Shown here: piece after piece, positions 1 through 64,000 of the stretch
How the letters are laid out: each line of letters starts with the position of its first letter
Numbering within the stretch: position 1 is the stretch's first letter
NCBI GenBank assembly: GCA_963823435.1
Contig: CAWGLN010000001.1
Location: forward strand, 138,365 to 202,364
Direction: 5' to 3'
Source of the DNA: an uncultured Gammaproteobacteria bacterium
GTDB lineage: Bacteria > Pseudomonadota > Gammaproteobacteria > Steroidobacterales > BM003
Length of the DNA stretch: 64,000 nt
Notes under the pieces: generated by a model
Databases searched by the model: none
Seen by the model: only the letters and a program-made list of their open reading frames with translations
What the model was told of the DNA's origin: nothing
Translations under genes and position numbers: made by a program

Positions 1-729
1 CGACTGGTGGAAAGACAGGCCTACATTCGCAAGGCAGGTGTCCTGACCTGGCTGCGTCCGGACGCCAAGAGCCAGGTCACCTTCCGCTACGAGGGCAACA
101 AGCCCGTGGGCGTGGAAGCCGTGGTGCTTTCGACCCAGCATCACCCCGACATCCGCCAGGAAGACCTGCAGGAAGCGGTAATGGAGGAGATCATCAAGCC
201 GGTGTTGCCGGCGGAGTGGTTAACCGCCAACACCCGCTACCACATCAACCCAACCGGCAGGTTCGTTATCGGCGGCCCGGTCGGTGACTGCGGCCTGACC
301 GGGCGCAAGATTATCGTCGATACTTACGGTGGCATGGCTCGTCATGGGGGCGGCGCGTTTTCGGGCAAGGATCCATCCAAGGTTGACCGCTCGGCGGCGT
401 ACGCCTGTCGCTATGTGGCCAAGAATATCGTCGCGGCAGGACTGGCGGATCGCTGCGAAATCCAGGTTTCTTACGCAATTGGCGTGGCCGAGCCTACTTC
501 CATCAGCATGGAGACTTTCGGCACCGGCAAGCTGCCCGAAAGTCGCCTGGTGGAACTGGTGCGTGCGCATTTCGACCTGCGCCCCTATGGCATCGTGAAA
601 ATGCTGGACCTGATACGCCCGATCTATCGCAAGACCGCCGCCTACGGGCATTTCGGCCGGGAAGATACCGACTTCACCTGGGAAAGGGTGGACAAGGCTG
701 AGTTGCTGCGTGCCGAATCGGGACTGTAG
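1..729 (+). CDS. metK: S-adenosylmethionine synthetase, C-terminal portion (5' end outside the window)
   Basis: The frame is open from base 1 (ORF track 7..729). The translation carries MetK C-terminal hallmarks: [38 protein letters not shown]. Confidence 0.93.
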
Positions 730-771
730 ACCCTTATCAATCAATACATGAATTTTTGGAGTACATAGAAC

Positions 772-2193
772 ATGGCAACTGAGAAAGCGGCGGTAAAGCC
801 GGTTACCGATTACATAGTGGCGGACATATCCATGGCGGCTTTCGGGCGTAAGGAAATAGCCATTGCCGAGACCGAGATGCCGGGCCTGATGGCCCTGCGT
901 GCAGAGTACGGACAGGACAAGCCCCTGAAAGGTGCACGCATAGCCGGTTCCCTGCACATGACCATCCAGACGGCCGTGCTGATCGAAACCCTGGCAGCCC
1001 TGGGCGCCGAAGTGCGTTGGGCCTCATGCAATATCTACTCCACACAGGATCACGCGGCGGCGGCCATCGCTGACTCGGGGATCCCGGTATTTGCCTTCAA
1101 GGGCGAGACCCTGGATGAGTACTGGGAATACACCCACCGGATCATGGAATGGCACGGTGGCGGCTGCCCCAATATGATCCTCGACGATGGTGGCGATGCC
1201 ACCATGCTCGTGATCCTGGGCTCCAAGGCCGAGAAGGACTCCACGCTGCTGGACAACCCCGGTAGCCATGAAGAGAAGGCCCTGTTCTCGGCCATCCGCA
1301 AGCGCCTGCAGAGTGACCCCGGCTTTTATTCGCGGATACGTGCGGAGATTCGCGGTGTTACCGAGGAAACCACAACCGGCGTACACCGGCTCTACGAGAT
1401 GATGAAGAAGGGTGAACTTCCCTTCCCCGCCATCAATGTGAATGACTCGGTCACCAAGTCCAAGTTTGACAACCTCTACGGTTGCCGCGAATCACTGGTG
1501 GACGGTATCAAGCGCGCAACCGACGTGATGGTCGCAGGCAAAATCGCCATCGTGGCCGGCTTTGGCGACGTCGGAAAAGGCAGCGCCCAATCCCTGCGCG
1601 GCCTGGGCGCCACCGTGTGGATAACCGAGATCGACCCCATTTGCGCGCTGCAGGCGGCGATGGAAGGCTACCGCGTGGTTACCATGGATGAGGCGGTGGA
1701 CAAGGCCGACATATTCGTCACCGCCACCGGTAACTACCATGTCATCACTCACGATCATATGCAGCGTATGAAACACCAGGCCATCGTGTGCAACATCGGA
1801 CACTTTGACAATGAAATCGACGTGGCCGGCGTGGAAAAATACGAGTGGGAGAACATCAAGAACCAGGTGGATCACATTATTTTCCCGGATGGCAAGCGCA
1901 TCATCCTGCTGGCGCAGGGTCGCCTGGTGAATCTCGGCTGCGGCACAGGCCACCCCAGCTTTGTAATGTCCAACTCTTTCACCAACCAGGTGCTGGCCCA
2001 GATCGAGCTGTGGAAGCACCCGGAAAAGTATGCGAACGAGGTCTACGTACTGCCCAAGCATCTGGATGAAAAAGTCGCCAGGCTGCACCTGGATCGTATC
2101 GGCGTACACCTGACCACGCTGCGGCCGGAACAGGCTGAATATATCGGGGTGCCGGTGGAAGGACCGTACAAACCGGACCAATACCGTTACTAG
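772..2193 (+). CDS. ahcY: Adenosylhomocysteinase (S-adenosyl-L-homocysteine hydrolase)
   Basis: 473-aa ORF. It has [14 protein letters not shown], the NAD-binding motif [10 protein letters not shown] and HFDNEID, and ends in the typical ...YRY. It follows metK, a common methyl-cycle pairing. Confidence 0.95.
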
Positions 2194-2215
2194 AACCCGT
2201 TCCAGACCCTGATCA

Positions 2216-2241
2216 AAGCGGCCCCCGGGCCGCTTTTTTTT
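2216..2241 (+). terminator. Rho-independent terminator after ahcY
   Basis: GC hairpin agcggcc-cccg-ggccgct followed by a run of 8 T, about 20 nt after the ahcY stop. Confidence 0.6.
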
Positions 2242-2382
2242 GCTCTGGTAACCCACCCCTCCCACCGTCGACGGGGGCCGGATTCTCACTCCCGTCGTAC
2301 ATACCGCGAGCGGGTGGGGAAAAATGCGCAGGGGCCATGCGCATTTGTAGCTATTGGAAGCCATGCCGGTCTTGGTTAGCCT

Positions 2383-4050
2383 GTGCAAATGACTGACCAA
2401 CGACAAAGTGACCTTACTACTCCCACCGATCTGCTAAGCCACGGCGCCGGCACAGGCCCGGTACGTCAGCGACGGCCGGTTTACGTGGATTTGTTGCCGC
2501 CGTGCAATAGCGCCTGCCCCGCAGGTGAAAATATCCAGGCCTGGCTGAACCAGGCTCAAGCGGGACAATTCGAGGCAGCCTGGCAAACACTGATGCAGGA
2601 CAATCCCATGCCGGCGATCCACGGCAGGGTCTGTTATCACCCCTGCGAGGACGGCTGTAACCGCAATCACATAGACGCCACGGTTAGTATTCATGCGGTT
2701 GAACGCTACCTGGGTGACATGGCGAGGCAGCATGGTTGGCTGCCACGATTCAGCGCCCGCGCATCGGGGAAACGGGTACTGGTAATCGGCGCAGGCCCCA
2801 GCGGTCTGTCTGCGGCCTACCACCTTGTCCGTCACGGACACCAGGTCGAAATACACGAGGCCGGCCCGGTCCCGGGCGGGATGATGCATTTTGGCATTCC
2901 CGCCTACCGTCTGCCTCGAAATGTACTGAAAGAGGAAATTCAACGCATCGAAGCCGTCGGTGTGAAGATCGTCCTTGATCACAAGGTAGAGGACGTCCTG
3001 GCGGAAAAGCAGGCCGGCGGGTTCGATGCGGTTTTCGTCGCGGTAGGCGCCCATATCGGCAAGAAGATCGACATCCCGGCGAGGGATGCGCGGCAGATCC
3101 TGGACGCCGTTTCCTTCCTCAAGGATGTGGAAAGCGGGCGCGCAGTCAAACTGGGTCGCCGGGTGGCAATTTATGGTGGGGGCAACACCGCCATGGATGC
3201 GGCGCGCACAGCCAAGCGACTGGGTGTGGACGAAGCCCTGATCATTTACCGACGTGATAGAGAAAACATGCCGGCGCACGACTTCGAGGCCGACCAGGCA
3301 CTCGAGGAAGGCGTGAAAATAAACTGGTTACGCACCATCAAGGAAATAGACCAGAGCAAATTCACGGTAGAGGTAATGGAAGTTCGAGACGGCCGACCGG
3401 TGGGCACCGGAAGGTTCGAAACCCTGGAAGCTGACTCGCTCATCCTGGCGCTGGGTCAGGATACCGACACCGGTTTCCTGCGCAAGGTGCCGGAAATTGA
3501 ATTCATGCCGGACGGCACGGTGCAGGTTGGCGACAACATGATGACAGGTTGTGATGGCATTTTCGCCGGCGGAGACATGGTTCCAAGCGAGCGTACCGTC
3601 ACTATCGCCGTGGGCCACGGTAAAAAGGCTGCGAAGTTCATAGACGGTTACCTGCGCGGCCGCACCGTGTCCGTACCGCCGAAAAACCCGCCGGTCGGAT
3701 TTGAAGGTCTGCACGTCTGGTACAAGACCAACGCGCCAAAAAGTGTGCAGCCGCAAATGACGGGGGGAGAGGCCAGCCAGGGGTTTGAGGAAATTGTGGC
3801 CGGTCTGGATGAGTCTGAAGCGGTATACGAGGCCGCGCGTTGTCTTTCCTGCGGCAACTGTTTCGAGTGCGACGGCTGCTATGCGTCCTGTCCCGAGGAT
3901 GCCGTGATCAAGCTGGGGCCGGGGCGACGCTACCGCTATGACTACAAGTTGTGTACCGGCTGTGCGGTCTGCTTTGAGCAATGCCCCTGTCATGCCATCG
4001 AAATGGTGCCGGAAACCGGTGTCGGCGGCAGCGATGGAGGAACCAGCTAA
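2383..4050 (+). CDS. GltD/NfnB-like NAD(P)H:FAD oxidoreductase with a C-terminal 2x[4Fe-4S] ferredoxin domain
   Basis: 555-aa ORF. The N-terminal Cys cluster resembles the glutamate synthase small subunit. It has the dinucleotide fold VLVIGAGPSGLSAAY and a second GGGNTAMD motif. The C-terminus has CLSCGNCFECDGC...CP and CTGCAVCFEQCPC. The GTG at 2383 or the ATG at 2389 could be the start. Its stop overlaps the PFOR start (TAATG at 4048-4052). Confidence 0.8.
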   Translation: MQMTDQRQSDLTTPTDLLSHGAGTGPVRQRRPVYVDLLPPCNSACPAGENIQAWLNQAQAGQFEAAWQTLMQDNPMPAIHGRVCYHPCEDGCNRNHIDATVSIHAVERYLGDMARQHGWLPRFSARASGKRVLVIGAGPSGLSAAYHLVRHGHQVEIHEAGPVPGGMMHFGIPAYRLPRNVLKEEIQRIEAVGVKIVLDHKVEDVLAEKQAGGFDAVFVAVGAHIGKKIDIPARDARQILDAVSFLKDVESGRAVKLGRRVAIYGGGNTAMDAARTAKRLGVDEALIIYRRDRENMPAHDFEADQALEEGVKINWLRTIKEIDQSKFTVEVMEVRDGRPVGTGRFETLEADSLILALGQDTDTGFLRKVPEIEFMPDGTVQVGDNMMTGCDGIFAGGDMVPSERTVTIAVGHGKKAAKFIDGYLRGRTVSVPPKNPPVGFEGLHVWYKTNAPKSVQPQMTGGEASQGFEEIVAGLDESEAVYEAARCLSCGNCFECDGCYASCPEDAVIKLGPGRRYRYDYKLCTGCAVCFEQCPCHAIEMVPETGVGGSDGGTS

Positions 4051-7000
4051 TGGCCCCCGAACAGACCGTCACCACCATTGATGGCAATGAAGCCGCGGCC
4101 TACGTCGCCTACCGGGTCAACGAGGTATGCGCCATATACCCCATCACGCCCTCCTCCACCATGGCCGAACTGGCCGATGAGTGGGTCGTGAAGGGTGTGG
4201 AGAATCTTTGGGGCAAACAGCCCGATGTGGTCGAAATGCAGTCCGAGGGCGGTGCCGCAGGCGCCGTGCACGGAGCCCTGCAGGCCGGCGCACTCACCAC
4301 CACCTTTACAGCCTCCCAGGGGCTGATGCTGATGCTGCCTAACATGTACAAGATCGCTGGTGAACTGACCAGCACCGTGTTTCATGTGGCCGCCCGCTCT
4401 CTGGCCGCCCAGGCGCTATCCATTTTTGGTGATCACAGCGACGTGATGGCCGCCCGCACCACCGGGTTCGCCTTGTTGTCCTCGACATCGGTGCAAGAGG
4501 CCCATGACATGGCGCTGATCGCCCAGGCCGCCTGCCTCAGGGCCAGGGTCCCGTTCCTGCATTTTTTCGACGGCTTCCGGACCTCGCATGAGGTCAACAA
4601 GATTGTCCTGCTCTCCGATGAACAAATCCGTAGCATGATCGACGATGAACTGGTTTACGCTCACCGCAAACGCGCGCTGAACCCGGACAATCCTTTCATT
4701 CGTGGCACCGCCCAGAATCCTGACGTGTATTTTCAGGCCAGGGAAACCGTGAACCCCTACTACGAGGCGGCACCCGGAATCGTTCAGGACGCGATGGATC
4801 AACTGGGTCGGCTCACTGGAAGGCATTACAGGCTGTTCGACTATTACGGCGCCAGCGACGCTGACCGGGTCCTGGTTATCATGGGATCCGGGTCGCACAC
4901 GGTGCGCGAAACCGTGGACGTGCTGATGACCCGCGGGGAGAAGGTGGGTGTACTGACGGTTCGCCTGTACCGGCCCTTCTCCATAAAAGACTTCGTACAG
5001 GCGTTGCCCGGGACAGTCAGCCGTATTGCAGTATTGGACCGGACCAAGGAAGTAGGCGCCACCGGCGAGCCTCTGTATCAGGACGTAGTCACCGGTCTGG
5101 TCGAAGCGGTGAACAGCGGTCTGTTTCCTCGTTTGCCAAGGATCACAGGCGGTCGCTACGGGCTTTCTTCCAAAGAATTCACCCCCGGCATGGTGGCCGG
5201 TATTTTCGGCGAACTGGTCAAGGAACAACCGAAAAACCATTTCACCATAGGCATTAACGACGACGTTTCGGGTACCAGCCTGGTCTTTGAACCGGATTTC
5301 CCGCTACCGGACCAGGGTATGACCCAGGCCCTGTTTTATGGGCTGGGTGCAGATGGCACGGTCGGCGCCAACAAGAACAGCATCAAGATTATTGGTGAGG
5401 AGACCAACCTGCATGCCCAGGGCTATTTCGTCTATGACTCCAAAAAATCAGGTGCCCAGACTGTTTCACACTTGCGCTTTGGACCAGAGCCCATCAACAA
5501 GCCCTACCTGATTCGCGAAGCTGATTTCGTCGCCTGCCACCAGTACGCCTTCGTGCAAAAAATTGACATGCTGGCCCATGCCAAGCCCGGCGCGACATTC
5601 TTGCTCAACAGCCACCTTGGCCCGGACCAGGTCTGGAATGATATGCCCAGGCCGGTGCAGCGGGCGCTCCTGAAAAAGAAACTCAGGTTCTTTGTCATTG
5701 ACGCTACGAAGGTGGCCCAGTCTGCCGGTATGGGCACACGCATCAATACGATTATGCAGACCTGCTTCTTCGCCTTGTCCGGTGTGCTGCCCCGGGACGA
5801 GGCGATCGAAAAAATCAAACAGGCGATCGAAAAAACCTATGCTCGCAAGGGCGACGAAGCCATACACAAGAATTTCCGGGCGGTGGATGCAACCCTGGAT
5901 TACCTGCATGAAGTCCTGATCCCGGAAACCGAAAACAACGACAGGGAATTCCCGCTGGCGGTGTCGGAGTCCGCCCCGGAATTCGTACGCAAGGTAACTG
6001 GCGCCATGATCGCGGGCAAGGGCGACGACCTGCCCGTCAGCGCCCTGCCGGTGGATGGTACATACCCTGTTGGCACAACGCGCTGGGAGAAACGCAACAT
6101 CGCCGACCAGGTTCCACTGTGGGACCCGGACCTGTGCATACAATGCGGAAACTGCAGTTTCGTCTGCCCCCACAGCGTGATTCGTGCCAAGTTCTTCCAC
6201 AAGGACTACCTGGGACAAGCCCCGACAGGTTTCCCTTCGTCCCATATTATCGCCCGGGGCTTTCCCGAGACGCGGTACTCCCTGCAGGTTTACACCGAAG
6301 ATTGCACGGGCTGTCGGCTGTGCGTCGAGGCCTGCCCCGTGGTGGATCCCGAAGTACGCGGCCGCAAGGCCATCAATATGACGCGCAAGCTGCCGTTGCT
6401 GGAGCAAAGCAGGGAACACCTCAAATTCTACGAGAACCTGCCTGTCAATGATCGCAGCAAGGTTGAATATTCCCGGGTCCAGGGCGCCCAGTTCCTCGAG
6501 CCGCTGTTCGAGTTCAGCGGAGCTTGCGCAGGGTGCGGCGAGACGCCCTACGTGCGTCTGTTGTCACAGTTGTTTGGTGACCGTCTGATTGTCGCGAACG
6601 CCACCGGTTGCTCGTCCATTTACGGCGGTAATTTGCCAACCACGCCGTGGACAACCAACGCCGAGGGCAAGGGTCCCGCCTGGTCCAACTCCCTGTTCGA
6701 GGACAACGCGGAGTTCGGCTTGGGGATGCGGGTCACGGTCGACAATCACACCGCCCTGGCACGCAGCCTGTTGTTGAAGTTACGGGACCAGCTTGGTCCT
6801 GAACTCGTGGACGAGTTACGCGCAGGCGCCCCAGGTATTCGAGTCCGAGATTCGCCTGCAACGGGAACGGATTGCCACGCTCAAAAGCCGTTTGAACAAA
6901 TTGGATACGCCGGACAGCAAGAGCCTGTTGTCGGTGGCGGACAACCTGGTGCGACGCAGTGTCTGGCTGGTTGGCGGAGACGGCTGGGCCTACGACATCG

Positions 7001-7623
7001 GGTCGGGCGGCCTGGACCATGTCATGGCGCTTGGACGCAATGTGAATATCCTGGTAATGGACACCGAGGTCTACTCCAACACGGGCGGCCAGATGTCCAA
7101 GGCAACCCCCACGGCAGCCACCGCAAAATTTGCCGCGGCCGGCAAGAGAGTGGGTAAAAAAGACCTGGCCCTGCAAGCCATTTCCTACGGCAATGTGTAT
7201 GTCGCCCAGATCGCCATGGGCGCGAACCCCCAGCAAACACTGCTGGCCCTGAGAGAGGCGGAAGCCTATGACGGCCCCTCCCTGGTTCTGGCTTACAGCC
7301 ATTGCATAGCTCACGGCATCAATATGCACCAGGGCTTGACCCAGCAAAAGCTGGCAGTCGCCAGCGGCTACTGGCCGCTGGTTCGCTACAACCCCGTGTT
7401 GCGGACCGAGGGCAAGAATCCCTTTGTTCTGGATTCGACTCGCCCGACCATCAAACTGAAAGACTACGCCTACAACGAATTGCGCTACCGAATTCTTTTG
7501 CGCAGCAATCCGGGGGAAGCTGGAAAGCTGATGCAACTTGCCCAGGAAATGGTGGATCTGCGCTGGAGAACCTACGAAGGAATGGCCAGCCAGACAGCCA
7601 GGGATTTCCAACCGGTGGCCTGA
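4050..7623 (+). pseudogene. nifJ: Pyruvate:ferredoxin/flavodoxin oxidoreductase (PFOR, NifJ/YdbK type), reading frame broken by one apparent +1 indel near 6822
   Basis: The N-terminal frame (ORF 3981..7157, true ATG at 4050, MAPEQTVTTIDGNEAAAYVAYR...ITPSS) reads PFOR domains I-V, including both ferredoxin-type Cys motifs (CIQCGNCSFVCPH, CTGCRLCVEACP). After ...LGPELVDEL it turns into nonsense. The TPP-binding C-terminus (GGDGWAYDIGSGGLDHV, DTEVYSNTGGQMSKATP) continues in the +1 frame (ORF 6793..7623). Confidence 0.88.
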
Positions 7624-7672
7624 GTCCGGCGGTTGGCCGGAGTGTTGTAATGAACATCAAACCCGGAGTGGA

Positions 7673-8674
7673 ATGAACATGAATCTGACAAGCACTTACC
7701 TGGGATTGGAGCTGCGCTCACCTATTGTGGTGTCCGCCTGCCCGCTTTCCGAGGATGTTGCGAATATCGTCAAGATGGAGGATCACGGTGCGGGGGCTGT
7801 TGTGCTGTTTTCCCTGTTCGAGGAACAAATTCGGCGGGAGAACGCACTCTACCAGGAAGTCATACAAAACACTGAAGGCGCCTTCGCCGAAGCTGCCGAC
7901 TATTTCCCCGGGGCGGAAGACTATCAATCCGGGACCGCCGAGTACCTGGATCTCATCCGTCGGGCCAAGGAACGCGTGGAGATGCCTGTTATCGCCAGCC
8001 TGAACGGCACCTCAGCCGAGGGCTGGATTGAATACGCCAGGCAACTTGAACAGGCGGGCGCTGACGGTATAGAGCTGAACGTTTTCTATATCCCGGCAGA
8101 TATATCCCTGACCGGCGTGGAGGTAGAACAGCGCTACCTGGATATCGTGAAACTGGTGAAGTCCACCGTGAGCATTCCTGTGGCGATAAAGCTGAACCCC
8201 TATTTCAGTGCAATGGGTAATACGGCCCATAAGCTGGCCGAAGCGGGGGCCGACGGCCTGGTTTTTTTCAATCGTTTTTACCAACCGGATTTTGACATCG
8301 AGAATCTCCGGGTCATCAGCGACCTGCGCTACAGTCGGCACGACGAAATACGCCTTCCGCTACTGTGGATCGCCGCCCTGCACGGCCGGGTGAATGCCTC
8401 CTTCGCGGCAACCAGTGGCGTTCAGGGAGCGACTGAAGTTGTGAAATACCTGTTGGCTGGCGCCGACGTGGTGATGACGGCCTCATCACTCTATCGCCAT
8501 GGAATAGAACACCTGGAAACCCTGGGTCGGGACCTTGAGTCCTGGATGCAGCGGCTCCAGTTCGATTCGGTTGCCGGCTTCCGGGGAGTACTCAGTCAGC
8601 AGAACATTCGCGACACCACGGCCTACGAACGCGCAAACTATATTCGCATCATGGAGCGAGCCCGCCTGGCCTGA
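7673..8674 (+). CDS. Dihydroorotate dehydrogenase-like (PyrD/PreA-family) FMN protein
   Basis: ORF 7538..8674. The likely start is the ATG at 7673 (MNMNLTSTYLGLELRSPIVVSACPL), with GGAG upstream. It looks like a class-1 DHODH/DPD-like TIM barrel (ADGIELNV, IPVAIKLNP). It has no Fe-S domain. Confidence 0.75.
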   Translation: MNMNLTSTYLGLELRSPIVVSACPLSEDVANIVKMEDHGAGAVVLFSLFEEQIRRENALYQEVIQNTEGAFAEAADYFPGAEDYQSGTAEYLDLIRRAKERVEMPVIASLNGTSAEGWIEYARQLEQAGADGIELNVFYIPADISLTGVEVEQRYLDIVKLVKSTVSIPVAIKLNPYFSAMGNTAHKLAEAGADGLVFFNRFYQPDFDIENLRVISDLRYSRHDEIRLPLLWIAALHGRVNASFAATSGVQGATEVVKYLLAGADVVMTASSLYRHGIEHLETLGRDLESWMQRLQFDSVAGFRGVLSQQNIRDTTAYERANYIRIMERARLA

Positions 8675-8840
8675 GACGACACCGGGGACCGGATCATGAT
8701 TCGTCTTTCCGGGGGGAAAAGCGAGCCCGTTGCCCAAAGCACAAGGGGCACTACAAGGCAATCACACCAACAGGGTACAAGCCCGATTAATGAGCTTCTG
8801 TTATGATTTCCATCACCAACCCAAACCATGACAGGGACCC

Positions 8841-9623
8841 GTGCGTACACTGACCGCCTCCACACAGGACGAACCTCTACGCCTGTTGCAGATCACGGAT
8901 TGTCACTTGTTTGCCGATCCGGACGGCGACATGTATGGGGGTTGTACCCGAGCCAGCCTGGTAAAGGTCCTGGAGGCCGCCCGCCCCCATCTGGAGACCT
9001 GCCACGCAGTGTTGGCCACCGGTGACCTCTCCCAGGACGAATCGGAAAGTTCCTACCGGGACTTCGTCAATCTGATGAGTCCGTTCGAGCGCCCGGTTTT
9101 GAGTATCCCGGGCAACCACGACAGATCTGAACTCATGCGTGCTCACCTGGACCAGGGACTGTTCCAGTTCTGTGGAGCCGCCAGGGGCGGTAACTGGCTG
9201 ATCATCATGCTCTCGAGCCAGGATCGGGGACGCACGGCAGGCGTACTTTGCGAGCCGGAGAGAGACCGCTGGCAGGAGTTGGCGAGGCGGCACCCCGACT
9301 GCCATGTGCTGGTTTGCCTCCACCACCAACCGGTAGATATCGGTTCGGCCTGGCTGGATGGTATTGGGCTGACGGGTGCCGATACCTTCATGCAACAGGT
9401 TCACGCCTGCGGCAACGTGCGCGGCGTGGTATGGGGTCACATACACCAGGAATTCGAGACCCGTATCGCCGGGGTAACCCTGCTGTCGGCGCCATCAACC
9501 TGCCATCAATTTGTCTCCGGGCAGGATGATTTCGGTATGCATCTTGGTCGTTCCGGATACCGAACCCTGGCACTGCACCCGGATGGCAGTATTGAGACTC
9601 GGGTACACTGGGTCAGCACCTGA
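8841..9623 (+). CDS. cpdA: 3',5'-cyclic-nucleotide phosphodiesterase (CpdA, calcineurin-like metallophosphoesterase)
   Basis: 260-aa ORF with a GTG start. Metallophosphoesterase motifs are present: ITDCHL, GDLSQDES, PGNHD, CLHH, GHIH. Confidence 0.85.
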   Translation: MRTLTASTQDEPLRLLQITDCHLFADPDGDMYGGCTRASLVKVLEAARPHLETCHAVLATGDLSQDESESSYRDFVNLMSPFERPVLSIPGNHDRSELMRAHLDQGLFQFCGAARGGNWLIIMLSSQDRGRTAGVLCEPERDRWQELARRHPDCHVLVCLHHQPVDIGSAWLDGIGLTGADTFMQQVHACGNVRGVVWGHIHQEFETRIAGVTLLSAPSTCHQFVSGQDDFGMHLGRSGYRTLALHPDGSIETRVHWVST

Positions 9624-9640
9624 CCCGGAGGGGACAGACA

Positions 9641-10210
9641 GTGGAGTCGGCAAGTAAACGAGAACTGGTCACCTGCTACGGCAGACTGCAAAAAAGCGGT
9701 CTTAATGACTCCCACAGTGGCAACGCCTCGGTACGCTGTGAGCGGGGAATGTGGATTACGCCCACTGGAGCCTGCGCCGATTCCCTGGACTTGAACGACC
9801 TGGTGCTTTGTCCCGCAGGTATCCCGCCTACACCCGGGTCATCCCTTGACGCACCCCTGCATGCGGCCATCTATCTGAAACTGCCGGCGGCCCAGGCGGT
9901 TCTGCATTTCCATCCCGCCCACGCCATTGCGCTGACCCTGGATGGACAGGATTTCCTTCCCGAAGATTTCGAGGGGTCCTACTTTCTGAATCGCATACCG
10001 GTACTGGACGTACCCTATGAGCGCTACATCCTGGATTCCCCGGAAGCGGTATCCGATGCCTTGCTTGAAAACCGGGTCACCATCGTCCGCGGCCATGGAG
10101 CCTACGTGTGTGGCACCTCCCTGGACCAGGCCTACAAGTGGGCGAGTGCGCTGGAGTCCTCCGCACGTATAACCTGGCTGGCCCGGGTGGCGGGTATTAC
10201 CTGTAGATGA
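9641..10210 (+). CDS. Class II aldolase/adducin-domain protein
   Basis: 189-aa ORF with GLNDSHSGNASVR near the N-terminus and His-rich metal-site spacing (HAAIY, HFHPAHA, GHG). This matches the class II aldolase fold. The substrate is unknown. Confidence 0.7.
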   Translation: MESASKRELVTCYGRLQKSGLNDSHSGNASVRCERGMWITPTGACADSLDLNDLVLCPAGIPPTPGSSLDAPLHAAIYLKLPAAQAVLHFHPAHAIALTLDGQDFLPEDFEGSYFLNRIPVLDVPYERYILDSPEAVSDALLENRVTIVRGHGAYVCGTSLDQAYKWASALESSARITWLARVAGITCR

Positions 10211-10251
10211 GACCTGTTTGCGGGAACCGGGCCGGCGCCTGCCTCAGGCCG

Positions 10252-10416
10252 TCAAATCTCCACCAGTTCGAAGTCCGCCTTTTCCGCACCACAGTCCGGA
10301 CAGCACCAGGTCACGGGCAGATCCTCCCAACGGGTCATGGGGGGTATATGGGACTGGGCGTCTCCCTGTTCTTCCTCGTAGATCCCGCCGCATACTACGC
10401 ACATGTAGGCTTTCAT
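10252..10416 (-). CDS. Rubredoxin (54 aa, below the size cut-off of the ORF track)
   Basis: Reverse-strand translation: [54 protein letters not shown]. It has two CxxCG knuckles (CVVCG, CPDCG) at the canonical rubredoxin spacing and the conserved aromatic residues. Confidence 0.85.
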
Positions 10417-10495
10417 CGGATTTTCCCGGGTTCGGCATCCTGTCGTGGAAAGTGCCTACAAGTTTAGCAGAGAAGTGAGTGACACTGCTGTTAGA

Positions 10496-11797
10496 ATGGC
10501 TCTTTTTAATCTGGCGGAAGGAAGTGCAGTGAGCCTTTTCGATGACGCAAAACGTTATATTCCTGGCGGCGTAAACTCCCCGGTTCGGGCCTTCGGCTCG
10601 GTCGGTGGTGAACCGGTATTTATCGCCCGCGCAGAGGGCGCCTACCTGTTCGATACCGATGGTCGTCGTTATATCGACTACGTTGGCTCCTGGGGGCCAA
10701 TGATTCTCGGTCACGCCGAAAAGAACGTGATCAAGGCCGTGCAGGATGCGGCCGAGGCCAGCCTGAGCTTTGGCGCTCCGTGCCAGCGCGAGACCGAGCT
10801 TGCGGCCAGGGTGTGCGAACTGGTGCCCAGTATCGAGAAAATACGCATGGTGAATTCCGGTACCGAAGCCACCATGAGCGCCATCCGCCTGGCCAGGGGC
10901 TACACGGGCCGTGACAAGATCCTGAAGTTCGAGGGCTGCTATCACGGACATTCCGACGCGCTACTGGTGAAAGCCGGCTCGGGCGCCCTGACCCTGGGTG
11001 TGCCTACTTCGGCCGGGGTGCCGGCCTCGGTGGCCGAGCACACCATCACCTGTACCTACAACGACCTGGACCAGGTCCGATCCGTATTTGCAGAAATTGG
11101 CGCTCAGCTGGCCTGCATCATCGTCGAGCCCGTTGCGGGCAATATGAACATGGTCACCCCGCTACCGGGTTTCCTGGCAGGCCTGCGGGAACTGTGTGAC
11201 GAATACGGCACCCTGCTGATTTTTGACGAAGTCATGACCGGCTTCAGGGTCGCCCTCGGCGGCGCCCAGGCCCTGTACGGAGTCAAGCCGGATCTCACCA
11301 CGCTGGGCAAGGTGATTGGCGGCGGCCTGCCGGTAGGCGCCTTTGGTGGTCGTGCAGAGGTGATGGATCATATCGCCCCAACCGGCCCTGTCTACCAGGC
11401 CGGTACCCTGTCAGGCAATCCGGTGGCGATGGCCGCCGGACTGGCCACCCTGAAAGGCATAAGCCGTGAAGGCTTCTACGAAGAACTGGGCGCCAGGACC
11501 GCTACCCTGGCCCAGGGTCTGGCAGAAGTCGGCCGCAAATCGGGTATTCCGGTCTTCGCCCGCTCGGTCGGGGGTATGTTCGGGATGTTCTTCACTGACG
11601 CAACATCGGTGGATTCCTTCGACCAGGTCATGCAATGCGACGTGGATCGTTTCCGCAGGTTTTTCCACGGTATGCTGGCCGCCGGTGTCTACCTGGCCCC
11701 ATCGGCATTCGAAGCGGGCTTTGTTTCTATCCGGCACAGCGATGACGACATTCAGGCCACCCTGGAGGCGGCCGCCCTGGCAATGGCGGATCTCTAG
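10496..11797 (+). CDS. hemL: Glutamate-1-semialdehyde 2,1-aminomutase
   Basis: ORF 10445..11797 contains [24 protein letters not shown] and FDEVMTGFR. The start is either the ATG at 10496 or the GTG at 10529, which has the better GGAAGGAAG Shine-Dalgarno. Confidence 0.92.
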
Positions 11798-12309
11798 CCG
11801 GAAAGACGCTCCGCAAGGGCCCGGGCGAAGGTGTTCCGCAAGGCCTCGCCAAAGCAGACCAGGAGAATCTGCGAGGGTGCTTCGGCAAGTGACGAAGCAC
11901 GCAGCACTTCGTCGACGGCTATGCCTGCGGCCTGTTCCACAGGGTATCCATAGACACCGCAACTAATGGCCGGGAAAGCCACGCTGTCACACCCATGACT
12001 GGATGCCAGTAGCATGGCGTTGCGGTAACAGGCTCGTAACAATTCAGCCTCGCCCCGGCGGCCTCCGTTCCACACGGGTCCCACAACATGAATCACGTAC
12101 TTCGCCGGAAGATTGTAGCCGCGTGTAATCCTCGCCTCGCCCGTGGGGCAAGTACCGATTTCCCTGCATGCCTCCAGCAGCCGGGGCCCAGCCGCCCTGT
12201 GGATGGCGCCATCCACTCCGCCACCGCCAGCAAGACTGCTGTTGGCGGCGTTGACAATCGCCGCCACTTCAAGGGTAGTGATATCAGCCTGGACTACCTC
12301 AATTCCCAC
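11794..12309 (-). CDS. Macro-domain protein (O-acetyl-ADP-ribose deacetylase, YmdB-like)
   Basis: 171-aa ORF. It has [25 protein letters not shown] and [10 protein letters not shown], which are typical macro-domain motifs. Confidence 0.85.
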
Positions 12310-12331
12310 CCGTGCGCTCCGTCACAGTGTC

Positions 12332-13531
12332 CTAGCGTGAGCGGATCCCCGCAACCTTGCGCCGGGCCAGGTCACTCAGCCCCTGAACCAGGACGCGGGC
12401 GGTAGGCAGCCCGTTGAAGTTGGTGGCAGTCGAATAGGTGTAGGCGCCCATAAACAGACCGGCAACCAGGTCACCCACTTTCAGGGTGGGTAATTGCAGG
12501 TCTTCGGTCAGGACATCGAAGCTGTCACACGTCGGGCCGGCCAGGACGCTGGATCGTAATTCGCCCTCGCCAGACAAGGGCACCAGTGGATAGCGTGCAT
12601 TCTCGGTAACGATGCCGTTGTAGGAACCGAAGATACCGTCGTCCAGGTAATACCAGGGCTTGCCGCCGCGCTCGGCACAGCCGATAACGCTGGCAAGCGC
12701 AGTCGCTGCAGGCGCCACCAGGAAACGCCCGGGTTCTGCGATCACACGTATGTCCGTCGGCAGGCCCGCCAAGGCCTCCCGGATGGGTTTGCAGAAATCG
12801 TCGATATCCGGACCCTGCCCGTCGTAATCCGCAGGGAAACCCCCACCTATATCCAGGGTGCGTAATGAACCTTTACCCCACTCCCGGTAGGTTTCCAGCA
12901 GTTGGATACATTGATTAACGGCGTGGGCGTGCATCTCCGGGCCAGGCACCTGGGATCCGGCATGAAAACTCAAGCCGGTGACCTTCAGTTTCAGGCTGGC
13001 CGCCAGTTCCAGCAGGCTGCCCACATCGGCAGGCGTACAACCAAATTTCTTGGACAGGTCGCAACGCGCGCCCGGGTTGGGAAAGGACACGCGCAACAGG
13101 ATATTCAGCTTGTTTTTGTACTGGGCAAGCTTGCGAATCTCCACCGGATTGTCAGCGACAAACGTGGTGCACCCAAAAGCCAGTGCGGCACGAATCTCGC
13201 GGTCGCTCTTTATCGGATGGGTATGCAGACAACGTCCGGCCTCCACCCTGGCGTCACGCATGAGTTGCACCTCGCCGCTGGAAGCCAGGTCAAAATTACA
13301 CCCCAGCTCAGCCAGCGTCGTTATCACCGCCGGATGAGGAAACGCCTTCACTGCATAGAATAACTGCACCCCGGGTAGCGCATTGGTGAGACGCAGGTAT
13401 TGCATACGCACCTGCCCCACGTTCAATACCAACAAGGGTGTGCCATGACGCTTGGCCAGCCTGGTCCAGACTCCGGCCTGCAGTGCGTTGACCCCAGGTG
13501 CGGTATTCACAGCTTCAGAAATCTCTTCCAT
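12332..13531 (-). CDS. Type III PLP-dependent decarboxylase (ornithine/lysine/DAP decarboxylase family)
   Basis: ORF 12332..13552 opens with TTG. The more likely start is the ATG at 13531 (MEEISEAV...). It shows alanine-racemase-fold decarboxylase features: FYAVKAF (PLP lysine), SFHAGSQ, DIGGGFP, GPTCDS. Substrate specificity cannot be assigned by eye. Confidence 0.8.
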   Translation of the reverse strand: MEEISEAVNTAPGVNALQAGVWTRLAKRHGTPLLVLNVGQVRMQYLRLTNALPGVQLFYAVKAFPHPAVITTLAELGCNFDLASSGEVQLMRDARVEAGRCLHTHPIKSDREIRAALAFGCTTFVADNPVEIRKLAQYKNKLNILLRVSFPNPGARCDLSKKFGCTPADVGSLLELAASLKLKVTGLSFHAGSQVPGPEMHAHAVNQCIQLLETYREWGKGSLRTLDIGGGFPADYDGQGPDIDDFCKPIREALAGLPTDIRVIAEPGRFLVAPAATALASVIGCAERGGKPWYYLDDGIFGSYNGIVTENARYPLVPLSGEGELRSSVLAGPTCDSFDVLTEDLQLPTLKVGDLVAGLFMGAYTYSTATNFNGLPTARVLVQGLSDLARRKVAGIRSR

Positions 13532-14136
13532 CGTTCTAACTATAACCTCCAAAATAAAAGCGGGTGGCTCACAGGCCTCCCTTTGCTACTGCGTTGCGTA
13601 AGCGGGAAAGAACTCGTCTCCCGGCATAGGGTACTAATGGTATCTATTTCAAGTTGGCGAGCAGTCTGCTCGTCCATCCTATCACTGACGGGCCGCACGA
13701 GCGGGCAGCGGTGAACACAGCGGACTTTTCCGGCGCCGGGAATCCGGTGGTCTGGGCCAGGCTGGAGTTCGGATATGAAATAAAATCAAGAAAACCAGGG
13801 CCTGCATGCGCTTGCATCACACCCCTGCCAGCACAAATAGTCATACCAGCCTCTCCAGAGAACAGCAGTCATGTAACAACCCGAACCGCTCTTCGGCGGT
13901 TGGGGAGCCTCACAGGGCCCCGCGCTTGTCTGATTGGGCGGCATAATATCCAAAACACCCGTGTGCACAACATTTTTTTTAACCCGTCTTCGAACGGGGC
14001 GGGCCAACACCCGGACGCCAAGGCTCCCCGTCCGAGGTCCGTGTGCCCTCACCGTACCCGACACAGGGAAAAACATTGCTATTTCGGGCGATATTGGCAG
14101 GTTCGCGGATATTGCCAGGCGGCGACCGGCGCTTCT

Positions 14137-14724
14137 TCAGGCGTCGCTGCGCAGCTGGCTGACATCCCTGGCCAATTGCTGGAGGCGTGCAACAGGATCG
14201 TCAAGCTCCAGATATAACTGCTTTTGCGCAATTGACAGGGGTAGCAGCTCGGCCAATCGGTAGCCAAGCCAGGCGGCGTCCTGTGGCCGCCTGGGAAGAT
14301 CACCGTAGAGCTGCTCGAATTCATCCAGCAAGCCCATGACCACGGTAGACAAATATTCAAGCGCTTCCGGGACGACGATGACCGGCTCCGGCTCCAGCCA
14401 GCTTACGCAAGCCAGGTCCAGGCCATCGGTTTTCTTGCTCATGGATTCTATCCGGAAACATTGCTCGCCCAGCGTGCGGATACTCAGGAGGCCGTCACTA
14501 CCCATATCCCAGTCGACAATACGAGCGGCAGTGCCCATTCCATAAATGCGACTGGATCCTTCCGGCGAATCCTCCTGTACAGCCACCACCCCGAAGCACG
14601 AGTCATTACGCATACAGTGGCTAACCATGTCCACGTATCGAGGTTCAAATATCCTCAAGGGCAGCGGCCCACCGGGGTAAAGCACCACGCGAAGAGGAAA
14701 AATTGGAAAGTCGCTACTCTGCAT
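14137..14724 (-). CDS. LON N-terminal (substrate-binding) domain protein
   Basis: ORF 14137..14781, with a probable start at the ATG at 14724 (MQSSDFPIFPLRVVLYPGGPLPLRIFEPRYVDMV). This is the stand-alone Lon-N/PUA-like domain signature. Confidence 0.75.
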   Translation of the reverse strand: MQSSDFPIFPLRVVLYPGGPLPLRIFEPRYVDMVSHCMRNDSCFGVVAVQEDSPEGSSRIYGMGTAARIVDWDMGSDGLLSIRTLGEQCFRIESMSKKTDGLDLACVSWLEPEPVIVVPEALEYLSTVVMGLLDEFEQLYGDLPRRPQDAAWLGYRLAELLPLSIAQKQLYLELDDPVARLQQLARDVSQLRSDA

Positions 14725-14780
14725 GACCCATTCCGGCTCCTGCACGCTTGCGTCGACCAGACAGCCCGGTCTTTCTACCA

Positions 14781-16170
14781 CTACGGCTCGTCGCGGCCGG
14801 TCGCCAACTCCTGCAACCGACTCATGAGCTTGCCATGCAAGCCACCGAAGCCACCGTTGCTCATAATCAGCACATGATCCCCGGGTCGCGCCTCGGCCAC
14901 AAGGTGTGCGACCAGCTCATCCACTGCCTGGGCTACCTCGACGCGCTCGCCCAGGGGCGCCAGCGACGGTCTGCAGACTCCAGCCCAGCCCGGGGGTCTG
15001 CATTGCCCAAATCCGGTCTGCCAATCTGAGTGACTCGGCCAACTCATCCTTGTGGATGCCCAGTTTCATGGTGTTGGAACGAGGCTCAAGCACCGCCAGT
15101 ATGCGCTGCTCACCTACCCTGGCGCGCAAGGCCGCAAGCGACTCAGCGATGGCCGTCGGGTGGTGGGCAAAATCATCGTAAACAGTGATCCCGCCGGGCT
15201 GACCCAGGAGCTCAAGCCTGCGCTTCACGCCCTGGAATTCCGCCAGCGCACGGGCGGCCATCGACAACTCCACACCCGCATGACGCGCCGCCACCATGGC
15301 CGCAAGCGAATTACTCATATTGTGCCGCCCGGGCATGGTTCCCAGAACCCGGGTGACTGCCTGTCCGTGCTGCAGCACCTCAAACTCACTGCAATCGGCA
15401 TTCAACCCACGGGCCTGCCATTCGGCCCCGATACAATCTGCGGTCCCAAAGCGCTGAATCGGGGTCCAGCATCCGGCGCCCAGCATGTCCTCGAGCTCAG
15501 GTTCCCCGGCATTGCTGACCACCAGGCCGGTTGCCGGCACGGTGCGCATCAATTGGTGAAATTGCCACTTGATCGCGGCCAGGTCCTTGAAGATGTCCGC
15601 GTGATCAAACTCGAGATTATTGAGCACCAGGGTACGCGGGCGATAATGGACAAACTTGGAGCGCTTGTCGAAAAACGCGGTGTCATACTCGTCCGCCTCC
15701 ACCACGAAAAACGGACCCTCGCCCAGGCGTGCCGTCACCCCGAAGTTACCGGGCACACCCCCGATAAGAAAACCCGGTGCAAGACCGGCATACTCCAGAA
15801 TCCAGGCCAGCATGCTGGAAGTCGTGGTCTTGCCATGCGTGCCGGACACCGCCAGCACCCATCGGTCACGCAACACGTGCTCAGCCAGCCAGCGGGGCCC
15901 GCTTTCGTAGGCGAGCCCGCGATCGAGCACGGCCTCAACCGCGGGATTCCCCCGCGACAGTGCGTTGCCGATGACGACCATATCGGGTGCCGGCTTCAGT
16001 ACCGCCGGATCATAGCCCTCGGTCAGCTCTATCCCCAGGCTTCGCAACTGATCTGACATGGGTGGATAGACTTGTTGGTCCGAGCCCGTCACCCGGTGAC
16101 CGGCAGCCCTGGCCAGGGCTGCGACACCACCCATGAACGTTCCACAAACACCGAGAATATGAACGTGCAT
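14781..16170 (-). pseudogene. mpl: UDP-N-acetylmuramate:L-alanyl-gamma-D-glutamyl-meso-DAP ligase (Mpl), one apparent +1 indel near 14966
   Basis: ORF 14917..16170 reads Mpl: MHVHILGVCGTFMGG, GTHGKTTT, and the Mur ligase middle and C-terminal domains. The conserved C-terminus (GDHVLIMSNGGFGGLHGKL) lies in another frame (ORF 14781..15047). Confidence 0.88.
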
Positions 16171-16719
16171 TCAGGTGGCGCCTCCAAATAAACGGGTGGT
16201 GACGAAAACGGAAAGAGCAAACTCCGCCAGCACCAGCAGGATGCCTCCAGGCAGGGGTATCTCCAGCGCCTCGCGCAAGATGTGTCCGGCCACTACCAAG
16301 GACAGGATCAGCAGCAACAACAAGCCGATACCGGGCAGCGCAACACCGGCCGCCGCCTCGGGCAGCGCCCGCATCCATAGATGCAAAGGCAGGCCTGCGA
16401 GAGTCAGGATTGCCCCGCTACCCCAGAGAGCACTGAGGGTCTGCGGGGCCCTGGCCATTTTCCCCCGAAGAGCCAGCAAGACCAGAAAGAAACCGGCCTC
16501 CAGCAACGCCGCCACACTTAATTCAGCCAGGGCTCCCGAGAAGGTGGGGACATGGGTCAGAAAAAGGGCCAGACCACTTGCCAGATAAAGCATTAATACG
16601 GAAAGCAGGAGGAACTGCGAGGCAGGCAAATCCTGGGGACCGCGACGCAGTACGATAATATCGATGTAAATCTTGAGCAGTTGCTGCAAAACCAATCGTC
16701 CAACTGGGAGTGCGACCAT
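16171..16719 (-). CDS. Hypothetical inner-membrane protein (about 5 TM helices)
   Basis: 182-aa ORF with hydrophobic helices and positive-inside loops. Its stop abuts the mpl start. I recognise no family. Confidence 0.55.
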   Translation of the reverse strand: MVALPVGRLVLQQLLKIYIDIIVLRRGPQDLPASQFLLLSVLMLYLASGLALFLTHVPTFSGALAELSVAALLEAGFFLVLLALRGKMARAPQTLSALWGSGAILTLAGLPLHLWMRALPEAAAGVALPGIGLLLLLILSLVVAGHILREALEIPLPGGILLVLAEFALSVFVTTRLFGGAT

Positions 16720-16755
16720 GATAACCTGTCGGGCGCTACATTACCTGATCCTGCT

Positions 16756-17868
16756 ATGACAACAAGACCTTGGGAAATTATCAGAACACCCGGGGAACTG
16801 GACCTCGCACTCCATCGTCTGGAGGGCTCCCATTTCCTTGCGCTGGACACTGAATTCATTCGTGAACGCACCTACCAGTCACGTCTGTGCCTGGTGCAAC
16901 TCGCTGATGAAAACAGTATTTTCCTGCTGGATGCCCTGGCGCTTCCCAGCCTGGATCCCCTGGCCAGGCACCTGGCCAACCCGGCGGTTACCACCGTCGT
17001 GCATTCTGCCCGCCAGGACCTGGAGATTCTGCTGCAGGTTACCGGCCAGCTACCCGCCAGGGTGTTTGATACCCAGGTTGCTGCGGTGTTGCTTGGGCAC
17101 GGCGACCAGGTAGCCTACAGCGCCCTGGTCAGGGACTATTGCGAGGTAGAGCTGGATAAGACCGCCACCCGCACCGACTGGTCGAAACGTCCCCTGGATG
17201 TGCGCCAGCTGGATTATGCCGCCGACGATGTCCGTTACCTGACGCACCTCTTCCTGACCCTGGAGCAAGCCCTGGTTGCCTGTAAACGGATAGCCTGGAT
17301 GGAAGAGGACTGCCGCCTGCTGTGCGAGCCAGGACTGTACGCGGTTGACCCGTGGCAGGCCCACCTGCGTATCAAGGGCGGGCGCAGCCTGGCGGGTGAC
17401 TCACGCAGAGTACTGCGCTGGATCGCCGCCTGGCGTGAAGAGCAGGCCATCCAACGTGACCTTCCCCGCCAGTGGATCTTGAAAGATGCCGGCCTGTTGC
17501 AGATAGCCAACCGCCAGGCCCATAACCGTATCCAGCTAGCCCAGCTGAGCGAAGTTCCCGAGACTTTCATAAACCGCTTCGGCAGCGAAATCAACGAGGC
17601 CGTGCACAAAGCCCTGGAGGCGCCCAGGGAGGCACAGGATGAGACCAGCCCGTCCGGACCGCCCACCGCAAATGAGAAGGCCATGCTTGCCCGCCTGAGA
17701 AAACTACTCAACGAGCGCGCCGAGGCGGTGGGGATTGCCAGCGGATTCCTGGCACCAAGACGGGATCTGGAGCAACTTGTGCAAGGACAGGTACAGATAG
17801 CGGCAACCCGGGGTTGGCGCCGTGAAATTATTGGTGACCTGCTTCTGGAGGCGCTGGAAGCAAACTGA
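16756..17868 (+). CDS. rnd: Ribonuclease D
   Basis: ORF 16681..17868, with a likely start at the ATG at 16756 (MTTRPWEIIRTPGEL). It has the DEDDy exonuclease motifs (LALDTEF, HSARQDLE, YAADDVRYL) followed by HRDC-like repeats. Confidence 0.88.
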   Translation: MTTRPWEIIRTPGELDLALHRLEGSHFLALDTEFIRERTYQSRLCLVQLADENSIFLLDALALPSLDPLARHLANPAVTTVVHSARQDLEILLQVTGQLPARVFDTQVAAVLLGHGDQVAYSALVRDYCEVELDKTATRTDWSKRPLDVRQLDYAADDVRYLTHLFLTLEQALVACKRIAWMEEDCRLLCEPGLYAVDPWQAHLRIKGGRSLAGDSRRVLRWIAAWREEQAIQRDLPRQWILKDAGLLQIANRQAHNRIQLAQLSEVPETFINRFGSEINEAVHKALEAPREAQDETSPSGPPTANEKAMLARLRKLLNERAEAVGIASGFLAPRRDLEQLVQGQVQIAATRGWRREIIGDLLLEALEAN

Positions 17869-17932
17869 CCATACGATGTCACAGGGCCAGGCGACTGCCG
17901 GATCACAAATCCAACCTGTAGCGGCGCCGCGT

Positions 17933-19306
17933 CTAGCGCTGCAAGGTCCCGGCTTTCTGCCTGGCCAGGAAATCCTTGGTTTCGCTAACCGCCACCCCGC
18001 TCAGGAGAATCAGCCCCACAAGATTGGGGAGCGCCATTAAACCGTTCATGACATCCGAAAACAGGAACACAAATTCCAGGCTGTAAACTGAGCCCATGAA
18101 AGCAGCTACGATGTAGATCAGTTGATAAGGCATGACTGCCTTGATACCAAACAGGTACTCGACACTGCGGCCGCCGTAGTAACACCAACCCAGCATGGTA
18201 GAAAAGGCGAACAGCACCAGACAGACGGCGACCGCCACCTGGCCGGTCATGCCGGGCATGGCCGTGGCGAAGGCCATCTGGGTCAGGGCCGCGCCATTTT
18301 GGCCGGACTCGAAAACCCCGGTGGAAACGATCGCAATACCGGTGAAGGAACACACCACGAGGGTATCAATGAAGGTCTGGGTCATGGATACCAGTGCCTG
18401 GCGTACCGGTTCCTTGGTCTGCGCTGCCGCCGCAGCAATGCCGGCACTGCCCAAACCCGATTCGTTGGAGAAGATTCCCCGTGCCACACCGAAACGCATG
18501 GCCGAGGCGATGGTCGATCCGAGGAACCCGCCAGCGGCTGCGGTCCCGGTGAAGGCATCGTGGAAAATCGTGGCGATGGCATCAGGAATCGTTGCCATAT
18601 TCACCAGCAGGACAAATCCGCAGCCCAGCATGTAGATGGCAATCATAAAGGGCACCAGGAAGCCGGTGACCCGTCCAATGGACTTGATACCACCGAGCAC
18701 CACGGCAGCCAGACAGATAGCAACTACCAGGCCGGTTAGCCACTCCTCGATACCAAATGCATTATTCACTGCAGCAGCCATGGAATTGGACTGCACCATA
18801 TTGCCTATGCCGAAAGCCGCAATAGCAGCAAACAAGGCAAACAAGACGCCCAGCGTCCTGCCCAGGGTCTTGTTCTTGATACCCCGGGACAGGTAGTACA
18901 TGGGCCCACCCGCCTGCTCACCCTTCTCGTCCGTAATTCGGTATTTCACCGACAGCAGTGCCTCGGTGTATTTGGTCGCCATACCCACCAGGCCGGTCAT
19001 CCACATCCAGAACAGCGCGCCCGGACCACCCAGCGCAATCGCCGTGGCGACACCGACAATGTTGCCGGTACCGACGGTCGCGGCCAGCGCCGTCATCAAG
19101 GCCTGGAAGTGAGAAATATCCCCCTCGGCGCCTTGCTCGCGTCTGACAATCAGGGCGGTGTACAGGGCCGGCCACAGTTGAGTGAACTGTATGCCCCTGA
19201 GTCTTACGGTCAGGAACAAGCCTGTTGTCAACAACAGGGGTATAAGCAGATAGGGACCCCAGATAAAGGAAGAGGCCGCATCCAACCAGGCTGTCAATTC
19301 TTTCAC
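17933..19306 (-). CDS. Alanine/glycine:cation symporter (AGCS family)
   Basis: 457-aa polytopic ORF with the AGCS motifs [31 protein letters not shown] and [16 protein letters not shown]. Confidence 0.88.
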
Positions 19307-19428
19307 AGGGGAATCCTCACGCAGAATTTTTTCTTAGAATCTTGCGGGCATACTCTGGCAAACACGTGCACAAATGCAAGCCCCGATCGGCCGCTATCCG
19401 CAAACACCACGTACCCCGCACTCCTTAC

Positions 19429-21336
19429 TCAAGCCGGGCCGTCCTTCCCTGCATAACCAATTTGCCGGAGCGACTCGCCAATTTCTTCAAGAATGGCGGG
19501 GTCGTCAATAGTCGCAGGCATTTTCCACGGCTGTGAGTCGGCGATACTGCGCATGGTGCCACGCAGAATCTTGCCGGAACGCGTCTTGGGCAGGCGGTTA
19601 ACCACCACCGCCTTTTTGAATGCCGCCACCGGGCCGATACGGTCGCGTACCAGTGCAATGACCTCGGCCACTACCTGATCCGGATCTTTCTTCACGCCTG
19701 ACTTGAGGACCAGCAGTCCCAGCGGCACCTGGCCCTTCATATCATCCGCAACACCCATCACCGCACATTCGGCCACATCCGGATGACTGGCCAGCACCTC
19801 TTCCATGGCGCCGGTGGACAAGCGATGACCGGCTACGTTTATGATGTCGTCGGTACGTGACATCACGTGGGCATAGCCATTGTCATCAATCATGCCGGCG
19901 TCGGCGGTAAGGTAGTAGCCGGGGAACTCCGCCATATAGGCCTGGTGCCAGCGCTTGCGCGCATTCCACAGCGTGGGAAAAGCTCCCGGCGGCAGTGGCA
20001 GCTTGACCACCAGGGCGCCGATCTTGCCTTGCTTAACCTGTTTGCCCGACTCATCCAGCACCTGCAGGTTCCAGCCAGGCACGGGTTTGCCCGCTGAACC
20101 ATGCAAGGGTGGAAACTGTTCCAGACCCAGGCAGTTGGCGCAAATGGCCCAGCCGGTCTCGGTTTGCCACCAGTGATCCACCACCGGCACCTGCAACTTC
20201 TCCTCGGCCCATTCCAGGGTAGCTGGATCACTGCGCTCACCGGCCAGGAACAAGGCCCTGAGTGAGGATATGTCGTACTGCTTGATCAAGCCGCCCGTGG
20301 GATCCTCTTTCTTGATCGCACGAAAAGCGGTGGGCGCAGTGAACAGGACATTGACCTTGTGATCCTGAATCACTCGCCAGAACACCCCCGCATCCGGGGT
20401 CCCGACGGGTTTACCCTCGTACAGGATGGTGGTGTTTCGGTTGAAAAGCGGCGCGTAAACAATGTAGGAATGCCCCACTACCCAGCCTACATCGGAGGCA
20501 GCCCAGTAAACGTCGCCGGGCTTGACGTTATAGATGTTGCGCATACTCCAGGCAAGCGCCACGGCATGCCCGCCATTGTCGCGCACCACGCCCTTGGGTT
20601 CTCCCGTGGTCCCGGAGGTATAGAGTATGTACAGCGGATCGGTCGCCTCTACCGGCACACAGGGATGAGGCGTGGCATCGGCCATACATTCGGCCCAATC
20701 CAGGTCGCGACCGGGGATCATTGACGCGGTCACCTGCGGGCGCTGCAGCAGCAGGCAAAATTCCGGTTTGCACTCTGCCAGTTCGATGGCCTTGTCCAGC
20801 AAGGGCTTGTAGTCGACAGTCCTGCCCGGTTCAATACCGCAGGAGGCGGTAAGCACCGCCTTGGGCGCGGCATCGGTGATACGCACCGCCAATTCACTGG
20901 GTGCAAAGCCGCCAAATACCACGCTGTGTATTGCACCCAGCCTGGCGCAGGCCAACATGGCGATAGCCGCTTCCGGCACCATGGGCATATAGATAATTAC
21001 CCGGTCGCCCTTGACCACACCCCGCCCCGCCATTACTCCGGCGAGCCGTGCGACCTGGTCCTGTAATTGCGCATAGGTATAGGTGCGCAGTTGTCCGGTT
21101 ACCGGTGAGTCATAGACCAGGGCCAATTGCTCGCCATACCCGGCCTCGACGTGACGATCCACCGCGTTATAACAGGTATTGAGCCGGCCGCCGGCAAACC
21201 AGTGATACTCGGGTGCGTCCGAATCATCCAGCACCCGGTCCCACTTCCTGTCCCAGTGAATCGACTCCGCGACCTCGGCCCAGAATCCTTCCGGATCCTC
21301 CATGGAACGTCGGTAGCTGTCGTTGTAGGCACCCAT
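19429..21336 (-). CDS. Propionate-CoA ligase / short-chain acyl-CoA synthetase (PrpE/AcsA-like)
   Basis: ORF 19429..21396. The ATG at 21336 has an AGGAG Shine-Dalgarno 6 nt upstream (MGAYNDSYRRSMEDPEGFWAE). It has the AMP-binding motifs YTSGTTGEPKG, WQTETG and [11 protein letters not shown]. It is a paralogue of the acs gene at 22966. Confidence 0.85.
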   Translation of the reverse strand: MGAYNDSYRRSMEDPEGFWAEVAESIHWDRKWDRVLDDSDAPEYHWFAGGRLNTCYNAVDRHVEAGYGEQLALVYDSPVTGQLRTYTYAQLQDQVARLAGVMAGRGVVKGDRVIIYMPMVPEAAIAMLACARLGAIHSVVFGGFAPSELAVRITDAAPKAVLTASCGIEPGRTVDYKPLLDKAIELAECKPEFCLLLQRPQVTASMIPGRDLDWAECMADATPHPCVPVEATDPLYILYTSGTTGEPKGVVRDNGGHAVALAWSMRNIYNVKPGDVYWAASDVGWVVGHSYIVYAPLFNRNTTILYEGKPVGTPDAGVFWRVIQDHKVNVLFTAPTAFRAIKKEDPTGGLIKQYDISSLRALFLAGERSDPATLEWAEEKLQVPVVDHWWQTETGWAICANCLGLEQFPPLHGSAGKPVPGWNLQVLDESGKQVKQGKIGALVVKLPLPPGAFPTLWNARKRWHQAYMAEFPGYYLTADAGMIDDNGYAHVMSRTDDIINVAGHRLSTGAMEEVLASHPDVAECAVMGVADDMKGQVPLGLLVLKSGVKKDPDQVVAEVIALVRDRIGPVAAFKKAVVVNRLPKTRSGKILRGTMRSIADSQPWKMPATIDDPAILEEIGESLRQIGYAGKDGPA

Positions 21337-21423
21337 GGCAGACTCCTGCATCAATATTCGGTTACTCGAACGAGCCGGGGCATTCCGCTGGTTCATGCCA
21401 AGGCTGGAATAATCGGATCGTAG

Positions 21424-21461
21424 AAAAAGAAAAGGCCGCCGGTAACACTACCGGCGGCCTT
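21424..21461 (-). terminator. Rho-independent terminator downstream of the porin gene
   Basis: 13-bp perfect stem aaggccgccggta / taccggcggcctt with a 4-nt loop, followed on the minus strand by TTTTCTTTTT. Confidence 0.7.
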
Positions 21462-21499
21462 GTCTCTACTTTCACATGCACAAACCGGATTTGTACAAA

Positions 21500-22681
21500 T
21501 TAGAACGCGTACTTGGCCGAGATCATCAAACGGGTCAGGTCGCCGTCAACACCATTTTCCATCTCACGTGTCGCGTAGAAGATTTCAGCACCGATATCCA
21601 GCTTGGGCGCCGGTGTGTAAATCAGGTTCACGTGTATGCTGGAAGCTTCCTTGGTTGAGTTGGGAGCTTCAACCGGATTGTCGATAGTCAGGAAGCCGTA
21701 GGTGAAGTTGGAACGCCACTGGTCGCTCCACAGGTGACGATAGGATACAAAGGCACCTACTTCATCCTGGGCCTTCAAGTTATCATAGTCACCCACCGTA
21801 TTGAGAGTTGCCACTGCATCCACACCCGCTGCCAGACCCAGGTAACGGCCAACACCGGAACCGGCGGTCGCCATCCAGCGCAGATCATTTTTGCCGAACA
21901 TAAATTTGCCGGACGCGCTTACCGCAAGCGCCGTCTCGTTTACGTCCATCGCCGTGTTATGTACGTCAAGCTGCCGAAAAAGACCGGCAACCTTGATGTA
22001 GCCACCGTTACTGAGCTTGAAGGTATAGCGGGCCACCAGGTCGGGGATGGTATCCGTGCCTGAAGACTGTCTGACCGCTCCGCCCTCAAGGGAATAGAAC
22101 GTTTCTGGATTTTCAGCCGCGAGTTCAAGGTTTCCGGTGGTATAACGCACCTGGGCCTGACGTACGAAGGTCGTGCCTTCGGCCGGACCCACAAAGTCCA
22201 GGTTCTCGGGCAATGCCGCCACATCCTGGAAAGTCGACCAGGTCTGGCCAAACAGCCATCCGTTGTATTTCAGGAAGGCATGACGCAGACGCGGACTAAA
22301 GGAGTTCGACACCAGCTCATTGCCATCGGAATGGGTGAAGAAATCCAGTTCCACGTAACCGCCGATCTTGTCACCACCCTCGGTGACCGTGTCAGCCTTG
22401 AAGAACAATCGGGTCTCGCGAGCCTGGAAGTCCGCAACTATATCGGAACTGACGTCTGCTCCAACCGGAACGGCACTGGGCAGGTAGAACTGCCTTCCCA
22501 GGTCTCCGCTACCGGGCGCGCCTGCGCTGTAGTCACTGAACATGGCGTCAAATTTGGCGTAGCCGCCAAATACATAGGTTGTACCCGCGCCATCTGCCAA
22601 GGCAGTACCGACGCCCGATACCAGCAGGGCCGATGCAATCAATGCGCTCTTGCCGGTCTTTATCATTAATTTGGTTTTCAT
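21500..22681 (-). CDS. Outer-membrane porin, DcaP-like
   Basis: ORF 21500..22744, with a likely start at 22681 (MKTKLMIKTGKSALIASALLVSGVGTALA, a signal peptide). It shows an alternating beta-strand pattern and ends in ...ISAKYAF, the C-terminal Phe typical of OM beta-barrels. Confidence 0.75.
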   Translation of the reverse strand: MKTKLMIKTGKSALIASALLVSGVGTALADGAGTTYVFGGYAKFDAMFSDYSAGAPGSGDLGRQFYLPSAVPVGADVSSDIVADFQARETRLFFKADTVTEGGDKIGGYVELDFFTHSDGNELVSNSFSPRLRHAFLKYNGWLFGQTWSTFQDVAALPENLDFVGPAEGTTFVRQAQVRYTTGNLELAAENPETFYSLEGGAVRQSSGTDTIPDLVARYTFKLSNGGYIKVAGLFRQLDVHNTAMDVNETALAVSASGKFMFGKNDLRWMATAGSGVGRYLGLAAGVDAVATLNTVGDYDNLKAQDEVGAFVSYRHLWSDQWRSNFTYGFLTIDNPVEAPNSTKEASSIHVNLIYTPAPKLDIGAEIFYATREMENGVDGDLTRLMISAKYAF

Positions 22682-22965
22682 TCCTTCTTTCCCCCCAATA
22701 GCGAAACAGGATGTAAGGACTGTTAATCCTCGTCGAATCATCATGGATGATCACACCTCCAGACCATTAGCCAATGGTCGTAGGTTCCTGAAGACCTGTT
22801 TGGACTCAATCCAGGATCAGGGTAAAAAATGCCCCGCCAGACATCCGGTGTGCGACGAAAGTATAATTGGACCCCACTAAACAGGGGGCAACACTTGGGT
22901 GATGTAACGGAGTGGCCCGCTCCGACCCCCTTATGTCCACGAAATATACTGCTGGGAGAGGCACC

Positions 22966-24913
22966 ATGAGCGAAGTACACGTCTACCCAATCAATAGCGC
23001 AATTGCGAAATCCGCCCATATGGATGAAGCCGGCTATAAGAAAGCGTACCGGCAGTCGGTGGAGCATAACGAGGATTTCTGGGCGGAAGCGGGCAAGCGC
23101 CTGGACTGGATAAAGCCCTACTCCAAGATCAAGGATGTCTCGTTTGACAAAGAGAACCTGCGTATACGCTGGTATTACGATGGCGTTCTCAACGTATCGG
23201 CCAACTGCATAGACCGGCACCTGGCCGACCCGGAAAGACCAGGTAGCGCTTATCTGGGAAGGCGACAATCCGGCCGAAGATGCCCATATTACGTATGGCG
23301 AATTGCACCAGCACGTTTGCCGGTTCGCCAACACCCTGAAATCCCTGGGCGTAAAGAAAGGTGACAGGGTCACCATCTATATGCCGATGATCCCGGAAGC
23401 CGCCTACGCGATGCTTGCCTGCTCACGTATCGGCGCCGTGCATTCAGTGGTATTTGGCGGCTTCTCGCCGGACTCCCTGGCAGGAAGAATCATCGACTGT
23501 GATTCACACATCGTCATAACCGCTGACGAGGGTCTGCGTGGCGGACGCACCATTCCCCTGAAGAAAAACGTGGACGCCGCGGCCGCCATTCCGGGTTGTG
23601 AAATACTTAAAACCGTCCTGGTGGTGCGCCGTACCGGCGGCAAGGTGGCCTGGACGGAAGGCCGTGATCACTGGTATCACGAAGCGAGCGCAGACCAGGG
23701 AGGGGATTGCCCCCCGGAACCCATGAACGCGGAAGATCCGCTGTTCATACTCTACACCTCCGGTTCGACCGGACAACCCAAGGGTGTGTTGCATACCACC
23801 GGTGGGTACCTGGTATACACATCCCTTACCCATGAACTGGTGTTCGATTACAAACCCGGCGATATCTACTGGTGCACGGCAGATGTAGGCTGGGTTACCG
23901 GGCACAGTTATATCGTTTACGGACCCCTGGCCAATGGCGCCACCTCGCTGATGTTCGAGGGCGTGCCTAACTACCCCTCGTTCTCGCGCTTCTGGGAGGT
24001 GGTCGACAAGCACAAGGTGAATATCTTCTACACCGCGCCCACGGCGATACGCGCCCTGATGCGAGAGGGCGCCGACCCGGTGAAGAAGACTTCGCGCAAA
24101 AGCCTGCGTCTGCTTGGAACCGTGGGCGAACCTATAAACCCTGAGGCCTGGGAATGGTACTACCACACGGTAGGCGACGCCCGCTGCCCCATCGTAGACA
24201 CCTGGTGGCAAACCGAGACCGGCGGTATTTTGATCAGCCCGCTGCCCGGCGCCACGGCCCTCAAGCCCGGCTCTGCGACCCGGCCGCTATTTGGCATCAA
24301 ACCGGCCTTGGTGGACAACGAGGGCGGAGTCCTTGAAGGAGCCAATGAAGGCAATCTCATCATCACAGATTCCTGGCCCGGCCAGATGCGATCGGTGTAT
24401 GGCGATCATCAACGCTTCATAGATACGTACTTCTCAACCTTCCCGGGAAATTACTTCACCGGCGACGGAGCCAAGCGTGACGAGGACGGTTATTACTGGA
24501 TAACCGGCAGGGTGGACGATGTCCTGAATGTCTCCGGCCATCGTATGGGCACGGCCGAAGTGGAAAGCGCGCTGGTGTCTCATCCCAAGGTCGCCGAGGC
24601 GGCTGTGGTAGGCTATCCCCACGACATCAAGGGCCAGGGTATTTATGTTTACGTTACCCTGGTGGCGGATGCGGAGCCCACCGATGAATTGAAGAAGGAA
24701 CTACGCAACTGGGTGCGCAAGGAAATCGGAGCTATCGCCTCCCCGGATCTTATCCAGTGGGCGCCGGGGCTTCCAAAAACGCGTTCCGGCAAAATCATGC
24801 GCAGGATCCTTCGCAAGATCGCGGCCAACGAATTCGAAAACCTGGGTGATACCTCTACCCTGGCCGACCCGGAAGTGGTTAAACAGTTGATCGAGAATCG
24901 CGCGAATAAATAA
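22966..24913 (+). pseudogene. acs: Acetyl-CoA synthetase, one apparent +1 indel (extra C in the CCC run near 23230)
   Basis: The ATG at 22966 has a GGGAGAG Shine-Dalgarno (MSEVHVYPI...NCIDRHLAD). The protein then continues in the +1 frame as [34 protein letters not shown]... (ORF 23303..24913) with [19 protein letters not shown] and [12 protein letters not shown]. Confidence 0.9.
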
Positions 24914-24923
24914 GGAACACCAA

Positions 24924-25598
24924 GTGGCCTTGCGCCTGGCAGAAAAGATCATCATAGCTGACGACCACCCCCTGTTCCGGGGAGCGTTAAGAGAAGCGGT
25001 CTTGAAGGCCTGCCCCGGGGCAGTCATCGTCGAAGCTGAAACCTTCGCGGAACTTCAGGCGGCGACGGACGAGCACGCGGATGCCGATCTTCTGCTGCTG
25101 GATTTGAATATGCCAGGCGCCAGCGGTTTTTCCAGCCTGATATACGTGCGTTCCAAGCACGGGAGTCTGCCTGCGGTGGTGATCTCGGCACTGGAGGAGA
25201 CCTGGGTGATACGTCGCGCTATCGCCCATGGCGCCGCCGGCTTCATACCCAAGTCGTCACCGGTGAGCGTGATCTCCGAGGCCTTGAAGGCAGTGCTTGA
25301 GGGAGACTGTTGGTTGCCCGCCGGCATCGACGCCACTGACGCCGCCCTGGATCAGGGCGAGCAAACAGTGGCAGACCGCCTGGCGCAACTTACGCCGCAG
25401 CAATTCAGGGTTTTCAGCATGCTGTCGGAAGGTTTGCTGAACAAGCAAATCGCCTATGAACTTGGGGTGTCAGAAGCCACCATCAAGGCGCACGTGACGG
25501 CGGTTATGAAAAAGCTCAAGGTAACCAATCGAACCCAGGCGGTTCTGGAAGCTACACACCTGGCGCTGGAGAGGAAGCTCGTGAACGATCCGGCCTGA
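24924..25598 (+). CDS. crbR: LuxR/FixJ-family response regulator (CrbR-like)
   Basis: 224-aa ORF with a GTG start. It has a REC domain (IIIADDHPLF...LLLLDLNMPG) and a C-terminal LuxR HTH (LTPQQFRVFSMLSEGLLNKQIAYELGVSEATIKAHV). It sits between acs and an SSF-domain hybrid kinase. Confidence 0.75.
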   Translation: MALRLAEKIIIADDHPLFRGALREAVLKACPGAVIVEAETFAELQAATDEHADADLLLLDLNMPGASGFSSLIYVRSKHGSLPAVVISALEETWVIRRAIAHGAAGFIPKSSPVSVISEALKAVLEGDCWLPAGIDATDAALDQGEQTVADRLAQLTPQQFRVFSMLSEGLLNKQIAYELGVSEATIKAHVTAVMKKLKVTNRTQAVLEATHLALERKLVNDPA

Positions 25599-25617
25599 CC
25601 AGGCGCCTGGTCAGGCC
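25592..25617. terminator. Perfect 26-bp palindrome shared by the convergent crbR and crbS 3' ends (candidate bidirectional terminator)
   Basis: ggcctgaccaggc|gcctggtcaggcc. It contains the TGA of crbR (25596-25598) and the TCA, reverse complement of TGA, of crbS (25611-25613). Confidence 0.4.
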
Positions 25618-28600
25618 TTTTCCCTACCCTGTAACAAGCTGGTCAGAGTCGCCCTCAAGGCCGCCGGTTTCACGGGCTTCTGCAACATCAAGAAGCCCGC
25701 CTCGCGAATCAACAATTTCACTTCATCGGAATTATCAGCGGTAATGAATGCACCTGGCACAGCCAGCCCCAGGTGATCGCCAAGAATCCGCACCACGTCC
25801 AGGCCGTTCTCTTGATCCAGGCGGTAATCGACCAGCATGGCGTCCGGGACCAGACCATCGGGCAGTAGTTGCAGCAACTCTTCGCTCGACCTGGCCCCGA
25901 TGACCTCGCACCCCCAACGCTGCAGCAAGGCCTGCATACCGTCCAGGATTTCCTGCTCGTTATCCACGCAAACCACCGTGGCGCCTGCAAGACGACCAAT
26001 CGGAATCTTGGGAGCTTCCACTTTTTGCCCCAGCACGACCTGGTTGACCGCCAGCGGCAAACTCACGGAGAACATACTCCCCTTGCCAAGCTGGGACCGC
26101 ACCAGCACTGTATGACCAAGCATTCGTGCAACGCGATCAACGATAGCCAGTCCGAGGCCGAGACCTTTCTCCTTGCCTCCGGGACCCAGCTCCAGGCGCT
26201 TGAACTCGACAAAAATATCCTGCAGGTTCTCCTCCGGTATGCCCTGGCCCTGGTCCCAGACCTGCACTTCTACCTGATCACCCCTTAGCCTCGCAGCAAC
26301 CAGTACCTTGCCATTTGCGCTGTAGCGAAAGGCATTGGCAATCAGGTTCTGCAATATGCGCCGCAAGAGCTGTCTGTCGGATTTCACCACGCAGTCGATA
26401 CCAGATCCCCGCAGCTCTATTTCCAGGCCGCGTGCCCGGGCCAGCGGGGAAAACTGCTCATGCAGGACCTGTAACAGGTCAGCCAGGCGGAACTGACTGA
26501 TCTCCGGCACCAGGGCGCCGCTGTCGAGCTTGGAAATATCCAGTAGCCCACCCAGCAAGTCCTCGGCCGCGGCCAGGCTGTTATCCACCCGGTCCACCAG
26601 CTTGGCCTGCTCCTGCGGCAGGCTTTCCGCCTGCTCAGCCAGCACTGATATAAACAGGCGGGCCGCATTCAAAGGTTGCAGGAGATCATGTGTCGCCGCA
26701 GCCAGGAAACGTGTCTTGCTGCGGTTGGCCGTCTCAGCCTCGGCCTTGGCTGCCTCCAGGTCATGCATGGCCTTGTGAAGCTCGTTGGTGCGCTCTCGCA
26801 CCCGCTGCTCCAGGTTGGACTTGGCCTCCTCCAGCGCAAGCTCGGCCCTGCGACGACTGGTAATATCCTGGAACATGGCATACAAACCGCTTACCTGTTG
26901 CTGCTCGTCGAACTCCGGGATGTATGTCCCTATGCAATACACGCTCTCCCCCGAGCGGGTCTGTATTGCGAGATCGAATTCCTGCCTTTGACCTGACAAG
27001 GCCCTCTCCAGATACTCCGAACGTTCCAGCAACTGGCCCTCGGATAGCACCTCGTCAACGCGCTTGCCTATCACCTGCTCGGCAGGAAGATTCACGTAAT
27101 CCAGGTAACTCTTGTTGGCGAATCGGAAATATTGATCCTTGTCCAGGTAACTGAGCATTAACGGAGCATTGTCCGTGTACATCCGGATATTGTGCTCACT
27201 CTCACGCAAGGCCTCCTCTACCCGCTTGTGCTCGGTAATATCCGTAAAGGTAGAAACATAGCCCCCACCCGGCATTCGGTTGCCGCGTATCTCGATTACC
27301 TGGCCATCCGGACGCTGACGCTCGTAGCGGTAATTTTCACCTCCCCGCATGCGTTCCAGTCGCCGTTCCACGTGCTCCGGCACCTCGCCAGGACCACACA
27401 GACCTCTTTCGGCGTTGAATCGAATCAATTCCTCAACCGGCCGACCCACAAAGACCATTCCTTCCGGGTAATTGAGTAGTTCAAGGTAGCGGCGATTCCA
27501 GCCCACTATCCGCAGGTCTTTATCCACTACGGCAACGCCCTGGCTGATGCTGTGCAGAGTCGCCTCCAGCAAGCGCCGGTTGAAGGTCACCGCATCGGCT
27601 GTCTGATCCAGCAAAGCCAGCATGTCGCCAATCGCCATGCCGGTTTTTCTCAAGGCAGCCGTGAGAACGGCCCGCGCCGAGGCTGATCCGATGGCGCCCG
27701 CCAGCAACCTCTCCGTGAAGCGGACGATTTCGCCATCGGCAAGTATCCCGGGATCCAGCGCCACACCCTTGTCTTTCTCGTACTTCTCGAAGGAGCGTTG
27801 CGTGTGGCGGCGCCCGACAAAGCGGGAAGCCAGGGCCTGCAAGTCTCTTACCGTGGCATGCTGCTGCCAGCGAGAGGGCAAGGACGGCGGGCGCCTGCGC
27901 GGATCCTCCACAAATGCCACGGCCTGCAACTGCTCACGCAGCGAGGGCGCCCACAAGGCAGAACCCACCACCAGTCCGATCACGTTAAGCGAAAGGGACA
28001 GGGCCACCCCGTGGGTGATGTGGGACATACCGCCCAACCCGAACAAGGCCTCGGGCCTGAGCCACTGCATGCCCCATATGCCGTTTGCTATCCACTGCAG
28101 GTCGCCACCGGCGGAACGCGCCAATCCGGGCAGCAACAGGGTATAGGCCCATGCCCCAAAACCCAGTCCCAGCCCCAGCAGGGCGCCACGTCGACTGGCA
28201 TTACGCCAGAACAAACCGGCAATAATCGCCGGGGCAAACTGGGCGACGGCGGCAAAAGACAGGAGGCCAATAGAAGCCAGTCCAGCCCCCTGGCCGGTCA
28301 ATCTGTAATACAGGTAGGCGGCCAGGGTCAGGGCAACAATGGTTGCCCGCCTGACATTCAGCAAAATTCGGCTCATGTCCTCGCGCAAGTGCAAGCCAAG
28401 AGACTTTGCGCCGAGCAGCAAGGGCAGGACGATATCGTTGCTTACCATCGTGGCCAGGGCCACGGTGGCCACGATTACCATTCCGGTAGCCGCAGAGAAC
28501 CCACCCAGGAAGGCGAACAGACCCAGCGTCTGGTTTCCATGCGCCAGGGGCAAGGCCAGTACAAATGTATCGGCGTTGATCTGGCCGGTGCCGAACACTT

Positions 28601-29504
28601 TCAAGCCAGCCATGGCGATCGGGGGTACCGCCAACATGACCACGGCCAGGTAAAGCGGAAACAGCCATCGAGCCATGCGCAGGTCTTTTTCTCCGGCGCA
28701 TTCAACCACGGCAACATGGTATTGCCTGGGTAGGCAAAACATGGCCGCCATGGCCAGAACGGTCTGGGCGAAAAACCCGCCGGGCATTTCCTGGGGAAGA
28801 AACAAGGAACTCATGTCCCGATCAATGACCATGGTCTCAAGCGCTTCCTTGTACCCACCAAGTACCCCGTACATGGCAAACACCGCCACTGCGACCAGGG
28901 CCAACAACTTGACCACAGACTCGGTCGCAATGGCCAGCATCATGCCGCGATGGTGTTCGGATGCGTCTATGTGTCGGGTACCAAAAAGGATGGCAAACAC
29001 CGCCAGCAACAGCGCCAAATAGAATGCTGTTGACGGGGTCCCGCCGCCGGCCGCCGCTGTACTACCAGTTAGAACATCGAAGGAGGTGGCCACGGCTTTG
29101 AGCTGAAGGGAGATATAGGGAATGATCCCGACCACGGCACTGACGGTCACCAGCACAGAAATACCCCTGGACATGCCGTAGCGAGCCGCAATGAAATCCG
29201 CGATGGTAGTGAGATTCTGCTTCTTGCTGACTTCTACAATCCGTCGCAAGACCTCCCATCCAAATACCCACATGAGGATAGGCCCGAGGTAAATCGGCAC
29301 ATAGCCCCAACCGGTAGATACCGCGGTACCCACCGCACCGTAAAAAGTCCAGGACGTGCAATAGACTGCCAGGGAAAGGCTGTACACCAGCGGCCCGTTT
29401 AATGGTCGCTTGCCTGCCGCATCCCTGCTATCGCCCCAGTAGGCAATCGCAAAGAGAAATCCAACATAGGCAAGTGACAGGGCAATCAGGATGCCTGTCT
29501 GCAA
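25611..29504 (-). CDS. crbS: Hybrid sensor histidine kinase with an N-terminal sodium:solute-symporter-like domain (CrbS/CbrA architecture)
   Basis: 1297-aa intact ORF with a TTG start preceded by AGGGGAGAG. The order is about 13 TM helices of SSF type, two PAS domains, HisKA (ATHDLLQPLNA), HATPase (GLGLGLAIVDR) and a C-terminal REC (VVCVDNEQEILD...LVDYRLD). Confidence 0.85.
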   Translation of the reverse strand: MQTGILIALSLAYVGFLFAIAYWGDSRDAAGKRPLNGPLVYSLSLAVYCTSWTFYGAVGTAVSTGWGYVPIYLGPILMWVFGWEVLRRIVEVSKKQNLTTIADFIAARYGMSRGISVLVTVSAVVGIIPYISLQLKAVATSFDVLTGSTAAAGGGTPSTAFYLALLLAVFAILFGTRHIDASEHHRGMMLAIATESVVKLLALVAVAVFAMYGVLGGYKEALETMVIDRDMSSLFLPQEMPGGFFAQTVLAMAAMFCLPRQYHVAVVECAGEKDLRMARWLFPLYLAVVMLAVPPIAMAGLKVFGTGQINADTFVLALPLAHGNQTLGLFAFLGGFSAATGMVIVATVALATMVSNDIVLPLLLGAKSLGLHLREDMSRILLNVRRATIVALTLAAYLYYRLTGQGAGLASIGLLSFAAVAQFAPAIIAGLFWRNASRRGALLGLGLGFGAWAYTLLLPGLARSAGGDLQWIANGIWGMQWLRPEALFGLGGMSHITHGVALSLSLNVIGLVVGSALWAPSLREQLQAVAFVEDPRRRPPSLPSRWQQHATVRDLQALASRFVGRRHTQRSFEKYEKDKGVALDPGILADGEIVRFTERLLAGAIGSASARAVLTAALRKTGMAIGDMLALLDQTADAVTFNRRLLEATLHSISQGVAVVDKDLRIVGWNRRYLELLNYPEGMVFVGRPVEELIRFNAERGLCGPGEVPEHVERRLERMRGGENYRYERQRPDGQVIEIRGNRMPGGGYVSTFTDITEHKRVEEALRESEHNIRMYTDNAPLMLSYLDKDQYFRFANKSYLDYVNLPAEQVIGKRVDEVLSEGQLLERSEYLERALSGQRQEFDLAIQTRSGESVYCIGTYIPEFDEQQQVSGLYAMFQDITSRRRAELALEEAKSNLEQRVRERTNELHKAMHDLEAAKAEAETANRSKTRFLAAATHDLLQPLNAARLFISVLAEQAESLPQEQAKLVDRVDNSLAAAEDLLGGLLDISKLDSGALVPEISQFRLADLLQVLHEQFSPLARARGLEIELRGSGIDCVVKSDRQLLRRILQNLIANAFRYSANGKVLVAARLRGDQVEVQVWDQGQGIPEENLQDIFVEFKRLELGPGGKEKGLGLGLAIVDRVARMLGHTVLVRSQLGKGSMFSVSLPLAVNQVVLGQKVEAPKIPIGRLAGATVVCVDNEQEILDGMQALLQRWGCEVIGARSSEELLQLLPDGLVPDAMLVDYRLDQENGLDVVRILGDHLGLAVPGAFITADNSDEVKLLIREAGFLMLQKPVKPAALRATLTSLLQGREKA

Positions 29505-29553
29505 GTGGAAACTCTCCCCTATTGAGTTGAGTTGATCAGGCGCAGCTAGATTC

Positions 29554-29718
29554 TACGGAGCCTCTGATTTGGTCTGGACGAAGTAGGTCGCTGGCGAAAA
29601 GATTCGGGTTCAAGGCGCCAATCGCACGGAATAGCGAGCTATTGCGAAGATTGGCAACATAGAAGCTGGAGCTTTTAGCCGCGAGATACAAGTTCATGAC
29701 CAGATCAGAGACTCCCTA
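29554..29718. repeat. MITE-like imperfect-palindromic element, copy R1 (A-to-B orientation)
   Basis: The termini tacGGAGCCTCTGATTTGGTC ... GACCAGATCAGAGACTCCcta are inverted repeats. Its two halves are partially complementary along the whole length. It is homologous to the copies at 33928..34104 (inverted) and 34829..34988. Confidence 0.8.
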
Positions 29719-29946
29719 ATACCATGGTCTAATAAGGCCCGCAAGCACAGGGTGGATTCGAAGCATTCGCCGCAACCCGACGATTATCGTCAGAAAAACG
29801 GTCATTACAGATAGACGGAATAACGCCCGGTCGGTCCCGGTTCAGCCCTCTAAGACTAAAGTAGGACTGCGCTGGCATAAGACCCTCAGCTAGATTGATC
29901 CTCGTTATAAATAGGGTCATAGCCACCAAAAGAGGGGGAGCGTCCC

Positions 29947-30207
29947 ATGAGTGGAAATAGCAAAGGGGCTGAATACTGGAAAAGAAACCTGAGCCTGATG
30001 ACGATCTGTCTGGTCATCTGGTTCGTAGTTTCCTACGTATTCGGAATTATTCTTGTAGAACCTCTGAACGCGATCAAGATCGGCGGGTATAAGCTCGGTT
30101 TCTGGTTTTCGCAACAGGGATCTCTCTACATTTTCGTCGTACTGATCTTCTACTACGCATCCAAGATGAATAAGTTGGATCGCGAATTCGACGTTCACGA
30201 AGACTGA
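29947..30207 (+). CDS. DUF4212 small membrane protein (putative solute:sodium symporter small subunit)
   Basis: 86-aa ORF with two TM helices, lying immediately upstream of an SSS-family permease. This is the conserved pairing for the family. Confidence 0.8.
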   Translation: MSGNSKGAEYWKRNLSLMTICLVIWFVVSYVFGIILVEPLNAIKIGGYKLGFWFSQQGSLYIFVVLIFYYASKMNKLDREFDVHED

Positions 30208-30220
30208 GGGGGGCGTAGCA

Positions 30221-32001
30221 ATGGATCTCAAGACATTAACCTTTATTGTCGTGGGCAGCTACTTTCGCCCTCTACATCGCAATTGCAATTTATTCCCGTG
30301 CCAAGAGCACAGGGGATTTCTATGTTGCAGGCAAGGGTATTCACCCGGTAGCAAACGGCATGGCCACGGCAGCTGACTGGATGTCGGCAGCATCATTCAT
30401 TTCCATGGCGGGCCTGATAGCCTTCCTTGGCTACGGCGGTTCGGTGTTCCTGATGGGCTGGACGGGCGGTTACGTGCTGCTCGCCATGTTGCTCGCACCC
30501 TACCTGCGCAAGTTCGGCAAGTTCACGGTTCCGGAGTTCATTGGTGAGCGTTATTACTCACAAAGCGCCAGGATCGTGGCTGTCATCTGCCTGATCGTTG
30601 CCTCTATCACTTACGTGATCGGGCAGATGAAAGGCATCGGTGTGGCGTTCTCACGATTCATGGAAGTGGATTTCACCCACGGCCTGATGGTGGGCATGGG
30701 TATCGTGTTCATTTATGCCGTGCTCGGCGGTATGAAAGGCATCACCTATACCCAGATTGCCCAGTACTGCGTGTTGATTTTCGCCTACACGATTCCGGCG
30801 ATCTTCATCTCCTTGCAGCTGACCGGCAATCCTATCCCGCAATTGGGATTGGGTAGCACCATGGCGGATGGCAGCGGCGTGTACCTGTTGGACAAGCTGG
30901 ATCTGATCGTGACCGACCTGGGTTTCAGGGAATACTCGACATCGTCCAACGGGAATATGCTTAACATGTTCCTGTACACACTGTCCCTGATGATCGGTAC
31001 CGCGGGTCTGCCCCACGTCATTATCCGTTTCTTCACCGTACCCAAGGTGCGGGACGCCCGTGCGTCAGCCGGCTGGGCATTGGTCTTCATCGCGATCCTG
31101 TACACCACAGCTCCGGCCGTGGGCGCCATGGCTCGCCTGAACCTGATCAATACTATCCAGACCGGTCCGGTAGGCTCTCCCACAGGCAATGTGCTGATAT
31201 CAGAACTGCCTGACTGGATGGGTCGCTGGCAGGCTACCGGCCTGCTGAACTGGGAGGACAAGAACGGCGATGGCCGTATCCAGTTCTACAATGAAGCAGG
31301 TATGGGTGACAAAGCGGCGGCCTATGGCTGGGCTGGCAATGAGATGACCAAGGTGGACAATGACATCATGGTGTTGGCCAACCCGGAAATCGCCGGTCTG
31401 CCCAACTGGGTGGTTGCCCTGGTAGCTGCAGGCGGTATTGCGGCGGCGCTGTCCACTGCGGCCGGTCTGTTGCTTGCCATCTCCTCGGCAATTTCTCATG
31501 ACCTGCTCAAGGGCGTGTTCATGAAGGATATTTCCGAGAAGAACGAGCTGATGGCAGGTCGTATCGCCATGGCCGGCGCCATTGTCGTGGCGGGGTACCT
31601 GGGTCTGAATCCACCCGGCTTTGCGGCACAGGTGGTGGCTTTGGCCTTCGGTCTGGCGGCCTCGTCGATTTTCCCTGCCCTGATGATGGGTATCTTCGAC
31701 AAGCGCGCCAACAGCAGCGGCGCCGTGGCTGGTATGTTGACCGGTCTGGGCTCGACCTTGCTGTACATCTTCTGGTTCAAGGGATGGTTCTTCATTCCTG
31801 GCACCGAGATGGCGGCCAATAACGCCTGCCAACTGGATCCTGGGTATTTCACCCGAGGCCTTTGGTGCGGTGGGTGCATTGCTTAACTTCGCGGTGGCTT
31901 ACGCGGTATCACACAATACTGCACCGCCTCCCGAGCACATCCAGCACCTGGTGGAAGACATTCGTATTCCGCGTGGCTCTGGTGGAGCAGCGGCTCACTA
32001 A
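30221..32001 (+). pseudogene. Sodium:solute symporter (SSS family, large subunit of the DUF4212-associated type, ActP-related), two apparent +1 indels near 30257 and 31827
   Basis: The ATG at 30221 gives MDLKTLTFIVVG. The frame then shifts into ORF 30246..31886 (ATFALYIAIAIYSRAK...VANGMATAADWMSAASFISMAG). The C-terminus (NWILGISPEAFGAVGALLNFAVAYAVS...GGAAAH*) is in a third frame that ends at 32001. Confidence 0.85.
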
Positions 32002-32026
32002 TCACACCCTGATGGTGTAATACAGC

Positions 32027-32064
32027 GGGGGGCATCCTGAACGGGATGTCCCCCGTTTCCTTTC
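32027..32064 (+). terminator. Candidate rho-independent terminator after the symporter
   Basis: 11-bp stem ggggggcatcc / ggatgtccccc (one G-U pair) with a 6-nt loop, followed by the T-rich gtttcctttc. Confidence 0.5.
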
Positions 32065-32088
32065 AGACTTCACCTGCAAGAATCTGCA

Positions 32089-33930
32089 ATGATTGAACTG
32101 ACTGAAATTCTCGACTTTTTCCTGGCCCACCCGCCATTTGACCAATTGCAGCGCGAGCAACTCAGGGAATGTCTGCGTGGGCTGCAAGCCGAATATTTTC
32201 CCAAAGGCGGTCAGATTCTGGAAATAGGGCAGGAAAATCACTTGCTGCACATCGTGCGCAGTGGCGCGGTGGAACTTCACGACAGTGACAATAGCCTGGT
32301 CGCCCGAATGAGTGAGGGCGAATCCTTCGGTTATATCTCGTCTGCTCAGCGGAAAACCGGTACGCTACCGCGCCGTGGCGGCCGAAGACGCGTTGATCTT
32401 CCACCTGCCAGCCGATTCGTTCGGGCAATTGAGGCGGGCGGCGCCTTCACTGGATCACTTTTTTACCGAGGCGTTTGCCGAAAGACTGAACATGGCGATC
32501 CGGGACAAGGGACCGGAGTGAGCTTGCCGCAACACGGCTTGGCGACCTGGCCCGGCGTGAATTGGTGCAAATGGACAGTGCCTCCTCGGTCGCGGACGTG
32601 GCCGCAATCATGACCGAGAAAGGCGTTTCTTCAATCTTGCTGAGCGAAGGTGGTGCCGTTGCCGGCATCCTGACCGACAAGGATCTGAGGCGACGGGTTG
32701 TTGCCACCCGCCTGCCCTACGACACGCCGGTGCGGGACATCATGACCCACGACCCGGTAATCGCCAGCCACGACTCCAACGTGGCCGAAGCGCTGCTGAT
32801 CATGATGCAGAGAAACATCCATCACCTTCCGGTGCTTCGGGACAAGGTACCTGTCGGCATGCTCACGCTTGCCGATCTGCTGCGCGCAGAAGCGGAACAC
32901 CCCATTTATATGGCCGGCGACATCCTCAAACAAGGCGACGCCGAAAGTATCGCCAGGGTGAGCAAGCGCCTGCCTGAACTGATTCAGAGAATGATCGGCG
33001 CGGACGCCACGGCCGACCAGATCGGCAAGGTCGTTACCACCGTGACCGATGCCATCACCAAGCGATTGATCCAACTGGCAATCACTGAAACTCGGCCCAC
33101 CACCGGTAAAATTCGCCTGGCTGGCACTGGGGTCCCAGGGTCGCCAGGAGCAGTCAGCAAAATCTGACCAGGACAACGCCTTGCTGCTGGATGATTCCTT
33201 CCTGCCTGAACACGATGCCTACTTTGAACAGCTCGGCAAGTTCGTCTCTGACGGACTGGATGCTTGTGGCTACGTATATTGTCCGGGCGATGTGATGGCC
33301 TCCAACACGCGGTGGCGACAACCCCTTAAAGTGTGGAAAGGCTACTTCAGACGCTGGATAGCAGAACCCGAGCCCAAGGCACTCATGTACGCCAATATAT
33401 TCTTCGATCTCAGGATCGTTGAAGGCCATGACGCACTGGTAAAGGAACTCAAGGAACATATCGCCGACCTGGCGCGCAAAAATCATTTCTTCCTGGCAAT
33501 GATGGCCAAGAATGCCATGGCATTTCAGCCTCCCCTTGGCTTTTTCCGCCAATTCGTTCTGGAAAAGGGTGGCGGACACGGTGATTCCCTGGATCTGAAG
33601 CACCGGGGCGTCATACCGATAGTGGAATTGGCCCGTATCTATTCCCTGGCGGGCGGTGAGGTCCGGGTCAACAGCCGACGCAGGCTTCGGGCCGCCGTAT
33701 TGACTGGCCAGATTACCGAGGGCACGGGCCGTAGTCTGGAAGACGCGCTGGAACTGATAGACTACGTTCGCATGAACCACCAATGGGAAGAAATGAAAAA
33801 CGGTCTGCCACCGAGCAACTATGTCCCGCCGAGCTTCCTGTCTCCCTTGCAGCGACAACACCTGAAGGCCGCCTTCAATGTGGTACGCACCGCCCAGGCT
33901 GCACTGTTGAACCGGTTTGGGTTGAACTAG
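32089..33930 (+). pseudogene. cNMP-binding / tandem CBS / DUF294 nucleotidyltransferase-domain protein, three apparent +1 indels near 32341, 32510 and 33090
   Basis: Four consecutive ORF pieces in frames 1, 2, 0, 1 read as one protein. They are the cNMP-binding domain (32089.. and 32312..32521), CBS pairs (32562..33167: VSSILLSEGGAVAGILTDKDLRRRV, NIHHLPVLRD), and DUF294 (GPPPVKFAWLALGSQGRQEQSAKSDQDNALLLDD... through 33181..33930). Confidence 0.82.
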
Positions 33931-34104
33931 GGAGCCTCTGATCTATTCATGAACCTGTATCTTGCGTCTAAAAGCCCCAGCTTCTGCGTTGCCAATCTTC
34001 GAAGTAGCCAATCTTCCAGTACCACTACTACGTGTGATTGGCGCCTTGAATCTGGCTCTTTCGCTCGCAATCTGCTAAGCCCAGAATAAATCAGAGACCC
34101 CCCA
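33928..34104. repeat. MITE-like imperfect-palindromic element, copy R2 (inverted relative to R1)
   Basis: The first ~82 nt match the reverse complement of the R1 right half with about a dozen mismatches: ctagggagcctctgatct...ttgccaatcttcg. The shared core is attggcgccttgaa. Its first three bases (TAG, 33928-33930) are the stop codon of the DUF294 gene. Confidence 0.8.
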
Positions 34105-34116
34105 GGAAGTACATCC

Positions 34117-34808
34117 TTGCTCCGATCGTTTATTGACAGACTGGCCAGGAAGCGGCTTTTAGCCAGCGCAAACTGGGAGCCCATGCGCGGGTTCCTGCTT
34201 TCAGAACCGCCTGACCGCCAGCGGTTCTGGAGGGACGTGGAACTGCTTGTCGCGGACCTCGAAACCACCGGACTGGATGCCAGGCAGAACCACATTGTCA
34301 GTTTTGGCTGGGTACTTATTTCAGGAGGCCGGATACATCTGGACCAGGCGCAACATATCGTGGTCCGATCAGGCACACCAATGAATCAAAGCGCCACCAT
34401 CCATGGTATTTTTGACAGCCACGTGGCCCAGGGAGTGACCATGGAATCGGCCCTGGCTGAACTTCTGGATCAGCTTCGTGGCAGGGTCCTGGTGCTGCAC
34501 CATGCCCCGCTGGACCAGGCTTTTCTAAACCAGGCCTGCATCCAGGTCTGCGGCCAGAAACTGGTGACGCCGATAATCGACACCATGGCCCTGGAGAAAG
34601 ACCCGGTTGGATCGACGTGACCAGCCGATCCAGCCAGGAATGCTGCAGGCTTGGCGCCGTGCGCGAACGCTATGGACTCGGCCCGATACGGGCGCACAAC
34701 GCCTTGACCGATGCCTTGGCAACGGCGGAATTGTTGCTGGCGATAATTGCCCATTCCGAAAGGGGCGGAGAACCTCTTCGATTGAAACACTTGCTTGCGC
34801 GTATTTGA
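34117..34808 (+). pseudogene. DEDDh 3'-5' exonuclease (DnaQ/epsilon-like), two apparent +1 indels near 34603 and 34646
   Basis: Exo I is VADLETTGLD and Exo II is HHAPLDQAFL, both in ORF 34117..34620. LDRRDQPIQPGML lies in frame 2. Exo III (AHNALTDALATAELL) lies in ORF 34617..34808. Confidence 0.8.
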
Positions 34809-34828
34809 GGACGCGCAAGCCTGACATT

Positions 34829-34988
34829 CCGGGAAGCCTCTGATCTTGCCCGGACTAAGTAGCTTGCTGGCAAACCGCAATTTTGAGGGGCCAATCTTAA
34901 GTGCCGGAGCCGGCTCGCCAGGACCGGCAAGATAGAAGCCCGGTCTATGTCGCAAGACACATTCATGACCGAATCAGAATCTCCCTAG
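34829..34988. repeat. MITE-like imperfect-palindromic element, copy R3 (same orientation as R1)
   Basis: gggaagcctctgatcttg...aagtagcttgctggc...ttcatgaccgaatcagaatctccctag aligns with R1 end to end. Its terminal CTA (34985-34987) is the stop codon (TAG) of the minus-strand KKAPA gene. Confidence 0.75.
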
Positions 34989-35584
34989 CGCTTCCTGCCG
35001 GCTTTTTTCTTGGCCGGAGCCTTCTTGGCCGGAGCCTTCTTGGCCGGGGCCTTCTTGGCCGGGGCCTTCTTGGCCGGGGCCTTCTTGGCTGGGGCCTTCT
35101 TGGCCGGGGCCTTCTTGGCCGGGGCCTTCTTGGCCGGAGCCTTCTTGGCCGGGGCCTTCTTGGCCGGGGCCTTCTTGGCCGGGGCCTTCTTGGCCGGAGC
35201 CTTCTTGGCCGGAGCCTTCTTGGCCGGAGCCTTCTTGGCCGGGGCCTTCTTGGCCGGAGCCTTCTTGGCCGGAGCCTTCTTGGCCGGGGCCTTCTTGGCC
35301 GGAGCCTTCTTGGCCGGGGCCTTCTTGGCCGGAGCCTTCTTGGCCGGGGCCTTCTTGGCCGGGGCCTTCTTGGCCGGAGCCTTCTTGGCTGGAGCCTTCT
35401 TGGCTGGAGCCTTCTTGGCCGGGGCCTTCTTGGCCGGGGCCTTCTTGGCTGGAGCCTTCTTGGCTGGAGCCTTCTTGGCTGGAGCCTTCTTGGCCGGGGC
35501 CTTCTTGGCCGGAGCCTTCTTGGCGGGCAAGGCCGGAACTTCTGCTTCCGACTCCTTTGCCACTTCCTCGATATCCAGACCCAC
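34985..35584 (-). CDS. Lys/Ala/Pro-rich (KKAPA)n histone H1 / AlgP-like basic protein; start uncertain (GTG at 35584 proposed; could instead be a C-terminal extension of adk)
   Basis: The minus-strand frame reads ...[21 protein letters not shown](KKAPA)x~35 KKKAGRKR*. All nucleotide variation among the repeat units is synonymous in this frame only. No ATG lies downstream of the adk stop. The GTG at 35584 is in frame, with AAGG 5 nt upstream. Confidence 0.6.
35011..35520. repeat. Tandem repeat: 34 exact-length 15-bp units (tggcYggRgccttct), plus degenerate units on each side
   Basis: Counted directly: 16 units c/G, 12 c/A, 5 t/A and 1 t/G. Only two positions per unit vary. All three plus-strand frames are also open, which produces the LLGRG and AGAFL shadow ORFs. 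Confidence 0.97.
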
Positions 35585-35627
35585 CGCTGCCTTGAGGGCC
35601 TTTTCTGCCTGCAGGCGCGCCTCAGAT

Positions 35628-36281
35628 TCAGCCAGGGCCGCCTTCAGACTCTTCTGCAGATCGCTTGAAAACGACCTCGGAATCACCCACGGCATCCACG
35701 GTATAAAGAATGCCCTGCTCACTGTAGTAGTCAACCAAAGGTCGCGTCTGACTTTCATAGACCTTGAGACGATTCTCGATGGTGGCCTCGGTGTCGTCCG
35801 CGCGCCGATGCAGGCGCCTGCCACATTTGTCGCAGACATTCTCCAGGATGGGCGGCGAGGTGTAGTAATTGAACACTGCCCCGCAACTACCACAACTCAA
35901 CCTGCCGGTCAGCCTTTGCATCAGGATATCGCTGTCCAGATCCATCAACAGCGTTGCCTGCAAAGGCAGACCGATCTGCTCCAGCATCCCGTGGAGGGCA
36001 CGGGCCTGGGCCAGGTTCCTGGGAAAACCATCCAGGATAAATCCCTTGCTGGCGTCTGGCTGCCGTAGCCTTTCCTCAATTATGCCCAGCACCAACTGGT
36101 CGCTGACCAATTGACCCGCGTCCATGGTGGTCTTGGCCTGGAGACCCAGTTCCGACCCTGAGGCTACCGCCTCGCGCAGCAAATCACCCGTGGAAATCTG
36201 GGGAATGGCATATTTTGTAACCAGTTTCTGAGACTGGGTACCCTTTCCAGAGCCCGGGGCACCAAGCATGACGATTCTCAT
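35628..36281 (-). CDS. adk: Adenylate kinase (last 13 codons as written are atypical; see findings)
   Basis: [16 protein letters not shown] (P-loop), [10 protein letters not shown], and a LID with CGSCG...CDKCG (Zn-type). The annotated frame ends [13 protein letters not shown]. The +1 frame instead encodes the Adk-like C-terminal helix [12 protein letters not shown]. Confidence 0.9.
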
Positions 36282-36475
36282 GGCAACATTCCTGAGGTAG
36301 ATGTAAGTGTGGGGCGTGCAGCCAATTCCACTCGCCCGTAGCAGGGGCTAACCTACATCCAGCACTTGCCAGCGTCAATTCACAAATGGTGTGAACCCTC
36401 GTTTCAGATCGGCTATGCTTTCCGTCGCAATGGGTACCCAGACCCCCTTTACGTGGAACTGGCAAGGAAACCAAA

Positions 36476-37738
36476 ATGTCTCGAAAAAATGCTTTTTACG
36501 CCCAATCCGGCGGTGTCACCGCTGTTATCAACGCCTCCGCCTGCGGTCTGATCGAAACAGCCCGCAAAAACCGCGACCGCATCGGCAAGGTTTACGCCGG
36601 ACGCGACGGCATTATCGGGGCTCTCACCGAGGACCTGATTGATACCAGCAAGGAAAGCGCCCGGGATATAGCCGCTCTCAAACACACGCCGGGTGGCGCA
36701 TTTGGTTCATGCCGGTACAAGCTCAAGGGTCTGGAGGAGAATCGTGCCCAGTACGAGCGTCTTATTGAGGTCTTTAAGGCCCACGATATCGGTTATTTTT
36801 TCTATAACGGCGGCAACGACTCCATGGACACCGCCCACAAGATATCCCAGATCGGCAAGACCCTGGGTTATCCCATAATCTGTGTGGGTATTCCGAAAAC
36901 CGTCGATAATGACCTGCCGATCACCGATAACTGCCCGGGTTTCGGCTCGGTGGCCAAGTACATTGCCGTCTCTACCAAGGAAGCAGCCATGGACGTATTG
37001 TCCATGTCCCGGACCTCCACCAAGGTATTCGTGCTCGAGGTCATGGGCAGGCATGCGGGCTGGATCGCTGCCGCAGGCGGTCTGGCAGCCGAGGGGCCTG
37101 GCGATGCGCCACATATCATCCTGTTTCCCGAGGTGGCCTTCGACCAGGAGGCCTTCCTGGCCAAGGTGAAGAACACCGTGGAAACCCGAAGCTACTGCGT
37201 GGTCGTAGTCTCCGAGGGTGCCCGCTACGCCGACGGTCGCTTCCTGGCCGATGCAGGAAGCAGAGACGCCTTCGGTCATGTGCAGCTGGGTGGCGTGGCG
37301 CCGGTGGTTGCCCAGATGGTCCGGGACAAGCTCGGCTACAAGTACCACTACGCGGTGGCCGATTACCTGCAGCGCTCGGCCCGCCATATTGCCTCCCAGG
37401 TGGACCTGGAGCAGGCTTATGCCGTGGGTGAGGCGGCTGTGAAACTTGCCCTGGCGGGCAAGAATGCAGTGATGCCCATCATCGTTCGCAAAGCAGAAAA
37501 CCCTTATCGCTGGGGTATTGGCGAGGCCAAACTGGCCCGCGTGGCCAACAAGGAAAAAACCCTGCCCAGGCGCTTTATCACCCGGGACGGCTTCGGAATT
37601 ACCGCAGCCGCACGCCGCTACCTGGAGCCCTTGATCGTGGGCGAAGCCTATCCGCCATACAAGAACGGTACTCCCAGCTATGTGCGTCTGAAAAATCTGC
37701 CTGTCGCCAAAAAGCTCGGGACCGACTTCGTGGTATAG
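36476..37738 (+). CDS. pfp: Pyrophosphate-dependent 6-phosphofructokinase (PPi-PFK)
   Basis: 420-aa PfkA-family ORF. It has GGNDS in place of the GGDGS of ATP-PFK, and PKTVDNDL in place of PGTIDND. This puts Asp and Lys at the two positions (E. coli 104 and 124) that are diagnostic for PPi use. It is adjacent to an H+-PPase. Confidence 0.8.
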   Translation: MSRKNAFYAQSGGVTAVINASACGLIETARKNRDRIGKVYAGRDGIIGALTEDLIDTSKESARDIAALKHTPGGAFGSCRYKLKGLEENRAQYERLIEVFKAHDIGYFFYNGGNDSMDTAHKISQIGKTLGYPIICVGIPKTVDNDLPITDNCPGFGSVAKYIAVSTKEAAMDVLSMSRTSTKVFVLEVMGRHAGWIAAAGGLAAEGPGDAPHIILFPEVAFDQEAFLAKVKNTVETRSYCVVVVSEGARYADGRFLADAGSRDAFGHVQLGGVAPVVAQMVRDKLGYKYHYAVADYLQRSARHIASQVDLEQAYAVGEAAVKLALAGKNAVMPIIVRKAENPYRWGIGEAKLARVANKEKTLPRRFITRDGFGITAAARRYLEPLIVGEAYPPYKNGTPSYVRLKNLPVAKKLGTDFVV

Positions 37739-37950
37739 TGCCGTGCTTTTGAAATAGCGGCCCATAAACACGGGCTTCCGGCACCAACAATGCCCACCCG
37801 GGCCCCTTTCTTGGGCGGACCGGGTAAGGCCGACAGGATTTTGCGGATACCCGTCATATTAATAAGGCCCGGGATACTGCAACATGAGCACCCGGTCACT
37901 GCCTGAGTAAGGCGGTAACCGGATACATTTTTAACTTGGGAGGGAGAAGC

Positions 37951-39969
37951 ATGTCACAGCAGACGGCGCTAATGTTGGCGTTGGGTGCATCCATACTCGC
38001 GGTAGTCTACGGACTGTTTTCCGCACAATGGATTCTCGGCAAAAGTGCGGGCAATGAGCGTATGCAGGAGATCGCGGGAGCGATTCAGGAAGGCGCCAAT
38101 GCCTATATGAATCGCCAATACACCACGATCGGCATAGTGGGCGTTGTTCTTTTCGCGGTCCTGGCGGTATTCCTGCCCAGCATCTGGACCGCCATCGGAT
38201 TCGCCATAGGCGCGATCTTCTCCGCCCTGGCCGGCTATGTCGGCATGTTTGTGTCCGTTCGCGCCAATGTGCGTACGGCCGAAGCAGCCAGGGAAGGCCT
38301 GAGTCCGGCCCTGCTGGTCGCTTTCCGCGGCGGCGCCATCACCGGCATGCTCGTGGTTGGCCTGGGTCTGATGGGCGTGGCCGGCTACTACTGGCTGATG
38401 ATTAGCCAGGGAGTTGCGCACCCGGTAGAGGCCCTGGTTGGCCTGGCTTTTGGCGGCTCCCTGATTTCCATTTTCGCCCGATTGGGTGGCGGCATCTTCA
38501 CCAAGGGCGCCGACGTGGGCGCTGACCTGGTGGGTAAGGTCGAAGCCGGTATTCCCGAGGACGATCCGCGCAACCCGGGCGTCATCGCGGACAACGTGGG
38601 CGACAACGTGGGTGACTGCGCCGGCATGGCTGCCGACCTGTTTGAGACCTATGCGGTGACCCTGATCGCCACGATGCTGCTTGGCGGACTGATGATTAAC
38701 GAGATTGGCCCCAATGCGATAATCTACCCGATCGTGCTGGGCGCCGTGTCCATCGTGGCCTCGGTCATAGGCACCTTCTTCGTACGTGCCAGCGAGGGCG
38801 GCAAGATCATGACGGCCCTGTACAAGGGCGTCTTTGTTTCCGGCATCCTGGCGGCCATAGCCTTCTATCCCGTGACCAATACGCTGATGGCGGAAGGCGG
38901 TCAGGCCATGGACCTCTACTGGGCGGCCCTGATTGGCCTGGCCCTGACCGCGGCCATGGTGGTTATCACCGAGTACTACACCGGCACCGAGTACAGCCCG
39001 GTGAAGAAAATCGCTGAAGCCTCCCTGACCGGTGATGCCACCAACATCATTGCCGGCCTGGGCGTGTCCATGAAATCCACTGCCCTGCCGGTAATCGCGG
39101 TGTGTATGTCCATCTGGGGCGCCTACGAACTGGCTGGCCTGTATGGCATCGCAGTTGCTGCCACCTCCATGCTGTCCATGACCGGTATGATCGTGGCCCT
39201 GGACGCCTTCGGCCCCATCACCGACAACGCCGGTGGCATCGCTGAAATGGCAGAGCTTCCGGCGGACGTACGTAACGTCACCGACGCGCTGGACGCAGTG
39301 GGTAACACCACCAAGGCCGTGACCAAGGGCTACGCCATCGGCTCGGCGGGACTGGCTGCACTGGTGCTGTTTGCTGACTACACGCACACCCTGGAAAAAG
39401 GCGGTCATGCCGACCTGTCCTTTGACCTGTCCAACCCCTCGGTGATCATCGGCCTGTTTATCGGCGGCATGGTGCCCTACCTGTTCGGCGCCATGGCGAT
39501 GGAAGCGGTAGGTCGTGCGGCCGGCTCGGTGGTGACCGAAGTTCGCCGCCAGTTCCGTGAAATCCCGGGCATCATGGAAGGCACCACCAGGCCCGACTAC
39601 TCCCGTGCGGTGGACTTGCTGACCCGTTCGGCGATCAAGGAAATGATCGTGCCTTCGCTGCTGCCCTTGTTGGTACCGGTAGTTGTCGGCCTCTTGCTTG
39701 GCCCGGTAGCACTGGGTGGTCTGCTCATGGGTACCATCGTCACCGGTTTGTTCGTGGCCATATCCATGACCACCGGTGGTGGCGCCTGGGATAACGCCAA
39801 AAAGTATATTGAGGATGGCAACTGTGGCGGCAAGGGTTCCGATGCCCACAAGGCCGCTGTTACCGGTGACACCGTGGGAGACCCCTACAAGGACACCGCC
39901 GGTCCGGCCATCAACCCGTTGATCAAGATCATCAACATTGTGGCCCTGCTGATCATCCCCCTGCTCTAG
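37951..39969 (+). CDS. hppA: Membrane-bound proton-translocating pyrophosphatase
   Basis: ORF 37936..39969. The ATG at 37951 has a GGGAGGGAG Shine-Dalgarno. It has the H+-PPase motifs [48 protein letters not shown] and [13 protein letters not shown]. Confidence 0.95.
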
Positions 39970-39984
39970 GACGGGATGGCACGG

Positions 39985-40018
39985 CAAAAAACGCCGCCCT
40001 CGGGCGGCGTTTTTTTTG
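39985..40018. terminator. Rho-independent terminator after hppA (flanked by A and T tracts, potentially bidirectional)
   Basis: aaaaaacgccgcc-ctcg-ggcggcgtttttttt: an 8-bp GC stem with a 4-nt loop and a run of 8 T. Confidence 0.8.
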
Positions 40019-40258
40019 GTCCGGATTATTGACAGGCGAGATCCCGGAGCCGCAGGGATGGCCGGGTCTGCCGAATACCCTGATCTTCTCGTGAACACAG
40101 CTGTCTCGTCATGGGCCAGGCAGGCGAGATCAGCCACAGTCGGCGCCAGGAGTTGGGCGCCTGGGCCGCACAAGGAGCAATCTGCACCCGGGGGTGGTTG
40201 CCTAACCCGGTTCAAATCAGAGCTCGAAGGGACCTCCCGACGCCCTTGCCTCGGGGCT

Positions 40259-42579
40259 TCAGGCCGACATGGCATCCCGGGGATACAGGGACCGCGGGTG
40301 CCCAATGGCATATCCCTGGACAAAATCCACACCCAGGGCTTTTACGGCCTCGAAACTGACGTCGTCCTCAACTTCCTCGGCAATGATTTTGAAGTTCAGG
40401 CTCTTGCCGAGTTCGACCATGGCCGAAACCAGCGCCTGGTTGGCATAATCTTTCGACAGGCTGCGGACAAAGGAGCCATCAATCTTCAAGTAATCGATTG
40501 CCAGGTTCTTCAGATTGGCCAGCGAACCTATGCCACTACCGAAATCATCCAATGCAAACTTGCAGCCCATGCCGTGCAGTACACTGATAAAGCGATGGGC
40601 CTGCTTCAGATTGGCCACCACTGCGCCCTCGCTCACCTCGAAGCAAATACCGGCGGGTGCGACACCGCTACGATCCAGGGTCTCTACGACAAATTCCAGG
40701 AAGGTATCGTCCGCCAGGGTTTGACCAGAAAGATTGATGGCACAGCTTCGATGCGCGGGAAGTCGAATGGTTTCCCGCCCCAGGGCCGCCAGCGCCGTTT
40801 GCACCACCCAGCGATCCACGTAGGGCATGAGATGATAACGCTCCGCGGCACCCATGAATTCGCCGGGCAAAATCTCATTCCCCTCCTCGTCCCGCATACG
40901 CAGCAAGATCTCCATCGCCGGCCCGGGAACTGCTCGCCCAAAGGTCGACACAATCGGCTGAACATGCAGATCGAAGCGGTTCTCCCGCAGCGCAGTCTGG
41001 AGGCGTTGCAGCCACATGATTTCGCCCCGGTGGCGGGCCACGGCTTCATCCCGCGCCGAATACACATGCACCCGTCCACGCCCTTGTTGCTTGGCTATAT
41101 AGCAGGCCGAATCAGCAGCACTGACCAGATCCTCCAGGCTGCCGCTTTCGTTGGTTATTTCAACCATGCCCACGCTCACACCGATGTTGAAAATGCGGTC
41201 GCGCCAGACAAAACGATAGTCGCGCACGGCCCTCACGACGTCGTCGGAAATCTGCCGGGCCTTGTCCATCGGGCATCCGAGCAAAATCATGCCGAATTCA
41301 TCACCGCCCAGGCGGCCTACCAGGTCGGAATCTCTCACCTTGTCCCGAATGATGCCGGCGATTTCCCGCAACAAATTATCGCCCGCAGTGTGGCCGCAGG
41401 TGTCGTTTACGGCTTTGAACCTGTCCAGGTCCAGATAGCAAAGTATGTGTGCACTGTTTTTGGATCGCGCATCGCTCAATGTCTCGGTCAGTCGGCGCTC
41501 AAATTCCCGCCGGTTGATCAGACCGGTCAAGGCGTCATGACTTGCCTGGTAGGACATCTGGCGAGTCAAGCCGCGAATCTCCGTGACATCGTGAAGGACC
41601 ACGACCGCACCGATGGTAGCGCCGGAGATGTCCCGGATCGGGGAAGCGTTCAAATCTACCGAAAATTCCTGGTCACTTGCCGACGAGGCCAGCAGCGCAC
41701 GGCGGCCCACGCTCACCCGCTGTCCGTTTTCCAGCGCGATGCTCACCGGATCGGATATCGGTTTGCGGTCAAAATCGTCGACCAGCGACACCATGCTGGC
41801 GAAGTTCCGCCCCAGGGCATCGGCGCTGCGCACACCGATCAGGTGCTCGGCAGCGGAATTCATATAGTCGATATTGCCGCGGCGGTCGGTGGTAACCACA
41901 CCTTCCGAAATAGACTCCAGGGTAACCCGGGTTTGCAGCTTGCCGTGTTCCAGCGCATCCAGCATGGCTTTTTCCGTGCTGATGTTCTGGATTGAGGTGA
42001 GCAGGGCCGTTTGTTCACGGAATTCCGTAGGCTTGGAAGACAAACGTACCCAGATGCCATTTCCGTGGCGGTCCAATACCTGCACATCCATGGGTTCTGC
42101 CTGGGGCTTCCCTTTCAGCCACTCATTCATGGCCTCTGACGACCTGCTGCCGATAATCGGGGTGCAGTAGGTCTACAAAACTCTCTGCCGACGATGTCCG
42201 CCTGGCGAATACCGGTCAGGGACCCGAATCCGGTATTTGCAAACAAAATCTCTTGCTTGTGCACCAGTATCGCCTGGTCAAGATTGTCGGCAAGATTGTG
42301 GAACAGAACGTCTTGTCGGCGCAGTTTACGCTCGTTGGCATGGGCGAGTTCCAGAATCCGGTTGATACCAAGCTCCAGACCCGCCAGGTCATCCTCATCG
42401 TCGCTGAGGGAGACTCGCTCATGGAGCAACGCGCTCTTGGCGATTTGATCCACTTCCCGGGACAGGTGAAACAAATGTCTCTGGGCACGTCTCCCCTTCC
42501 AGGCAAGAACGCAGACATACGCGAGCACCACAAGCAAAACTGCGGTTATCAGTAACATTGTCTCGCCACCCACGGGCAT
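40259..42579 (-). pseudogene. Membrane-anchored PAS-PAS-GGDEF-EAL signalling protein, two apparent +1 indels near 42178 and 42130
   Basis: The N-terminal TM plus first PAS are in ORF 42127..42645 (...FANTGFGSLTGIRQADIVGREF). The segment VDLLHPDYRQQVVRGH is in a second frame. The rest is in ORF 40259..42130 and includes GGDEF (RLGGDEFGMIL) and EAL (EILLRM..., DDFGSG). Confidence 0.82.
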
Positions 42580-42745
42580 GCTCCGGCCTCTTGTTCTAGG
42601 GCATCGGGCAAGCATAGCCGAATGCCACTGATAACACGGTGTCAATTCACCATAATACGTCTGGCATGACTTGTCTCATGTATCCCGTAAGCCTTACCCT
42701 GAGCGCCCGATAATTCAGACAGCGTTTTGCGGAGAACATACTGCG

Positions 42746-43396
42746 ATGGACGTCAATTACGCACGCGAACAAATGGTAGAGCAGCAGGTTCGCGCCTGGG
42801 ACGTGCTGGACGAGCGCATCCTGGACACCTTGCGCAGCGTACCCAGAGAGTCCTTTGTGCCCGCGGAATACAGAAGCCTGGCCTATGCCGACACAGGAAT
42901 TCCGATAGGCCACGGTGAGTCCATGATGACCCCCATGCAAATCGGGCGTCTGCTGCAATCCCTGAAAATCGGCAACGACGATTATGTGCTTGAAGTGGGC
43001 ACCGGCAGCGGCTTTCTGACCGCCTGCCTGGCCATGCTGGCGGGAAAAGTGCTTAGCCTGGACATCCATGAGGACTTCACGCGGCGCGCAGCGCAGCGAG
43101 TTGCACAGCTCGGCCTTCGCAACGTGCGCCTTGAGACCCGGGATGCCACCGTGCTGGACGAGCAGAGCACCTACGACGTCATCGCTGTCACCGGGTCTTT
43201 GCCCAGGTACAGCGGAAACTATGAGAAGGCGCTCAAACCGGGCGGCCGGATGTTCGTGGTGTGCGGTGTGGGCGCGGTCATGGAGGCCATGCTGGTCACG
43301 CGTATTGGCGTCGACAAGTGGGTCCGCGACGTGCTCTTCGAAACCAGCCTGCCACCGCTGGCGAACAGCCAGCAGCCGGACAGTTTTCGTTTCTAG
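42746..43396 (+). CDS. Protein-L-isoaspartate O-methyltransferase-family SAM methyltransferase
   Basis: ORF 42671..43396, with a likely start at the ATG at 42746 (MDVNYAREQMVEQQVR). It has the SAM motif VLEVGTGSGFLTA. Lying upstream of tolC is a common arrangement. Confidence 0.7.
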   Translation: MDVNYAREQMVEQQVRAWDVLDERILDTLRSVPRESFVPAEYRSLAYADTGIPIGHGESMMTPMQIGRLLQSLKIGNDDYVLEVGTGSGFLTACLAMLAGKVLSLDIHEDFTRRAAQRVAQLGLRNVRLETRDATVLDEQSTYDVIAVTGSLPRYSGNYEKALKPGGRMFVVCGVGAVMEAMLVTRIGVDKWVRDVLFETSLPPLANSQQPDSFRF

Positions 43397-43609
43397 CGCA
43401 GCTCGATCATGGGTAGCCGACTTGCAGGTGGGCACTCTGATCCGGGATTGCTTGCAACCATTCTGCCTGGCTGTGGTCAGTGTTAGCGTGGGCCTTGCTT
43501 GAGCGTGTACCATTCAGGTTGCGGGCTGGGTCTCGACTTTTCGTGTTTTAGTGTTATAGTTAACCACAACACCTATGACAGAACGATTGAATCTAAAGGA
43601 ACTTTGACC

Positions 43610-45045
43610 ATGCGCCAGATTTGCCGAGTGTTTCTGAGCCTGTGTTTCGCCTTGCTGTCCATGCAACAGGCGGGCGCGGCCTCCCTGCTGGATGTCTACC
43701 AGAGTGCCCTGATCAGTGACCCCTCCATACGGGAGGCAGAGGCCAATCGCATGGTGGCCTATGAGCAAAAGCCCCAGGCACGCAGCCAGTTCTTGCCCCA
43801 GGTCAATCTGACCGGCAATTACCAGACCCGCAACCGCGAACGGTGACAATGACCAGGTGCAGTATACGGAAAATGGACTGGTCGCCATTCCCAACACTTT
43901 CGAGACCGGTTCGGATGACTGGAATCTGGATGTCTCCTTGCGCTCAGACACTGTTCCGCTGGGACCAGTACCAGACCTATAAACAGGCAGACAAGGTGGT
44001 AGCGAAAGCTGATGTGGACTACGAGATCGCCCGCCAGGGCTTGATGCTCAAGGTCTCCGAGCGGTATTTCAATGTCCTGGCGGCCAAAGACACCCTGGGC
44101 GCAGCAGAAGCAGCCCTGGGGGCCACTGCCCGGCAATTGGAACAGGCCGAGAAGCGTTTTGAGGTTGGCCTGATCGCCATCACCGACGTAAAGGAAGCCC
44201 AGGCCGCCTACGACAACACCACCGCCGCAGTAATCGCTGGCAAGCGCCAGCTGGCCACGGCACTTGAGTTGCTGCGTGAATTGACCGGTGAGTATTACTC
44301 GGAATTCCAGAAACCGGGCGATGATTTACCCCTCGCGATCCCGGCTCCCCAGGACCAGCAGGCCTGGGTCGATACGGCCCTGCAGCAGAATCTGAGCCTG
44401 GTTTCCAGCCAGATTTCGGTAGATATCGCCAGGGACGGTATCAAGATACAACGCGGTGGTCATTACCCCACCCTGGATTTGATCGCCAACTATCGCCTGG
44501 ATGATTCCGCCGGTAGTACCACCAGTACCGGTCCGGATCCAGATCCGACCGCTCCACCCGGATCAACGGTGACCTCATCTTTTGATACCGCCCAAAACGT
44601 TACCTCCGATTTGATAGGCATCCAGCTTATTGTTCCGATTTACTCGGGTGGCGGCACCTCGTCGCGGGTCAACGAGTACGTATACCGCCACAGGGCCGCC
44701 AAGGAAAGTCTGGAGCGGGTGATGCGCGAGACTGAAAGAACCGCGCGTGACGCCTACCTGGGCATCATGGCCGAGATGGCACGGGTGAAGGCGCTTAGAC
44801 GTGCAACGGAATCCAGCCAGACGGCCCTGGAGGCTACGGAGGCGGGATTTGAGGTGGGCACCCGTACTACCGTTGACGTACTGGCCTCCCGCCGCACCCT
44901 GTTCGACGCCGAAACCAATTACGCACGTGCCCGTTACGACTACATTCTGAATATCATTCGCCTGAAACAAGCTGCGGGAATACTCAATGAGGAAGACCTG
45001 GCCCGAATCAACGAATGGCTGGATTTGACGGTGAGTACGCGCTAG
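43610..45045 (+). pseudogene. tolC: Outer-membrane efflux channel TolC, two apparent +1 indels near 43841 and 43944
   Basis: The ATG at 43610 has an AAAGGA Shine-Dalgarno and a signal peptide (MRQICRVFLSLCFALLSMQQAGA). The gene reads through three frames: LLDVYQSAL...NYQTRN, then GDNDQVQYTENG...LDVSLR, then QTLFRWDQYQTYKQA...FEVGLIAITDV.... Confidence 0.85.
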
Positions 45046-46352
45046 GAGGCGTCGGGGAAAAGATCCGCGAGCAGCGGCTGCAGCAAACCAAGCAGTCGAG
45101 GCAACGTCTCCCGATTCTCGGCCAGCACTTTCAATCCCGCGGTAGCGAGTTGCGCGCGCGCCGCGGGATCATCAAGTAACACCTGGACCTCGGCCGCAAG
45201 ACCGGGCGATCCCTCGACAACCCGCATGGCCCTGGCCTGCAAAAACAACTCGGTAATATCCGCAGCATTGAAGTTATGCGGGCCAACCACCACCGGCACA
45301 CCAAGGGAGGCAGGCTCCAGCAGGTTGTGACCGCCGATGGACACCAGGCTGCCGCCCACGAAGGCCACATCCGAGGCCGCATAAAACATCATCAACTCCC
45401 CCAGGGTATCCACCAGCAGCACCTCGGTTTGCGCCTCCGGGGACTCGCCCAGACTGCGGCGGCGGCAGCTAAAACCGGCTTTCTCCACCAAGGCCGCCAC
45501 CCCGTCGAATCGCTCTGGATGCCTGGGTACAAGTATCAAAAGGGCCTGCGGATTATGCTCCAGGAGCCGCCTGTGGGCCTCAAGCACCAATTCTTCCTCG
45601 CCCTCGTGGGTGCTGGCCGCCAGCCAGACCGATCGATCCGCCATATGGGCCTTGCGGTAGGCCTTGCCCCGCTCCGCCACGTCGGCGGCTGACTCAATGC
45701 CAAACTTGATGTTTCCCACAACGTGGGTTCGCAGAGGATTGGAGCCTATGGAAAGAAATCGTTCGGCATCCTGCTTGCTCTGGGCTGCTATTACTATTCC
45801 ATGCGACAGCGTCTGGCGAAATAACTCTACCAGTAGGCGGTACTTCTTCACGGACCGTTCAGAAACCCGGGCATTGGCCATGACCAGGGGAATGCCGCGA
45901 CGACCACATTCATGGTAAAGATTTGGCCAGATCTCGGTTTCCATGATGATCGCCAGGCGAGGATTGAAGCGATTAAAGAATCTCTTCACCGCGCCCGGCA
46001 GATCATAGGGCACATAGCTATGCATGACGGTGTCCCCAAACAGCGCACGCGCCCTGTCCGCGCCGGTGGGGGTCATGGTCGTAATGACCAGGGGCACCCC
46101 CGGCTTGCGCTCCATCAGGAGCGAGATCAGAGGCGCCGCGGCCTGCACCTCGCCGACTGATACAGCATGTACCCAGATACTGGGCTTGTCGGTCCGCGCC
46201 CGACCAAAGCCCAGGCGCTCGTCCAGGCCTTTCCAGTAACCGTGGTTGGAAAATCCTTTTTTTATCAGGAAAGCGAATACCAGCGGTGCCACGAGCAGCG
46301 ACAAGATGACGTAGGCGAAGCGCAGCAGCCCGGCCTTGAGATCACGGTTCAC
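45042..46352 (-). CDS. waaA: 3-deoxy-D-manno-octulosonic acid (Kdo) transferase
   Basis: 436-aa ORF. It has an N-terminal membrane anchor, [11 protein letters not shown], and the GT30 C-terminal domain ([17 protein letters not shown]). Confidence 0.9.
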
Positions 46353-47772
46353 GGCTTGCGGATAGCGTCAATAATTGAGGACGTTGATCGGCCCTCCAGA
46401 AAAGACAGGACTTTCACCTCGCCGCCATTGTCCAGCACACAGCGGGCCCCGGCGATCTGTTCGGGCAGGTAGTCGCCTCCCTTCACCAGGACATCGGGCA
46501 ACACGTCGCAGATCAGGGCTTCCGGGGTGTCCTCGCTGAAAGGCACCACCCAGTCCACTGCCGCCAGACCACCCAGGACCGCCATGCGGTCATCAAGGTT
46601 GTTCACGGGCCGACCTTCGCCCTTTAGCTTGCGCACCGAGGCATCATCGTTGACCGCGACTACCAACCGGTTACCCAGGGCCTTGGCCTCTTCCAGGTAG
46701 GCCACGTGCCCCCGGTGCAATATGTCGAAACAACCGTTGGTCATCACCACGCGTTCGCCACGCGCCTGGGCCTCGCGTACGAAAAGCAGTAACTGCTCTC
46801 GCCCGGGTATCGCGCGCCCCCCTTTTCCATGCTGGTGCAATGCAAGTCGCAACTCAGACACAGACACGGTGGCCACACCGATCTTGCGCACGACGATTCC
46901 GGCGGCCAGGTTGGCCAGGCGAGCCGCATCGGCCATCTCCAGTCCGGCTGCCAGGCCGGCGCCCAGCATCGCAATGACAGTGTCTCCCGCGCCGGTCACA
47001 TCGAATACTTCGCGGGCCTCGGCCGGCAAATGATGCGCCTCACGGTTGGCCGAGACCACGGACATGCCGCGCTCGCTGCGGGTGACCACGATGTGCTCAA
47101 GCCCGAGATCGGAAAGCAGGCCCGCGGCTTCGTGAACCAGCGTTTCATCATCAGGACATGCGCCGACCACGGCTTCGAATTCGGACAGGTTCGGGGTAAT
47201 CGCAAAGGCCCCTGCATAGCGACCGAAGTCCCGGCCCTTGGGGTCGACCAGCACCGGAACGCCGCGCTTGCGACAGGCGCAAGAATATCCTGGATCTGCT
47301 GCAGCGCGCCCTTGTCGTAATCCGAACAAATGACCAGGTCGGTCTGATCCAGCAGCTGTGTCACGCGCCTGGTCAGACCGGGCGCACATTCTGCGGGGTA
47401 GCGGTCCTCGAAATCCAGGCGTATCAACTGCTGGTTTCGACTGAGCACCCTCAACTTGGTAATCGTGGGCGAACCCGCTACGGTCTCAAATTCGCAGCGA
47501 ATATTCCTGGCTTGCAACAACCCGGCTAACTCGGTGGCTGCTTCATCCTCACCCACCAGACCCACCAGGGTGGTTTGCACACCCACGCTGGCAAGGTTCA
47601 CGGCCACGTTGGCTGCACCTCCCGGCCGATCCTCGCGCTCATTTACCCGGACTACCGGTACCGGAGCCTCGGGAGAAATCCGGTTGGTGGGCCCAAACCA
47701 GTAGCGATCGAGCATGACATCGCCAACCACCAGGACCCGGGCCTGGCGAAATTCCGGAATGCTAAGGGTCAT
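46349..47772 (-). pseudogene. hldE: Bifunctional D-beta-D-heptose 7-phosphate kinase / heptose 1-phosphate adenylyltransferase, one apparent -1 indel near 47278
   Basis: The kinase N-terminus is in ORF 46996..47772 (VLVVGDVMLDRYW...[15 protein letters not shown]). It then continues as [15 protein letters not shown]...GAGDTVIA plus the cytidylyltransferase domain ([16 protein letters not shown]) in ORF 46349..47389. Confidence 0.88.
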
Positions 47773-47917
47773 GGCCTGTTACTTCCCCGTTTAAATTCCC
47801 ATGGAAATCTTGCGCGATGTTATCACAGCAGCCCGCCGACTCCTGCCCACTCGGCTCAGCGGCCGGAAAAAGATAGAATGCATTTTTCATGGAGATTGGT
47901 CATTGAACGATAGTCGC

Positions 47918-48853
47918 ATGCCCCTGCATCATTTCCTGGGCCCCAGGTACTGGTTACTCTGGCTTGGCCTGGGACTGATGCGCCTGGTCAGCCTGCTGCC
48001 TGTGGCGCCGGCCATGCGACTTGGCAGGGGTCTTGGCAGGCTTATGTACCGGGTGCTGCCCAAGCGCCGCTATGTGGCTGAACGCAACATCGAGTTGATC
48101 TATCCCGAGCTCGGCTCACAACAACGCGAGCAGCTGGTGAAAGATATTTTCGCCTCCCTGGGTATGTCGATAATAGAGACCACCTGGAGCTGGTGGGCCA
48201 GCGACCGGCGCGTGCACGCAATGCAGCACCTGGAGGGTATGGAGCACCTTGAACAGGCCCTGGCGAAGGGCCAGGGCGTGATTTTGCTCACTGCCCATTT
48301 CACCACGCTGGAGCTCACCGGACGTATGCTGTGCAAGGGCAGGCCCGACATCTTTGCCATGTACCGGCGCCACCGCAATCCCCTGTTCCAGGAAATAATG
48401 CGTCGCGGCCGTGAACGCAGCGCGCCACAGATCGCCAAGCAAGACGTGCGGGAGATGATCCGGGTCCTGAAACGGGGCAAGGCAGTCTGGTATGCACCTG
48501 ACCAGGCTTTTCGCGGAAAAATGAGCACCATCGCCAACTTCTTCGGTCTGCCCTGTGCCACCAATACGGCCACCTCGCGCATGGCCAGGATGACCGGCGC
48601 CGCGGTAGTGCCTTTCCTGTCACAGCGTCTGCCGGGCACTGAAGGGTATCTTGTAAAATTGCTCCCGGCGCTGGAGAACTTCCCCGGCGATGATACCGAG
48701 GCTGATACACAACGGGTAAACGACCTGATCGAATCCTGGATTCGCCAGGTACCGGACCAGTACCTGTGGGTGCACCGGAGATTCAAACCCGAACATGAAG
48801 GCATGGAATCGCTCTATAAGGTCAATCCTCACAGGAAACGTCCACCGCAATAA
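47918..48853 (+). CDS. lpxL: Lipid A biosynthesis lauroyl/myristoyl acyltransferase (LpxL/HtrB family)
   Basis: ORF 47801..48853, with a likely start at the ATG at 47918 (MPLHHFLGPRYWLLWLGLGL). It has the HFTTLE catalytic H(x)4E motif and PDQ. Confidence 0.82.
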   Translation: MPLHHFLGPRYWLLWLGLGLMRLVSLLPVAPAMRLGRGLGRLMYRVLPKRRYVAERNIELIYPELGSQQREQLVKDIFASLGMSIIETTWSWWASDRRVHAMQHLEGMEHLEQALAKGQGVILLTAHFTTLELTGRMLCKGRPDIFAMYRRHRNPLFQEIMRRGRERSAPQIAKQDVREMIRVLKRGKAVWYAPDQAFRGKMSTIANFFGLPCATNTATSRMARMTGAAVVPFLSQRLPGTEGYLVKLLPALENFPGDDTEADTQRVNDLIESWIRQVPDQYLWVHRRFKPEHEGMESLYKVNPHRKRPPQ

Positions 48854-48855
48854 CC

Positions 48856-49134
48856 ATGCTTGATCATCCCATCCAGTTTTTGCTCAGCCTGGTTCTGCTG
48901 ATCGGTCTGCTGGGCTGGCGTATCAGGGCGCGCCTGGTCAGGACACGGTCGCACCGTCGCTTACCGGCCTGGCGCTGGTTGCTGCAAGGCCTTGCAGGAC
49001 TCCTGGCACTATTGATCCTGCTTCTGGCGCTGGCCGACAGCACCCGTTTCGTCGGGATCAATATTTGCCTGGACCCGTGGCCCGGCCAGACCTGGTGCAA
49101 TTACCCGGGAGAGAGGGATACTGCCGCTGACTAG
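48856..49134 (+). CDS. Hypothetical small membrane protein
   Basis: 92-aa ORF with two hydrophobic helices, packed tightly between lpxL and waaF. I recognise no family. Confidence 0.4.
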   Translation: MLDHPIQFLLSLVLLIGLLGWRIRARLVRTRSHRRLPAWRWLLQGLAGLLALLILLLALADSTRFVGINICLDPWPGQTWCNYPGERDTAAD

Positions 49135-50141
49135 GCTGGGGGTGGCAGGTCAGCAATCACCCGCGCCACATCAATCTTGGTCAAGCAATCCAGGTGACCC
49201 AGGGGACAGACCCGTTTGAAACAGGGACTGCAATCCAGACGCAGGTAATGCACCTGCGCCTTCCGGGTCAACGGCGGCGTGAAATCCGGCGTAGTAGAGC
49301 CATAGAGGGCAATCACCCGGGTATCCACCGCCGCGGCCACGTGCATTAACCCGGAATCGTTGGTAATCACGGCCTGGCTGGCAGCCAGCAAATCGATAGC
49401 GTCTTCCAGGCGGGTCTTGCCGCACAGGTTCACCGCCGCGCCACCGGAGCCCGCGGCAATCACCTCACCGGCTGCGGCGTCTTTTTGCGACCCCATGACC
49501 CAGACCTGGTAGCCACGCTTTCCAAGAATCCTCGCAGCATCAGCAAAATACTCCAGTGGCCAGCACTTGGCCGGTCCGTACTCTGCGCCAGGCAGGAGCG
49601 CCACCGCCACGTCCGCAAGCTCCAATTGTTGTATCAACCTCGCCTGGTTGTCCGGTCTCACAAGCAAGGCCGGCGCCGGGACATGCGGTGGCTGATCCGC
49701 ATCGCGAGGCTGCCCCAATGCAACGAACCGCTGCACAGTCTGGGTCAATACCGATTTTTTCAGACGGCGAACATCGTTGATCAAGCCGTAGCGCAGCTCG
49801 CCAAGATAGCCTGTACGCACCGGAATACCGGCATGAAAGGGGACCAGCGCCGACTTGAATGATCGTGGCAATACGATGGCGCGACTGTAATCCTGTCCGG
49901 CCAGCGAGCGGCCCAGTTGACGTCTCACCGACCAGGCAAAACGGCCGTGCCCCAGGGGCATTGTGATAGCGCTCCGAACTTGCGGCATACGGGCCAACAC
50001 CGGCTCCGACCACCCCGGCGCCAGTACGTCAATGCTGCAACCCGGCCAACGTTGCTTGAGGCTGATAAACAACGATTGGGCCATGACCATGTCACCCACC
50101 CAGGAAGGTCCCACCACCAGTATGCGTTCCGCACTGCTCAA
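49131..50141 (-). CDS. waaF: ADP-heptose:LPS heptosyltransferase II
   Basis: 336-aa ORF. ILVVGPSWVGDMVMAQSL, MPLGHG and LPRSFKSALVPFHAGIP...GELRYGLINDVR are WaaF (GT9) signatures. Confidence 0.88.
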   Translation of the reverse strand: MSSAERILVVGPSWVGDMVMAQSLFISLKQRWPGCSIDVLAPGWSEPVLARMPQVRSAITMPLGHGRFAWSVRRQLGRSLAGQDYSRAIVLPRSFKSALVPFHAGIPVRTGYLGELRYGLINDVRRLKKSVLTQTVQRFVALGQPRDADQPPHVPAPALLVRPDNQARLIQQLELADVAVALLPGAEYGPAKCWPLEYFADAARILGKRGYQVWVMGSQKDAAAGEVIAAGSGGAAVNLCGKTRLEDAIDLLAASQAVITNDSGLMHVAAAVDTRVIALYGSTTPDFTPPLTRKAQVHYLRLDCSPCFKRVCPLGHLDCLTKIDVARVIADLPPPA

Positions 50142-50182
50142 GCCAGGTACTCCATTTCAGCCCGGGTCGGGATAGCCTCGTA

Positions 50183-51124
50183 CTAGGCCCTCGCCAATTG
50201 GTCCAGGTAGGCCTTCACGCCCTGCTCCACACTCAGAAACGGTTGATCGTATCCCACTCGTCTGAGCTGGGACATGTCGGCCTCGGTAAAGCTCTGGTAG
50301 ACATTCTTCAGGTGCTCGGGGAAAGCTACGTAACGGATTTTTCCCTTGCCATGCCAGTTGATGACCGCCTGGGCCATCTCGTTAAAACTCTGGCTGCGGC
50401 CACTGCCGCAATTGAACACACCGCTGACCTGCGGATGCTCCCACATCCACAGGTTTACATTCACCGCATCGCCAACGTAAACAAAATCCCTGCGCTGCTC
50501 GCCGTCAGCGTAGCCGTCGCAGCCTTCAAATAATCGCAGTTCGCCGCTTTCCCTAATCTGGTTGTTGAAGTGGAAAGCGACGCTGGCCATGCTGCCTTTA
50601 TGCTGCTCACGTGGCCCGTATACATTGAAATAACGCAACCCTGCCACCTGGCATGAGAAAGTGTCCAGACGTCGACGCACGTATTGATCAAACAGGAATT
50701 TCGAATATCCGTAGACATTCAGCGCCTGCTCGTTCTCAAGCCCCTCCGAGAAAATCGGGCCGGCGCCATACACCGATGCGGATGAGGCATAGATAAAGGG
50801 TACGGAATGCTCTTGGCAGTAATGCAGCAATTGCCTGGAGTACTCGAAATTGTTGGCCATCATATAGCGGCCGTCCCACTCGGTGGTGGTGGAACAGGCA
50901 CCCTGGTGAAACAACACTTCAGGAGCAGGCATGTCGCCGCCCGTCACCTTGTCCAGGTAGTCGTCCCGGTCCAGGTAGTCGGCGATCTCGCAATCGGCCA
51001 GGTTGACGAATTTATGTCCGTCGCTGAGTTCGTCCACGACCAGGATATCCCTATGCCCGCGGCGATTCAGTTCTTTCACCAGGTTGCTACCTATGAACCC
51101 GGCGCCACCAGTCACTACAATCAC
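50183..51124 (-). CDS. hldD: ADP-L-glycero-D-manno-heptose 6-epimerase
   Basis: 313-aa ORF. It has [23 protein letters not shown] and YGYSK (the SDR catalytic motif). Confidence 0.92.
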
Positions 51125-51278
51125 TTGGTCAGCCTCTCTTGATACCGGGTCAGCGAATTTTCAGGACCGTCTGCCAGTCACCTGTTGCGGACCACAGACC
51201 CGGTTCCTGTGATCCTGACGTTCAATGATATCCCATCCGGCACCCGGACTGACCCGGCAACCATGCCAGGCGGTCATC

Positions 51279-52358
51279 TCACACCCAGGTCCGGACTTCC
51301 TCATAAATGGGGATGTAGCGTGCGGCCATGATCTGGGCAGTAAACTCACGACTGCGCTTCTTTCCGGCCAGACCCATGGCTCGGCGCAGGTCTTCATTCT
51401 CATACAGGCTCAGGATGCCCTGGCGAAGCTGCGCCGGATCGGAGGCCGGCACCAGGATTCCGGTCTCGCCGTTCACCACGACCTCGGGAATCCCCCCCAC
51501 ATCACTGGCTACCACCGCCAGGCCATGGTCCATCACATCCAGCAACACCGACCCCAGACCCTCTTTCAGGGAGGGAAAGGCGAACATATCGAATGCTTCG
51601 AGATAGTCTCCGACACGCTCCTGAAACCCGGCAAAATGCACATTCTCCAGCCCTGCTGCTTGCTGCCGGAAACTCTCTTCGTCCCGACCCGAACCGACAA
51701 ATACAAAATGGATGGCGGGGTGGCTGTCGCTGAATTCCCTGGCAACCGTAATCAGATCGCCCTGCCCCTTAAGCGCGTTGTCCAGTGCGCCCACGTTGCC
51801 AACGATAAATTTTCCGCCCCACTGCGCGCGCAACTGTTGTGCGGCAGCGGGATTTACGGCCAGGGATTCAAAGGCATCCGGGATTATTGTGACGCTCTCA
51901 CCCGGCATCGAAAGGGCCTCGCTCATGGCCTCGGCCACCGCCCTGGAAATCGCCACGATCTTGCTGGCGCCAGCGTAGGCGCGACGGGTGAACCAACCTG
52001 CATTCGGGCGACTCATTACTCTTCTGGTCAGAATGTAAGGCACCCCCGAAAGGAGCTTGCGAACATAGGCGGGGTAAACCGCACGGCCCTGGTGTACATG
52101 CACCAGGTCCGGTCTGCCTATCCGGACAAGTGCAGACAACAACCCTGAACAGAAGCGGACCTCCAGTCCCGGCACATCGGACAGGCGCTGCGCAAGTACT
52201 GCGCCGGATCTCAACACGAGTCTCTGATTCCACCCACGCCCGGCAAGTTGTCGCACCAGTAACTCGGTTTGCCGCTCCCCACCCCGAAATCCGCGGTCAA
52301 GGTTCACGTGGCAGACAAACGGATGAAGGGAGTCCGACCTGTCTTCAGCCGGATGCAT
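51279..52358 (-). CDS. Glycosyltransferase family 4 (LPS-core glycosyltransferase)
   Basis: 359-aa ORF with a GT-B fold and the C-terminal EX7E-type motif region (FPSLKEGLGSVLLDVMDHGLAVVASDVGGIPEVV). Confidence 0.75.
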   Translation of the reverse strand: MHPAEDRSDSLHPFVCHVNLDRGFRGGERQTELLVRQLAGRGWNQRLVLRSGAVLAQRLSDVPGLEVRFCSGLLSALVRIGRPDLVHVHQGRAVYPAYVRKLLSGVPYILTRRVMSRPNAGWFTRRAYAGASKIVAISRAVAEAMSEALSMPGESVTIIPDAFESLAVNPAAAQQLRAQWGGKFIVGNVGALDNALKGQGDLITVAREFSDSHPAIHFVFVGSGRDEESFRQQAAGLENVHFAGFQERVGDYLEAFDMFAFPSLKEGLGSVLLDVMDHGLAVVASDVGGIPEVVVNGETGILVPASDPAQLRQGILSLYENEDLRRAMGLAGKKRSREFTAQIMAARYIPIYEEVRTWV

Positions 52359-53132
52359 TTAGCGATCTTCCTTGCGTTCACGCTCGAGCGCGCGATCGGC
52401 GTAAATCTTTATGTATTTGTAAAAATTGCCGTTGGCATCGGATACCGCTATCACCAGGCCCCGCCACCCGTCAAGAACCCCGAGCCGGATCACGTAAGTG
52501 TGGAAGAACGCCCAAAAGGTCTTGAGAAGTATAATCAGAGCCGGGTAGCTACGCCGCCCCTCGGCCCTTCGCAATTCGCTGTATCGATCAATCTTTACCA
52601 GGAACTGGCTGATTTCGGTAACCGCCGCATGATCAATCGCACCGCACAGGCGCTTGACCCTGGTGCCATTGCCCGGCATCACCTGCTCATGCACCTGCAC
52701 CTCGTTGAATCGATGCATACCCCGATGGTAAAGCCTGACCAGCCAGTCATTTCCCCATCCACCGTAACGTACCCGCCGACCTTTGAAGAAGTTGTGCCTG
52801 TCCAGCTCATACACCGTGTTCTGATCTGACAGGTCGGCACTGGCAAGGCTGTGTAACAGCGTGGGTGTCAGGACCTCATCCGAATCCAGCGAGAGCACCC
52901 ACGGCGTTTCGGCGAGCCCGGCCGCATGATTCTTGGTTGGCCCGAAACCGATGAAGCCACCGCGCACCAGGTGGACGTTTTTATATCCCTGGCAGATTTC
53001 TACGGTTTGATCGCTTGAACCATTTTCATACACCACAACCCTGGGAAAGTCCTCAAGACTGTCCAGCGTATGCGCGATCGTGGCCTCAGCATTGTGGGCA
53101 ATAATGACCGGTGTGATATCGCTTAGCGCCAT
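52359..53132 (-). CDS. Glycosyltransferase family 2 (KdtX/WaaE-like LPS-core glycosyltransferase)
   Basis: 257-aa ORF. It has VIIAHNAEATI and a DxD-type motif (LSLDSDE). It lies in the LPS-core cluster. Confidence 0.75.
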   Translation of the reverse strand: MALSDITPVIIAHNAEATIAHTLDSLEDFPRVVVYENGSSDQTVEICQGYKNVHLVRGGFIGFGPTKNHAAGLAETPWVLSLDSDEVLTPTLLHSLASADLSDQNTVYELDRHNFFKGRRVRYGGWGNDWLVRLYHRGMHRFNEVQVHEQVMPGNGTRVKRLCGAIDHAAVTEISQFLVKIDRYSELRRAEGRRSYPALIILLKTFWAFFHTYVIRLGVLDGWRGLVIAVSDANGNFYKYIKIYADRALERERKEDR

Positions 53133-53162
53133 AATTTATGGGTTATCTGGCAAGAATGAAGA

Positions 53163-53381
53163 TCAAACCGCCCCTCGTCTGCGCAGGGTAAATGAAGCGC
53201 CACAATAGGGGCACATGGCCTCGCCTGTTTGTTCCACTGGAAGAAAAACTCTGGGATGGGAATTCCACAGGCTCATGTCGGGCATGGGGCAACTGAGGGG
53301 CAGGTCGGCCTCGTAAACCTCATAGTGATTGCGCGTATTCGGCTGCCGCAGGGTGCTGTCGGTTTCACCTGGGTGGGCCAT
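53163..53381 (-). CDS. Zinc-finger (zf-CHCC type) domain protein
   Basis: 72-aa ORF. Its C-terminus, HPRVFLPV...AMCPYCGASFTL, is typical of the small zf-CHCC proteins. Confidence 0.6.
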   Translation of the reverse strand: MAHPGETDSTLRQPNTRNHYEVYEADLPLSCPMPDMSLWNSHPRVFLPVEQTGEAMCPYCGASFTLRRRGAV

Positions 53382-53460
53382 GCTATACCTCTAGGTTTTG
53401 AATTCAATTGCATGCTTGCGCTTGTGCCGCGCCATTATAAGACAGAGATGGCGCACCCGC

Positions 53461-56346
53461 CTATGCAACCGTCATAAACTGCCGCCAGCAACGCTGGACC
53501 AGCTCGCGCTCGGTCTCAAACAACCCCGCATCTACCAGGCCTTTCCGTCCCGCCAGGCTGGCCTCGTGCAGAGCACCCCGGAACGCAAGATAAGCCTGCC
53601 TCAGGCCAAGGGCATCTGCCTCACCAATCACTCCCGCGATGACCAGGCCTTCCAGCTGCCGAATATTGTCCGAGTAAGTGAGCAGGTCCGGAAAGCGCCA
53701 GGCATTGGCCAGCACCAGGTACTGGACCAGGAACTCGATATCGGCGATACATCCTGGATCCTGCTTTAAATCCAGGATCTCGTCCGAACCGGCGGAAAGC
53801 TCATTCCGCATACGGGCACGCATGTCTGCAACTTCCTGACGGAGATTTTCGCGCCGCACGTGCTCGGTCAGCACCCGTCTTCTGACCTGCTCGAAGTCCG
53901 CACGCACCTTGTCCATCCCCGCCACAGCCCGGGATCGCAGCAGCGCCTGGTGCTCCCAGGTCCAGGCCTCCTGCACCTGGTAGCGTTCGAATGCCGTGAG
54001 GCTGCCAACCAACAGGCCGGCATTACCACTGGGTCGCAAACGCATGTCCACCTCGTACAGGACTCCCGAGGTAGTGGTAAGGCTGATCAGGTTTACCAGG
54101 CGTGTCGCCAGGCGCGAGAAAAACACGTCATTGGAGATGCTGCGTTTGCCATCGGTGATCTGTGCTTCCGCCCGGGAATCGTGCAGGAATACCAGGTCCA
54201 GATCCGATCCATAACCCAATTCCAGACCACCGAGCTTGCCGTAACCCACTACCGCGAATCCTGCTTCCTTACGGCCACCGTCTTCGGTGAATCCCGGCTG
54301 ACCATAGCGCTCACACATCTGTTTCCATGCCAGGGACAGGGCGCGCTCCAATATCAGTTCGGCCAACTCGGTCAGGCGGTCGCTTATCTTCATCAGCGGC
54401 AGAACTCCACCCAGGTCCGCCAACGCGATGCGAAACACGGCGGCCCGCTGAAATTGTCGCAGGGCCTCGGCCTGGGCCTCCTCGTCGTCGCTCTCCTGGC
54501 CTGCAAAACGCTGCGCCAGATCCAGCTCCATCTGCATCCGATCGAGGGGTGTCTCAAAAATCCTGGGATCCAGCAATTCGTCCAGCAACAAGGGGTGTTC
54601 CGCCACTTGACGGGCCAGCATGTCACTTCGGCTACAGACTCGCGCCAGTCGCTCCAATGCTCCCGGATTCTCATTCAGCAAGGCAAAATAGGCTGATCGA
54701 CGACCTACCGACTGCAACACATCGGCCATCCTGCCAAGCGCCTCCGCCGGGTTCTCCAGCACGCTCACCGCTCGCAGCACCCGGGGCACGAGCGTGTCCA
54801 GGCGTTGACGGCCGGTTTCATCCAGTCGTTTGTACAGGTTTCCCCCGCGCAACCCGGCCAGGATATGCAAAATGTCATCAGTGGTCTGCAGACCCATGGA
54901 ACTGAGTAACTCGGTTGCCGCCCGTCCCCCAAGGCTTCCGTCCCACAAACCTTCCAGGGGCTCGGAAGCCGGGGCATCGACACGTGCTTCACCACCCAGC
55001 ACAACGGTTTCGAAACAGGCTTGCACAAATGCACGGTGGGCCTGGATTCGCCCCGCCAGGTCGTCCCAGTCCCTGAAACCCAGGCCAAAGGCGAGTCTGG
55101 CGCGTTCTGTGTCATCCACCGGTAGATCGTGGGTCTGCTCATCGGCCCTGGCTTGCAGCAGGTTTTCCAACCTGCGCAAAAACCGGTAGGAATCCATCAA
55201 ACCTTCACCCAGCGATGGCTTGAGCATGCCCAGATCCACCAGGCGGGTCAGCACCTTGATCAGTGATCTTTCCTGCAGCGCCGGCACGCTGCCCCCCCTG
55301 AGCAACTGGAACGCCTGGGCGATAAATTCGATTTCCCGAATACCACCCGACCCCAGCTTCACGTTGCTCTGCAACTCCCTGCGTTCCACCTCGCGTTCAA
55401 TCATGCTCTTCATGCTGCGTAGTGATTCGAACACCCCATAGTCCAGGTATTTGCGAAAAACGAAGGGCCGCAAGACATGTTTGCGCAGCATCTCGCCTTC
55501 GTCCTGACCGGTAAGTGCGCGAGCCTTCACATAGGCATAACGCTCCCAGTCGCGCCCGTGTTGTTGCAGATAGCTTTCAAACGCGGCCTCCGTGCACACC
55601 AGGGGACCGCTGTCACCGAAAGGTCGCAAACGCATATCCACGCGAAACACAAACCCGTCAGCGGTCTTCTGATCCAGCAATCGAATCAATGCCTGACCGA
55701 GGCGGGTGAAATAAACCTCGTTGCTCAGACTCCGATTGCCGTCGGTCTCGCCAGCTTCCGGGTACAGAAAGACGAGGTCGATATCCGAGGAAAAATTCAG
55801 CTCGCCGCCGCCCAACTTGCCCATACCCAATACGATCATCTGCTGCAGGTCACCCTCGACATCGCGTGGGCAGCCATGGCGTGCCTGCAGGCTTTGGCGG
55901 GCAAAATTGATGGCGCCCTTGATCAGGATGTCCGCCGCGTCCGTGAGTTCCGCGAGGCTTTCCATTACATCCGCACTGGCGCTAATCTCCCGCCACGCGA
56001 GGCGCATCCATTCCCGGCGACGAAGCCGTCGCAGCACGCTCATTGCGCCGGCCTCATCCGGTGTCTGACCCAGAAGTTCCTCCAGTTCCTGCGCCAGCAC
56101 CTCCCGTTGCATGGGACGGTCAAGACCTCGCGACTCGATCAACTGGCTCAACAGTTCAGGATAGTGGCGGCAGGAATCCACGAAGAACGGACTGCAGCAA
56201 AGCACCTTGTCCAACTGAGGCCCCAACACCGGGTCGGCCTGCAGCTTCGCCAGTTGCGGGGAAAGCACCGGATCCAGGGTCTCCCTGGCGCGTTGCAGCT
56301 CAGGCCCAAGCAAGGGAAATGAAGCGTTTGTCAGCGGCTCACTCAT
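53461..56346 (-). CDS. glnE: Bifunctional glutamine synthetase adenylyltransferase / adenylyl-removing enzyme
   Basis: 961-aa intact ORF with two tandem nucleotidyltransferase domains (GMGKLGGGELNFSSDIDLVF and GYGKLGGLELGYGSDLDLVF). Confidence 0.93.
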   Translation of the reverse strand: MSEPLTNASFPLLGPELQRARETLDPVLSPQLAKLQADPVLGPQLDKVLCCSPFFVDSCRHYPELLSQLIESRGLDRPMQREVLAQELEELLGQTPDEAGAMSVLRRLRRREWMRLAWREISASADVMESLAELTDAADILIKGAINFARQSLQARHGCPRDVEGDLQQMIVLGMGKLGGGELNFSSDIDLVFLYPEAGETDGNRSLSNEVYFTRLGQALIRLLDQKTADGFVFRVDMRLRPFGDSGPLVCTEAAFESYLQQHGRDWERYAYVKARALTGQDEGEMLRKHVLRPFVFRKYLDYGVFESLRSMKSMIEREVERRELQSNVKLGSGGIREIEFIAQAFQLLRGGSVPALQERSLIKVLTRLVDLGMLKPSLGEGLMDSYRFLRRLENLLQARADEQTHDLPVDDTERARLAFGLGFRDWDDLAGRIQAHRAFVQACFETVVLGGEARVDAPASEPLEGLWDGSLGGRAATELLSSMGLQTTDDILHILAGLRGGNLYKRLDETGRQRLDTLVPRVLRAVSVLENPAEALGRMADVLQSVGRRSAYFALLNENPGALERLARVCSRSDMLARQVAEHPLLLDELLDPRIFETPLDRMQMELDLAQRFAGQESDDEEAQAEALRQFQRAAVFRIALADLGGVLPLMKISDRLTELAELILERALSLAWKQMCERYGQPGFTEDGGRKEAGFAVVGYGKLGGLELGYGSDLDLVFLHDSRAEAQITDGKRSISNDVFFSRLATRLVNLISLTTTSGVLYEVDMRLRPSGNAGLLVGSLTAFERYQVQEAWTWEHQALLRSRAVAGMDKVRADFEQVRRRVLTEHVRRENLRQEVADMRARMRNELSAGSDEILDLKQDPGCIADIEFLVQYLVLANAWRFPDLLTYSDNIRQLEGLVIAGVIGEADALGLRQAYLAFRGALHEASLAGRKGLVDAGLFETERELVQRCWRQFMTVA

Positions 56347-56419
56347 GGATGGAGACAGAATCCGGGACAGGTTTGAAGTAGGCCCAGTTTACCGGACCCG
56401 GAAACAGAATTGTTGGGGC

Positions 56420-56447
56420 AAAAAAAAGCCCCGCCGATTGGCGGGGC
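56420..56447 (-). terminator. Rho-independent terminator after groEL
   Basis: On the minus strand: gccccgcc-aatc-ggcggggc followed by a run of 8 T. Confidence 0.8.
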
Positions 56448-56484
56448 TCCTGGCTTGCGCGATTGATGCGTCAGCCGGGAAGCA

Positions 56485-58158
<1,674 letters not shown>

Positions 58159-58199
58159 CTATATTCGTAGTTCTGTCGATATGGATATGAGCAGGCCTG

Positions 58200-58490
58200 T
58201 TAGCCTTCGATCACGGCCATGATGTCTTCTTCGCGCATGACCAGCAGTTCGTCGCCGTCCACCTTCACTTCGGTGCCGCTGTACTTGCCGAAAAGCACGG
58301 AATCGCCAATCTTGACGTCCAGGGGGCGAACATCGCCGTTTTCCAGGATTTTGCCTTTGCCAACGGCAACCACTTTGCCCTTGATGGGCTTCTCGGTGGC
58401 AGAATCAGGAATCACGATACCGCCGGGTGAGGTACGCTCTTCTTCCTGGCGTTTGACAATCACGCGATCGTGCAGGGGTCGAATCTTCAT
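58200..58490 (-). CDS. groES: Co-chaperonin GroES (10 kDa)
   Basis: 96-aa ORF beginning [14 protein letters not shown]. Confidence 0.98.
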
Positions 58491-58555
58491 GGGTCAGTCT
58501 CCTTCAAAACTGGGGATTACCAGCCGACTTGTAAGTAATTCTGTGGGGTGGAGTG

Positions 58556-58582
58556 TTAGCACTCCCCTCGAGTGAGTGCTAA
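58556..58582. promoter_or_regulatory. CIRCE operator (HrcA-binding inverted repeat) in the groES leader
   Basis: TTAGCACTC-N9-GAGTGCTAA is matched exactly in both 9-nt arms, 66 nt upstream of the groES ATG. Confidence 0.85.
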
Positions 58583-58610
58583 TAATAGCGGCGGATTTTG
58601 ATTTTTCAAG
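58582..58610 (-). promoter_or_regulatory. Candidate sigma-32-type heat-shock promoter of groESL
   Basis: On the minus strand: CTTGAAA (exact -35), a 14-nt spacer, then GCTATTAT, which is only a partial match to CCCCATNT. It lies immediately upstream of and touches CIRCE. Confidence 0.35.
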
Positions 58611-58705
58611 CCCATAAAAACTATTTATTTTCAATGACATCGAAAAACAGCCCCGGTATCCTGTCGGCCTGAACCCGCCAGGGTGTCATCCAGGAACTCC
58701 AGATC

Positions 58706-59050
58706 ATGCCAACCGTCCTGCTGGTTTACTGCACCTGCCCCGAGGACACGACCGCCGCGCAAATGGCCAGCGCCCTGGTGGAGGAGCGACTCGCCGCCTG
58801 CGCCAACCGGATTCCGGCCATGTCCTCCACCTATCGCTGGAAGGGCGGGGTTCAGACTGATTCCGAGGTACAGCTCATTCTGAAAACCACTGACCGGGTC
58901 TATCCGGCGCTGGAAAAACGGATTCTGGAACTTCACCCCTATGAACTTCCGGAGGTGCTGGCAGTCCCAATTCATGCCGGACTGCCCGGATATGTGGATT
59001 GGATCATTGACAGTGTGAGCCTGCCCGGGGACGATTCGCCTTCCAGCTGA
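58706..59050 (+). CDS. cutA: Divalent-cation tolerance protein CutA
   Basis: 114-aa ORF with LAACANRIP...STYRWKGGV and HPYELPE. It lies upstream of dsbD, the classic pairing. Confidence 0.88.
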   Translation: MPTVLLVYCTCPEDTTAAQMASALVEERLAACANRIPAMSSTYRWKGGVQTDSEVQLILKTTDRVYPALEKRILELHPYELPEVLAVPIHAGLPGYVDWIIDSVSLPGDDSPSS

Positions 59051-59081
59051 ACCCAGCTCGCCAGCGGAAACGAATGAAGCT

Positions 59082-61322
59082 ATGAAAATCAGATACTTGA
59101 CAGTTTTCTTGCTACTGCCCTTGTTGTGGGCGGCGAGCGCTGAACCGCTTCGGCCGGAACTGGCCTACCCTTACAAGGTGGAGGCCGATGCGCAGGAGAT
59201 CCGGGTGCAGCTGGATATCCAGGACGGCTACTACCTGTATCGGAAGCGCTTCCGGTTCCAGGCGGTTACACCCGGACTGGCGCTTGGGGAGCCTGTCTAT
59301 CCTGTCGGCGAGATGCACACCGACGAATTTTTCGGCGAGCAGGAAATCTACCGTGGCAAACAGGTAATACGCATCCCGTACACAGCACCGGCCGAGCTGC
59401 GCAGCGTGGCGCTTGGCATGCGCCTGCAAGGCTGTGCTGACATGGGTTTGTGCTACCCGCCCCAGGACTGGACTTCCACCATCGCCCTGCCAGGTTCGCC
59501 GACTCCCGGTGGGTCCCAGGTCAAAGCCACCTCAACCGCCCAGTCAAGCGGCAGCGGCAAAAGTATTTCTGACTGGCTTGCAACGCCGGCAGGCAACGGT
59601 GAGCCCTTCCTGCCTACGGACCAGGCTTTCCGCTCAAGCGTGGAAGCAATTGACCAACAGACCCTGGCGGTCCGCTGGACCATCGCGCCAGGTTATTACC
59701 TGTACAAGGACAAGCTGAGCGTCAAACCGGCAAGCGGCGAGATACAGCTGGGATTCCCCGAGATGCCTGTCGGAGAAACCAGGACCGACGAGTACTTTGG
59801 TGAAACCGAAGTGTATTTCGAACAGGTGGAGATTCTGCTGCCGTTTGTGCGCAGCAACCCGGACCCGTTGTTTATCGAATTGGAACTGGGATTCCAGGGC
59901 TGCGCGGTGGACGGGATTTGCTACCCGCCGTCATCGCGCCGCCAGGTCCTGGAAATTCCTGCTGCCGCCCGATTACCGACCCCGGGCGTCGTTCTTGACC
60001 AACCCATGGTTTCGGAACAGGACCGCCTGGCAGGACTGATACGCGATGGAAACCTGGCCCTGGTCCTGGCCACGTTTTTTGGGCTGGGCCTGTTGCTGGC
60101 GTTTACCCCCTGTGTACTGCCCATGGTGCCCATCCTGTCCGGGATCATCGTGGGTCAGGGTGAAAAAGTTACCACCCGCAGGGCCCTGTCCCTGTCCATT
60201 GCCTACGTGTCGGGCATGGCGCTGACCTATACGCTTGCCGGGGTTGCTTTTGCCGCCGTGGGCCAGCAAGCCCAAACCGTATTTCAACAGCCGTGGATCA
60301 TCGTGTTGTTCAGCGGTCTGTTTGTGGCCCTGGCTCTGTCGATGTTCGGGCTGTATGAACTGCAGATACCGTCATCCCTGCAAACCAGGCTGTCGACCGC
60401 CAGCAACCAAGGAAAGACCGGCTCTTATCTGGGCACCGTCATCATGGGCGCCTTGTCTGCCCTGATCGTTTCGGCCTGCGTGGCGCCGCCCCTGGTTGCA
60501 GCGCTGGCGGTAATCGGCCAGGTGGGTGATGTATTCCGGGGCGGGGCTGCGCTATTTGCCCTGAGTCTGGGTATGGGTGCGCCATTGATTGTGTTTGGCG
60601 CTTCCGCGGGCAAGCTGCTGCCCAAGGCCGGCGCCTGGATGGAGGCGGTGAAGTCGTTCTTCGGCTTCCTGTTGCTGGCTGTGGCCTTGTGGATGCTCGA
60701 CAGGGTATTGCCGGCCTGGACAGTAATCCTGCTCTGGTCAGCCTTGTCACTTACCTGTGGCGCCTTCCTGCTGAGTCAGGCCAGGGGGTCCGAGGGACGC
60801 GTGGTCCTGCGCGCTTTTGCCGCCGGGCTGGCGTTGATCTTGCTGACCTGGGGTGTACTGATGCTGGTCGGCCTGGCCGGTGGCAACACTGACCCCCTGC
60901 AGCCACTGAAGGGTCTGCGCCAGGGGTCGGGCCAGGCGGGGCAACAACAGGAAGTGCATTTCCAGCGCATCAAGACCGTGCAGGACCTGGAGCGCGAGAT
61001 AGCCGGGGCTGCAGCCATGGGCAGACCCGTGATGCTGGACTTCTACGCGGATTGGTGTGTGTCCTGCAAGGAGATGGAAAAATATACTTTTCCCGATCCC
61101 GCAGTGAGAATGCACCTGGACACCATGCTGTTACTGCAAGCCGACGTGACTGCCAATGATGAGGCTGACCAGGAATTGCTCCGACATTTCGGGATTTTTG
61201 GTCCGCCGACCATCGCCTTTTTTGGAGCCGATGGACTGGAACGCAAAAATTACCGGGTCGTGGGCTATGTGCCTGCGGCGGAATTTTCTAAACATCTCGA
61301 AGCTGCCCTGAAGGGTCGCTAG
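59082..61322 (+). CDS. dsbD: Thiol:disulfide interchange protein DsbD with a tandemly duplicated N-terminal (alpha) domain
   Basis: 746-aa ORF with a signal peptide. It has two nDsbD-like domains, each ending in QGCAxxGxCYPP (QGCADMGLCYPP, QGCAVDGICYPP). These are followed by a TM core containing the CVLPM motif and a C-terminal thioredoxin domain (WCVSC). Confidence 0.9.
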   Translation: MKIRYLTVFLLLPLLWAASAEPLRPELAYPYKVEADAQEIRVQLDIQDGYYLYRKRFRFQAVTPGLALGEPVYPVGEMHTDEFFGEQEIYRGKQVIRIPYTAPAELRSVALGMRLQGCADMGLCYPPQDWTSTIALPGSPTPGGSQVKATSTAQSSGSGKSISDWLATPAGNGEPFLPTDQAFRSSVEAIDQQTLAVRWTIAPGYYLYKDKLSVKPASGEIQLGFPEMPVGETRTDEYFGETEVYFEQVEILLPFVRSNPDPLFIELELGFQGCAVDGICYPPSSRRQVLEIPAAARLPTPGVVLDQPMVSEQDRLAGLIRDGNLALVLATFFGLGLLLAFTPCVLPMVPILSGIIVGQGEKVTTRRALSLSIAYVSGMALTYTLAGVAFAAVGQQAQTVFQQPWIIVLFSGLFVALALSMFGLYELQIPSSLQTRLSTASNQGKTGSYLGTVIMGALSALIVSACVAPPLVAALAVIGQVGDVFRGGAALFALSLGMGAPLIVFGASAGKLLPKAGAWMEAVKSFFGFLLLAVALWMLDRVLPAWTVILLWSALSLTCGAFLLSQARGSEGRVVLRAFAAGLALILLTWGVLMLVGLAGGNTDPLQPLKGLRQGSGQAGQQQEVHFQRIKTVQDLEREIAGAAAMGRPVMLDFYADWCVSCKEMEKYTFPDPAVRMHLDTMLLLQADVTANDEADQELLRHFGIFGPPTIAFFGADGLERKNYRVVGYVPAAEFSKHLEAALKGR

Positions 61323-61334
61323 CGACAATCTGCT

Positions 61335-61986
61335 ATGAATAAAACTGTACTCACCATTCTGGCCTGTGCCGGCCTGATCGCCGGGATTTTTACCTATTTT
61401 TACAAGACGGTTGAACTGACCGGTCCGGACACGGACCAGATCATGCTTCCGGCCGTCGAATACCACCGCCAACCCAATGCGCAGGGCCGAGGTCAGGCCG
61501 GATTTCAGCCTGGCTGATACCGCCGGCGTTATACGCTCAATCGACGAGTGGGACGGCAAAGCCCTGGTCGTGAATTTTTGGGCCACCTGGTGCGCGCCCT
61601 GCCGCAGGGAAATGCCCCTGCTGATGGAACTGGAAACCCGGCACGCCAGGGACGATATCCAAATCCTTGGCGTGGCGGTGGACTTTCGCCCGGACGTCTT
61701 GAGTTACCTGACTGAGTCACCCGTCAACTATCCCGTATTAATCGGTGAACAGGATGCCATAGACGCTGCAGAGGGATTCGGTGTTGAGTTCGTGGGCATG
61801 CCCTTCACCGCCTTTACCGATCACCGCGGCAACGTATTGCACGTGCAGATCGGGGAAATACACCGGCCCCAGGCAGAGCTGATATTCAAGGCAGTCAACA
61901 ATCTGCGTGCAGGCGATATCGACCTGGCCATGGCCCGCAGAGTAATCGCCCACGGCCTGGCGGGTATCCCTGACCAGGGGAAATAG
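61335..61986 (+). pseudogene. TlpA/ResA-like periplasmic thiol:disulfide oxidoreductase, one apparent +1 indel around 61450-61480
   Basis: The signal anchor (MNKTVLTILACAGLIAGIFTYF) is in ORF 61335..61517. The thioredoxin fold (ALVVNFWATWCAPCRREMP) is in the +1 frame, ORF 61477..61986. On its own, the second ORF would lack any export signal. Confidence 0.72.
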
Positions 61987-62088
61987 GCTGCTACCCGTTG
62001 CATACCGGGGCGTGCGAACGCGAGCCTTACACCACCCCGCCGGGTACTTCCCGTAAATGATCCGGGTCATGAACAGGAATCAGGCTAA

Positions 62089-62307
62089 CTAGGTTTTCGG
62101 GCTCTCCGACTCCTCGCCATCATGGCGTTTGCGCCATGCACCCAGTAGGACGGTGAGCAAACCCAACAGGATTTCATCTGCGAAAGGCACCAGGTCCGGG
62201 AGCCCCACGTCAACCAGAAATACCACCAGGGTCAACGCAAAAAGGTAAGGGAAACGCAGGCGACCGGCATAAGCCAGCAATTTGCCTAACAGGGGTACTC
62301 GCAACAT
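62089..62307 (-). CDS. Hypothetical small membrane protein
   Basis: 72-aa ORF with two TM helices and a charged C-terminal tail. Confidence 0.45.
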   Translation of the reverse strand: MLRVPLLGKLLAYAGRLRFPYLFALTLVVFLVDVGLPDLVPFADEILLGLLTVLLGAWRKRHDGEESESPKT

Positions 62308-62323
62308 ATCTTCCTGCCTCGTC

Positions 62324-62746
62324 TTAGTCTGCCAGGCCAGCCCTTACTTTTTGCGCCTGTTGCTGCAGCAATTCCAGATCGGCCATACCTCTGCCATGAC
62401 TCTTTAGCGGGGTACCGCTATAGCGGGGAATGATGTGAAAGTGGATATGGAATACCGATTGCCCGGCGGCCGGTCCGTTTAACTGGGAAATCATTACCCC
62501 ATCGGGGTTAAACGCGATCTGCACCGCCCTGGCCACTTTTCGGGTGGTGGTAATCAGACGCGCCAGGTCTTCATCGGGTATATCAAAAATATTCTCCGCC
62601 TCGACCTTGGGTATCACCAGGGTATGACCATCGGCCTGTGGCATGGCGTCCATAAAGGCCAGTGCGTACTCATCCTCATACACCGTTGCCGCTGGAATTT
62701 CACCGCGCAGAATGCGCGCGAAGATATTATCACTGTCATAACTCAC
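62324..62746 (-). CDS. HIT-family (histidine triad) nucleotide hydrolase/transferase
   Basis: ORF 62324..62791. The GTG at 62746 has a GGAGA Shine-Dalgarno 7 nt upstream. The histidine triad HIHFHIIPR is present. Confidence 0.85.
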   Translation of the reverse strand: MSYDSDNIFARILRGEIPAATVYEDEYALAFMDAMPQADGHTLVIPKVEAENIFDIPDEDLARLITTTRKVARAVQIAFNPDGVMISQLNGPAAGQSVFHIHFHIIPRYSGTPLKSHGRGMADLELLQQQAQKVRAGLAD

Positions 62747-62931
62747 GGAACTTTCTCCAGTTTGACCATGCAACTGCTGGACCCAATTCAACGGCTACTA
62801 TATCCCAAGCATGGTGCTCCAGGCTCCCCCCGCCTGCACCTGACCGGGTCAGAATGAGGCATATTCCTGATTGACGATCTTACCCGGAGTTGTTTACCGT
62901 CCAGCATCTGATTCCAAAGGAAACCCTTCCC

Positions 62932-64000
62932 ATGCAACATCGCAAGCTCCTTCTCGCCGCCCTGTCCCTGGTCATGATCGGCGGGTGCAGCCAGAAACAG
63001 ACTCCCCTTGAAACCCCCGTCCAGGCCAGCCTGGGCAGCGGTCTTAGCCAGGACAATATCGATCAAACCGTGCGCCCCCAGGATGACACCTACCGACATG
63101 TCAGCGGCAGCTGGCTGAAGAACACCAGCATCCCGACGGACAAGGCTCGCTATGGCGCGTTCGACCAATTGCGTGAGCGAGCCGAGCTGGACGTACGCGA
63201 ACTGATTGAGCGGGCAGCCTCAAACGAATCCGAGGCTGGAACCCCGGCACGTAAAATCGGCGATTTATACAACAGCTTCATGGACCAGGACGCTGTAAAT
63301 GCGGCGGGCCTTGGGCCGCTGGATACAGAATTGCAGGCGATTGCTGCAATCAGCGACAAGAGCGAACTCATCGGTCACCTTGCCCATATGCAGCGCATGG
63401 GTATTGCAAACCCGCTGGCAGTGTTCGTAAACCAGGATAAGAAGGACTCCACCCGTTACGCTGCCTATATCTACCAGGCCGGTCTGGGCATGCCGGATCG
63501 TTCCTACTACCTGGAAGACCAGTTCAAGGACAAGCGCGAGAAATACGCGGCCTATGTCACGGCCCTGAATACCCTGGCCGGCCTGGATCAGCCGGCCGCA
63601 AGAGCCAGGGCCATACTTGCCATGGAAACCGCCCTGGCCGAGGCACAGTGGGAGCGGGTAAAAAATCGTGACCCCGTGGCTACCTACAACCCCTACACCT
63701 TCGGCCAGGCCCAGGAAGCATTCCCGGGAATGGACTGGGCGCCTTATGCGCGTATTACCGGTTTCGGCGATGAGGAGAAATTCATCGTCTACCAGCCCGA
63801 ATTCATTGCCGCGTTCAGCGAGGCACTGGAAAACACCAGCCTGGACGACTGGAAGGCCTATTTAAGCTACAAGACGCTGGATACCTTCGCGCCGTACCTG
63901 TCGGATTCCTTCGTCGACCTGAATTTCGACTTTTATGGTCGCACCCTGAGCGGTACCGAGGAGAACCGGGCGCGCTGGAAGCGCGGCGTAGAACTCACCA
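62932..64000 (+). CDS. M13-family metallopeptidase (PepO / endothelin-converting-enzyme-like) lipoprotein, N-terminal part (3' end outside the window; absent from the ORF track)
   Basis: The frame stays open from the ATG at 62932 to the window end. It begins MQHRKLLLAALSLVMIGGC (lipobox). DDTYRHVSGSWLKNTSIPTDKARYGAFDQL, KIGDLYNSFMD and DRSYYLED are typical of the M13 N-terminal domain. Confidence 0.8.
   Translation, partial: MQHRKLLLAALSLVMIGGCSQKQTPLETPVQASLGSGLSQDNIDQTVRPQDDTYRHVSGSWLKNTSIPTDKARYGAFDQLRERAELDVRELIERAASNESEAGTPARKIGDLYNSFMDQDAVNAAGLGPLDTELQAIAAISDKSELIGHLAHMQRMGIANPLAVFVNQDKKDSTRYAAYIYQAGLGMPDRSYYLEDQFKDKREKYAAYVTALNTLAGLDQPAARARAILAMETALAEAQWERVKNRDPVATYNPYTFGQAQEAFPGMDWAPYARITGFGDEEKFIVYQPEFIAAFSEALENTSLDDWKAYLSYKTLDTFAPYLSDSFVDLNFDFYGRTLSGTEENRARWKRGVELT

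Follow-up and report, generated by a model that had tools for sequence, protein, structure and literature searches.

Three intergenic repeats in an acetate-utilisation locus of an uncultured gammaproteobacterium are probable copies of an IS5-type MITE with a conserved hairpin core

The insertion sequence IS5 duplicates 4 bp of its target, with the consensus C(A/T)A(G/A) (PMC11677980). MITEPsy1 of Pseudomonas syringae, a derivative of ISPsy2 (IS5 family) whose transposition was captured in a trap assay, has the ends GGAAGGTCTGAAAAAGCC and produces a 4-nt duplication at CTAG or YTAA (PMC3189936). The Correia (NEMIS) elements of Neisseria are MITEs of 104-157 bp with inverted ends; they lie between genes, are frequently co-transcribed, can fold into a long hairpin and carry a central functional module (an IHF site), and their autonomous partner is unknown, while the ERIC (IRU) sequences of Enterobacteriaceae are intergenic, transcribed imperfect palindromes of ~127 bp that can affect mRNA stability (PMC3184786). 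We describe here three repeats, R1, R2 and R3, that most closely recall MITEPsy1. Both are short, non-coding and multi-copy, with inverted ends beginning GGA…TCTGA and 4-nt duplications at CTAG/YTAA; MITEPsy1 is mobilised in trans, as we propose for the present elements, and has reported insertions at the 3' ends of genes. It differs in its length of 100 nt, compared with 159-160, and no long-range sequence similarity was seen. The ends of the present elements, GGAGCCTCTGATTAATTC, resemble GGAAGGTCTGAAAAAGCC of MITEPsy1 and GGAAGGTGCGAA of IS5 (GG/GGA type), a by-eye comparison that is weak evidence. Correia elements share with them the inverted ends, long hairpin, intergenic position and the failure to find an autonomous partner, but are restricted to Neisseria, are flanked by a duplicated TA rather than 4 bp, and have unrelated termini; we know of no core reported for them across classes with different termini. 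ERIC, also flanked by TA, is alike in kind only, as an intergenic imperfect palindrome with a different central inverted repeat. REPINs, which are mobilised by RAYT and consist of two short REP palindromes, resemble the present elements in being hairpin-forming and strand-asymmetric, with vertically maintained populations and a tight length distribution; they make no target-site duplication, whereas the present elements show 4-bp duplications.

The three repeats lie in a window of 64 kb, the whole stretch of DNA that was analysed. R1 occupies positions 29557-29715 (+ strand, 159 bp; E = 1e-46 against a profile of 62 family copies), R2 positions 33931-34101 (- strand, 171 bp; E = 6e-41) and R3, which is decayed, positions 34833-34984 (+ strand, 152 bp; E = 3e-19). 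All are short, non-coding imperfect palindromes of 152-171 bp with the inverted ends GGAGCCTCTGAT...ATCAGAGRCTCC. The homology among them, asserted in a preliminary description of this DNA, is borne out by an alignment (A1) and a profile search of the window (E-values 1e-49 to 1e-58), with which the terminal motif agrees: GGAGCCTCTGATYT, allowing up to two mismatches, occurs six times in the window against 0.74 expected, and five of these sites are element ends. The sixth (46124-46137) is outside any element, and the degenerate right end of R3 was missed by the motif scan. No fourth copy was found in the 64 kb by the profile search. Strand assignments in the alignment and profile search also uphold the described orientation, with R1 and R3 running from end A to end B on the + strand and R2 doing so on the - strand. 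The preliminary count of about a dozen differences between ~82 nt of R2 and the reverse complement of R1 proved accurate, an 81-nt arm being 86% complementary with ~11 differences, as did the duplication of gccaatcttc inside R2: GCCAATCTTC occurs there twice, and the apex of R2 has a 12-nt insertion relative to a strain that is 98% identical to the window (L001). Of the (T)AGGGAG termini originally proposed, the inverted ends stand, but the outer 'TA' is not part of the element and belongs to the duplicated 4-nt target. A partial A end suspected at 29840-29885 does not belong to the family. With filters off and E-values up to 10 allowed, the 62-copy profile still had no match in this stretch, which is nearly invariant in relatives without R1; it is a conserved leader rather than a remnant.

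Genes around the repeats were called with a codon-usage caller, the naive ORF caller being wrong for two of the three contexts. R1 is in the divergent region between a hybrid histidine kinase gene (start codon 29504, - strand) and a DUF4212/SSF operon (starting at 29947, + strand), with the target copies CTAC (29553-29556), one change from CTAA, on its left and CTAA (29716-29719) on its right. R2 is between the DUF294 gene and a gene for an RNase_T-type exonuclease. Its junction 4-mers are CTAG at the B end (33927-33930), whose TAG terminates the DUF294 reading frame (33181-33930) as its stop codon, and CCAG on the + strand at the A end (34102-34105), a degenerate CTAG. R3 is between the exonuclease gene (+ strand) and a KKAP-repeat HC2/AlgP-like gene (- strand); its left junction is a degenerate CCGG (34829-34832) and its right junction is CTAG (34985-34988), whose CTA, read as the stop codon TAG on the - strand, terminates ORF 34985-35893. 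A site scan found no promoter-like or terminator-like sites inside the elements.

Comparison with related strains provides filled and empty sites. In L113 and L117 the R1 site is empty and reads GATT-CTAA-TACC, compared with GATT-CTAC-[R1]-CTAA-TACC in the window, so that a single CTAA is present when the site is empty and two target copies (CTAC/CTAA) when it is filled. L001 lacks R3 and carries R2 as a tandem pair, at 7349-7524 and 7531-7691. The R3 comparison with L001 is not a clean duplication, as 8 nt on the left side of R3 in the window have no counterpart in L001.

Beyond the window, ~80 full-length copies with unrelated flanks were found in ~60 gammaproteobacterial species-level assemblies. 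The family is therefore dispersed through dozens of genomes in unrelated contexts, which speaks against the outcome that the preliminary description had named as pointing to duplicated regulatory DNA, copies at this locus alone that align to a conserved operator. Copies are more alike within one assembly (identity 0.835) than between assemblies (0.675), which indicates amplification inside genomes. Several copies are deletion derivatives of 38-55 bp that consist of the two ends only, some of them first seen as lone B ends. In the TIR1 class of elements, conservation across ~60 species is highest in the outer 12-16 bp. Elements with more than 15 different termini, those of Betaproteobacteria among them, share a ~50-nt core and a 159-160-bp length, and related elements are carried by cultured Cupriavidus and Ralstonia strains. 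The element had no match in a viral contig collection. The description of the repeats as a MITE/ERIC-like mobile family holds for the mobile MITE but not for a sequence relation to ERIC, since 5,426 E. coli genomes gave no blastn match (word size 11, E <= 1), a search that very short similarities would escape. That the family carries no recognised name agrees with our searches: Rfam gave no match in the window at the gathering threshold, none on R1 at E <= 10 and none on the Ralstonia element at E <= 1, and in the literature, sequence strings returned unrelated primer sequences only and keywords returned only MITEPsy1 and one general review.

The preliminary description proposed that each element could fold into one long hairpin. 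This is supported for R1 (-79.4 kcal/mol, z = -8.2) and R2 (-77.6 kcal/mol, z = -7.6), with hairpins ~75 bp long, but not for R3, whose weak fold (z = -1.9) marks it as decayed. A covariance model of the apical core recovers it in R1 at 29603-29670 on the + strand (CAAGGCG…AATAGC-loop-GCTATT…GCAAC; 85.2 bits, E = 4e-21) and in R2 at 33976-34056 on the - strand (65.8 bits, E = 2e-15), with no match in R3 at E <= 0.1. Across the family, 92.4% of cells are paired, compared with 76.3% in shuffles, and the covariation score is 0.488, compared with 0.193 in shuffles and 0.06-0.09 in slid controls. The hairpin is thus kept by compensatory changes, and only on a single strand: the family hairpin has 321 G·U and 54 A·C, private single changes in Watson-Crick pairs gave 47 G·U and 17 A·C, and the forward strand folds better in 61 of 62, 21 of 21 and 40 of 40 elements, that is, in every class tested. 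A mutation bias behind the G·U excess was rejected because unpaired columns show no such C>U/A>G excess, and the biases expected from replication and transcription would run opposite to it. Pairing, length and the apical core of ~50 nt are therefore shown to be kept by selection on one strand. Element orientation follows local GC skew at 53 of 70 and 54 of 76 loci, a bias that places the hairpin-selected strand mostly on the locally C-rich strand. Inspection of the core by eye found its conserved bases to misfit a sigma-70 or sigma-54 promoter, an IHF site, an attC site, a hammerhead motif and a CRISPR repeat. We found the one-strand hairpin, the core and length shared across different termini, and the C-rich-strand bias described for no other MITE.

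The nature of the target was decided on junction statistics. Our initial idea was a MITE of IS630/Tc1-mariner type (Correia or Stowaway type), in which the elements would read GGGAGCC…GGCTCCC and only TA would be duplicated. At either junction no central dinucleotide is as frequent as TA, a CTAA target with its TA duplicated would account for the most frequent unequal pair, CTAG/CTAA (8 cases), and the R1 site taken alone fits the TA and 4-bp models equally. However, 27 of 78 elements have the same 4-mer at both junctions, where 12.6 are expected (permutation p < 2e-4), and the identical pairs (CTAG 13, CTAA 6, CAAG 2, TTAA 2, TTAG 1, CTTG 1) include the non-palindromic CTAA/CTAA, CAAG/CAAG and CTTG/CTTG; TAAA/TAAA is also among the co-varying pairs. 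The outer positions co-vary directly (Fisher p = 2e-4 and p = 0.002). Whereas a TA duplication, which would assign the fourth left base to the element and the fourth right base to the flank, predicts that the two are independent, they are strongly associated (14/18 vs 16/59, p = 2e-4), and a T at the start of the right junction, seen in four elements, is always matched by a T at the start of the left one (p = 0.002). Moreover, CTAG, CTAA and TTAA are the exact 4-nt target set of the IS5-derived MITEPsy1 (PMC3189936). On these grounds the TA model was dropped, and we regard it as very improbable. The duplicated target is 4 bp (CTAG/YTAA), as in the IS5 family, and is seen both at R1, in the window compared with L113 and L117, and in the family as a whole; since the 4-mers are unequal in 51 of 78 elements, mutation after insertion must be assumed.

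A different mode of movement would have a tyrosine HUH enzyme (REPIN/RAYT, or a PATE of IS200/IS605 type) mobilise the hairpin in the form of single-stranded DNA, with the core as the recognition hairpin and the flanking CTAG, TTAA or TCA as a cleavage or target site without true duplication. Such a mechanism would accommodate the selection of the hairpin on one strand, the constancy of core and 159-160-bp length while terminal sequences vary, the orientation bias against GC skew and the lack of a DDE partner in the 1.6 Mb of loci searched. HUH transposition makes no duplication, however, and the right-hand site would come from the donor, which is at odds with the significant co-variation of the two junction 4-mers (CAAG/CAAG, CTTG/CTTG, TTAA/TTAA, TAAA/TAAA) and with the one CTAA of the empty R1 site becoming two in the filled site. 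The strong conservation of the outermost bases in the TIR1 class, which fits sequence-specific binding of the ends, and the multiple ends-only derivatives also count against it, and we consider this mechanism improbable. Less credible still, to the point of near exclusion, are immobile repeats, either regulatory DNA duplicated at this locus or a family of host RNA genes (operator, terminator or sRNA). That all three copies are intergenic at one locus and that the hairpin is conserved with covariation could be read in this way, but the copies are dispersed in unrelated contexts over dozens of genomes and polymorphic for presence with target duplication, they hold no promoter-like or terminator-like sites, Rfam gives no match even at E <= 10, and R3 is decaying.

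We conclude that R1, R2 and R3 are very probably copies of a 159-160-bp non-autonomous DNA transposon (MITE) of IS5 type that is moved in trans, and that they belong to a large, apparently unnamed group of elements with one conserved hairpin core in Gamma- and Betaproteobacteria. The element has terminal inverted repeats of ~20 bp (GGAGCCTCTGATTAATTC…) and no coding capacity, and it inserts at C/T-T-A-G/A tetranucleotides, which become duplicated. The most likely mover, judged from ends and target, is an IS5-family DDE transposase acting in trans and encoded elsewhere in the genome; it remains a candidate. As the preliminary description had stated, the window itself appears to hold no transposase: 48 of its 53 ORFs (five of 60-100 aa were left out) had no match to a transposase family of Pfam at the cut-offs used. 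The partner of MITEPsy1 is ISPsy2; our partner search found none. In 1.6 Mb of carrier loci, no pair of ends an IS length apart was present for any of 25 terminal sequences, the end-pair searches yielding nothing but neighbouring MITEs and, in L036, an unrelated long inverted repeat. The E. coli IS5 protein InsH had no tblastn match on 8-20-kb pieces of the carrier genomes (1.6 Mb), and the termini had chance matches only in a plasmid collection. Because at least one strand of the target reads TAG or TAA, insertions often hit stop codons exactly and regenerate them, as both R2 and R3 do. The copies at this locus may be recent or old passengers that possibly alter local expression, R1 through its place within the divergent control region of the kinase and the DUF4212-SSF operon, and R2 through a hairpin that would lie inside a DUF294-exonuclease transcription unit.

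A plain DDE MITE requires neither selection of the hairpin on one strand nor a fixed length of 159-160 bp, and the simple model is therefore incomplete. Our preferred reading of the hairpin is that the selected strand, when single-stranded, aids propagation of the element. We further suggest, tentatively and as a possibility rather than a probability, that the ~50-nt asymmetric apical hairpin (…CAAGGCG-stem-AATAGC-loop-GCTATT-stem-GCAACGC…) together with the 159-160-bp chassis is a functional single-stranded DNA or RNA module that defines an unrecognised superfamily of hairpin transposons. The termini, and hence presumably the transposases, would then have diversified around an invariant core in Gamma- and Betaproteobacteria, and the one-strand selection and C-rich bias would reflect a step tied to replication or transcription. 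This step might be extrusion of the hairpin for excision or synapsis, or the loss of copies with a stable hairpin on the lagging-strand template.

The elements have practical consequences for genome analysis. They break short-read assemblies, as in contigs L116 and L120, which terminate in R1, and the group, abundant and unannotated, supplies false candidates to searches for 'structured RNA' in intergenic regions of proteobacteria and metagenomes. They vary between strains that are 98% identical and, in the acetate-utilisation locus, lie in control regions and at stop codons, which makes them candidates for causing expression to differ from strain to strain and also useful as strain markers. 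More generally, an invariant core, a fixed length, interchangeable termini, one-strand selection and a bias in strand orientation suggest that forming a hairpin contributes to the spread or survival of some DDE-type MITEs.

We aligned the three repeat copies R1 (29557-29715, + strand), R2 (33931-34101, − strand) and R3 (34833-34984, + strand) and obtained a mean column identity of 76%. A profile built from them recovered these three sites and no others in the 64-kb window (E 1e-49 to 1e-58); it matched the reverse strands of the copies as well, which demonstrates their palindromic nature. The terminal 14-mer occurred six times in the window against 0.74 expected. The alignment, the profile search and this excess bear out the preliminary description, in which the three elements were regarded as mutually homologous; its orientation calls, the approximately 11 differences over 81 nt of the R2 arm and the GCCAATCTTC duplication inside R2 were likewise confirmed. 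Relative to dinucleotide shuffles, hairpins over the whole element were strong for R1 (−79.4 kcal/mol, z = −8.2) and R2 (−77.6 kcal/mol, z = −7.6); R3 folded poorly (z = −1.9) and is a relic in decay. A further partial A end, proposed at 29840-29885, was not detected with a 62-copy family profile. This stretch is nearly invariant in relatives lacking R1 and therefore belongs to a conserved leader in front of the DUF4212 operon. Over its whole length (29830-29946, …CCCTCTAAGACTAAAGTAGGACTGC…GCTAGATTGATCC…) the leader has hardly changed even in an 86-89%-identical relative; it may serve the DUF4212-SSF operon as a conserved operator or leader.

Pfam scans placed the copies in an acetate-type locus (GC content ~59%) with an acetyl-CoA synthetase (19429-21396, −), a second AMP-binding enzyme, a LuxR-type response regulator, a hybrid histidine kinase of 1297 aa (25611-29504, −), DUF4212 and an SSF symporter (29947-31886, +), DUF294 (to 33930, +), an RNase_T exonuclease (from 34117, +), an HC2/AlgP-like repeat protein (34985-35893, −), PPi-PFK and H+-PPase. 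Of the 53 predicted window ORFs, the 48 that were scanned (all except five of 60-100 aa) matched no transposase family. R1 is upstream of both neighbouring genes, at 49 bp from the start codon of the kinase and 228 bp from DUF4212; given a sister strain without it, R1 is the likeliest of the three copies to affect expression. At R2, a hairpin of ~75 bp separates DUF294 from the exonuclease gene. Two acetyl-CoA-synthetase-like genes in opposite orientation (19429-21396, −; 23303-24913, +) explain two inverted repeats picked up by the repeat scan, I1 and I3, which have no relation to the MITE.

Related-strain contigs were obtained by look-up of the DUF4212 protein. The R1 site is empty (…GAAGTTAGATT-CTAA-TACCATGG…) in L117 (98.6% identical) and L113 (~86-89% identical), and in the window reads …GCAGCTAGATT-CTAC-(159 bp)-CTAA-TACCATGG…. 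By this comparison R1 is an insertion with a 4-bp duplication, one target copy having changed later. The related strain L001 (98% identical) lacks R3 and carries two head-to-tail copies (7349-7691) with a middle junction 4-mer in common where the window has the single R2. This tandem suggests either repeated insertion into a regenerated target, for which the shared 4-mer is expected, or unequal recombination. Close strains thus differ in the copies that they carry. In sister strains, some short-read contigs (L116 and L120, both at position 1, and L115) begin inside or right at R1, consistent with a multi-copy element breaking those assemblies.

In addition, the window and L001 differ between 30259 and 34646 by scattered single-base indels outside homopolymers, which in the window interrupt DUF294 and the exonuclease, and in L001 the symporter and kinase; the window also has a split TolC-like gene (43499-45045). 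These indels are probably long-read assembly errors, not pseudogenes. The HC2/AlgP-like gene contains a 15-bp tandem repeat array of >30 units (34990-35560) coding for KKAP-type repeats; its L001 orthologue (8400-9806) is a single gene of 468 aa whose N-terminal part has adenylate kinase domains, and the window version looks frameshift-split.

The target duplication was assessed at the junctions of 78 non-redundant elements. Both junction 4-mers were identical in 27 of them, compared to 12.6 expected (p < 2e-4), including the non-palindromic CTAA, CAAG, CTTG and TTAG, and Fisher tests showed a direct association between the outermost junction positions (p = 2e-4 and 0.002). A duplication of TA only is ruled out by these statistics. 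The results support the earlier MITE interpretation: these are MITEs, and the target that they duplicate is the 4-bp C/T-T-A-G/A. Since such targets contain stop codons, the stop codon of a flanking gene lies inside the junction 4-mer in about a third of elements, as do the DUF294 stop TAG at R2 and the repeat-protein stop codon at R3. The duplication pattern matches that of the IS5 group: the target duplicated by IS5 itself is C(A/T)A(G/A) (PMC11677980), and MITEPsy1, an IS5-family-derived element mobile in experiment, has ends GGAAGGTCTGAAAAAGCC and duplicates CTAG or YTAA (PMC3189936). We infer that the family is mobilized by IS5-family transposases. As to an autonomous partner, none of 25 terminal sequences formed an IS-sized pair in the fetched carrier-genome fragments, and tblastn found no InsH-like match in these fragments (1.6 Mb); the element ends had no match in a plasmid collection, and viral contigs gave no hits.

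Scanning one genome per species with the exact B-end motif pattern gave >103 stretches among the matches listed. Carriers among these were almost all uncultured Gammaproteobacteria, from Thiotrichales, Chromatiales, Sedimenticolaceae, Woeseiaceae, Competibacteraceae, Lysobacterales, Arenicellales and Methylophaga, and included symbionts of Solemya, Riftia and Lamellibrachia. A profile search of these loci yielded at least 83 full-length copies with unrelated flanks, the great majority 158-160 bp long. Several assemblies held at least 5-8 copies each, and identity was 83.5% within assemblies versus 67.5% between them. R1 and R2 represent two different subfamilies, both also present together in another MAG. 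Mini-elements of 38-55 bp, made of the two ends alone, occur in several genomes (L007 ~6095-6141, L015, L017, L065, L072, L025; L121 2981-3040), and one internal junction (…AATTC|ATGAATT…) recurs among them, both at several loci of a single MAG and in further genomes; amplification of a mini-subfamily or a recurrent hairpin deletion could account for them. Other variants are a GC-rich element with two inverted core hairpins between shared termini (L050 ~900-1130, …TTAACCCGGCAACAATATATGTCGTGTTCAG…) and ~108-bp elements with window-type termini and unrelated interiors (L066 ~170-280; L084 ~1465-1575, reverse-strand reading), which, their host MAGs being labelled Cryomorphaceae and Nitrospirota, may be mosaic elements or binning contamination. 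In L036 (3576-5252), a large inverted repeat, each arm several hundred bp long, adjoins two MITE copies.

RNAalifold on 62 copies predicted 45 pairs, 35 with compensatory double changes; in this set the invariant B end is a product of the search pattern, which did not select for the other regions. Paired cells amounted to 92.4% versus 76.3% in shuffles, and the covariation score was 0.488 (reached by 0/500 shuffles), versus 0.193 in shuffles and 0.06-0.09 in slid controls. G·U pairs outnumbered A·C pairs (321 vs 54), and the A-to-B strand folded better than its complement in 61/62 copies (−74.8 vs −57.2 kcal/mol). Single-copy private changes in Watson-Crick pairs led to G·U in 47 cases and to A·C in 17 (p = 2e-4), with no equivalent transition bias in unpaired columns (41 vs 45). 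Known deamination biases are expected to oppose, rather than produce, this G·U excess. These results indicate one-strand selection for the hairpin.

The orientation of the elements is also biased. Using a codon-usage gene caller, tandem flanking genes were antisense to the forward (A-to-B) strand in 23 cases and sense in 6 (p = 0.002), and gene 3′ ends abutted the B end in 34 cases and the A end in 15 (p = 0.009). The flanks were C-rich on the forward strand at 53/70 genome loci (p = 1e-5) and 54/76 independent metagenome loci (p = 3e-4); the gene-orientation bias was weaker in the metagenome set (21 vs 11). Either replication or transcription could drive the bias.

The plasmid collection contained related elements with termini differing from the window type in Ralstonia (ends TCCRCTGAATCAYTGAAAT, flanks CTAG/CTAG), Comamonas (ends AACGTGTTTACGATCTC, flanks TTAG/TTAG), Cupriavidus, Mitsuaria and Variovorax, all with the same ~52-nt apex (nhmmer E = 5e-8 to 2.5e-4). 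A covariance model of this core (covariation score 0.521 vs 0.189) also found cores in other-termini elements within gammaproteobacterial loci. A core-only pattern scan of metagenomes gave at least 120 stretches; among these matches listed, 85 had enough flank, of which 22 had window-type ends and 63 fell, by inspection of termini, into at least 15-20 further classes flanked by CTAG, TTAA/TTAG or TCA. Element length was 159-160 (±1) bp in nearly every class, and the forward strand folded better in 21/21 window-type and 40/40 other elements. Invariance was seen in an internal loop, whose unpaired sides read CAAGGCG and GCAACGC, and in the apical stem AATAGC/GCTATT, which itself co-varies to CATAGC/GCTATG. 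Rfam searches gave no match, in agreement with the preliminary description, which did not recognize a named repeat family, and we found no description in the literature of a shared core and whole-element hairpin chassis under differing termini. The element is a new family of a known kind, the MITE, and belongs to a very widespread group. Its unusual features, for which we found no description, are the fixed chassis and core under diversified termini, the single-strand selection and the strand bias. We infer that the conserved hairpin serves propagation or persistence of the element, with selection acting on its single-stranded form.

Follow-up and report, generated by a model that had tools for sequence, protein, structure and literature searches.

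The adenylate kinase gene and its probable C-terminal extension

The window, which is the whole 64-kb stretch of DNA analysed here, carries on its minus strand an adenylate kinase gene (adk) that, as written, runs from 36281 to 35628 and specifies a product of 217 aa, stopping after 10 out-of-frame residues. The catalytic domain, codons 1–207 (35661..36281), was delimited by Pfam, NCBIfam, a PDB match and tblastn, and it is followed by a single extra nucleotide (35660..35660, where the window reads AAGCGATCTGCAG) that was located by DNA alignment with relatives and by a frame jump in tblastn. Beyond this base, on the same strand, lie a linker of 45 codons with a net charge of about −3 (35525..35659), conserved in relatives in frame with Adk; 34 units of 15 bp encoding (KKAPA)34 (35012..35521), identified by reading the units and by Tandem Repeats Finder; and the C-terminal end of the tail, KKKAGRKR and a stop codon (34985..35011), read from the sequence and in frame with the array. 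The array-bearing ORF (35893..34985) extends, in a different frame, over the 3′ end of adk. If base 35660 is removed, the parts join into one protein of 431 aa, made up of Adk (residues 1–207), the 45-aa linker and a 179-aa tail. The tail consists of one Ala, (KKAPA)34 and KKKAGRKR, with a net charge of about +74, and the whole 431-aa protein has a pI of 10.35 and a net charge of about +69.

The Adk domain matches Pfam ADK (4.2e-55, 186.5 bits; cut-off 26.8) and ADK_lid (1.1e-11, 44.9 bits; cut-off 26.6), and scores 276.5 bits against the NCBIfam adk equivalog NF001380 (cut-off 251), covering model positions 1–214 of 216. Residues 1–212 align end to end with canonical adenylate kinases of the long type with a zinc lid (Bacillus 1zin and 5g3y), the closest PDB structure being 5g3y (5e-72), and they share with these the P-loop, the cysteines of the lid and the catalytic arginines; the canonical enzyme ends at about 214–217 aa, whereas the tailed Adk is about 215 residues longer. 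In an alignment of 30 sequences, the P-loop (GxPGxGKGT) occupies residues 7–16, with G7–Q16 invariant save for residue 11, and R36, R88, R123, R127, R160, R171, C130, C133, C150 and C153 are likewise invariant. The window Adk has the P-loop, all of these arginines and the cysteines of the Cys4 lid. Judged by these matches, the N-terminal 207–214 residues are an adenylate kinase of the long type with a Cys4 lid, and are predicted to catalyse ATP + AMP = 2 ADP.

The linker is in frame with Adk in seven related sequences (P0001, P0002, P0004, P0005, P0006, P0121 and the locus L003). An AlphaFold2 model of one of them, P0001, computed with the 30-sequence alignment, gives the Adk fold a pLDDT above 90 and shows the last Adk helix unbroken over residues 201–234, through the linker, also with pLDDT above 90; the tail has a pLDDT of about 40 and is without secondary structure. 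This prediction was made on the homolog and not on the window protein, the tail of which, on this model, is probably disordered as well. The earlier note, made from the DNA alone, had described an acidic, coiled-coil-like segment ahead of the array. The segment exists and shares the frame of the array; because of the P0001 model, it is read here as the extended last helix of Adk with a short acidic spacer. The basic C-terminal end also has counterparts in the relatives, which finish in KKKG[SG]KKR (P0004, P0005, P0006, P0122 and P0123), KARKR (P0001) or SARRR (P0002).

The KKAPA repeat array

The array comprises 34 head-to-tail units of 15 bp on the minus strand (window 35521..35012) with no length variation, each reading AAG AAG GCY CCR GCC in the K-K-A-P-A register; the copy number of 34 depends on an assembly with demonstrable indel errors. 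Tandem Repeats Finder places the repeat at 35007–35524 with a period of 15, 34.5 copies, 95% matches, 0% indels and a score of 875. There are four unit types, AAGAAGGCCCCGGCC (16 copies), AAGAAGGCTCCGGCC (12), AAGAAGGCTCCAGCC (5) and AAGAAGGCCCCAGCC (1). The number of units, their uniform length and the 16/12/5/1 distribution agree with the first description of the array, the coordinates of which (35011–35520) were one base off.

Only column 9 (T/C, 17:17) and column 12 (G/A, 28:6) of the unit vary. Both are third positions of four-fold degenerate codons, so KKAPA is encoded by each of the 34 units, and the observation that variation between units is purely synonymous holds throughout. From that pattern it had been argued that the array is translated in this frame and under selection or gene conversion at the protein level. 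The frame is borne out, since relatives carry the linker and a Lys/Ala-rich tail in it, but the argument for selection is weak: the chance of two variable sites both landing on third positions is about 1 in 10.

The array is beyond chance. Just one other tandem array occurs in the 64-kb window, a short and ordinary 9-bp/27-bp repeat with which groEL ends (56491–56553, minus strand) and which encodes the usual Gly-Gly-Met (GGM) C-terminal tail. The plus-strand ORFs that run through the adk array were considered and set aside as shadow frames without homolog support.

A single extra base interrupts the reading frame

When the window is aligned with the DNA of four related loci (L001–L004), it is longer by exactly one base at the junction of Adk and linker, which in those loci reads AAGCG-CCTGCA or AGAAG-GTTACA without such a base. 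Tblastn searches with the Adk of relatives recover residues 1–207 in one frame and then jump frame exactly at 35660. A closer comparison is offered by L163, a locus from another metagenome assembly that matches the window at about 98% identity across 21 kb and encodes P0121 (468 aa), the second member of the 90% cluster of the window Adk; at about 2% divergence it represents a different population from that of the window. Its junction, AAACGC-CTGCAG (AAACGCCTGCAG), is in frame.

The extra base in adk has company. Relative to L001 and L002, seven frameshifts occur in four consecutive genes of the window (one in adk, two in the RNase T-like gene, three in the DUF294 gene and one in the SSF/actP-like gene), at positions 31828, 32341, 32513, 33083, 34600, 34646 and 35660, and each is a private 1-nt extra without a counterpart in L163. 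The L163 sequence has private indels of its own where the window is intact, namely three in the SSF gene, a split of the histidine kinase gene and one array unit of 13 nt, and no frameshift is common to the two. Two further genes of the window, encoding PFOR (about 6.8–7.1 kb) and a TolC-like OEP (about 43.8 kb), are also split. The protein 3′ of each window break is still 72–91% identical to relatives. The extra bases of the window are mostly outside homopolymers, unlike the classic nanopore error pattern.

Non-overlapping single-base indels in conserved housekeeping genes of two near-identical genomes argue for consensus errors and not for pseudogenes. The split at 35660 is, on this comparison, very likely an assembly artefact, and the source assembly is probably of an indel-prone, long-read type. 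With so many indels, ORF-based annotation of the contig will under-call gene lengths. The 217-aa annotation of Adk in the public record would go back to the 1-nt error, and the fusion is hence invisible there. Elsewhere in the window, an hldE-like ORF (46349–47485) aligns with the PfkB profile from position 154 onwards only, and a Mur-ligase ORF (14917–16170) reaches no further than position 75 of the 127 in the C-terminal domain; these two ORFs are probably also broken by frameshifts of this type.

It is unlikely that the extra base is instead a true mutation of the strain, in which case the cell would make a tailless Adk of 217 aa, the last 10 residues of which are aberrant, and the array would be a very recent, untranslated relic. 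The base is present in the sequence as given, the NCBI and ENA records carry the 217-aa product (P0003), and most bacteria normally have a tailless Adk. However, the array and the basic C-terminal end are still perfectly in frame and show no decay, and at least nine more breaks in the window (six near adk, and those in the PFOR and TolC-like genes) would have to be real too, even though the protein past each of them keeps its identity to relatives. L163 has no extra bases at the sites it covers, yet is broken elsewhere.

With the split attributed to a consensus error, the KKAPA product of the earlier note becomes a C-terminal tail of adenylate kinase and not a free-standing protein; the 1-nt insertion at 35660 detaches it from its enzyme. 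The reading frame and the type of tail had been recognised correctly; the gene assignment had not, as the tail belongs to Adk and its separate ORF results from a probable 1-nt error.

Tailed adenylate kinases in related genomes

Homologs were searched for with the Adk domain joined to the linker as the query. The nearest, at 84–90% identity, are single proteins of 310–392 aa (P0001 and P0002, 392 aa; P0004 and P0006, 338 aa; P0005, 310 aa; P0123, 384 aa) in which Adk is followed by this linker and by a Lys/Ala-rich repeat tail; a stretch containing AVGD.E.VF[KR] precedes the repeats, and a basic end such as KKR or RKR closes the protein. In all close relatives (84–98% identical, L163 included), Adk, the helical linker and the tail lie in one reading frame. 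C-terminal tails of 40 aa or more are found in 111 of the 120 best Adk homologs, with a median length of 113 aa and a composition of 38.5% K, 23% A, 7% V and 7% P; a large clade of uncultured Gammaproteobacteria has retained the tail. By these homolog sequences, tailed Adk is widespread in that group. The database names of the homologs say just 'adenylate kinase'.

The window's own genome is absent from the GTDB representative genomes, where the nearest matches are two MAG contigs that break off within the tail, and the metagenome contigs contain no copy at the identity level of the window, the closest match being 89%. Assembly trouble at the repeat had been anticipated, and the relatives bear this out: four short-read contigs, L003, L004, L083 and L087, stop within it. 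Short-read MAGs systematically truncate tailed adk genes at the repeat.

One curated protein model for Adk is also of unusual length. NCBIfam NF010381 (PRK13808) is an 'adenylate kinase' equivalog of 335 positions, far longer than a normal Adk. The window protein scores 187 against it, far under the cut-off of 426, and NF010381 may already model a C-terminal extension of Adk from another lineage.

Tail turnover and copy number

Across the family, the composition of the tail is conserved, and its sequence and repeat period vary. Tandem periods of 15, 18, 27, 30, 33, 36 and 42 bp were found in the tails of relatives, all of them multiples of 3. Sister species (89–90% Adk identity) have the unit AAG AAG GCT NNN GCC, with non-synonymous changes at codon 4 that give P, S, T or A. 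The array of L163 has 40 units, dominated by GCT-CCA, and the same two variable sites as the window, in which GCC-CCG and GCT-CCG dominate the 34 units. Within one 90% cluster, the tails differ by whole repeats, resulting in proteins of 310, 338 and 384 aa. The suggestion that an array of this kind might vary in length between strains is upheld among relatives, both by these variants and by the difference between 34 and 40 units.

The other three synonymous third positions of the unit are invariant in 34 units of the window and 39 of L163 (73 in all), while the flanks are about 2% divergent, which argues that the units have been kept alike chiefly by concerted evolution through slippage or unequal exchange. 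Recent expansion and concerted evolution would, on this comparison of arrays, mainly account for units that are so nearly uniform, and the probable targets of selection are the composition, charge and frame of the tail. As the unit is 15 bp long, a change in copy number alters the length of the tail without breaking the frame. A phase-variable (contingency) locus was also considered and rejected: with periods of 15–42 bp, all multiples of 3, it is the tail length alone that changes. In L163, unit 12 of the 40-unit array (10925–10937) is 13 nt long, so the deposited P0121 reads (KKAPA)11–12 followed by (QEGSS)n; this short unit is probably a consensus error, and illustrates the way in which arrays of this type can give rise to misleading proteins in databases.

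The many indel errors in the assembly, and the breaking of the short-read assemblies of relatives in this region, might suggest that the length and uniformity of the array are themselves products of assembly collapse or expansion and not the true state of the genome. This is improbable, as the independent assembly L163 shows the same unit and the same two variable sites in 40 copies, the sister species share the 15-bp unit, and long reads should easily span 510 bp. Given the units of L163 and the sister species, neither the presence nor the nature of the array is in doubt; the uncertainty is confined to the exact copy number.

Other readings of the array-bearing frame

The ORF at 34985–35893 contains GTG and ATG codons 5′ of the linker, and free-standing H1-like proteins such as Hc2 are known (PMC2848022), so that the array could in principle belong to an independent histone H1-like gene with an internal start within the 3′ end of adk. 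Against this, the upstream part of the ORF consists of conserved Adk codons translated out of frame, and all relatives are Adk fusions. No Shine-Dalgarno-like sequence was seen, on reading by eye, ahead of the candidate ATG (ACCGTGGATG), and a scan of 34600–36600 for promoters and terminators called none, hence no promoter-like site either. As no homolog begins there and neither a ribosome-binding nor a promoter-like signal accompanies it, an internal start was rejected as very improbable.

Programmed +1 ribosomal frameshifting between Adk and linker, which would give a short and a tailed Adk from one mRNA, fits the two overlapping frames and the full-length product that a +1 shift would yield, but it is hardly credible and was rejected because the conserved two-frame arrangement of such genes occurs in no relative examined (L001–L004 and the ~98% identical L163 all read through the junction in frame) and because other genes of the window show 1-nt extras of like kind. 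Judged against +1 frameshift sites in general, the junction, TTC AAG CGA TCT, lacks both a slippery site and a stop-codon motif like that of prfB.

Similarity to known lysine-rich tails

The tail, with 179 aa of terminal K/A/P tandem repeats and a charge of +74, has the features of H1-like tails, and the resemblance to histone H1 and AlgP pointed out earlier is confirmed as one of composition, with matches to Pfam HC2, NCBIfam Rv3852_fam and H1-like models. Pfam HC2 scores 79 bits (cut-off 40), a composition-driven match, and Rv3852_fam 107 bits (cut-off 100). The NCBIfam models histone_lik_HC2 (36 bits; cut-off 135) and hist_H1_lk_Burk (69 bits; cut-off 80) stay under their cut-offs. Since these curated Hc2 and Burkholderia H1-like models failed, the tail shares a tail type with such proteins and not family membership.

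Among the closest parallels are AlgP (AlgR3) and PhaF of Pseudomonas, which have KPAA/AAKP repeats in a long C-terminal, predicted-disordered Lys/Ala/Pro tandem-repeat tail. The overall charge of AlgP is about +55, compared with about +69 for the tailed Adk, and both systems are mutational hot spots with respect to the number of repeats. The N-terminal partner in the tailed Adk is a complete metabolic enzyme, unlike the helical domain of unknown function or the phasin found in AlgP and PhaF, and its unit is a KKAPA pentapeptide with two lysines in place of the KPAA of AlgP. The likeness is compositional, without specific homology. Of the known analogues, the KPAA tail of AlgP has been studied best: it localises AlgP to polyphosphate granules, the spacing of which depends on it (PMC9239181), and binding of DNA by a C-terminal domain fragment of AlgP and by KPAA-repeat peptides is attributed in that paper to earlier work that it cites.

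Lysine-rich pentamer repeats in strain-variable number, as in the tailed Adk, are reported for Chlamydia Hc2 (hctB) and for the H1-like proteins of Burkholderia and Bordetella (PMC2848022). Those proteins are small, free-standing and nucleoid-associated, whereas the tailed Adk is an enzyme fusion. In mycobacteria, the PAKKA-type tails of DNA enzymes such as Ku, and Rv3852, are examples in which a lysine-rich low-complexity repeat tail on a folded protein modulates polyanion binding (PMC3553676). The Ku partner already acts on DNA, unlike Adk, and the organisms are Actinobacteria and not Gammaproteobacteria. To our knowledge, Adk has no nucleic-acid substrate. A literature search on KKAPA-like repeats gave mostly noise, together with papers on mycobacterial HBHA and Rv3852.

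Lys/Ala/Pro repeat tails are thus known from nucleoid proteins, granule organisers and some DNA enzymes, and here one is found on a central enzyme of energy metabolism. A limited literature search turned up no paper in which adenylate kinase bears a lysine-rich or disordered tail; the tail type is known, and its presence on a core metabolic enzyme is new with respect to the literature found.

Proposed role of the tail

The reading we favour, with a probability of about 0.7, is that the array is the coding sequence of a polycationic tail of adk, the gene being a single ORF split by a consensus error and the tail an electrostatic tether. The gene would then be one ORF of 431 codons from 36281 to 34985 on the minus strand, and the extra base at 35660 an error of an indel-prone assembly. 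A disordered tail with a charge of +74 is expected to bind polyanions, which makes a tether its likeliest role. By analogy with AlgP, PhaF and histone H1, the tail would most likely hold Adk on a cellular polyanion and so concentrate it there, candidates being nucleoid DNA, RNA or ribosomes, and polyphosphate granules. Equilibration of AMP, ADP and ATP would in this way be placed at sites where nucleotides are consumed or regenerated, and the strength of binding would be set by the length of the tail.

A more specific and rather doubtful version is that the tail docks Adk on polyphosphate granules or on polyphosphate-nucleoid condensates, where it would form, with polyphosphate kinase or polyphosphate:AMP phosphotransferase, a localised module converting polyphosphate and AMP to ATP, the repeat number tuning the residence time on the granule. 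Regeneration of ATP from polyphosphate and AMP by Adk together with either of these enzymes is the subject of work listed in the references of two reviews (PMC3163519 and PMC8776046), and this role makes a granule-tethered Adk an attractive reading. No polyphosphate genes occur among the ORFs scanned in the 64-kb window, and the conserved neighbours of adk are pyrophosphate enzymes. Were such a module to exist, it would buffer energy in a spatially organised way in sediment Gammaproteobacteria that depend on pyrophosphate enzymes as well. More generally, if the tethering reading is right and the tail localises Adk, whether to the nucleoid, ribosomes or polyphosphate, it would provide a simple and evolvable spatial organisation of nucleotide homeostasis, and a tractable test case in which the length of a disordered tail tunes localisation.

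Intergenic features and neighbouring genes

A perfect 9-bp inverted repeat (GCTTGCGCG, 10 nt, CGCGCAAGC; 34793..34820, no strand assigned) was read from the sequence between the convergent adk-tail and RNase T-like genes, and may form a hairpin at a shared transcript end. The terminator scan did not call it, because it is without a T run. The GCTTGCGCG arm is also present in L163, directly past the stop codon of the gene. About 184 bp (34823–35006) separate the stop codon of the tail from the shared inverted repeat in the window; in place of this segment there are about 27 bp in L163 and 20–60 bp in L001 and L002. The 184-bp spacer has no second copy in the window or in the compared loci and no Rfam match above threshold, the Rfam scan of 34500–36600 having returned just two sub-threshold chance matches.

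On the other side, the tailed adk is divergent from, and adjoins, genes for a PPi-dependent phosphofructokinase and an H+-pyrophosphatase (window 36476–39969; also in L001, L002 and L163–L167), and a soluble pyrophosphatase is often beside it as well. This neighbourhood is kept in genomes down to 60–64% Adk identity. In six Magnetococcales loci (L012, L015, L016, L018, L024 and L031), a tailless adk also adjoins the H+-PPase gene, and the adjacency may reflect a link in AMP and PPi recycling that is independent of the tail.

Directly downstream of the tail lies a neighbourhood for acetate use (window 19429–34808). It includes two AMP-forming acyl/acetyl-CoA synthetases, a DcaP-like porin, a LuxR-type response regulator, a hybrid histidine kinase, a DUF4212 protein with an SSF (actP-like) permease, and a DUF294 CBS nucleotidyltransferase with the RNase T-like exonuclease. 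The synthetases yield AMP and PPi, which fits the adjoining adk and pyrophosphate genes.

Follow-up and report, generated by a model that had tools for sequence, protein, structure and literature searches.

An adenylate kinase gene with a lysine-rich repeat tail and a probable one-base frame break in an uncultured gammaproteobacterium

The window analysed here is the whole stretch of 64,000 nucleotides from an uncultured gammaproteobacterium. Within it a gene for adenylate kinase (Adk) stops after an atypical C-terminus, while the +1 frame remains open through a long KKAPA repeat. The locus therefore raises the question of whether one gene or two are present, and whether the break between the frames belongs to the organism or to the assembled sequence. 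A preliminary description had offered two readings: a single indel, the true product being an Adk of about 431 aa with a histone-H1-like tail, or two compensating indels that would leave an ordinary Adk and a separate KKAPA protein. In the present analysis the locus was read as one gene encoding a 431-aa Adk-polycation fusion, with the ORF break after codon 207 most likely a consensus error of long-read sequencing (probability of roughly 0.8).

The gene as deposited and the corrected product

In the window sequence as given, the 217-aa product of adk extends from 36281 to 35628 on the minus strand. Re-reading of this strand reproduced the premature TGA and the atypical tail reported in the preliminary description, and this tail was shared by no relative or homologue compared. 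The public annotation of the same genome (NCBI, ENA) also calls the 217-aa product (P0006), which indicates that the deposited sequence really reads in that frame. As described earlier, the +1 frame is free of stops up to the TAG at 34985-34987 and carries the remainder of the C-terminal helix, a linker, (KKAPA)34 and a terminal KKKAGRKR. Removal of one base at 35660/35661 produced a single product of 431 aa (45 kDa, pI 10.4), in agreement with the single-indel reading. The coordinates of all features are given in Table 1.

Table 1. Features of the adk locus and its flank, in window positions.
Feature	Position	Strand	Basis or remark
Adk kinase part, residues 1-207 (P-loop, NMP-binding region, 4-Cys zinc lid)	35661..36281	-	Pfam, NCBIfam, PDB alignment, tblastn
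Frame-breaking site, one surplus base (CG-AT-CTG vs CG-C-CTG, Arg-Leu, in all relatives)	35660..35661	-	DNA alignments, tblastn
Residues 208-253 of corrected product (rest of C-terminal helix and acidic linker)	35522..35659	-	In-frame conservation
Premature TGA	35628..35630	-	Reached only through the surplus base; ends the 217-aa product
34 tandem 15-nt units, (KKAPA)34	35012..35521	-	TRF, codon-position variation, Pfam HC2
Terminal KKKAGRKR and TAG stop of the fusion ORF	34985..35011	-	Sequence reading
Divergent intergenic region, adk/PFK-family gene	36282..36475	.	Neighbourhood conserved
PFK-family gene	36476-37738	+	Neighbourhood conserved
H+-PPase gene	37951-39966	+	Follows the PFK-family gene; neighbourhood conserved

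By its domain matches the product is an adenylate kinase of the long-lid zinc type and a predicted phosphotransferase. The Pfam models for ADK (PF00406) and its lid (PF05191, ADK_lid) scored 184 bits (threshold 26.8) and 43.8 bits (threshold 26.6). With the corrected product, NCBIfam NF001380 matched residues 1-214 end to end with 276.5 bits (cutoff 251) and TIGR01351 scored 242 bits (cutoff 168). Residues 1-212 aligned without gaps with PDB structures 5g3y and 1zin, the latter being the Adk of Geobacillus stearothermophilus, with which the window gene shares the domain matches (PF00406, PF05191, NF001380), the P-loop and the four lid cysteines. The P-loop GAPGSGKGT (residues 7-15) fits the pattern GxPGxGKGT, and both the P-loop and the lid cysteines C130, C133, C150 and C153 were invariant in the family alignment. 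Compared to the canonical long-lid enzyme (1zin), the helix is extended to approximately residue 232, as judged from the modelled relative P0004, and leads into an acidic linker and a polycationic repeat tail of 178 aa; ordinary bacterial Adks end at 213-217 aa.

The AlphaFold2 (AF2) model of P0004 has a confident Adk fold in which residues 201-232 form a helix with a pLDDT of about 90, so a break after residue 207 would remove most of this conserved helix. In the uncorrected sequence the helix does break off after residue 207; after removal of the one base it lies entirely in the frame of the kinase core, as in all relatives. Residues 208-253 were kept in frame in P0001-P0005, P0121, L001, L002 and L084.

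The tail is a long tandem array rich in Lys, Ala and Pro with a very high positive charge. Tandem Repeats Finder reported a period of 15 nt with 34.5 copies, 95% matches and no indels at 35007-35524. Over the 34 units, variation was confined to unit positions 9 and 12, which are the third codon positions of the KKAPA frame, and all substitutions within the repeat between the window and L081, a closely related genome, fell on the same synonymous sites. Because the variation sits at third codon positions, the KKAPA frame is taken from sequence to be the translated one. Between the same two genomes, 15 synonymous and 3 non-synonymous codon changes were counted in the kinase part, and 2 and 1, respectively, in the stretch past the break.

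The 185 residues beyond position 246 include 74 Lys or Arg and a single Asp or Glu, for a net charge of about +73. The tail is predicted to be intrinsically disordered: in the AF2 model of P0004, residues 236-310 had a pLDDT below 50 and no secondary structure. The tails of close relatives also terminate in basic ends (KKR, RKR or RRR) similar to KKKAGRKR. Pfam HC2 (PF07382) matched the tail with 65.5 bits (gathering score 40) and was also precomputed for P0002, P0013 and P0121, while NCBIfam Rv3852_fam scored 107.3 bits (cutoff 100) over four short stretches; both are low-complexity matches driven by composition. Two further low-complexity matches, hist_H1_lk_Burk (69 bits, cutoff 80) and histone_lik_HC2 (36 bits, cutoff 135), stayed below their cutoffs.

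Position of the break and continuity in relatives

The preliminary description had placed the indel in a run of four T on the coding strand (AAAA at plus-strand 35668-35671). The run is present, but the alignment with four relatives put the gap after FKR, at 35661/35660, and the surplus base lies 7-8 nt downstream of the run and outside any homopolymer. At this place the window has AAGCGATCTG and each of the four related DNA loci AAGCG-CCTG (K-R-L), so that a single C is replaced by AT at 35661-35660. A DNA alignment of 181 columns, made of the window, L081, L084, L001 and L002, had no other internal gap (window CGATCTG at 35657-35663, relatives CGC-CTG/CTC); L002 merely ends early. The pairwise alignment of the window with L081 likewise had this as its only internal gap. 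A tblastn search with the L084 protein showed residues 1-207 in frame -3 and a switch to frame -1 between 35661 and 35659.

The residues VVFKR before the gap are genuine in the original frame, as shown by VVFKRLQKSL or AVFRRLQKSL in relatives and by the gapless alignment of solved Adk structures through VFadi. From these alignments the true junction is read as VVFKR followed directly by LQKSLKAAL. Of the helix reconstructed in the preliminary description, the part lying in the +1 frame was thus correctly recognised as the rest of the Adk C-terminal helix, while the proposed join was not, and its D-L-x-K-x-L match to the E. coli tail is partly coincidental. A homopolymer error at the T run was ruled out by the DNA alignment. 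A basecalling error linked to Dam (GATC) methylation was also set aside; the GATC arises only with the extra base, and the contexts of the other indels share no motif.

Continuous fusions were encoded by the proteins P0001-P0005, P0121 and P0123 and by the loci L001, L002, L081 and L084. The five closest homologues (P0001-P0005; 83-89% identity, 310-392 aa) run into K/A-rich repeats, and the eight closest relatives pass uninterrupted through the junction into K/A-rich sequence. L081, which encodes P0121 and is 98% identical, runs through the junction without a break, the complete 310-aa fusion is present in L084 and L085, and L001 and L002 read through the junction until the contig ends inside the repeat. 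Because the closest relatives run continuously through the junction, the fusion is taken as the true gene architecture.

The alternative of two compensating indels about 40 nt apart, with an Adk of 217 aa ending in KAALA and a KKAPA protein with a GTG or TTG start of its own, the GTG at 35584 being one candidate, is refuted by the same comparison. It would give the kinase a normal length, since ordinary bacterial Adks measure 213-217 aa. However, in no relative is KAAL(A) followed by a stop, the DNA alignment holds one gap column only, and the segment past the junction is conserved in the adk frame in P0001-P0005, P0121, P0123, L001, L002 and L084. The stretch around the supposed GTG start encodes the conserved in-frame residues ALKAAVGLD, and residues 201-232 form one continuous helix in the AF2 model of P0004.

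The preliminary description knew of no parallel to the fusion, which turned out to be common among public metagenome proteins. Most of the best 120 homologues were 300-460 aa long. A tail-free query of 207 aa, searched against 1.84 billion representatives, returned approximately 42 distinct clusters (at 50% identity) of single-domain Adks with a polycationic tail; these were 46-63% identical to the query, with tails of 60-331 aa and a K+R fraction of 0.2-0.46. About 15 clusters were ordinary proteins of 210-227 aa. The top of the representative search consisted largely of proteins with several Adk domains (500-2700 aa, 2-14 matched stretches), which have an unrelated architecture and were set aside. 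The tailed proteins are annotated merely as adenylate kinase in the public metagenome sets, and no paper describing an Adk with an H1-like or lysine-rich tail was found in the searched library, which covers few subscription journals. Judged from these sequences, the Adk-polycation fusion is widespread and common to many uncultured gammaproteobacteria.

Origin of the frame break

The preliminary description had noted many other indels in the window and had considered a sequence-quality problem plausible, and the first point was confirmed and the second strongly supported by the frame-broken neighbours and the intact relatives. With L084 proteins as probes, five of eight syntenic genes were split over 2-4 frames in the window. 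Three of the eight were split in L081, a long-read genome of 98% nucleotide identity, and none in L084, a short-read contig of 83% identity in which all eight are single ORFs (L084 and L085 are short-read megahit k141 contigs). The window and L081 assemblies are reciprocally broken: L081 is intact at the junction and is broken in other genes and elsewhere within adk. Over 21 kb, 44 indels and 419 substitutions separate the two. The genes for PFOR and HldE, located elsewhere in the window, were also split, and the broken genes of the assembly further include a cNMP-CBS-DUF294 gene and those for RNase_T, GGDEF-EAL and SSF proteins. The coding sequence of the examined region carried roughly one frame-breaking indel every 1-2 kb. 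The surplus base in adk was absent from L081, L084, L085, L001 and L002. The break is very probably, and as the most likely explanation, a one-base error of an error-prone long-read metagenome assembly with no biology behind it. By this account two public gene products are artefacts, namely the truncated 217-aa Adk (P0006) and, in the sister genome, the 468-aa 'KKAPA-QEGSS' protein (P0121).

The unlikely, though not negligible, alternative is a real and recent 1-nt insertion in this strain, by which adk would have been shortened to a 217-aa product whose C-terminus is scrambled, with the KKAPA tract left as an untranslated relic or separately translated from a weak internal start. The gene call of the deposited genome is exactly this product (P0006), a very recent mutation could leave an intact-looking tail, and the indel is not in a homopolymer; indels outside homopolymers are not the most typical nanopore error. 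Against this, adk is normally essential and most of the conserved helix 201-232 would be lost. In addition, at least seven other genes of the assembly are frame-broken, including hldE and PFOR, and all those tested are intact in the short-read relative, while the 98% identical genome is intact at the very site. The difference is also compound, since replacement of C by AT would need two adjacent mutational events, which was counted in favour of an artefact. Finally, no promoter-like site lies ahead of the KKAPA tract; a scan of 34700-36500 for promoter and terminator consensus sequences returned nothing on either strand, and no sigma-70 consensus match.

Programmed +1 ribosomal frameshifting at AAG CGA U CUG, by which a 23-kDa untailed and a 45-kDa tailed Adk would be made from one mRNA, is highly improbable. 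Both frames are suitably open in the window, and two differently localised isoforms would be a plausible regulatory device, but the site is not conserved: all relatives encode the fusion in a single frame, and the continuation of the original frame past the site was found in no homologue. On inspection, CGA-U-CUG matched no known +1 slippery motif and showed no potential for +1 re-pairing. The site also lacks an in-frame stop and any prfB-type combination of a rare-codon pause with an SD-like stimulator upstream. Rfam matched no RNA family within the whole window, so that known frameshift elements and riboswitches are absent near the break site. Folding of the 3' flank was no better than that of shuffled sequence (z = -0.9), a result that speaks neither for nor against a terminator or an internal start. 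With the break attributed to the assembly, each odd ORF of this assembly should be read with its density of frame-breaking indels in mind.

Proposed role of the polycationic tail

The corrected protein would consist of three parts, namely a long-lid (4-Cys) Adk, an extended C-terminal helix leading into a short acidic linker, and a disordered tail of 34 KKAPA repeats. The K/P/A-repeat tails of AlgP, PhaF, HupB and actinobacterial TopA offer an analogy by which this tail may act as an electrostatic tether. Such a tether would concentrate Adk on a cellular polyanion, either nucleoid DNA, RNA or ribosomes, or polyphosphate (polyP) granules, where the interconversion of AMP, ADP and ATP would then occur. 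The proposed tethering to DNA, RNA or polyP comes entirely from these analogies, and DNA, RNA, polyP and membrane are equally compatible with the present results as the target.

Among the known parallels, the KPAA tail of AlgP associates with polyP granules and binds DNA (PMC9239181), and the disordered KPAA region of PhaF binds RNA (PMC12818456). As in these Pseudomonas proteins, the window gene has a long C-terminal Lys/Ala/Pro repeat array that is predicted to be disordered and is strongly positive (AlgP +55, window tail about +73), with a repeat number that differs between relatives. The likeness shown is one of composition. The unit in the window is KKAPA (5 aa, two Lys) and not KPAA, and its partner is a core metabolic enzyme and not a regulatory or phasin domain.

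The lysine repeats of Streptomyces TopA stabilise the enzyme-DNA complex (PMC5714199), and repeat chemistry of the PAKKA/KKAPA type is found in Hlp and HBHA (PMC2409343). TopA of Streptomyces and Mycobacterium resembles the window gene as a housekeeping enzyme whose Lys-repeat tail stabilises a polyanion complex, while the PAKKA repeats of mycobacterial HupB/Hlp resemble it in repeat chemistry; Rv3852 is linked to it through the Rv3852_fam match, itself low-complexity. These actinobacterial proteins belong to another phylum, however, and the role of the tail is obvious for TopA, whose substrate is DNA, whereas Adk has no nucleic-acid substrate. The match of the HC2 model links the tail to chlamydial Hc2 (PF07382) through Lys/Ala-rich composition, but Hc2 is a stand-alone nucleoid-condensing protein.

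A more specific and only tentative proposal, which we consider rather unlikely, is that the fusion is a localisation device that docks Adk on polyP granules or at the polyP-nucleoid interface, where, with PPK/PAP, polyP-derived ADP would be turned into ATP locally. Adk would convert 2 ADP to ATP and AMP, and the AMP would be recycled by polyP:AMP phosphotransferase, resulting in a spatially organised phosphoanhydride economy. This proposal fits the conserved adjacency of adk to the genes for the PFK-family protein, H+-PPase and soluble PPase.

Overall, the Adk-polycation fusion belongs to a large, mostly uncultured gammaproteobacterial clade, and the corrected gene is a member of a large family whose proteins combine an essential, diffusible enzyme of nucleotide homeostasis with a histone-H1-like polycation of 60-330 residues. 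Should the tail bring Adk to the nucleoid, to RNA or to polyP granules, these bacteria would have a spatial organisation of their adenylate energy-charge equilibrium. In that case the principle of the disordered Lys-repeat tether seen in AlgP, PhaF and TopA would extend to central metabolism.

Reading frames of adk and position of the break

Translation of the window bore out three points of a preliminary description, namely the use of two frames, the location of the KKAPA tract in the +1 frame and the AAAA at 35668-35671 of the plus strand. The +1 frame encoded, from 5' to 3', a 46-residue stretch, 34 perfect KKAPA units and KKKAGRKR. Variation among the 34 repeat units was confined to unit positions 9 and 12; since these are third codon positions of the KKAPA frame, every unit encodes KKAPA, while the other two frames would yield mixed rather than uniform units. 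Comparison with L081, the same locus in a long-read genome of 98% nucleotide identity, showed that all substitutions inside the repeat fell at the same synonymous sites and that, of the codon changes in the kinase part, 15 were synonymous and 3 non-synonymous. As read from these substitution patterns, the tail is translated in the KKAPA frame.

Alignment of the DNA with L081, L084 (a short-read megahit contig, protein 83% identical) and two MAG contigs (L001 and L002) over 181 columns showed exactly one gap column, aside from the early end of L002. At this site all four relatives had AAGCG-CCTG or CCTC (Lys-Arg-Leu) and the window had AAGCGATCTG, with AT in place of a single C at 35661-35660. 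A tblastn search with the L084 protein as query placed the frame switch between 35661 and 35659. The slip had previously been placed in the T4 run, but the gap was found 7-8 nt downstream of it; the tail obtained by skipping one T resembles RADLEKIL of E. coli Adk, a likeness that is partly fortuitous. The closest database proteins (P0001-P0005, P0121 and P0123) had VDAVGD(P/S)E(A/V)VF(K/R) at the junction and continued straight on. The frame-0 VVFKR is genuine because the solved Adk structures 5g3y and 1zin aligned ungapped through ...VFadi.... Removal of either the A or the T gave an identical corrected product of 431 aa (45.3 kDa, pI 10.35), in which the 185 residues after position 246 included 74 K+R and one D/E.

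Features of the window, with strand and observations
Feature	Position	Strand	Observation
PFOR (pyruvate:ferredoxin oxidoreductase)	3981-7157 / 6793-7623	+	TPP_enzyme_C in separate overlapping ORF
SSF symporter C-terminus	31820-31998	+	split; single ORF in L084
cNMP-binding/CBS/DUF294	32089-33930	+	split; single ORF in L084
RNase_T-family exonuclease	34117-34808	+	split; single ORF in L084
KKAPA array end and sequence just 3' of stop	34822-35011		differs from L081 11270-11405, many gaps
+1-frame ORF	from deep within adk to TAG at 34985-34987	-	translation of window
Tandem repeat	35007-35524		15-nt period, 34.5 copies, 95% matches, no indels (Tandem Repeats Finder)
adk ORF, 217 aa	ATG at 36281, TGA at 35628-35630	-	translation of window
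Pyrophosphate-related genes	36476-39966	+	divergent from adk
Segment between convergent H+-PPase and GGDEF-EAL genes	40087-40249		16 of 44 indels (L081 6045-6196); hypervariable or poorly assembled
PAS-GGDEF-EAL	40262-42579	-	split; single ORF in L084
OEP gene N-terminus	43765-45042	+	two 1-nt indels vs L081
HldE	46349-47389 / 46996-47772	-	PfkB domain over two overlapping ORFs (profile positions 2-105 in one, 154-297 in the other)
9-nt tandem repeat, 7 copies	56491-56553	-	3' end of 553-aa ORF 56485-58146; ordinary GGM-repeat C-terminus typical of GroEL

Fusion of kinase and tail in relatives

As for the kinase part, it passes the Pfam and NCBIfam equivalog thresholds and is an ordinary Adk of the canonical type with a Zn lid. 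Most of the 120 best homologues were 300-460 aa long with N-terminal ADK and ADK_lid domains, and their extensions were Lys/Ala(/Pro/Val/Thr)-rich repeats of varying unit sequence and constant character. Because the tail would bias the matches, a further search of 1.84 billion 50%-identity representatives had the 207-aa kinase part as its only query. The nearest single-domain matches fetched (46-63% identity) included about 42 with tails of 60-331 residues (K+R 0.2-0.46) and about 15 ordinary Adks of 210-227 aa. Adks in the genome collection beyond the closest relatives of the query (e.g. Firmicutes, Magnetococcales) were 213-217 aa.

In L001 and L002 the ORF passed the junction uninterrupted before the contig ended inside the repeat, and L084 held a complete 310-aa fusion. 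In the AF2 model of P0004, an intact relative, the Adk fold was confident; residues 201-232 formed the C-terminal helix (pLDDT about 90) and residues 236-310 a disordered tail (pLDDT below 50). The break after residue 207 therefore falls 6-7 residues into the conserved helix. The Adk-tail fusion is real and conserved across relatives, in agreement with one of the two readings in the preliminary description, a single indel and a fused product of about 431 aa. The other reading, two compensating indels with an ordinary Adk of about 217 aa and a separate KKAPA gene, needs a stop after KAALA; this stop was absent from all relatives and the reading was rejected.

Origin of the frame break

The window and L081 lie on contigs of 1.69 Mb and 1.07 Mb, and a comparison over 21 kb counted 419 substitutions and 44 indels between them, most of the indels being of one base and within coding sequence. 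The breaks were reciprocal: most of the SSF symporter and a 1297-aa PAS-HisKA gene were broken in L081 and intact in the window, and the reverse held for the cNMP-CBS-DUF294 and PAS-GGDEF-EAL genes. adk itself was broken at different sites, at the junction in the window and inside the repeat in L081, where a 2-nt gap (CCCCGG to CCCG; window 35345-35346) was present. The public 468-aa P0121 (L081 10001-11407), the Adk of that genome, changed from KKAPA to QEGSS repeats about midway; because of the 2-nt gap, the QEGSS tail is spurious and the deposited protein a frameshift artefact. L084 had the same gene order as the window with every compared gene as a single ORF, and tblastn with eight of its proteins found three genes split in L081 and five that were spread over 2-4 frames in the window, with PFK and H+-PPase unbroken in both. 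PFOR and HldE lie beyond the region that L081 covers, and their splits appear to be frame-breaking indels as well.

With so high a density of frame breaks in the window, one break in the 1.3-kb adk is unsurprising, and judged from these comparisons it is very probably an assembly artefact. A genuine recent mutation in the strain would agree with the deposited annotation, which itself calls the 217-aa product (P0006), but the compound C-to-AT difference would require two adjacent mutations, and this explanation is improbable. Programmed +1 frameshifting at the junction is rated far lower still, as a very slight chance, since the site lacks both conservation and a motif.

The tail and its possible role

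In several lineages the genes divergent from adk were related to pyrophosphate. Its neighbours in L081, L084 and a further locus, L082, were an H+-PPase gene and one of the PFK family; L082 also had a soluble PPase, and in L083 a soluble PPase alone was found. This neighbourhood recurred in lineages whose Adk shares as little as 55-63% identity with that of the window, which suggests a conserved phosphoanhydride-economy context that is not directly informative on the tail.

P0163, P0202 and an ORF from 6001 in L003 had an extra C-terminal segment beyond the K-rich region, helical in appearance and ending ...(F)xxKWEKDxxKKL; it may be a further conserved module of one sub-clade of tailed Adks. 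NCBIfam matches of the corrected product included a 335-position 'adenylate kinase' equivalog (NF010381/PRK13808), so NCBIfam already covers one or more further families of long Adk. The C-terminal roughly 100 positions of a ValRS model (NF011492/PRK14900) matched the K-rich tail, which hints at Lys-rich tails on housekeeping enzymes as a recurrent theme.

All profile-model matches of the tail were compositional, and by analogy the tail would function like the H1-like K/A/P tails of AlgP, PhaF, HupB and TopA. The KPAA tail of AlgP associates with polyP granules, is required for granule spacing and binds DNA (PMC9239181), the disordered KPAA region of PhaF binds specific mRNAs (PMC12818456), Lys repeats lend stability to the TopA-DNA complex in Streptomyces (PMC5714199) and mycobacterial Hlp contains PAKKA repeats (PMC2409343). 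Adk has already been linked to polyP metabolism, in that polyP:AMP phosphotransferase activity was accounted for by PPK1 and Adk together (reviewed in PMC3163519). Targeted searches of a largely open-access literature turned up no description of an Adk that carries a tail of this type, and the hundreds of tailed Adks in public databases are labelled merely 'adenylate kinase'. The architecture is a real and widespread variant of Lys-repeat disordered tethers, apparently uncharacterised so far, and is placed on a central metabolic enzyme. An extended helix followed by an acidic linker covalently connects the kinase to the disordered polycation, whose charge is about +73. The tail would tether the enzyme electrostatically to a polyanion of the cell, which may be DNA, RNA or polyP.
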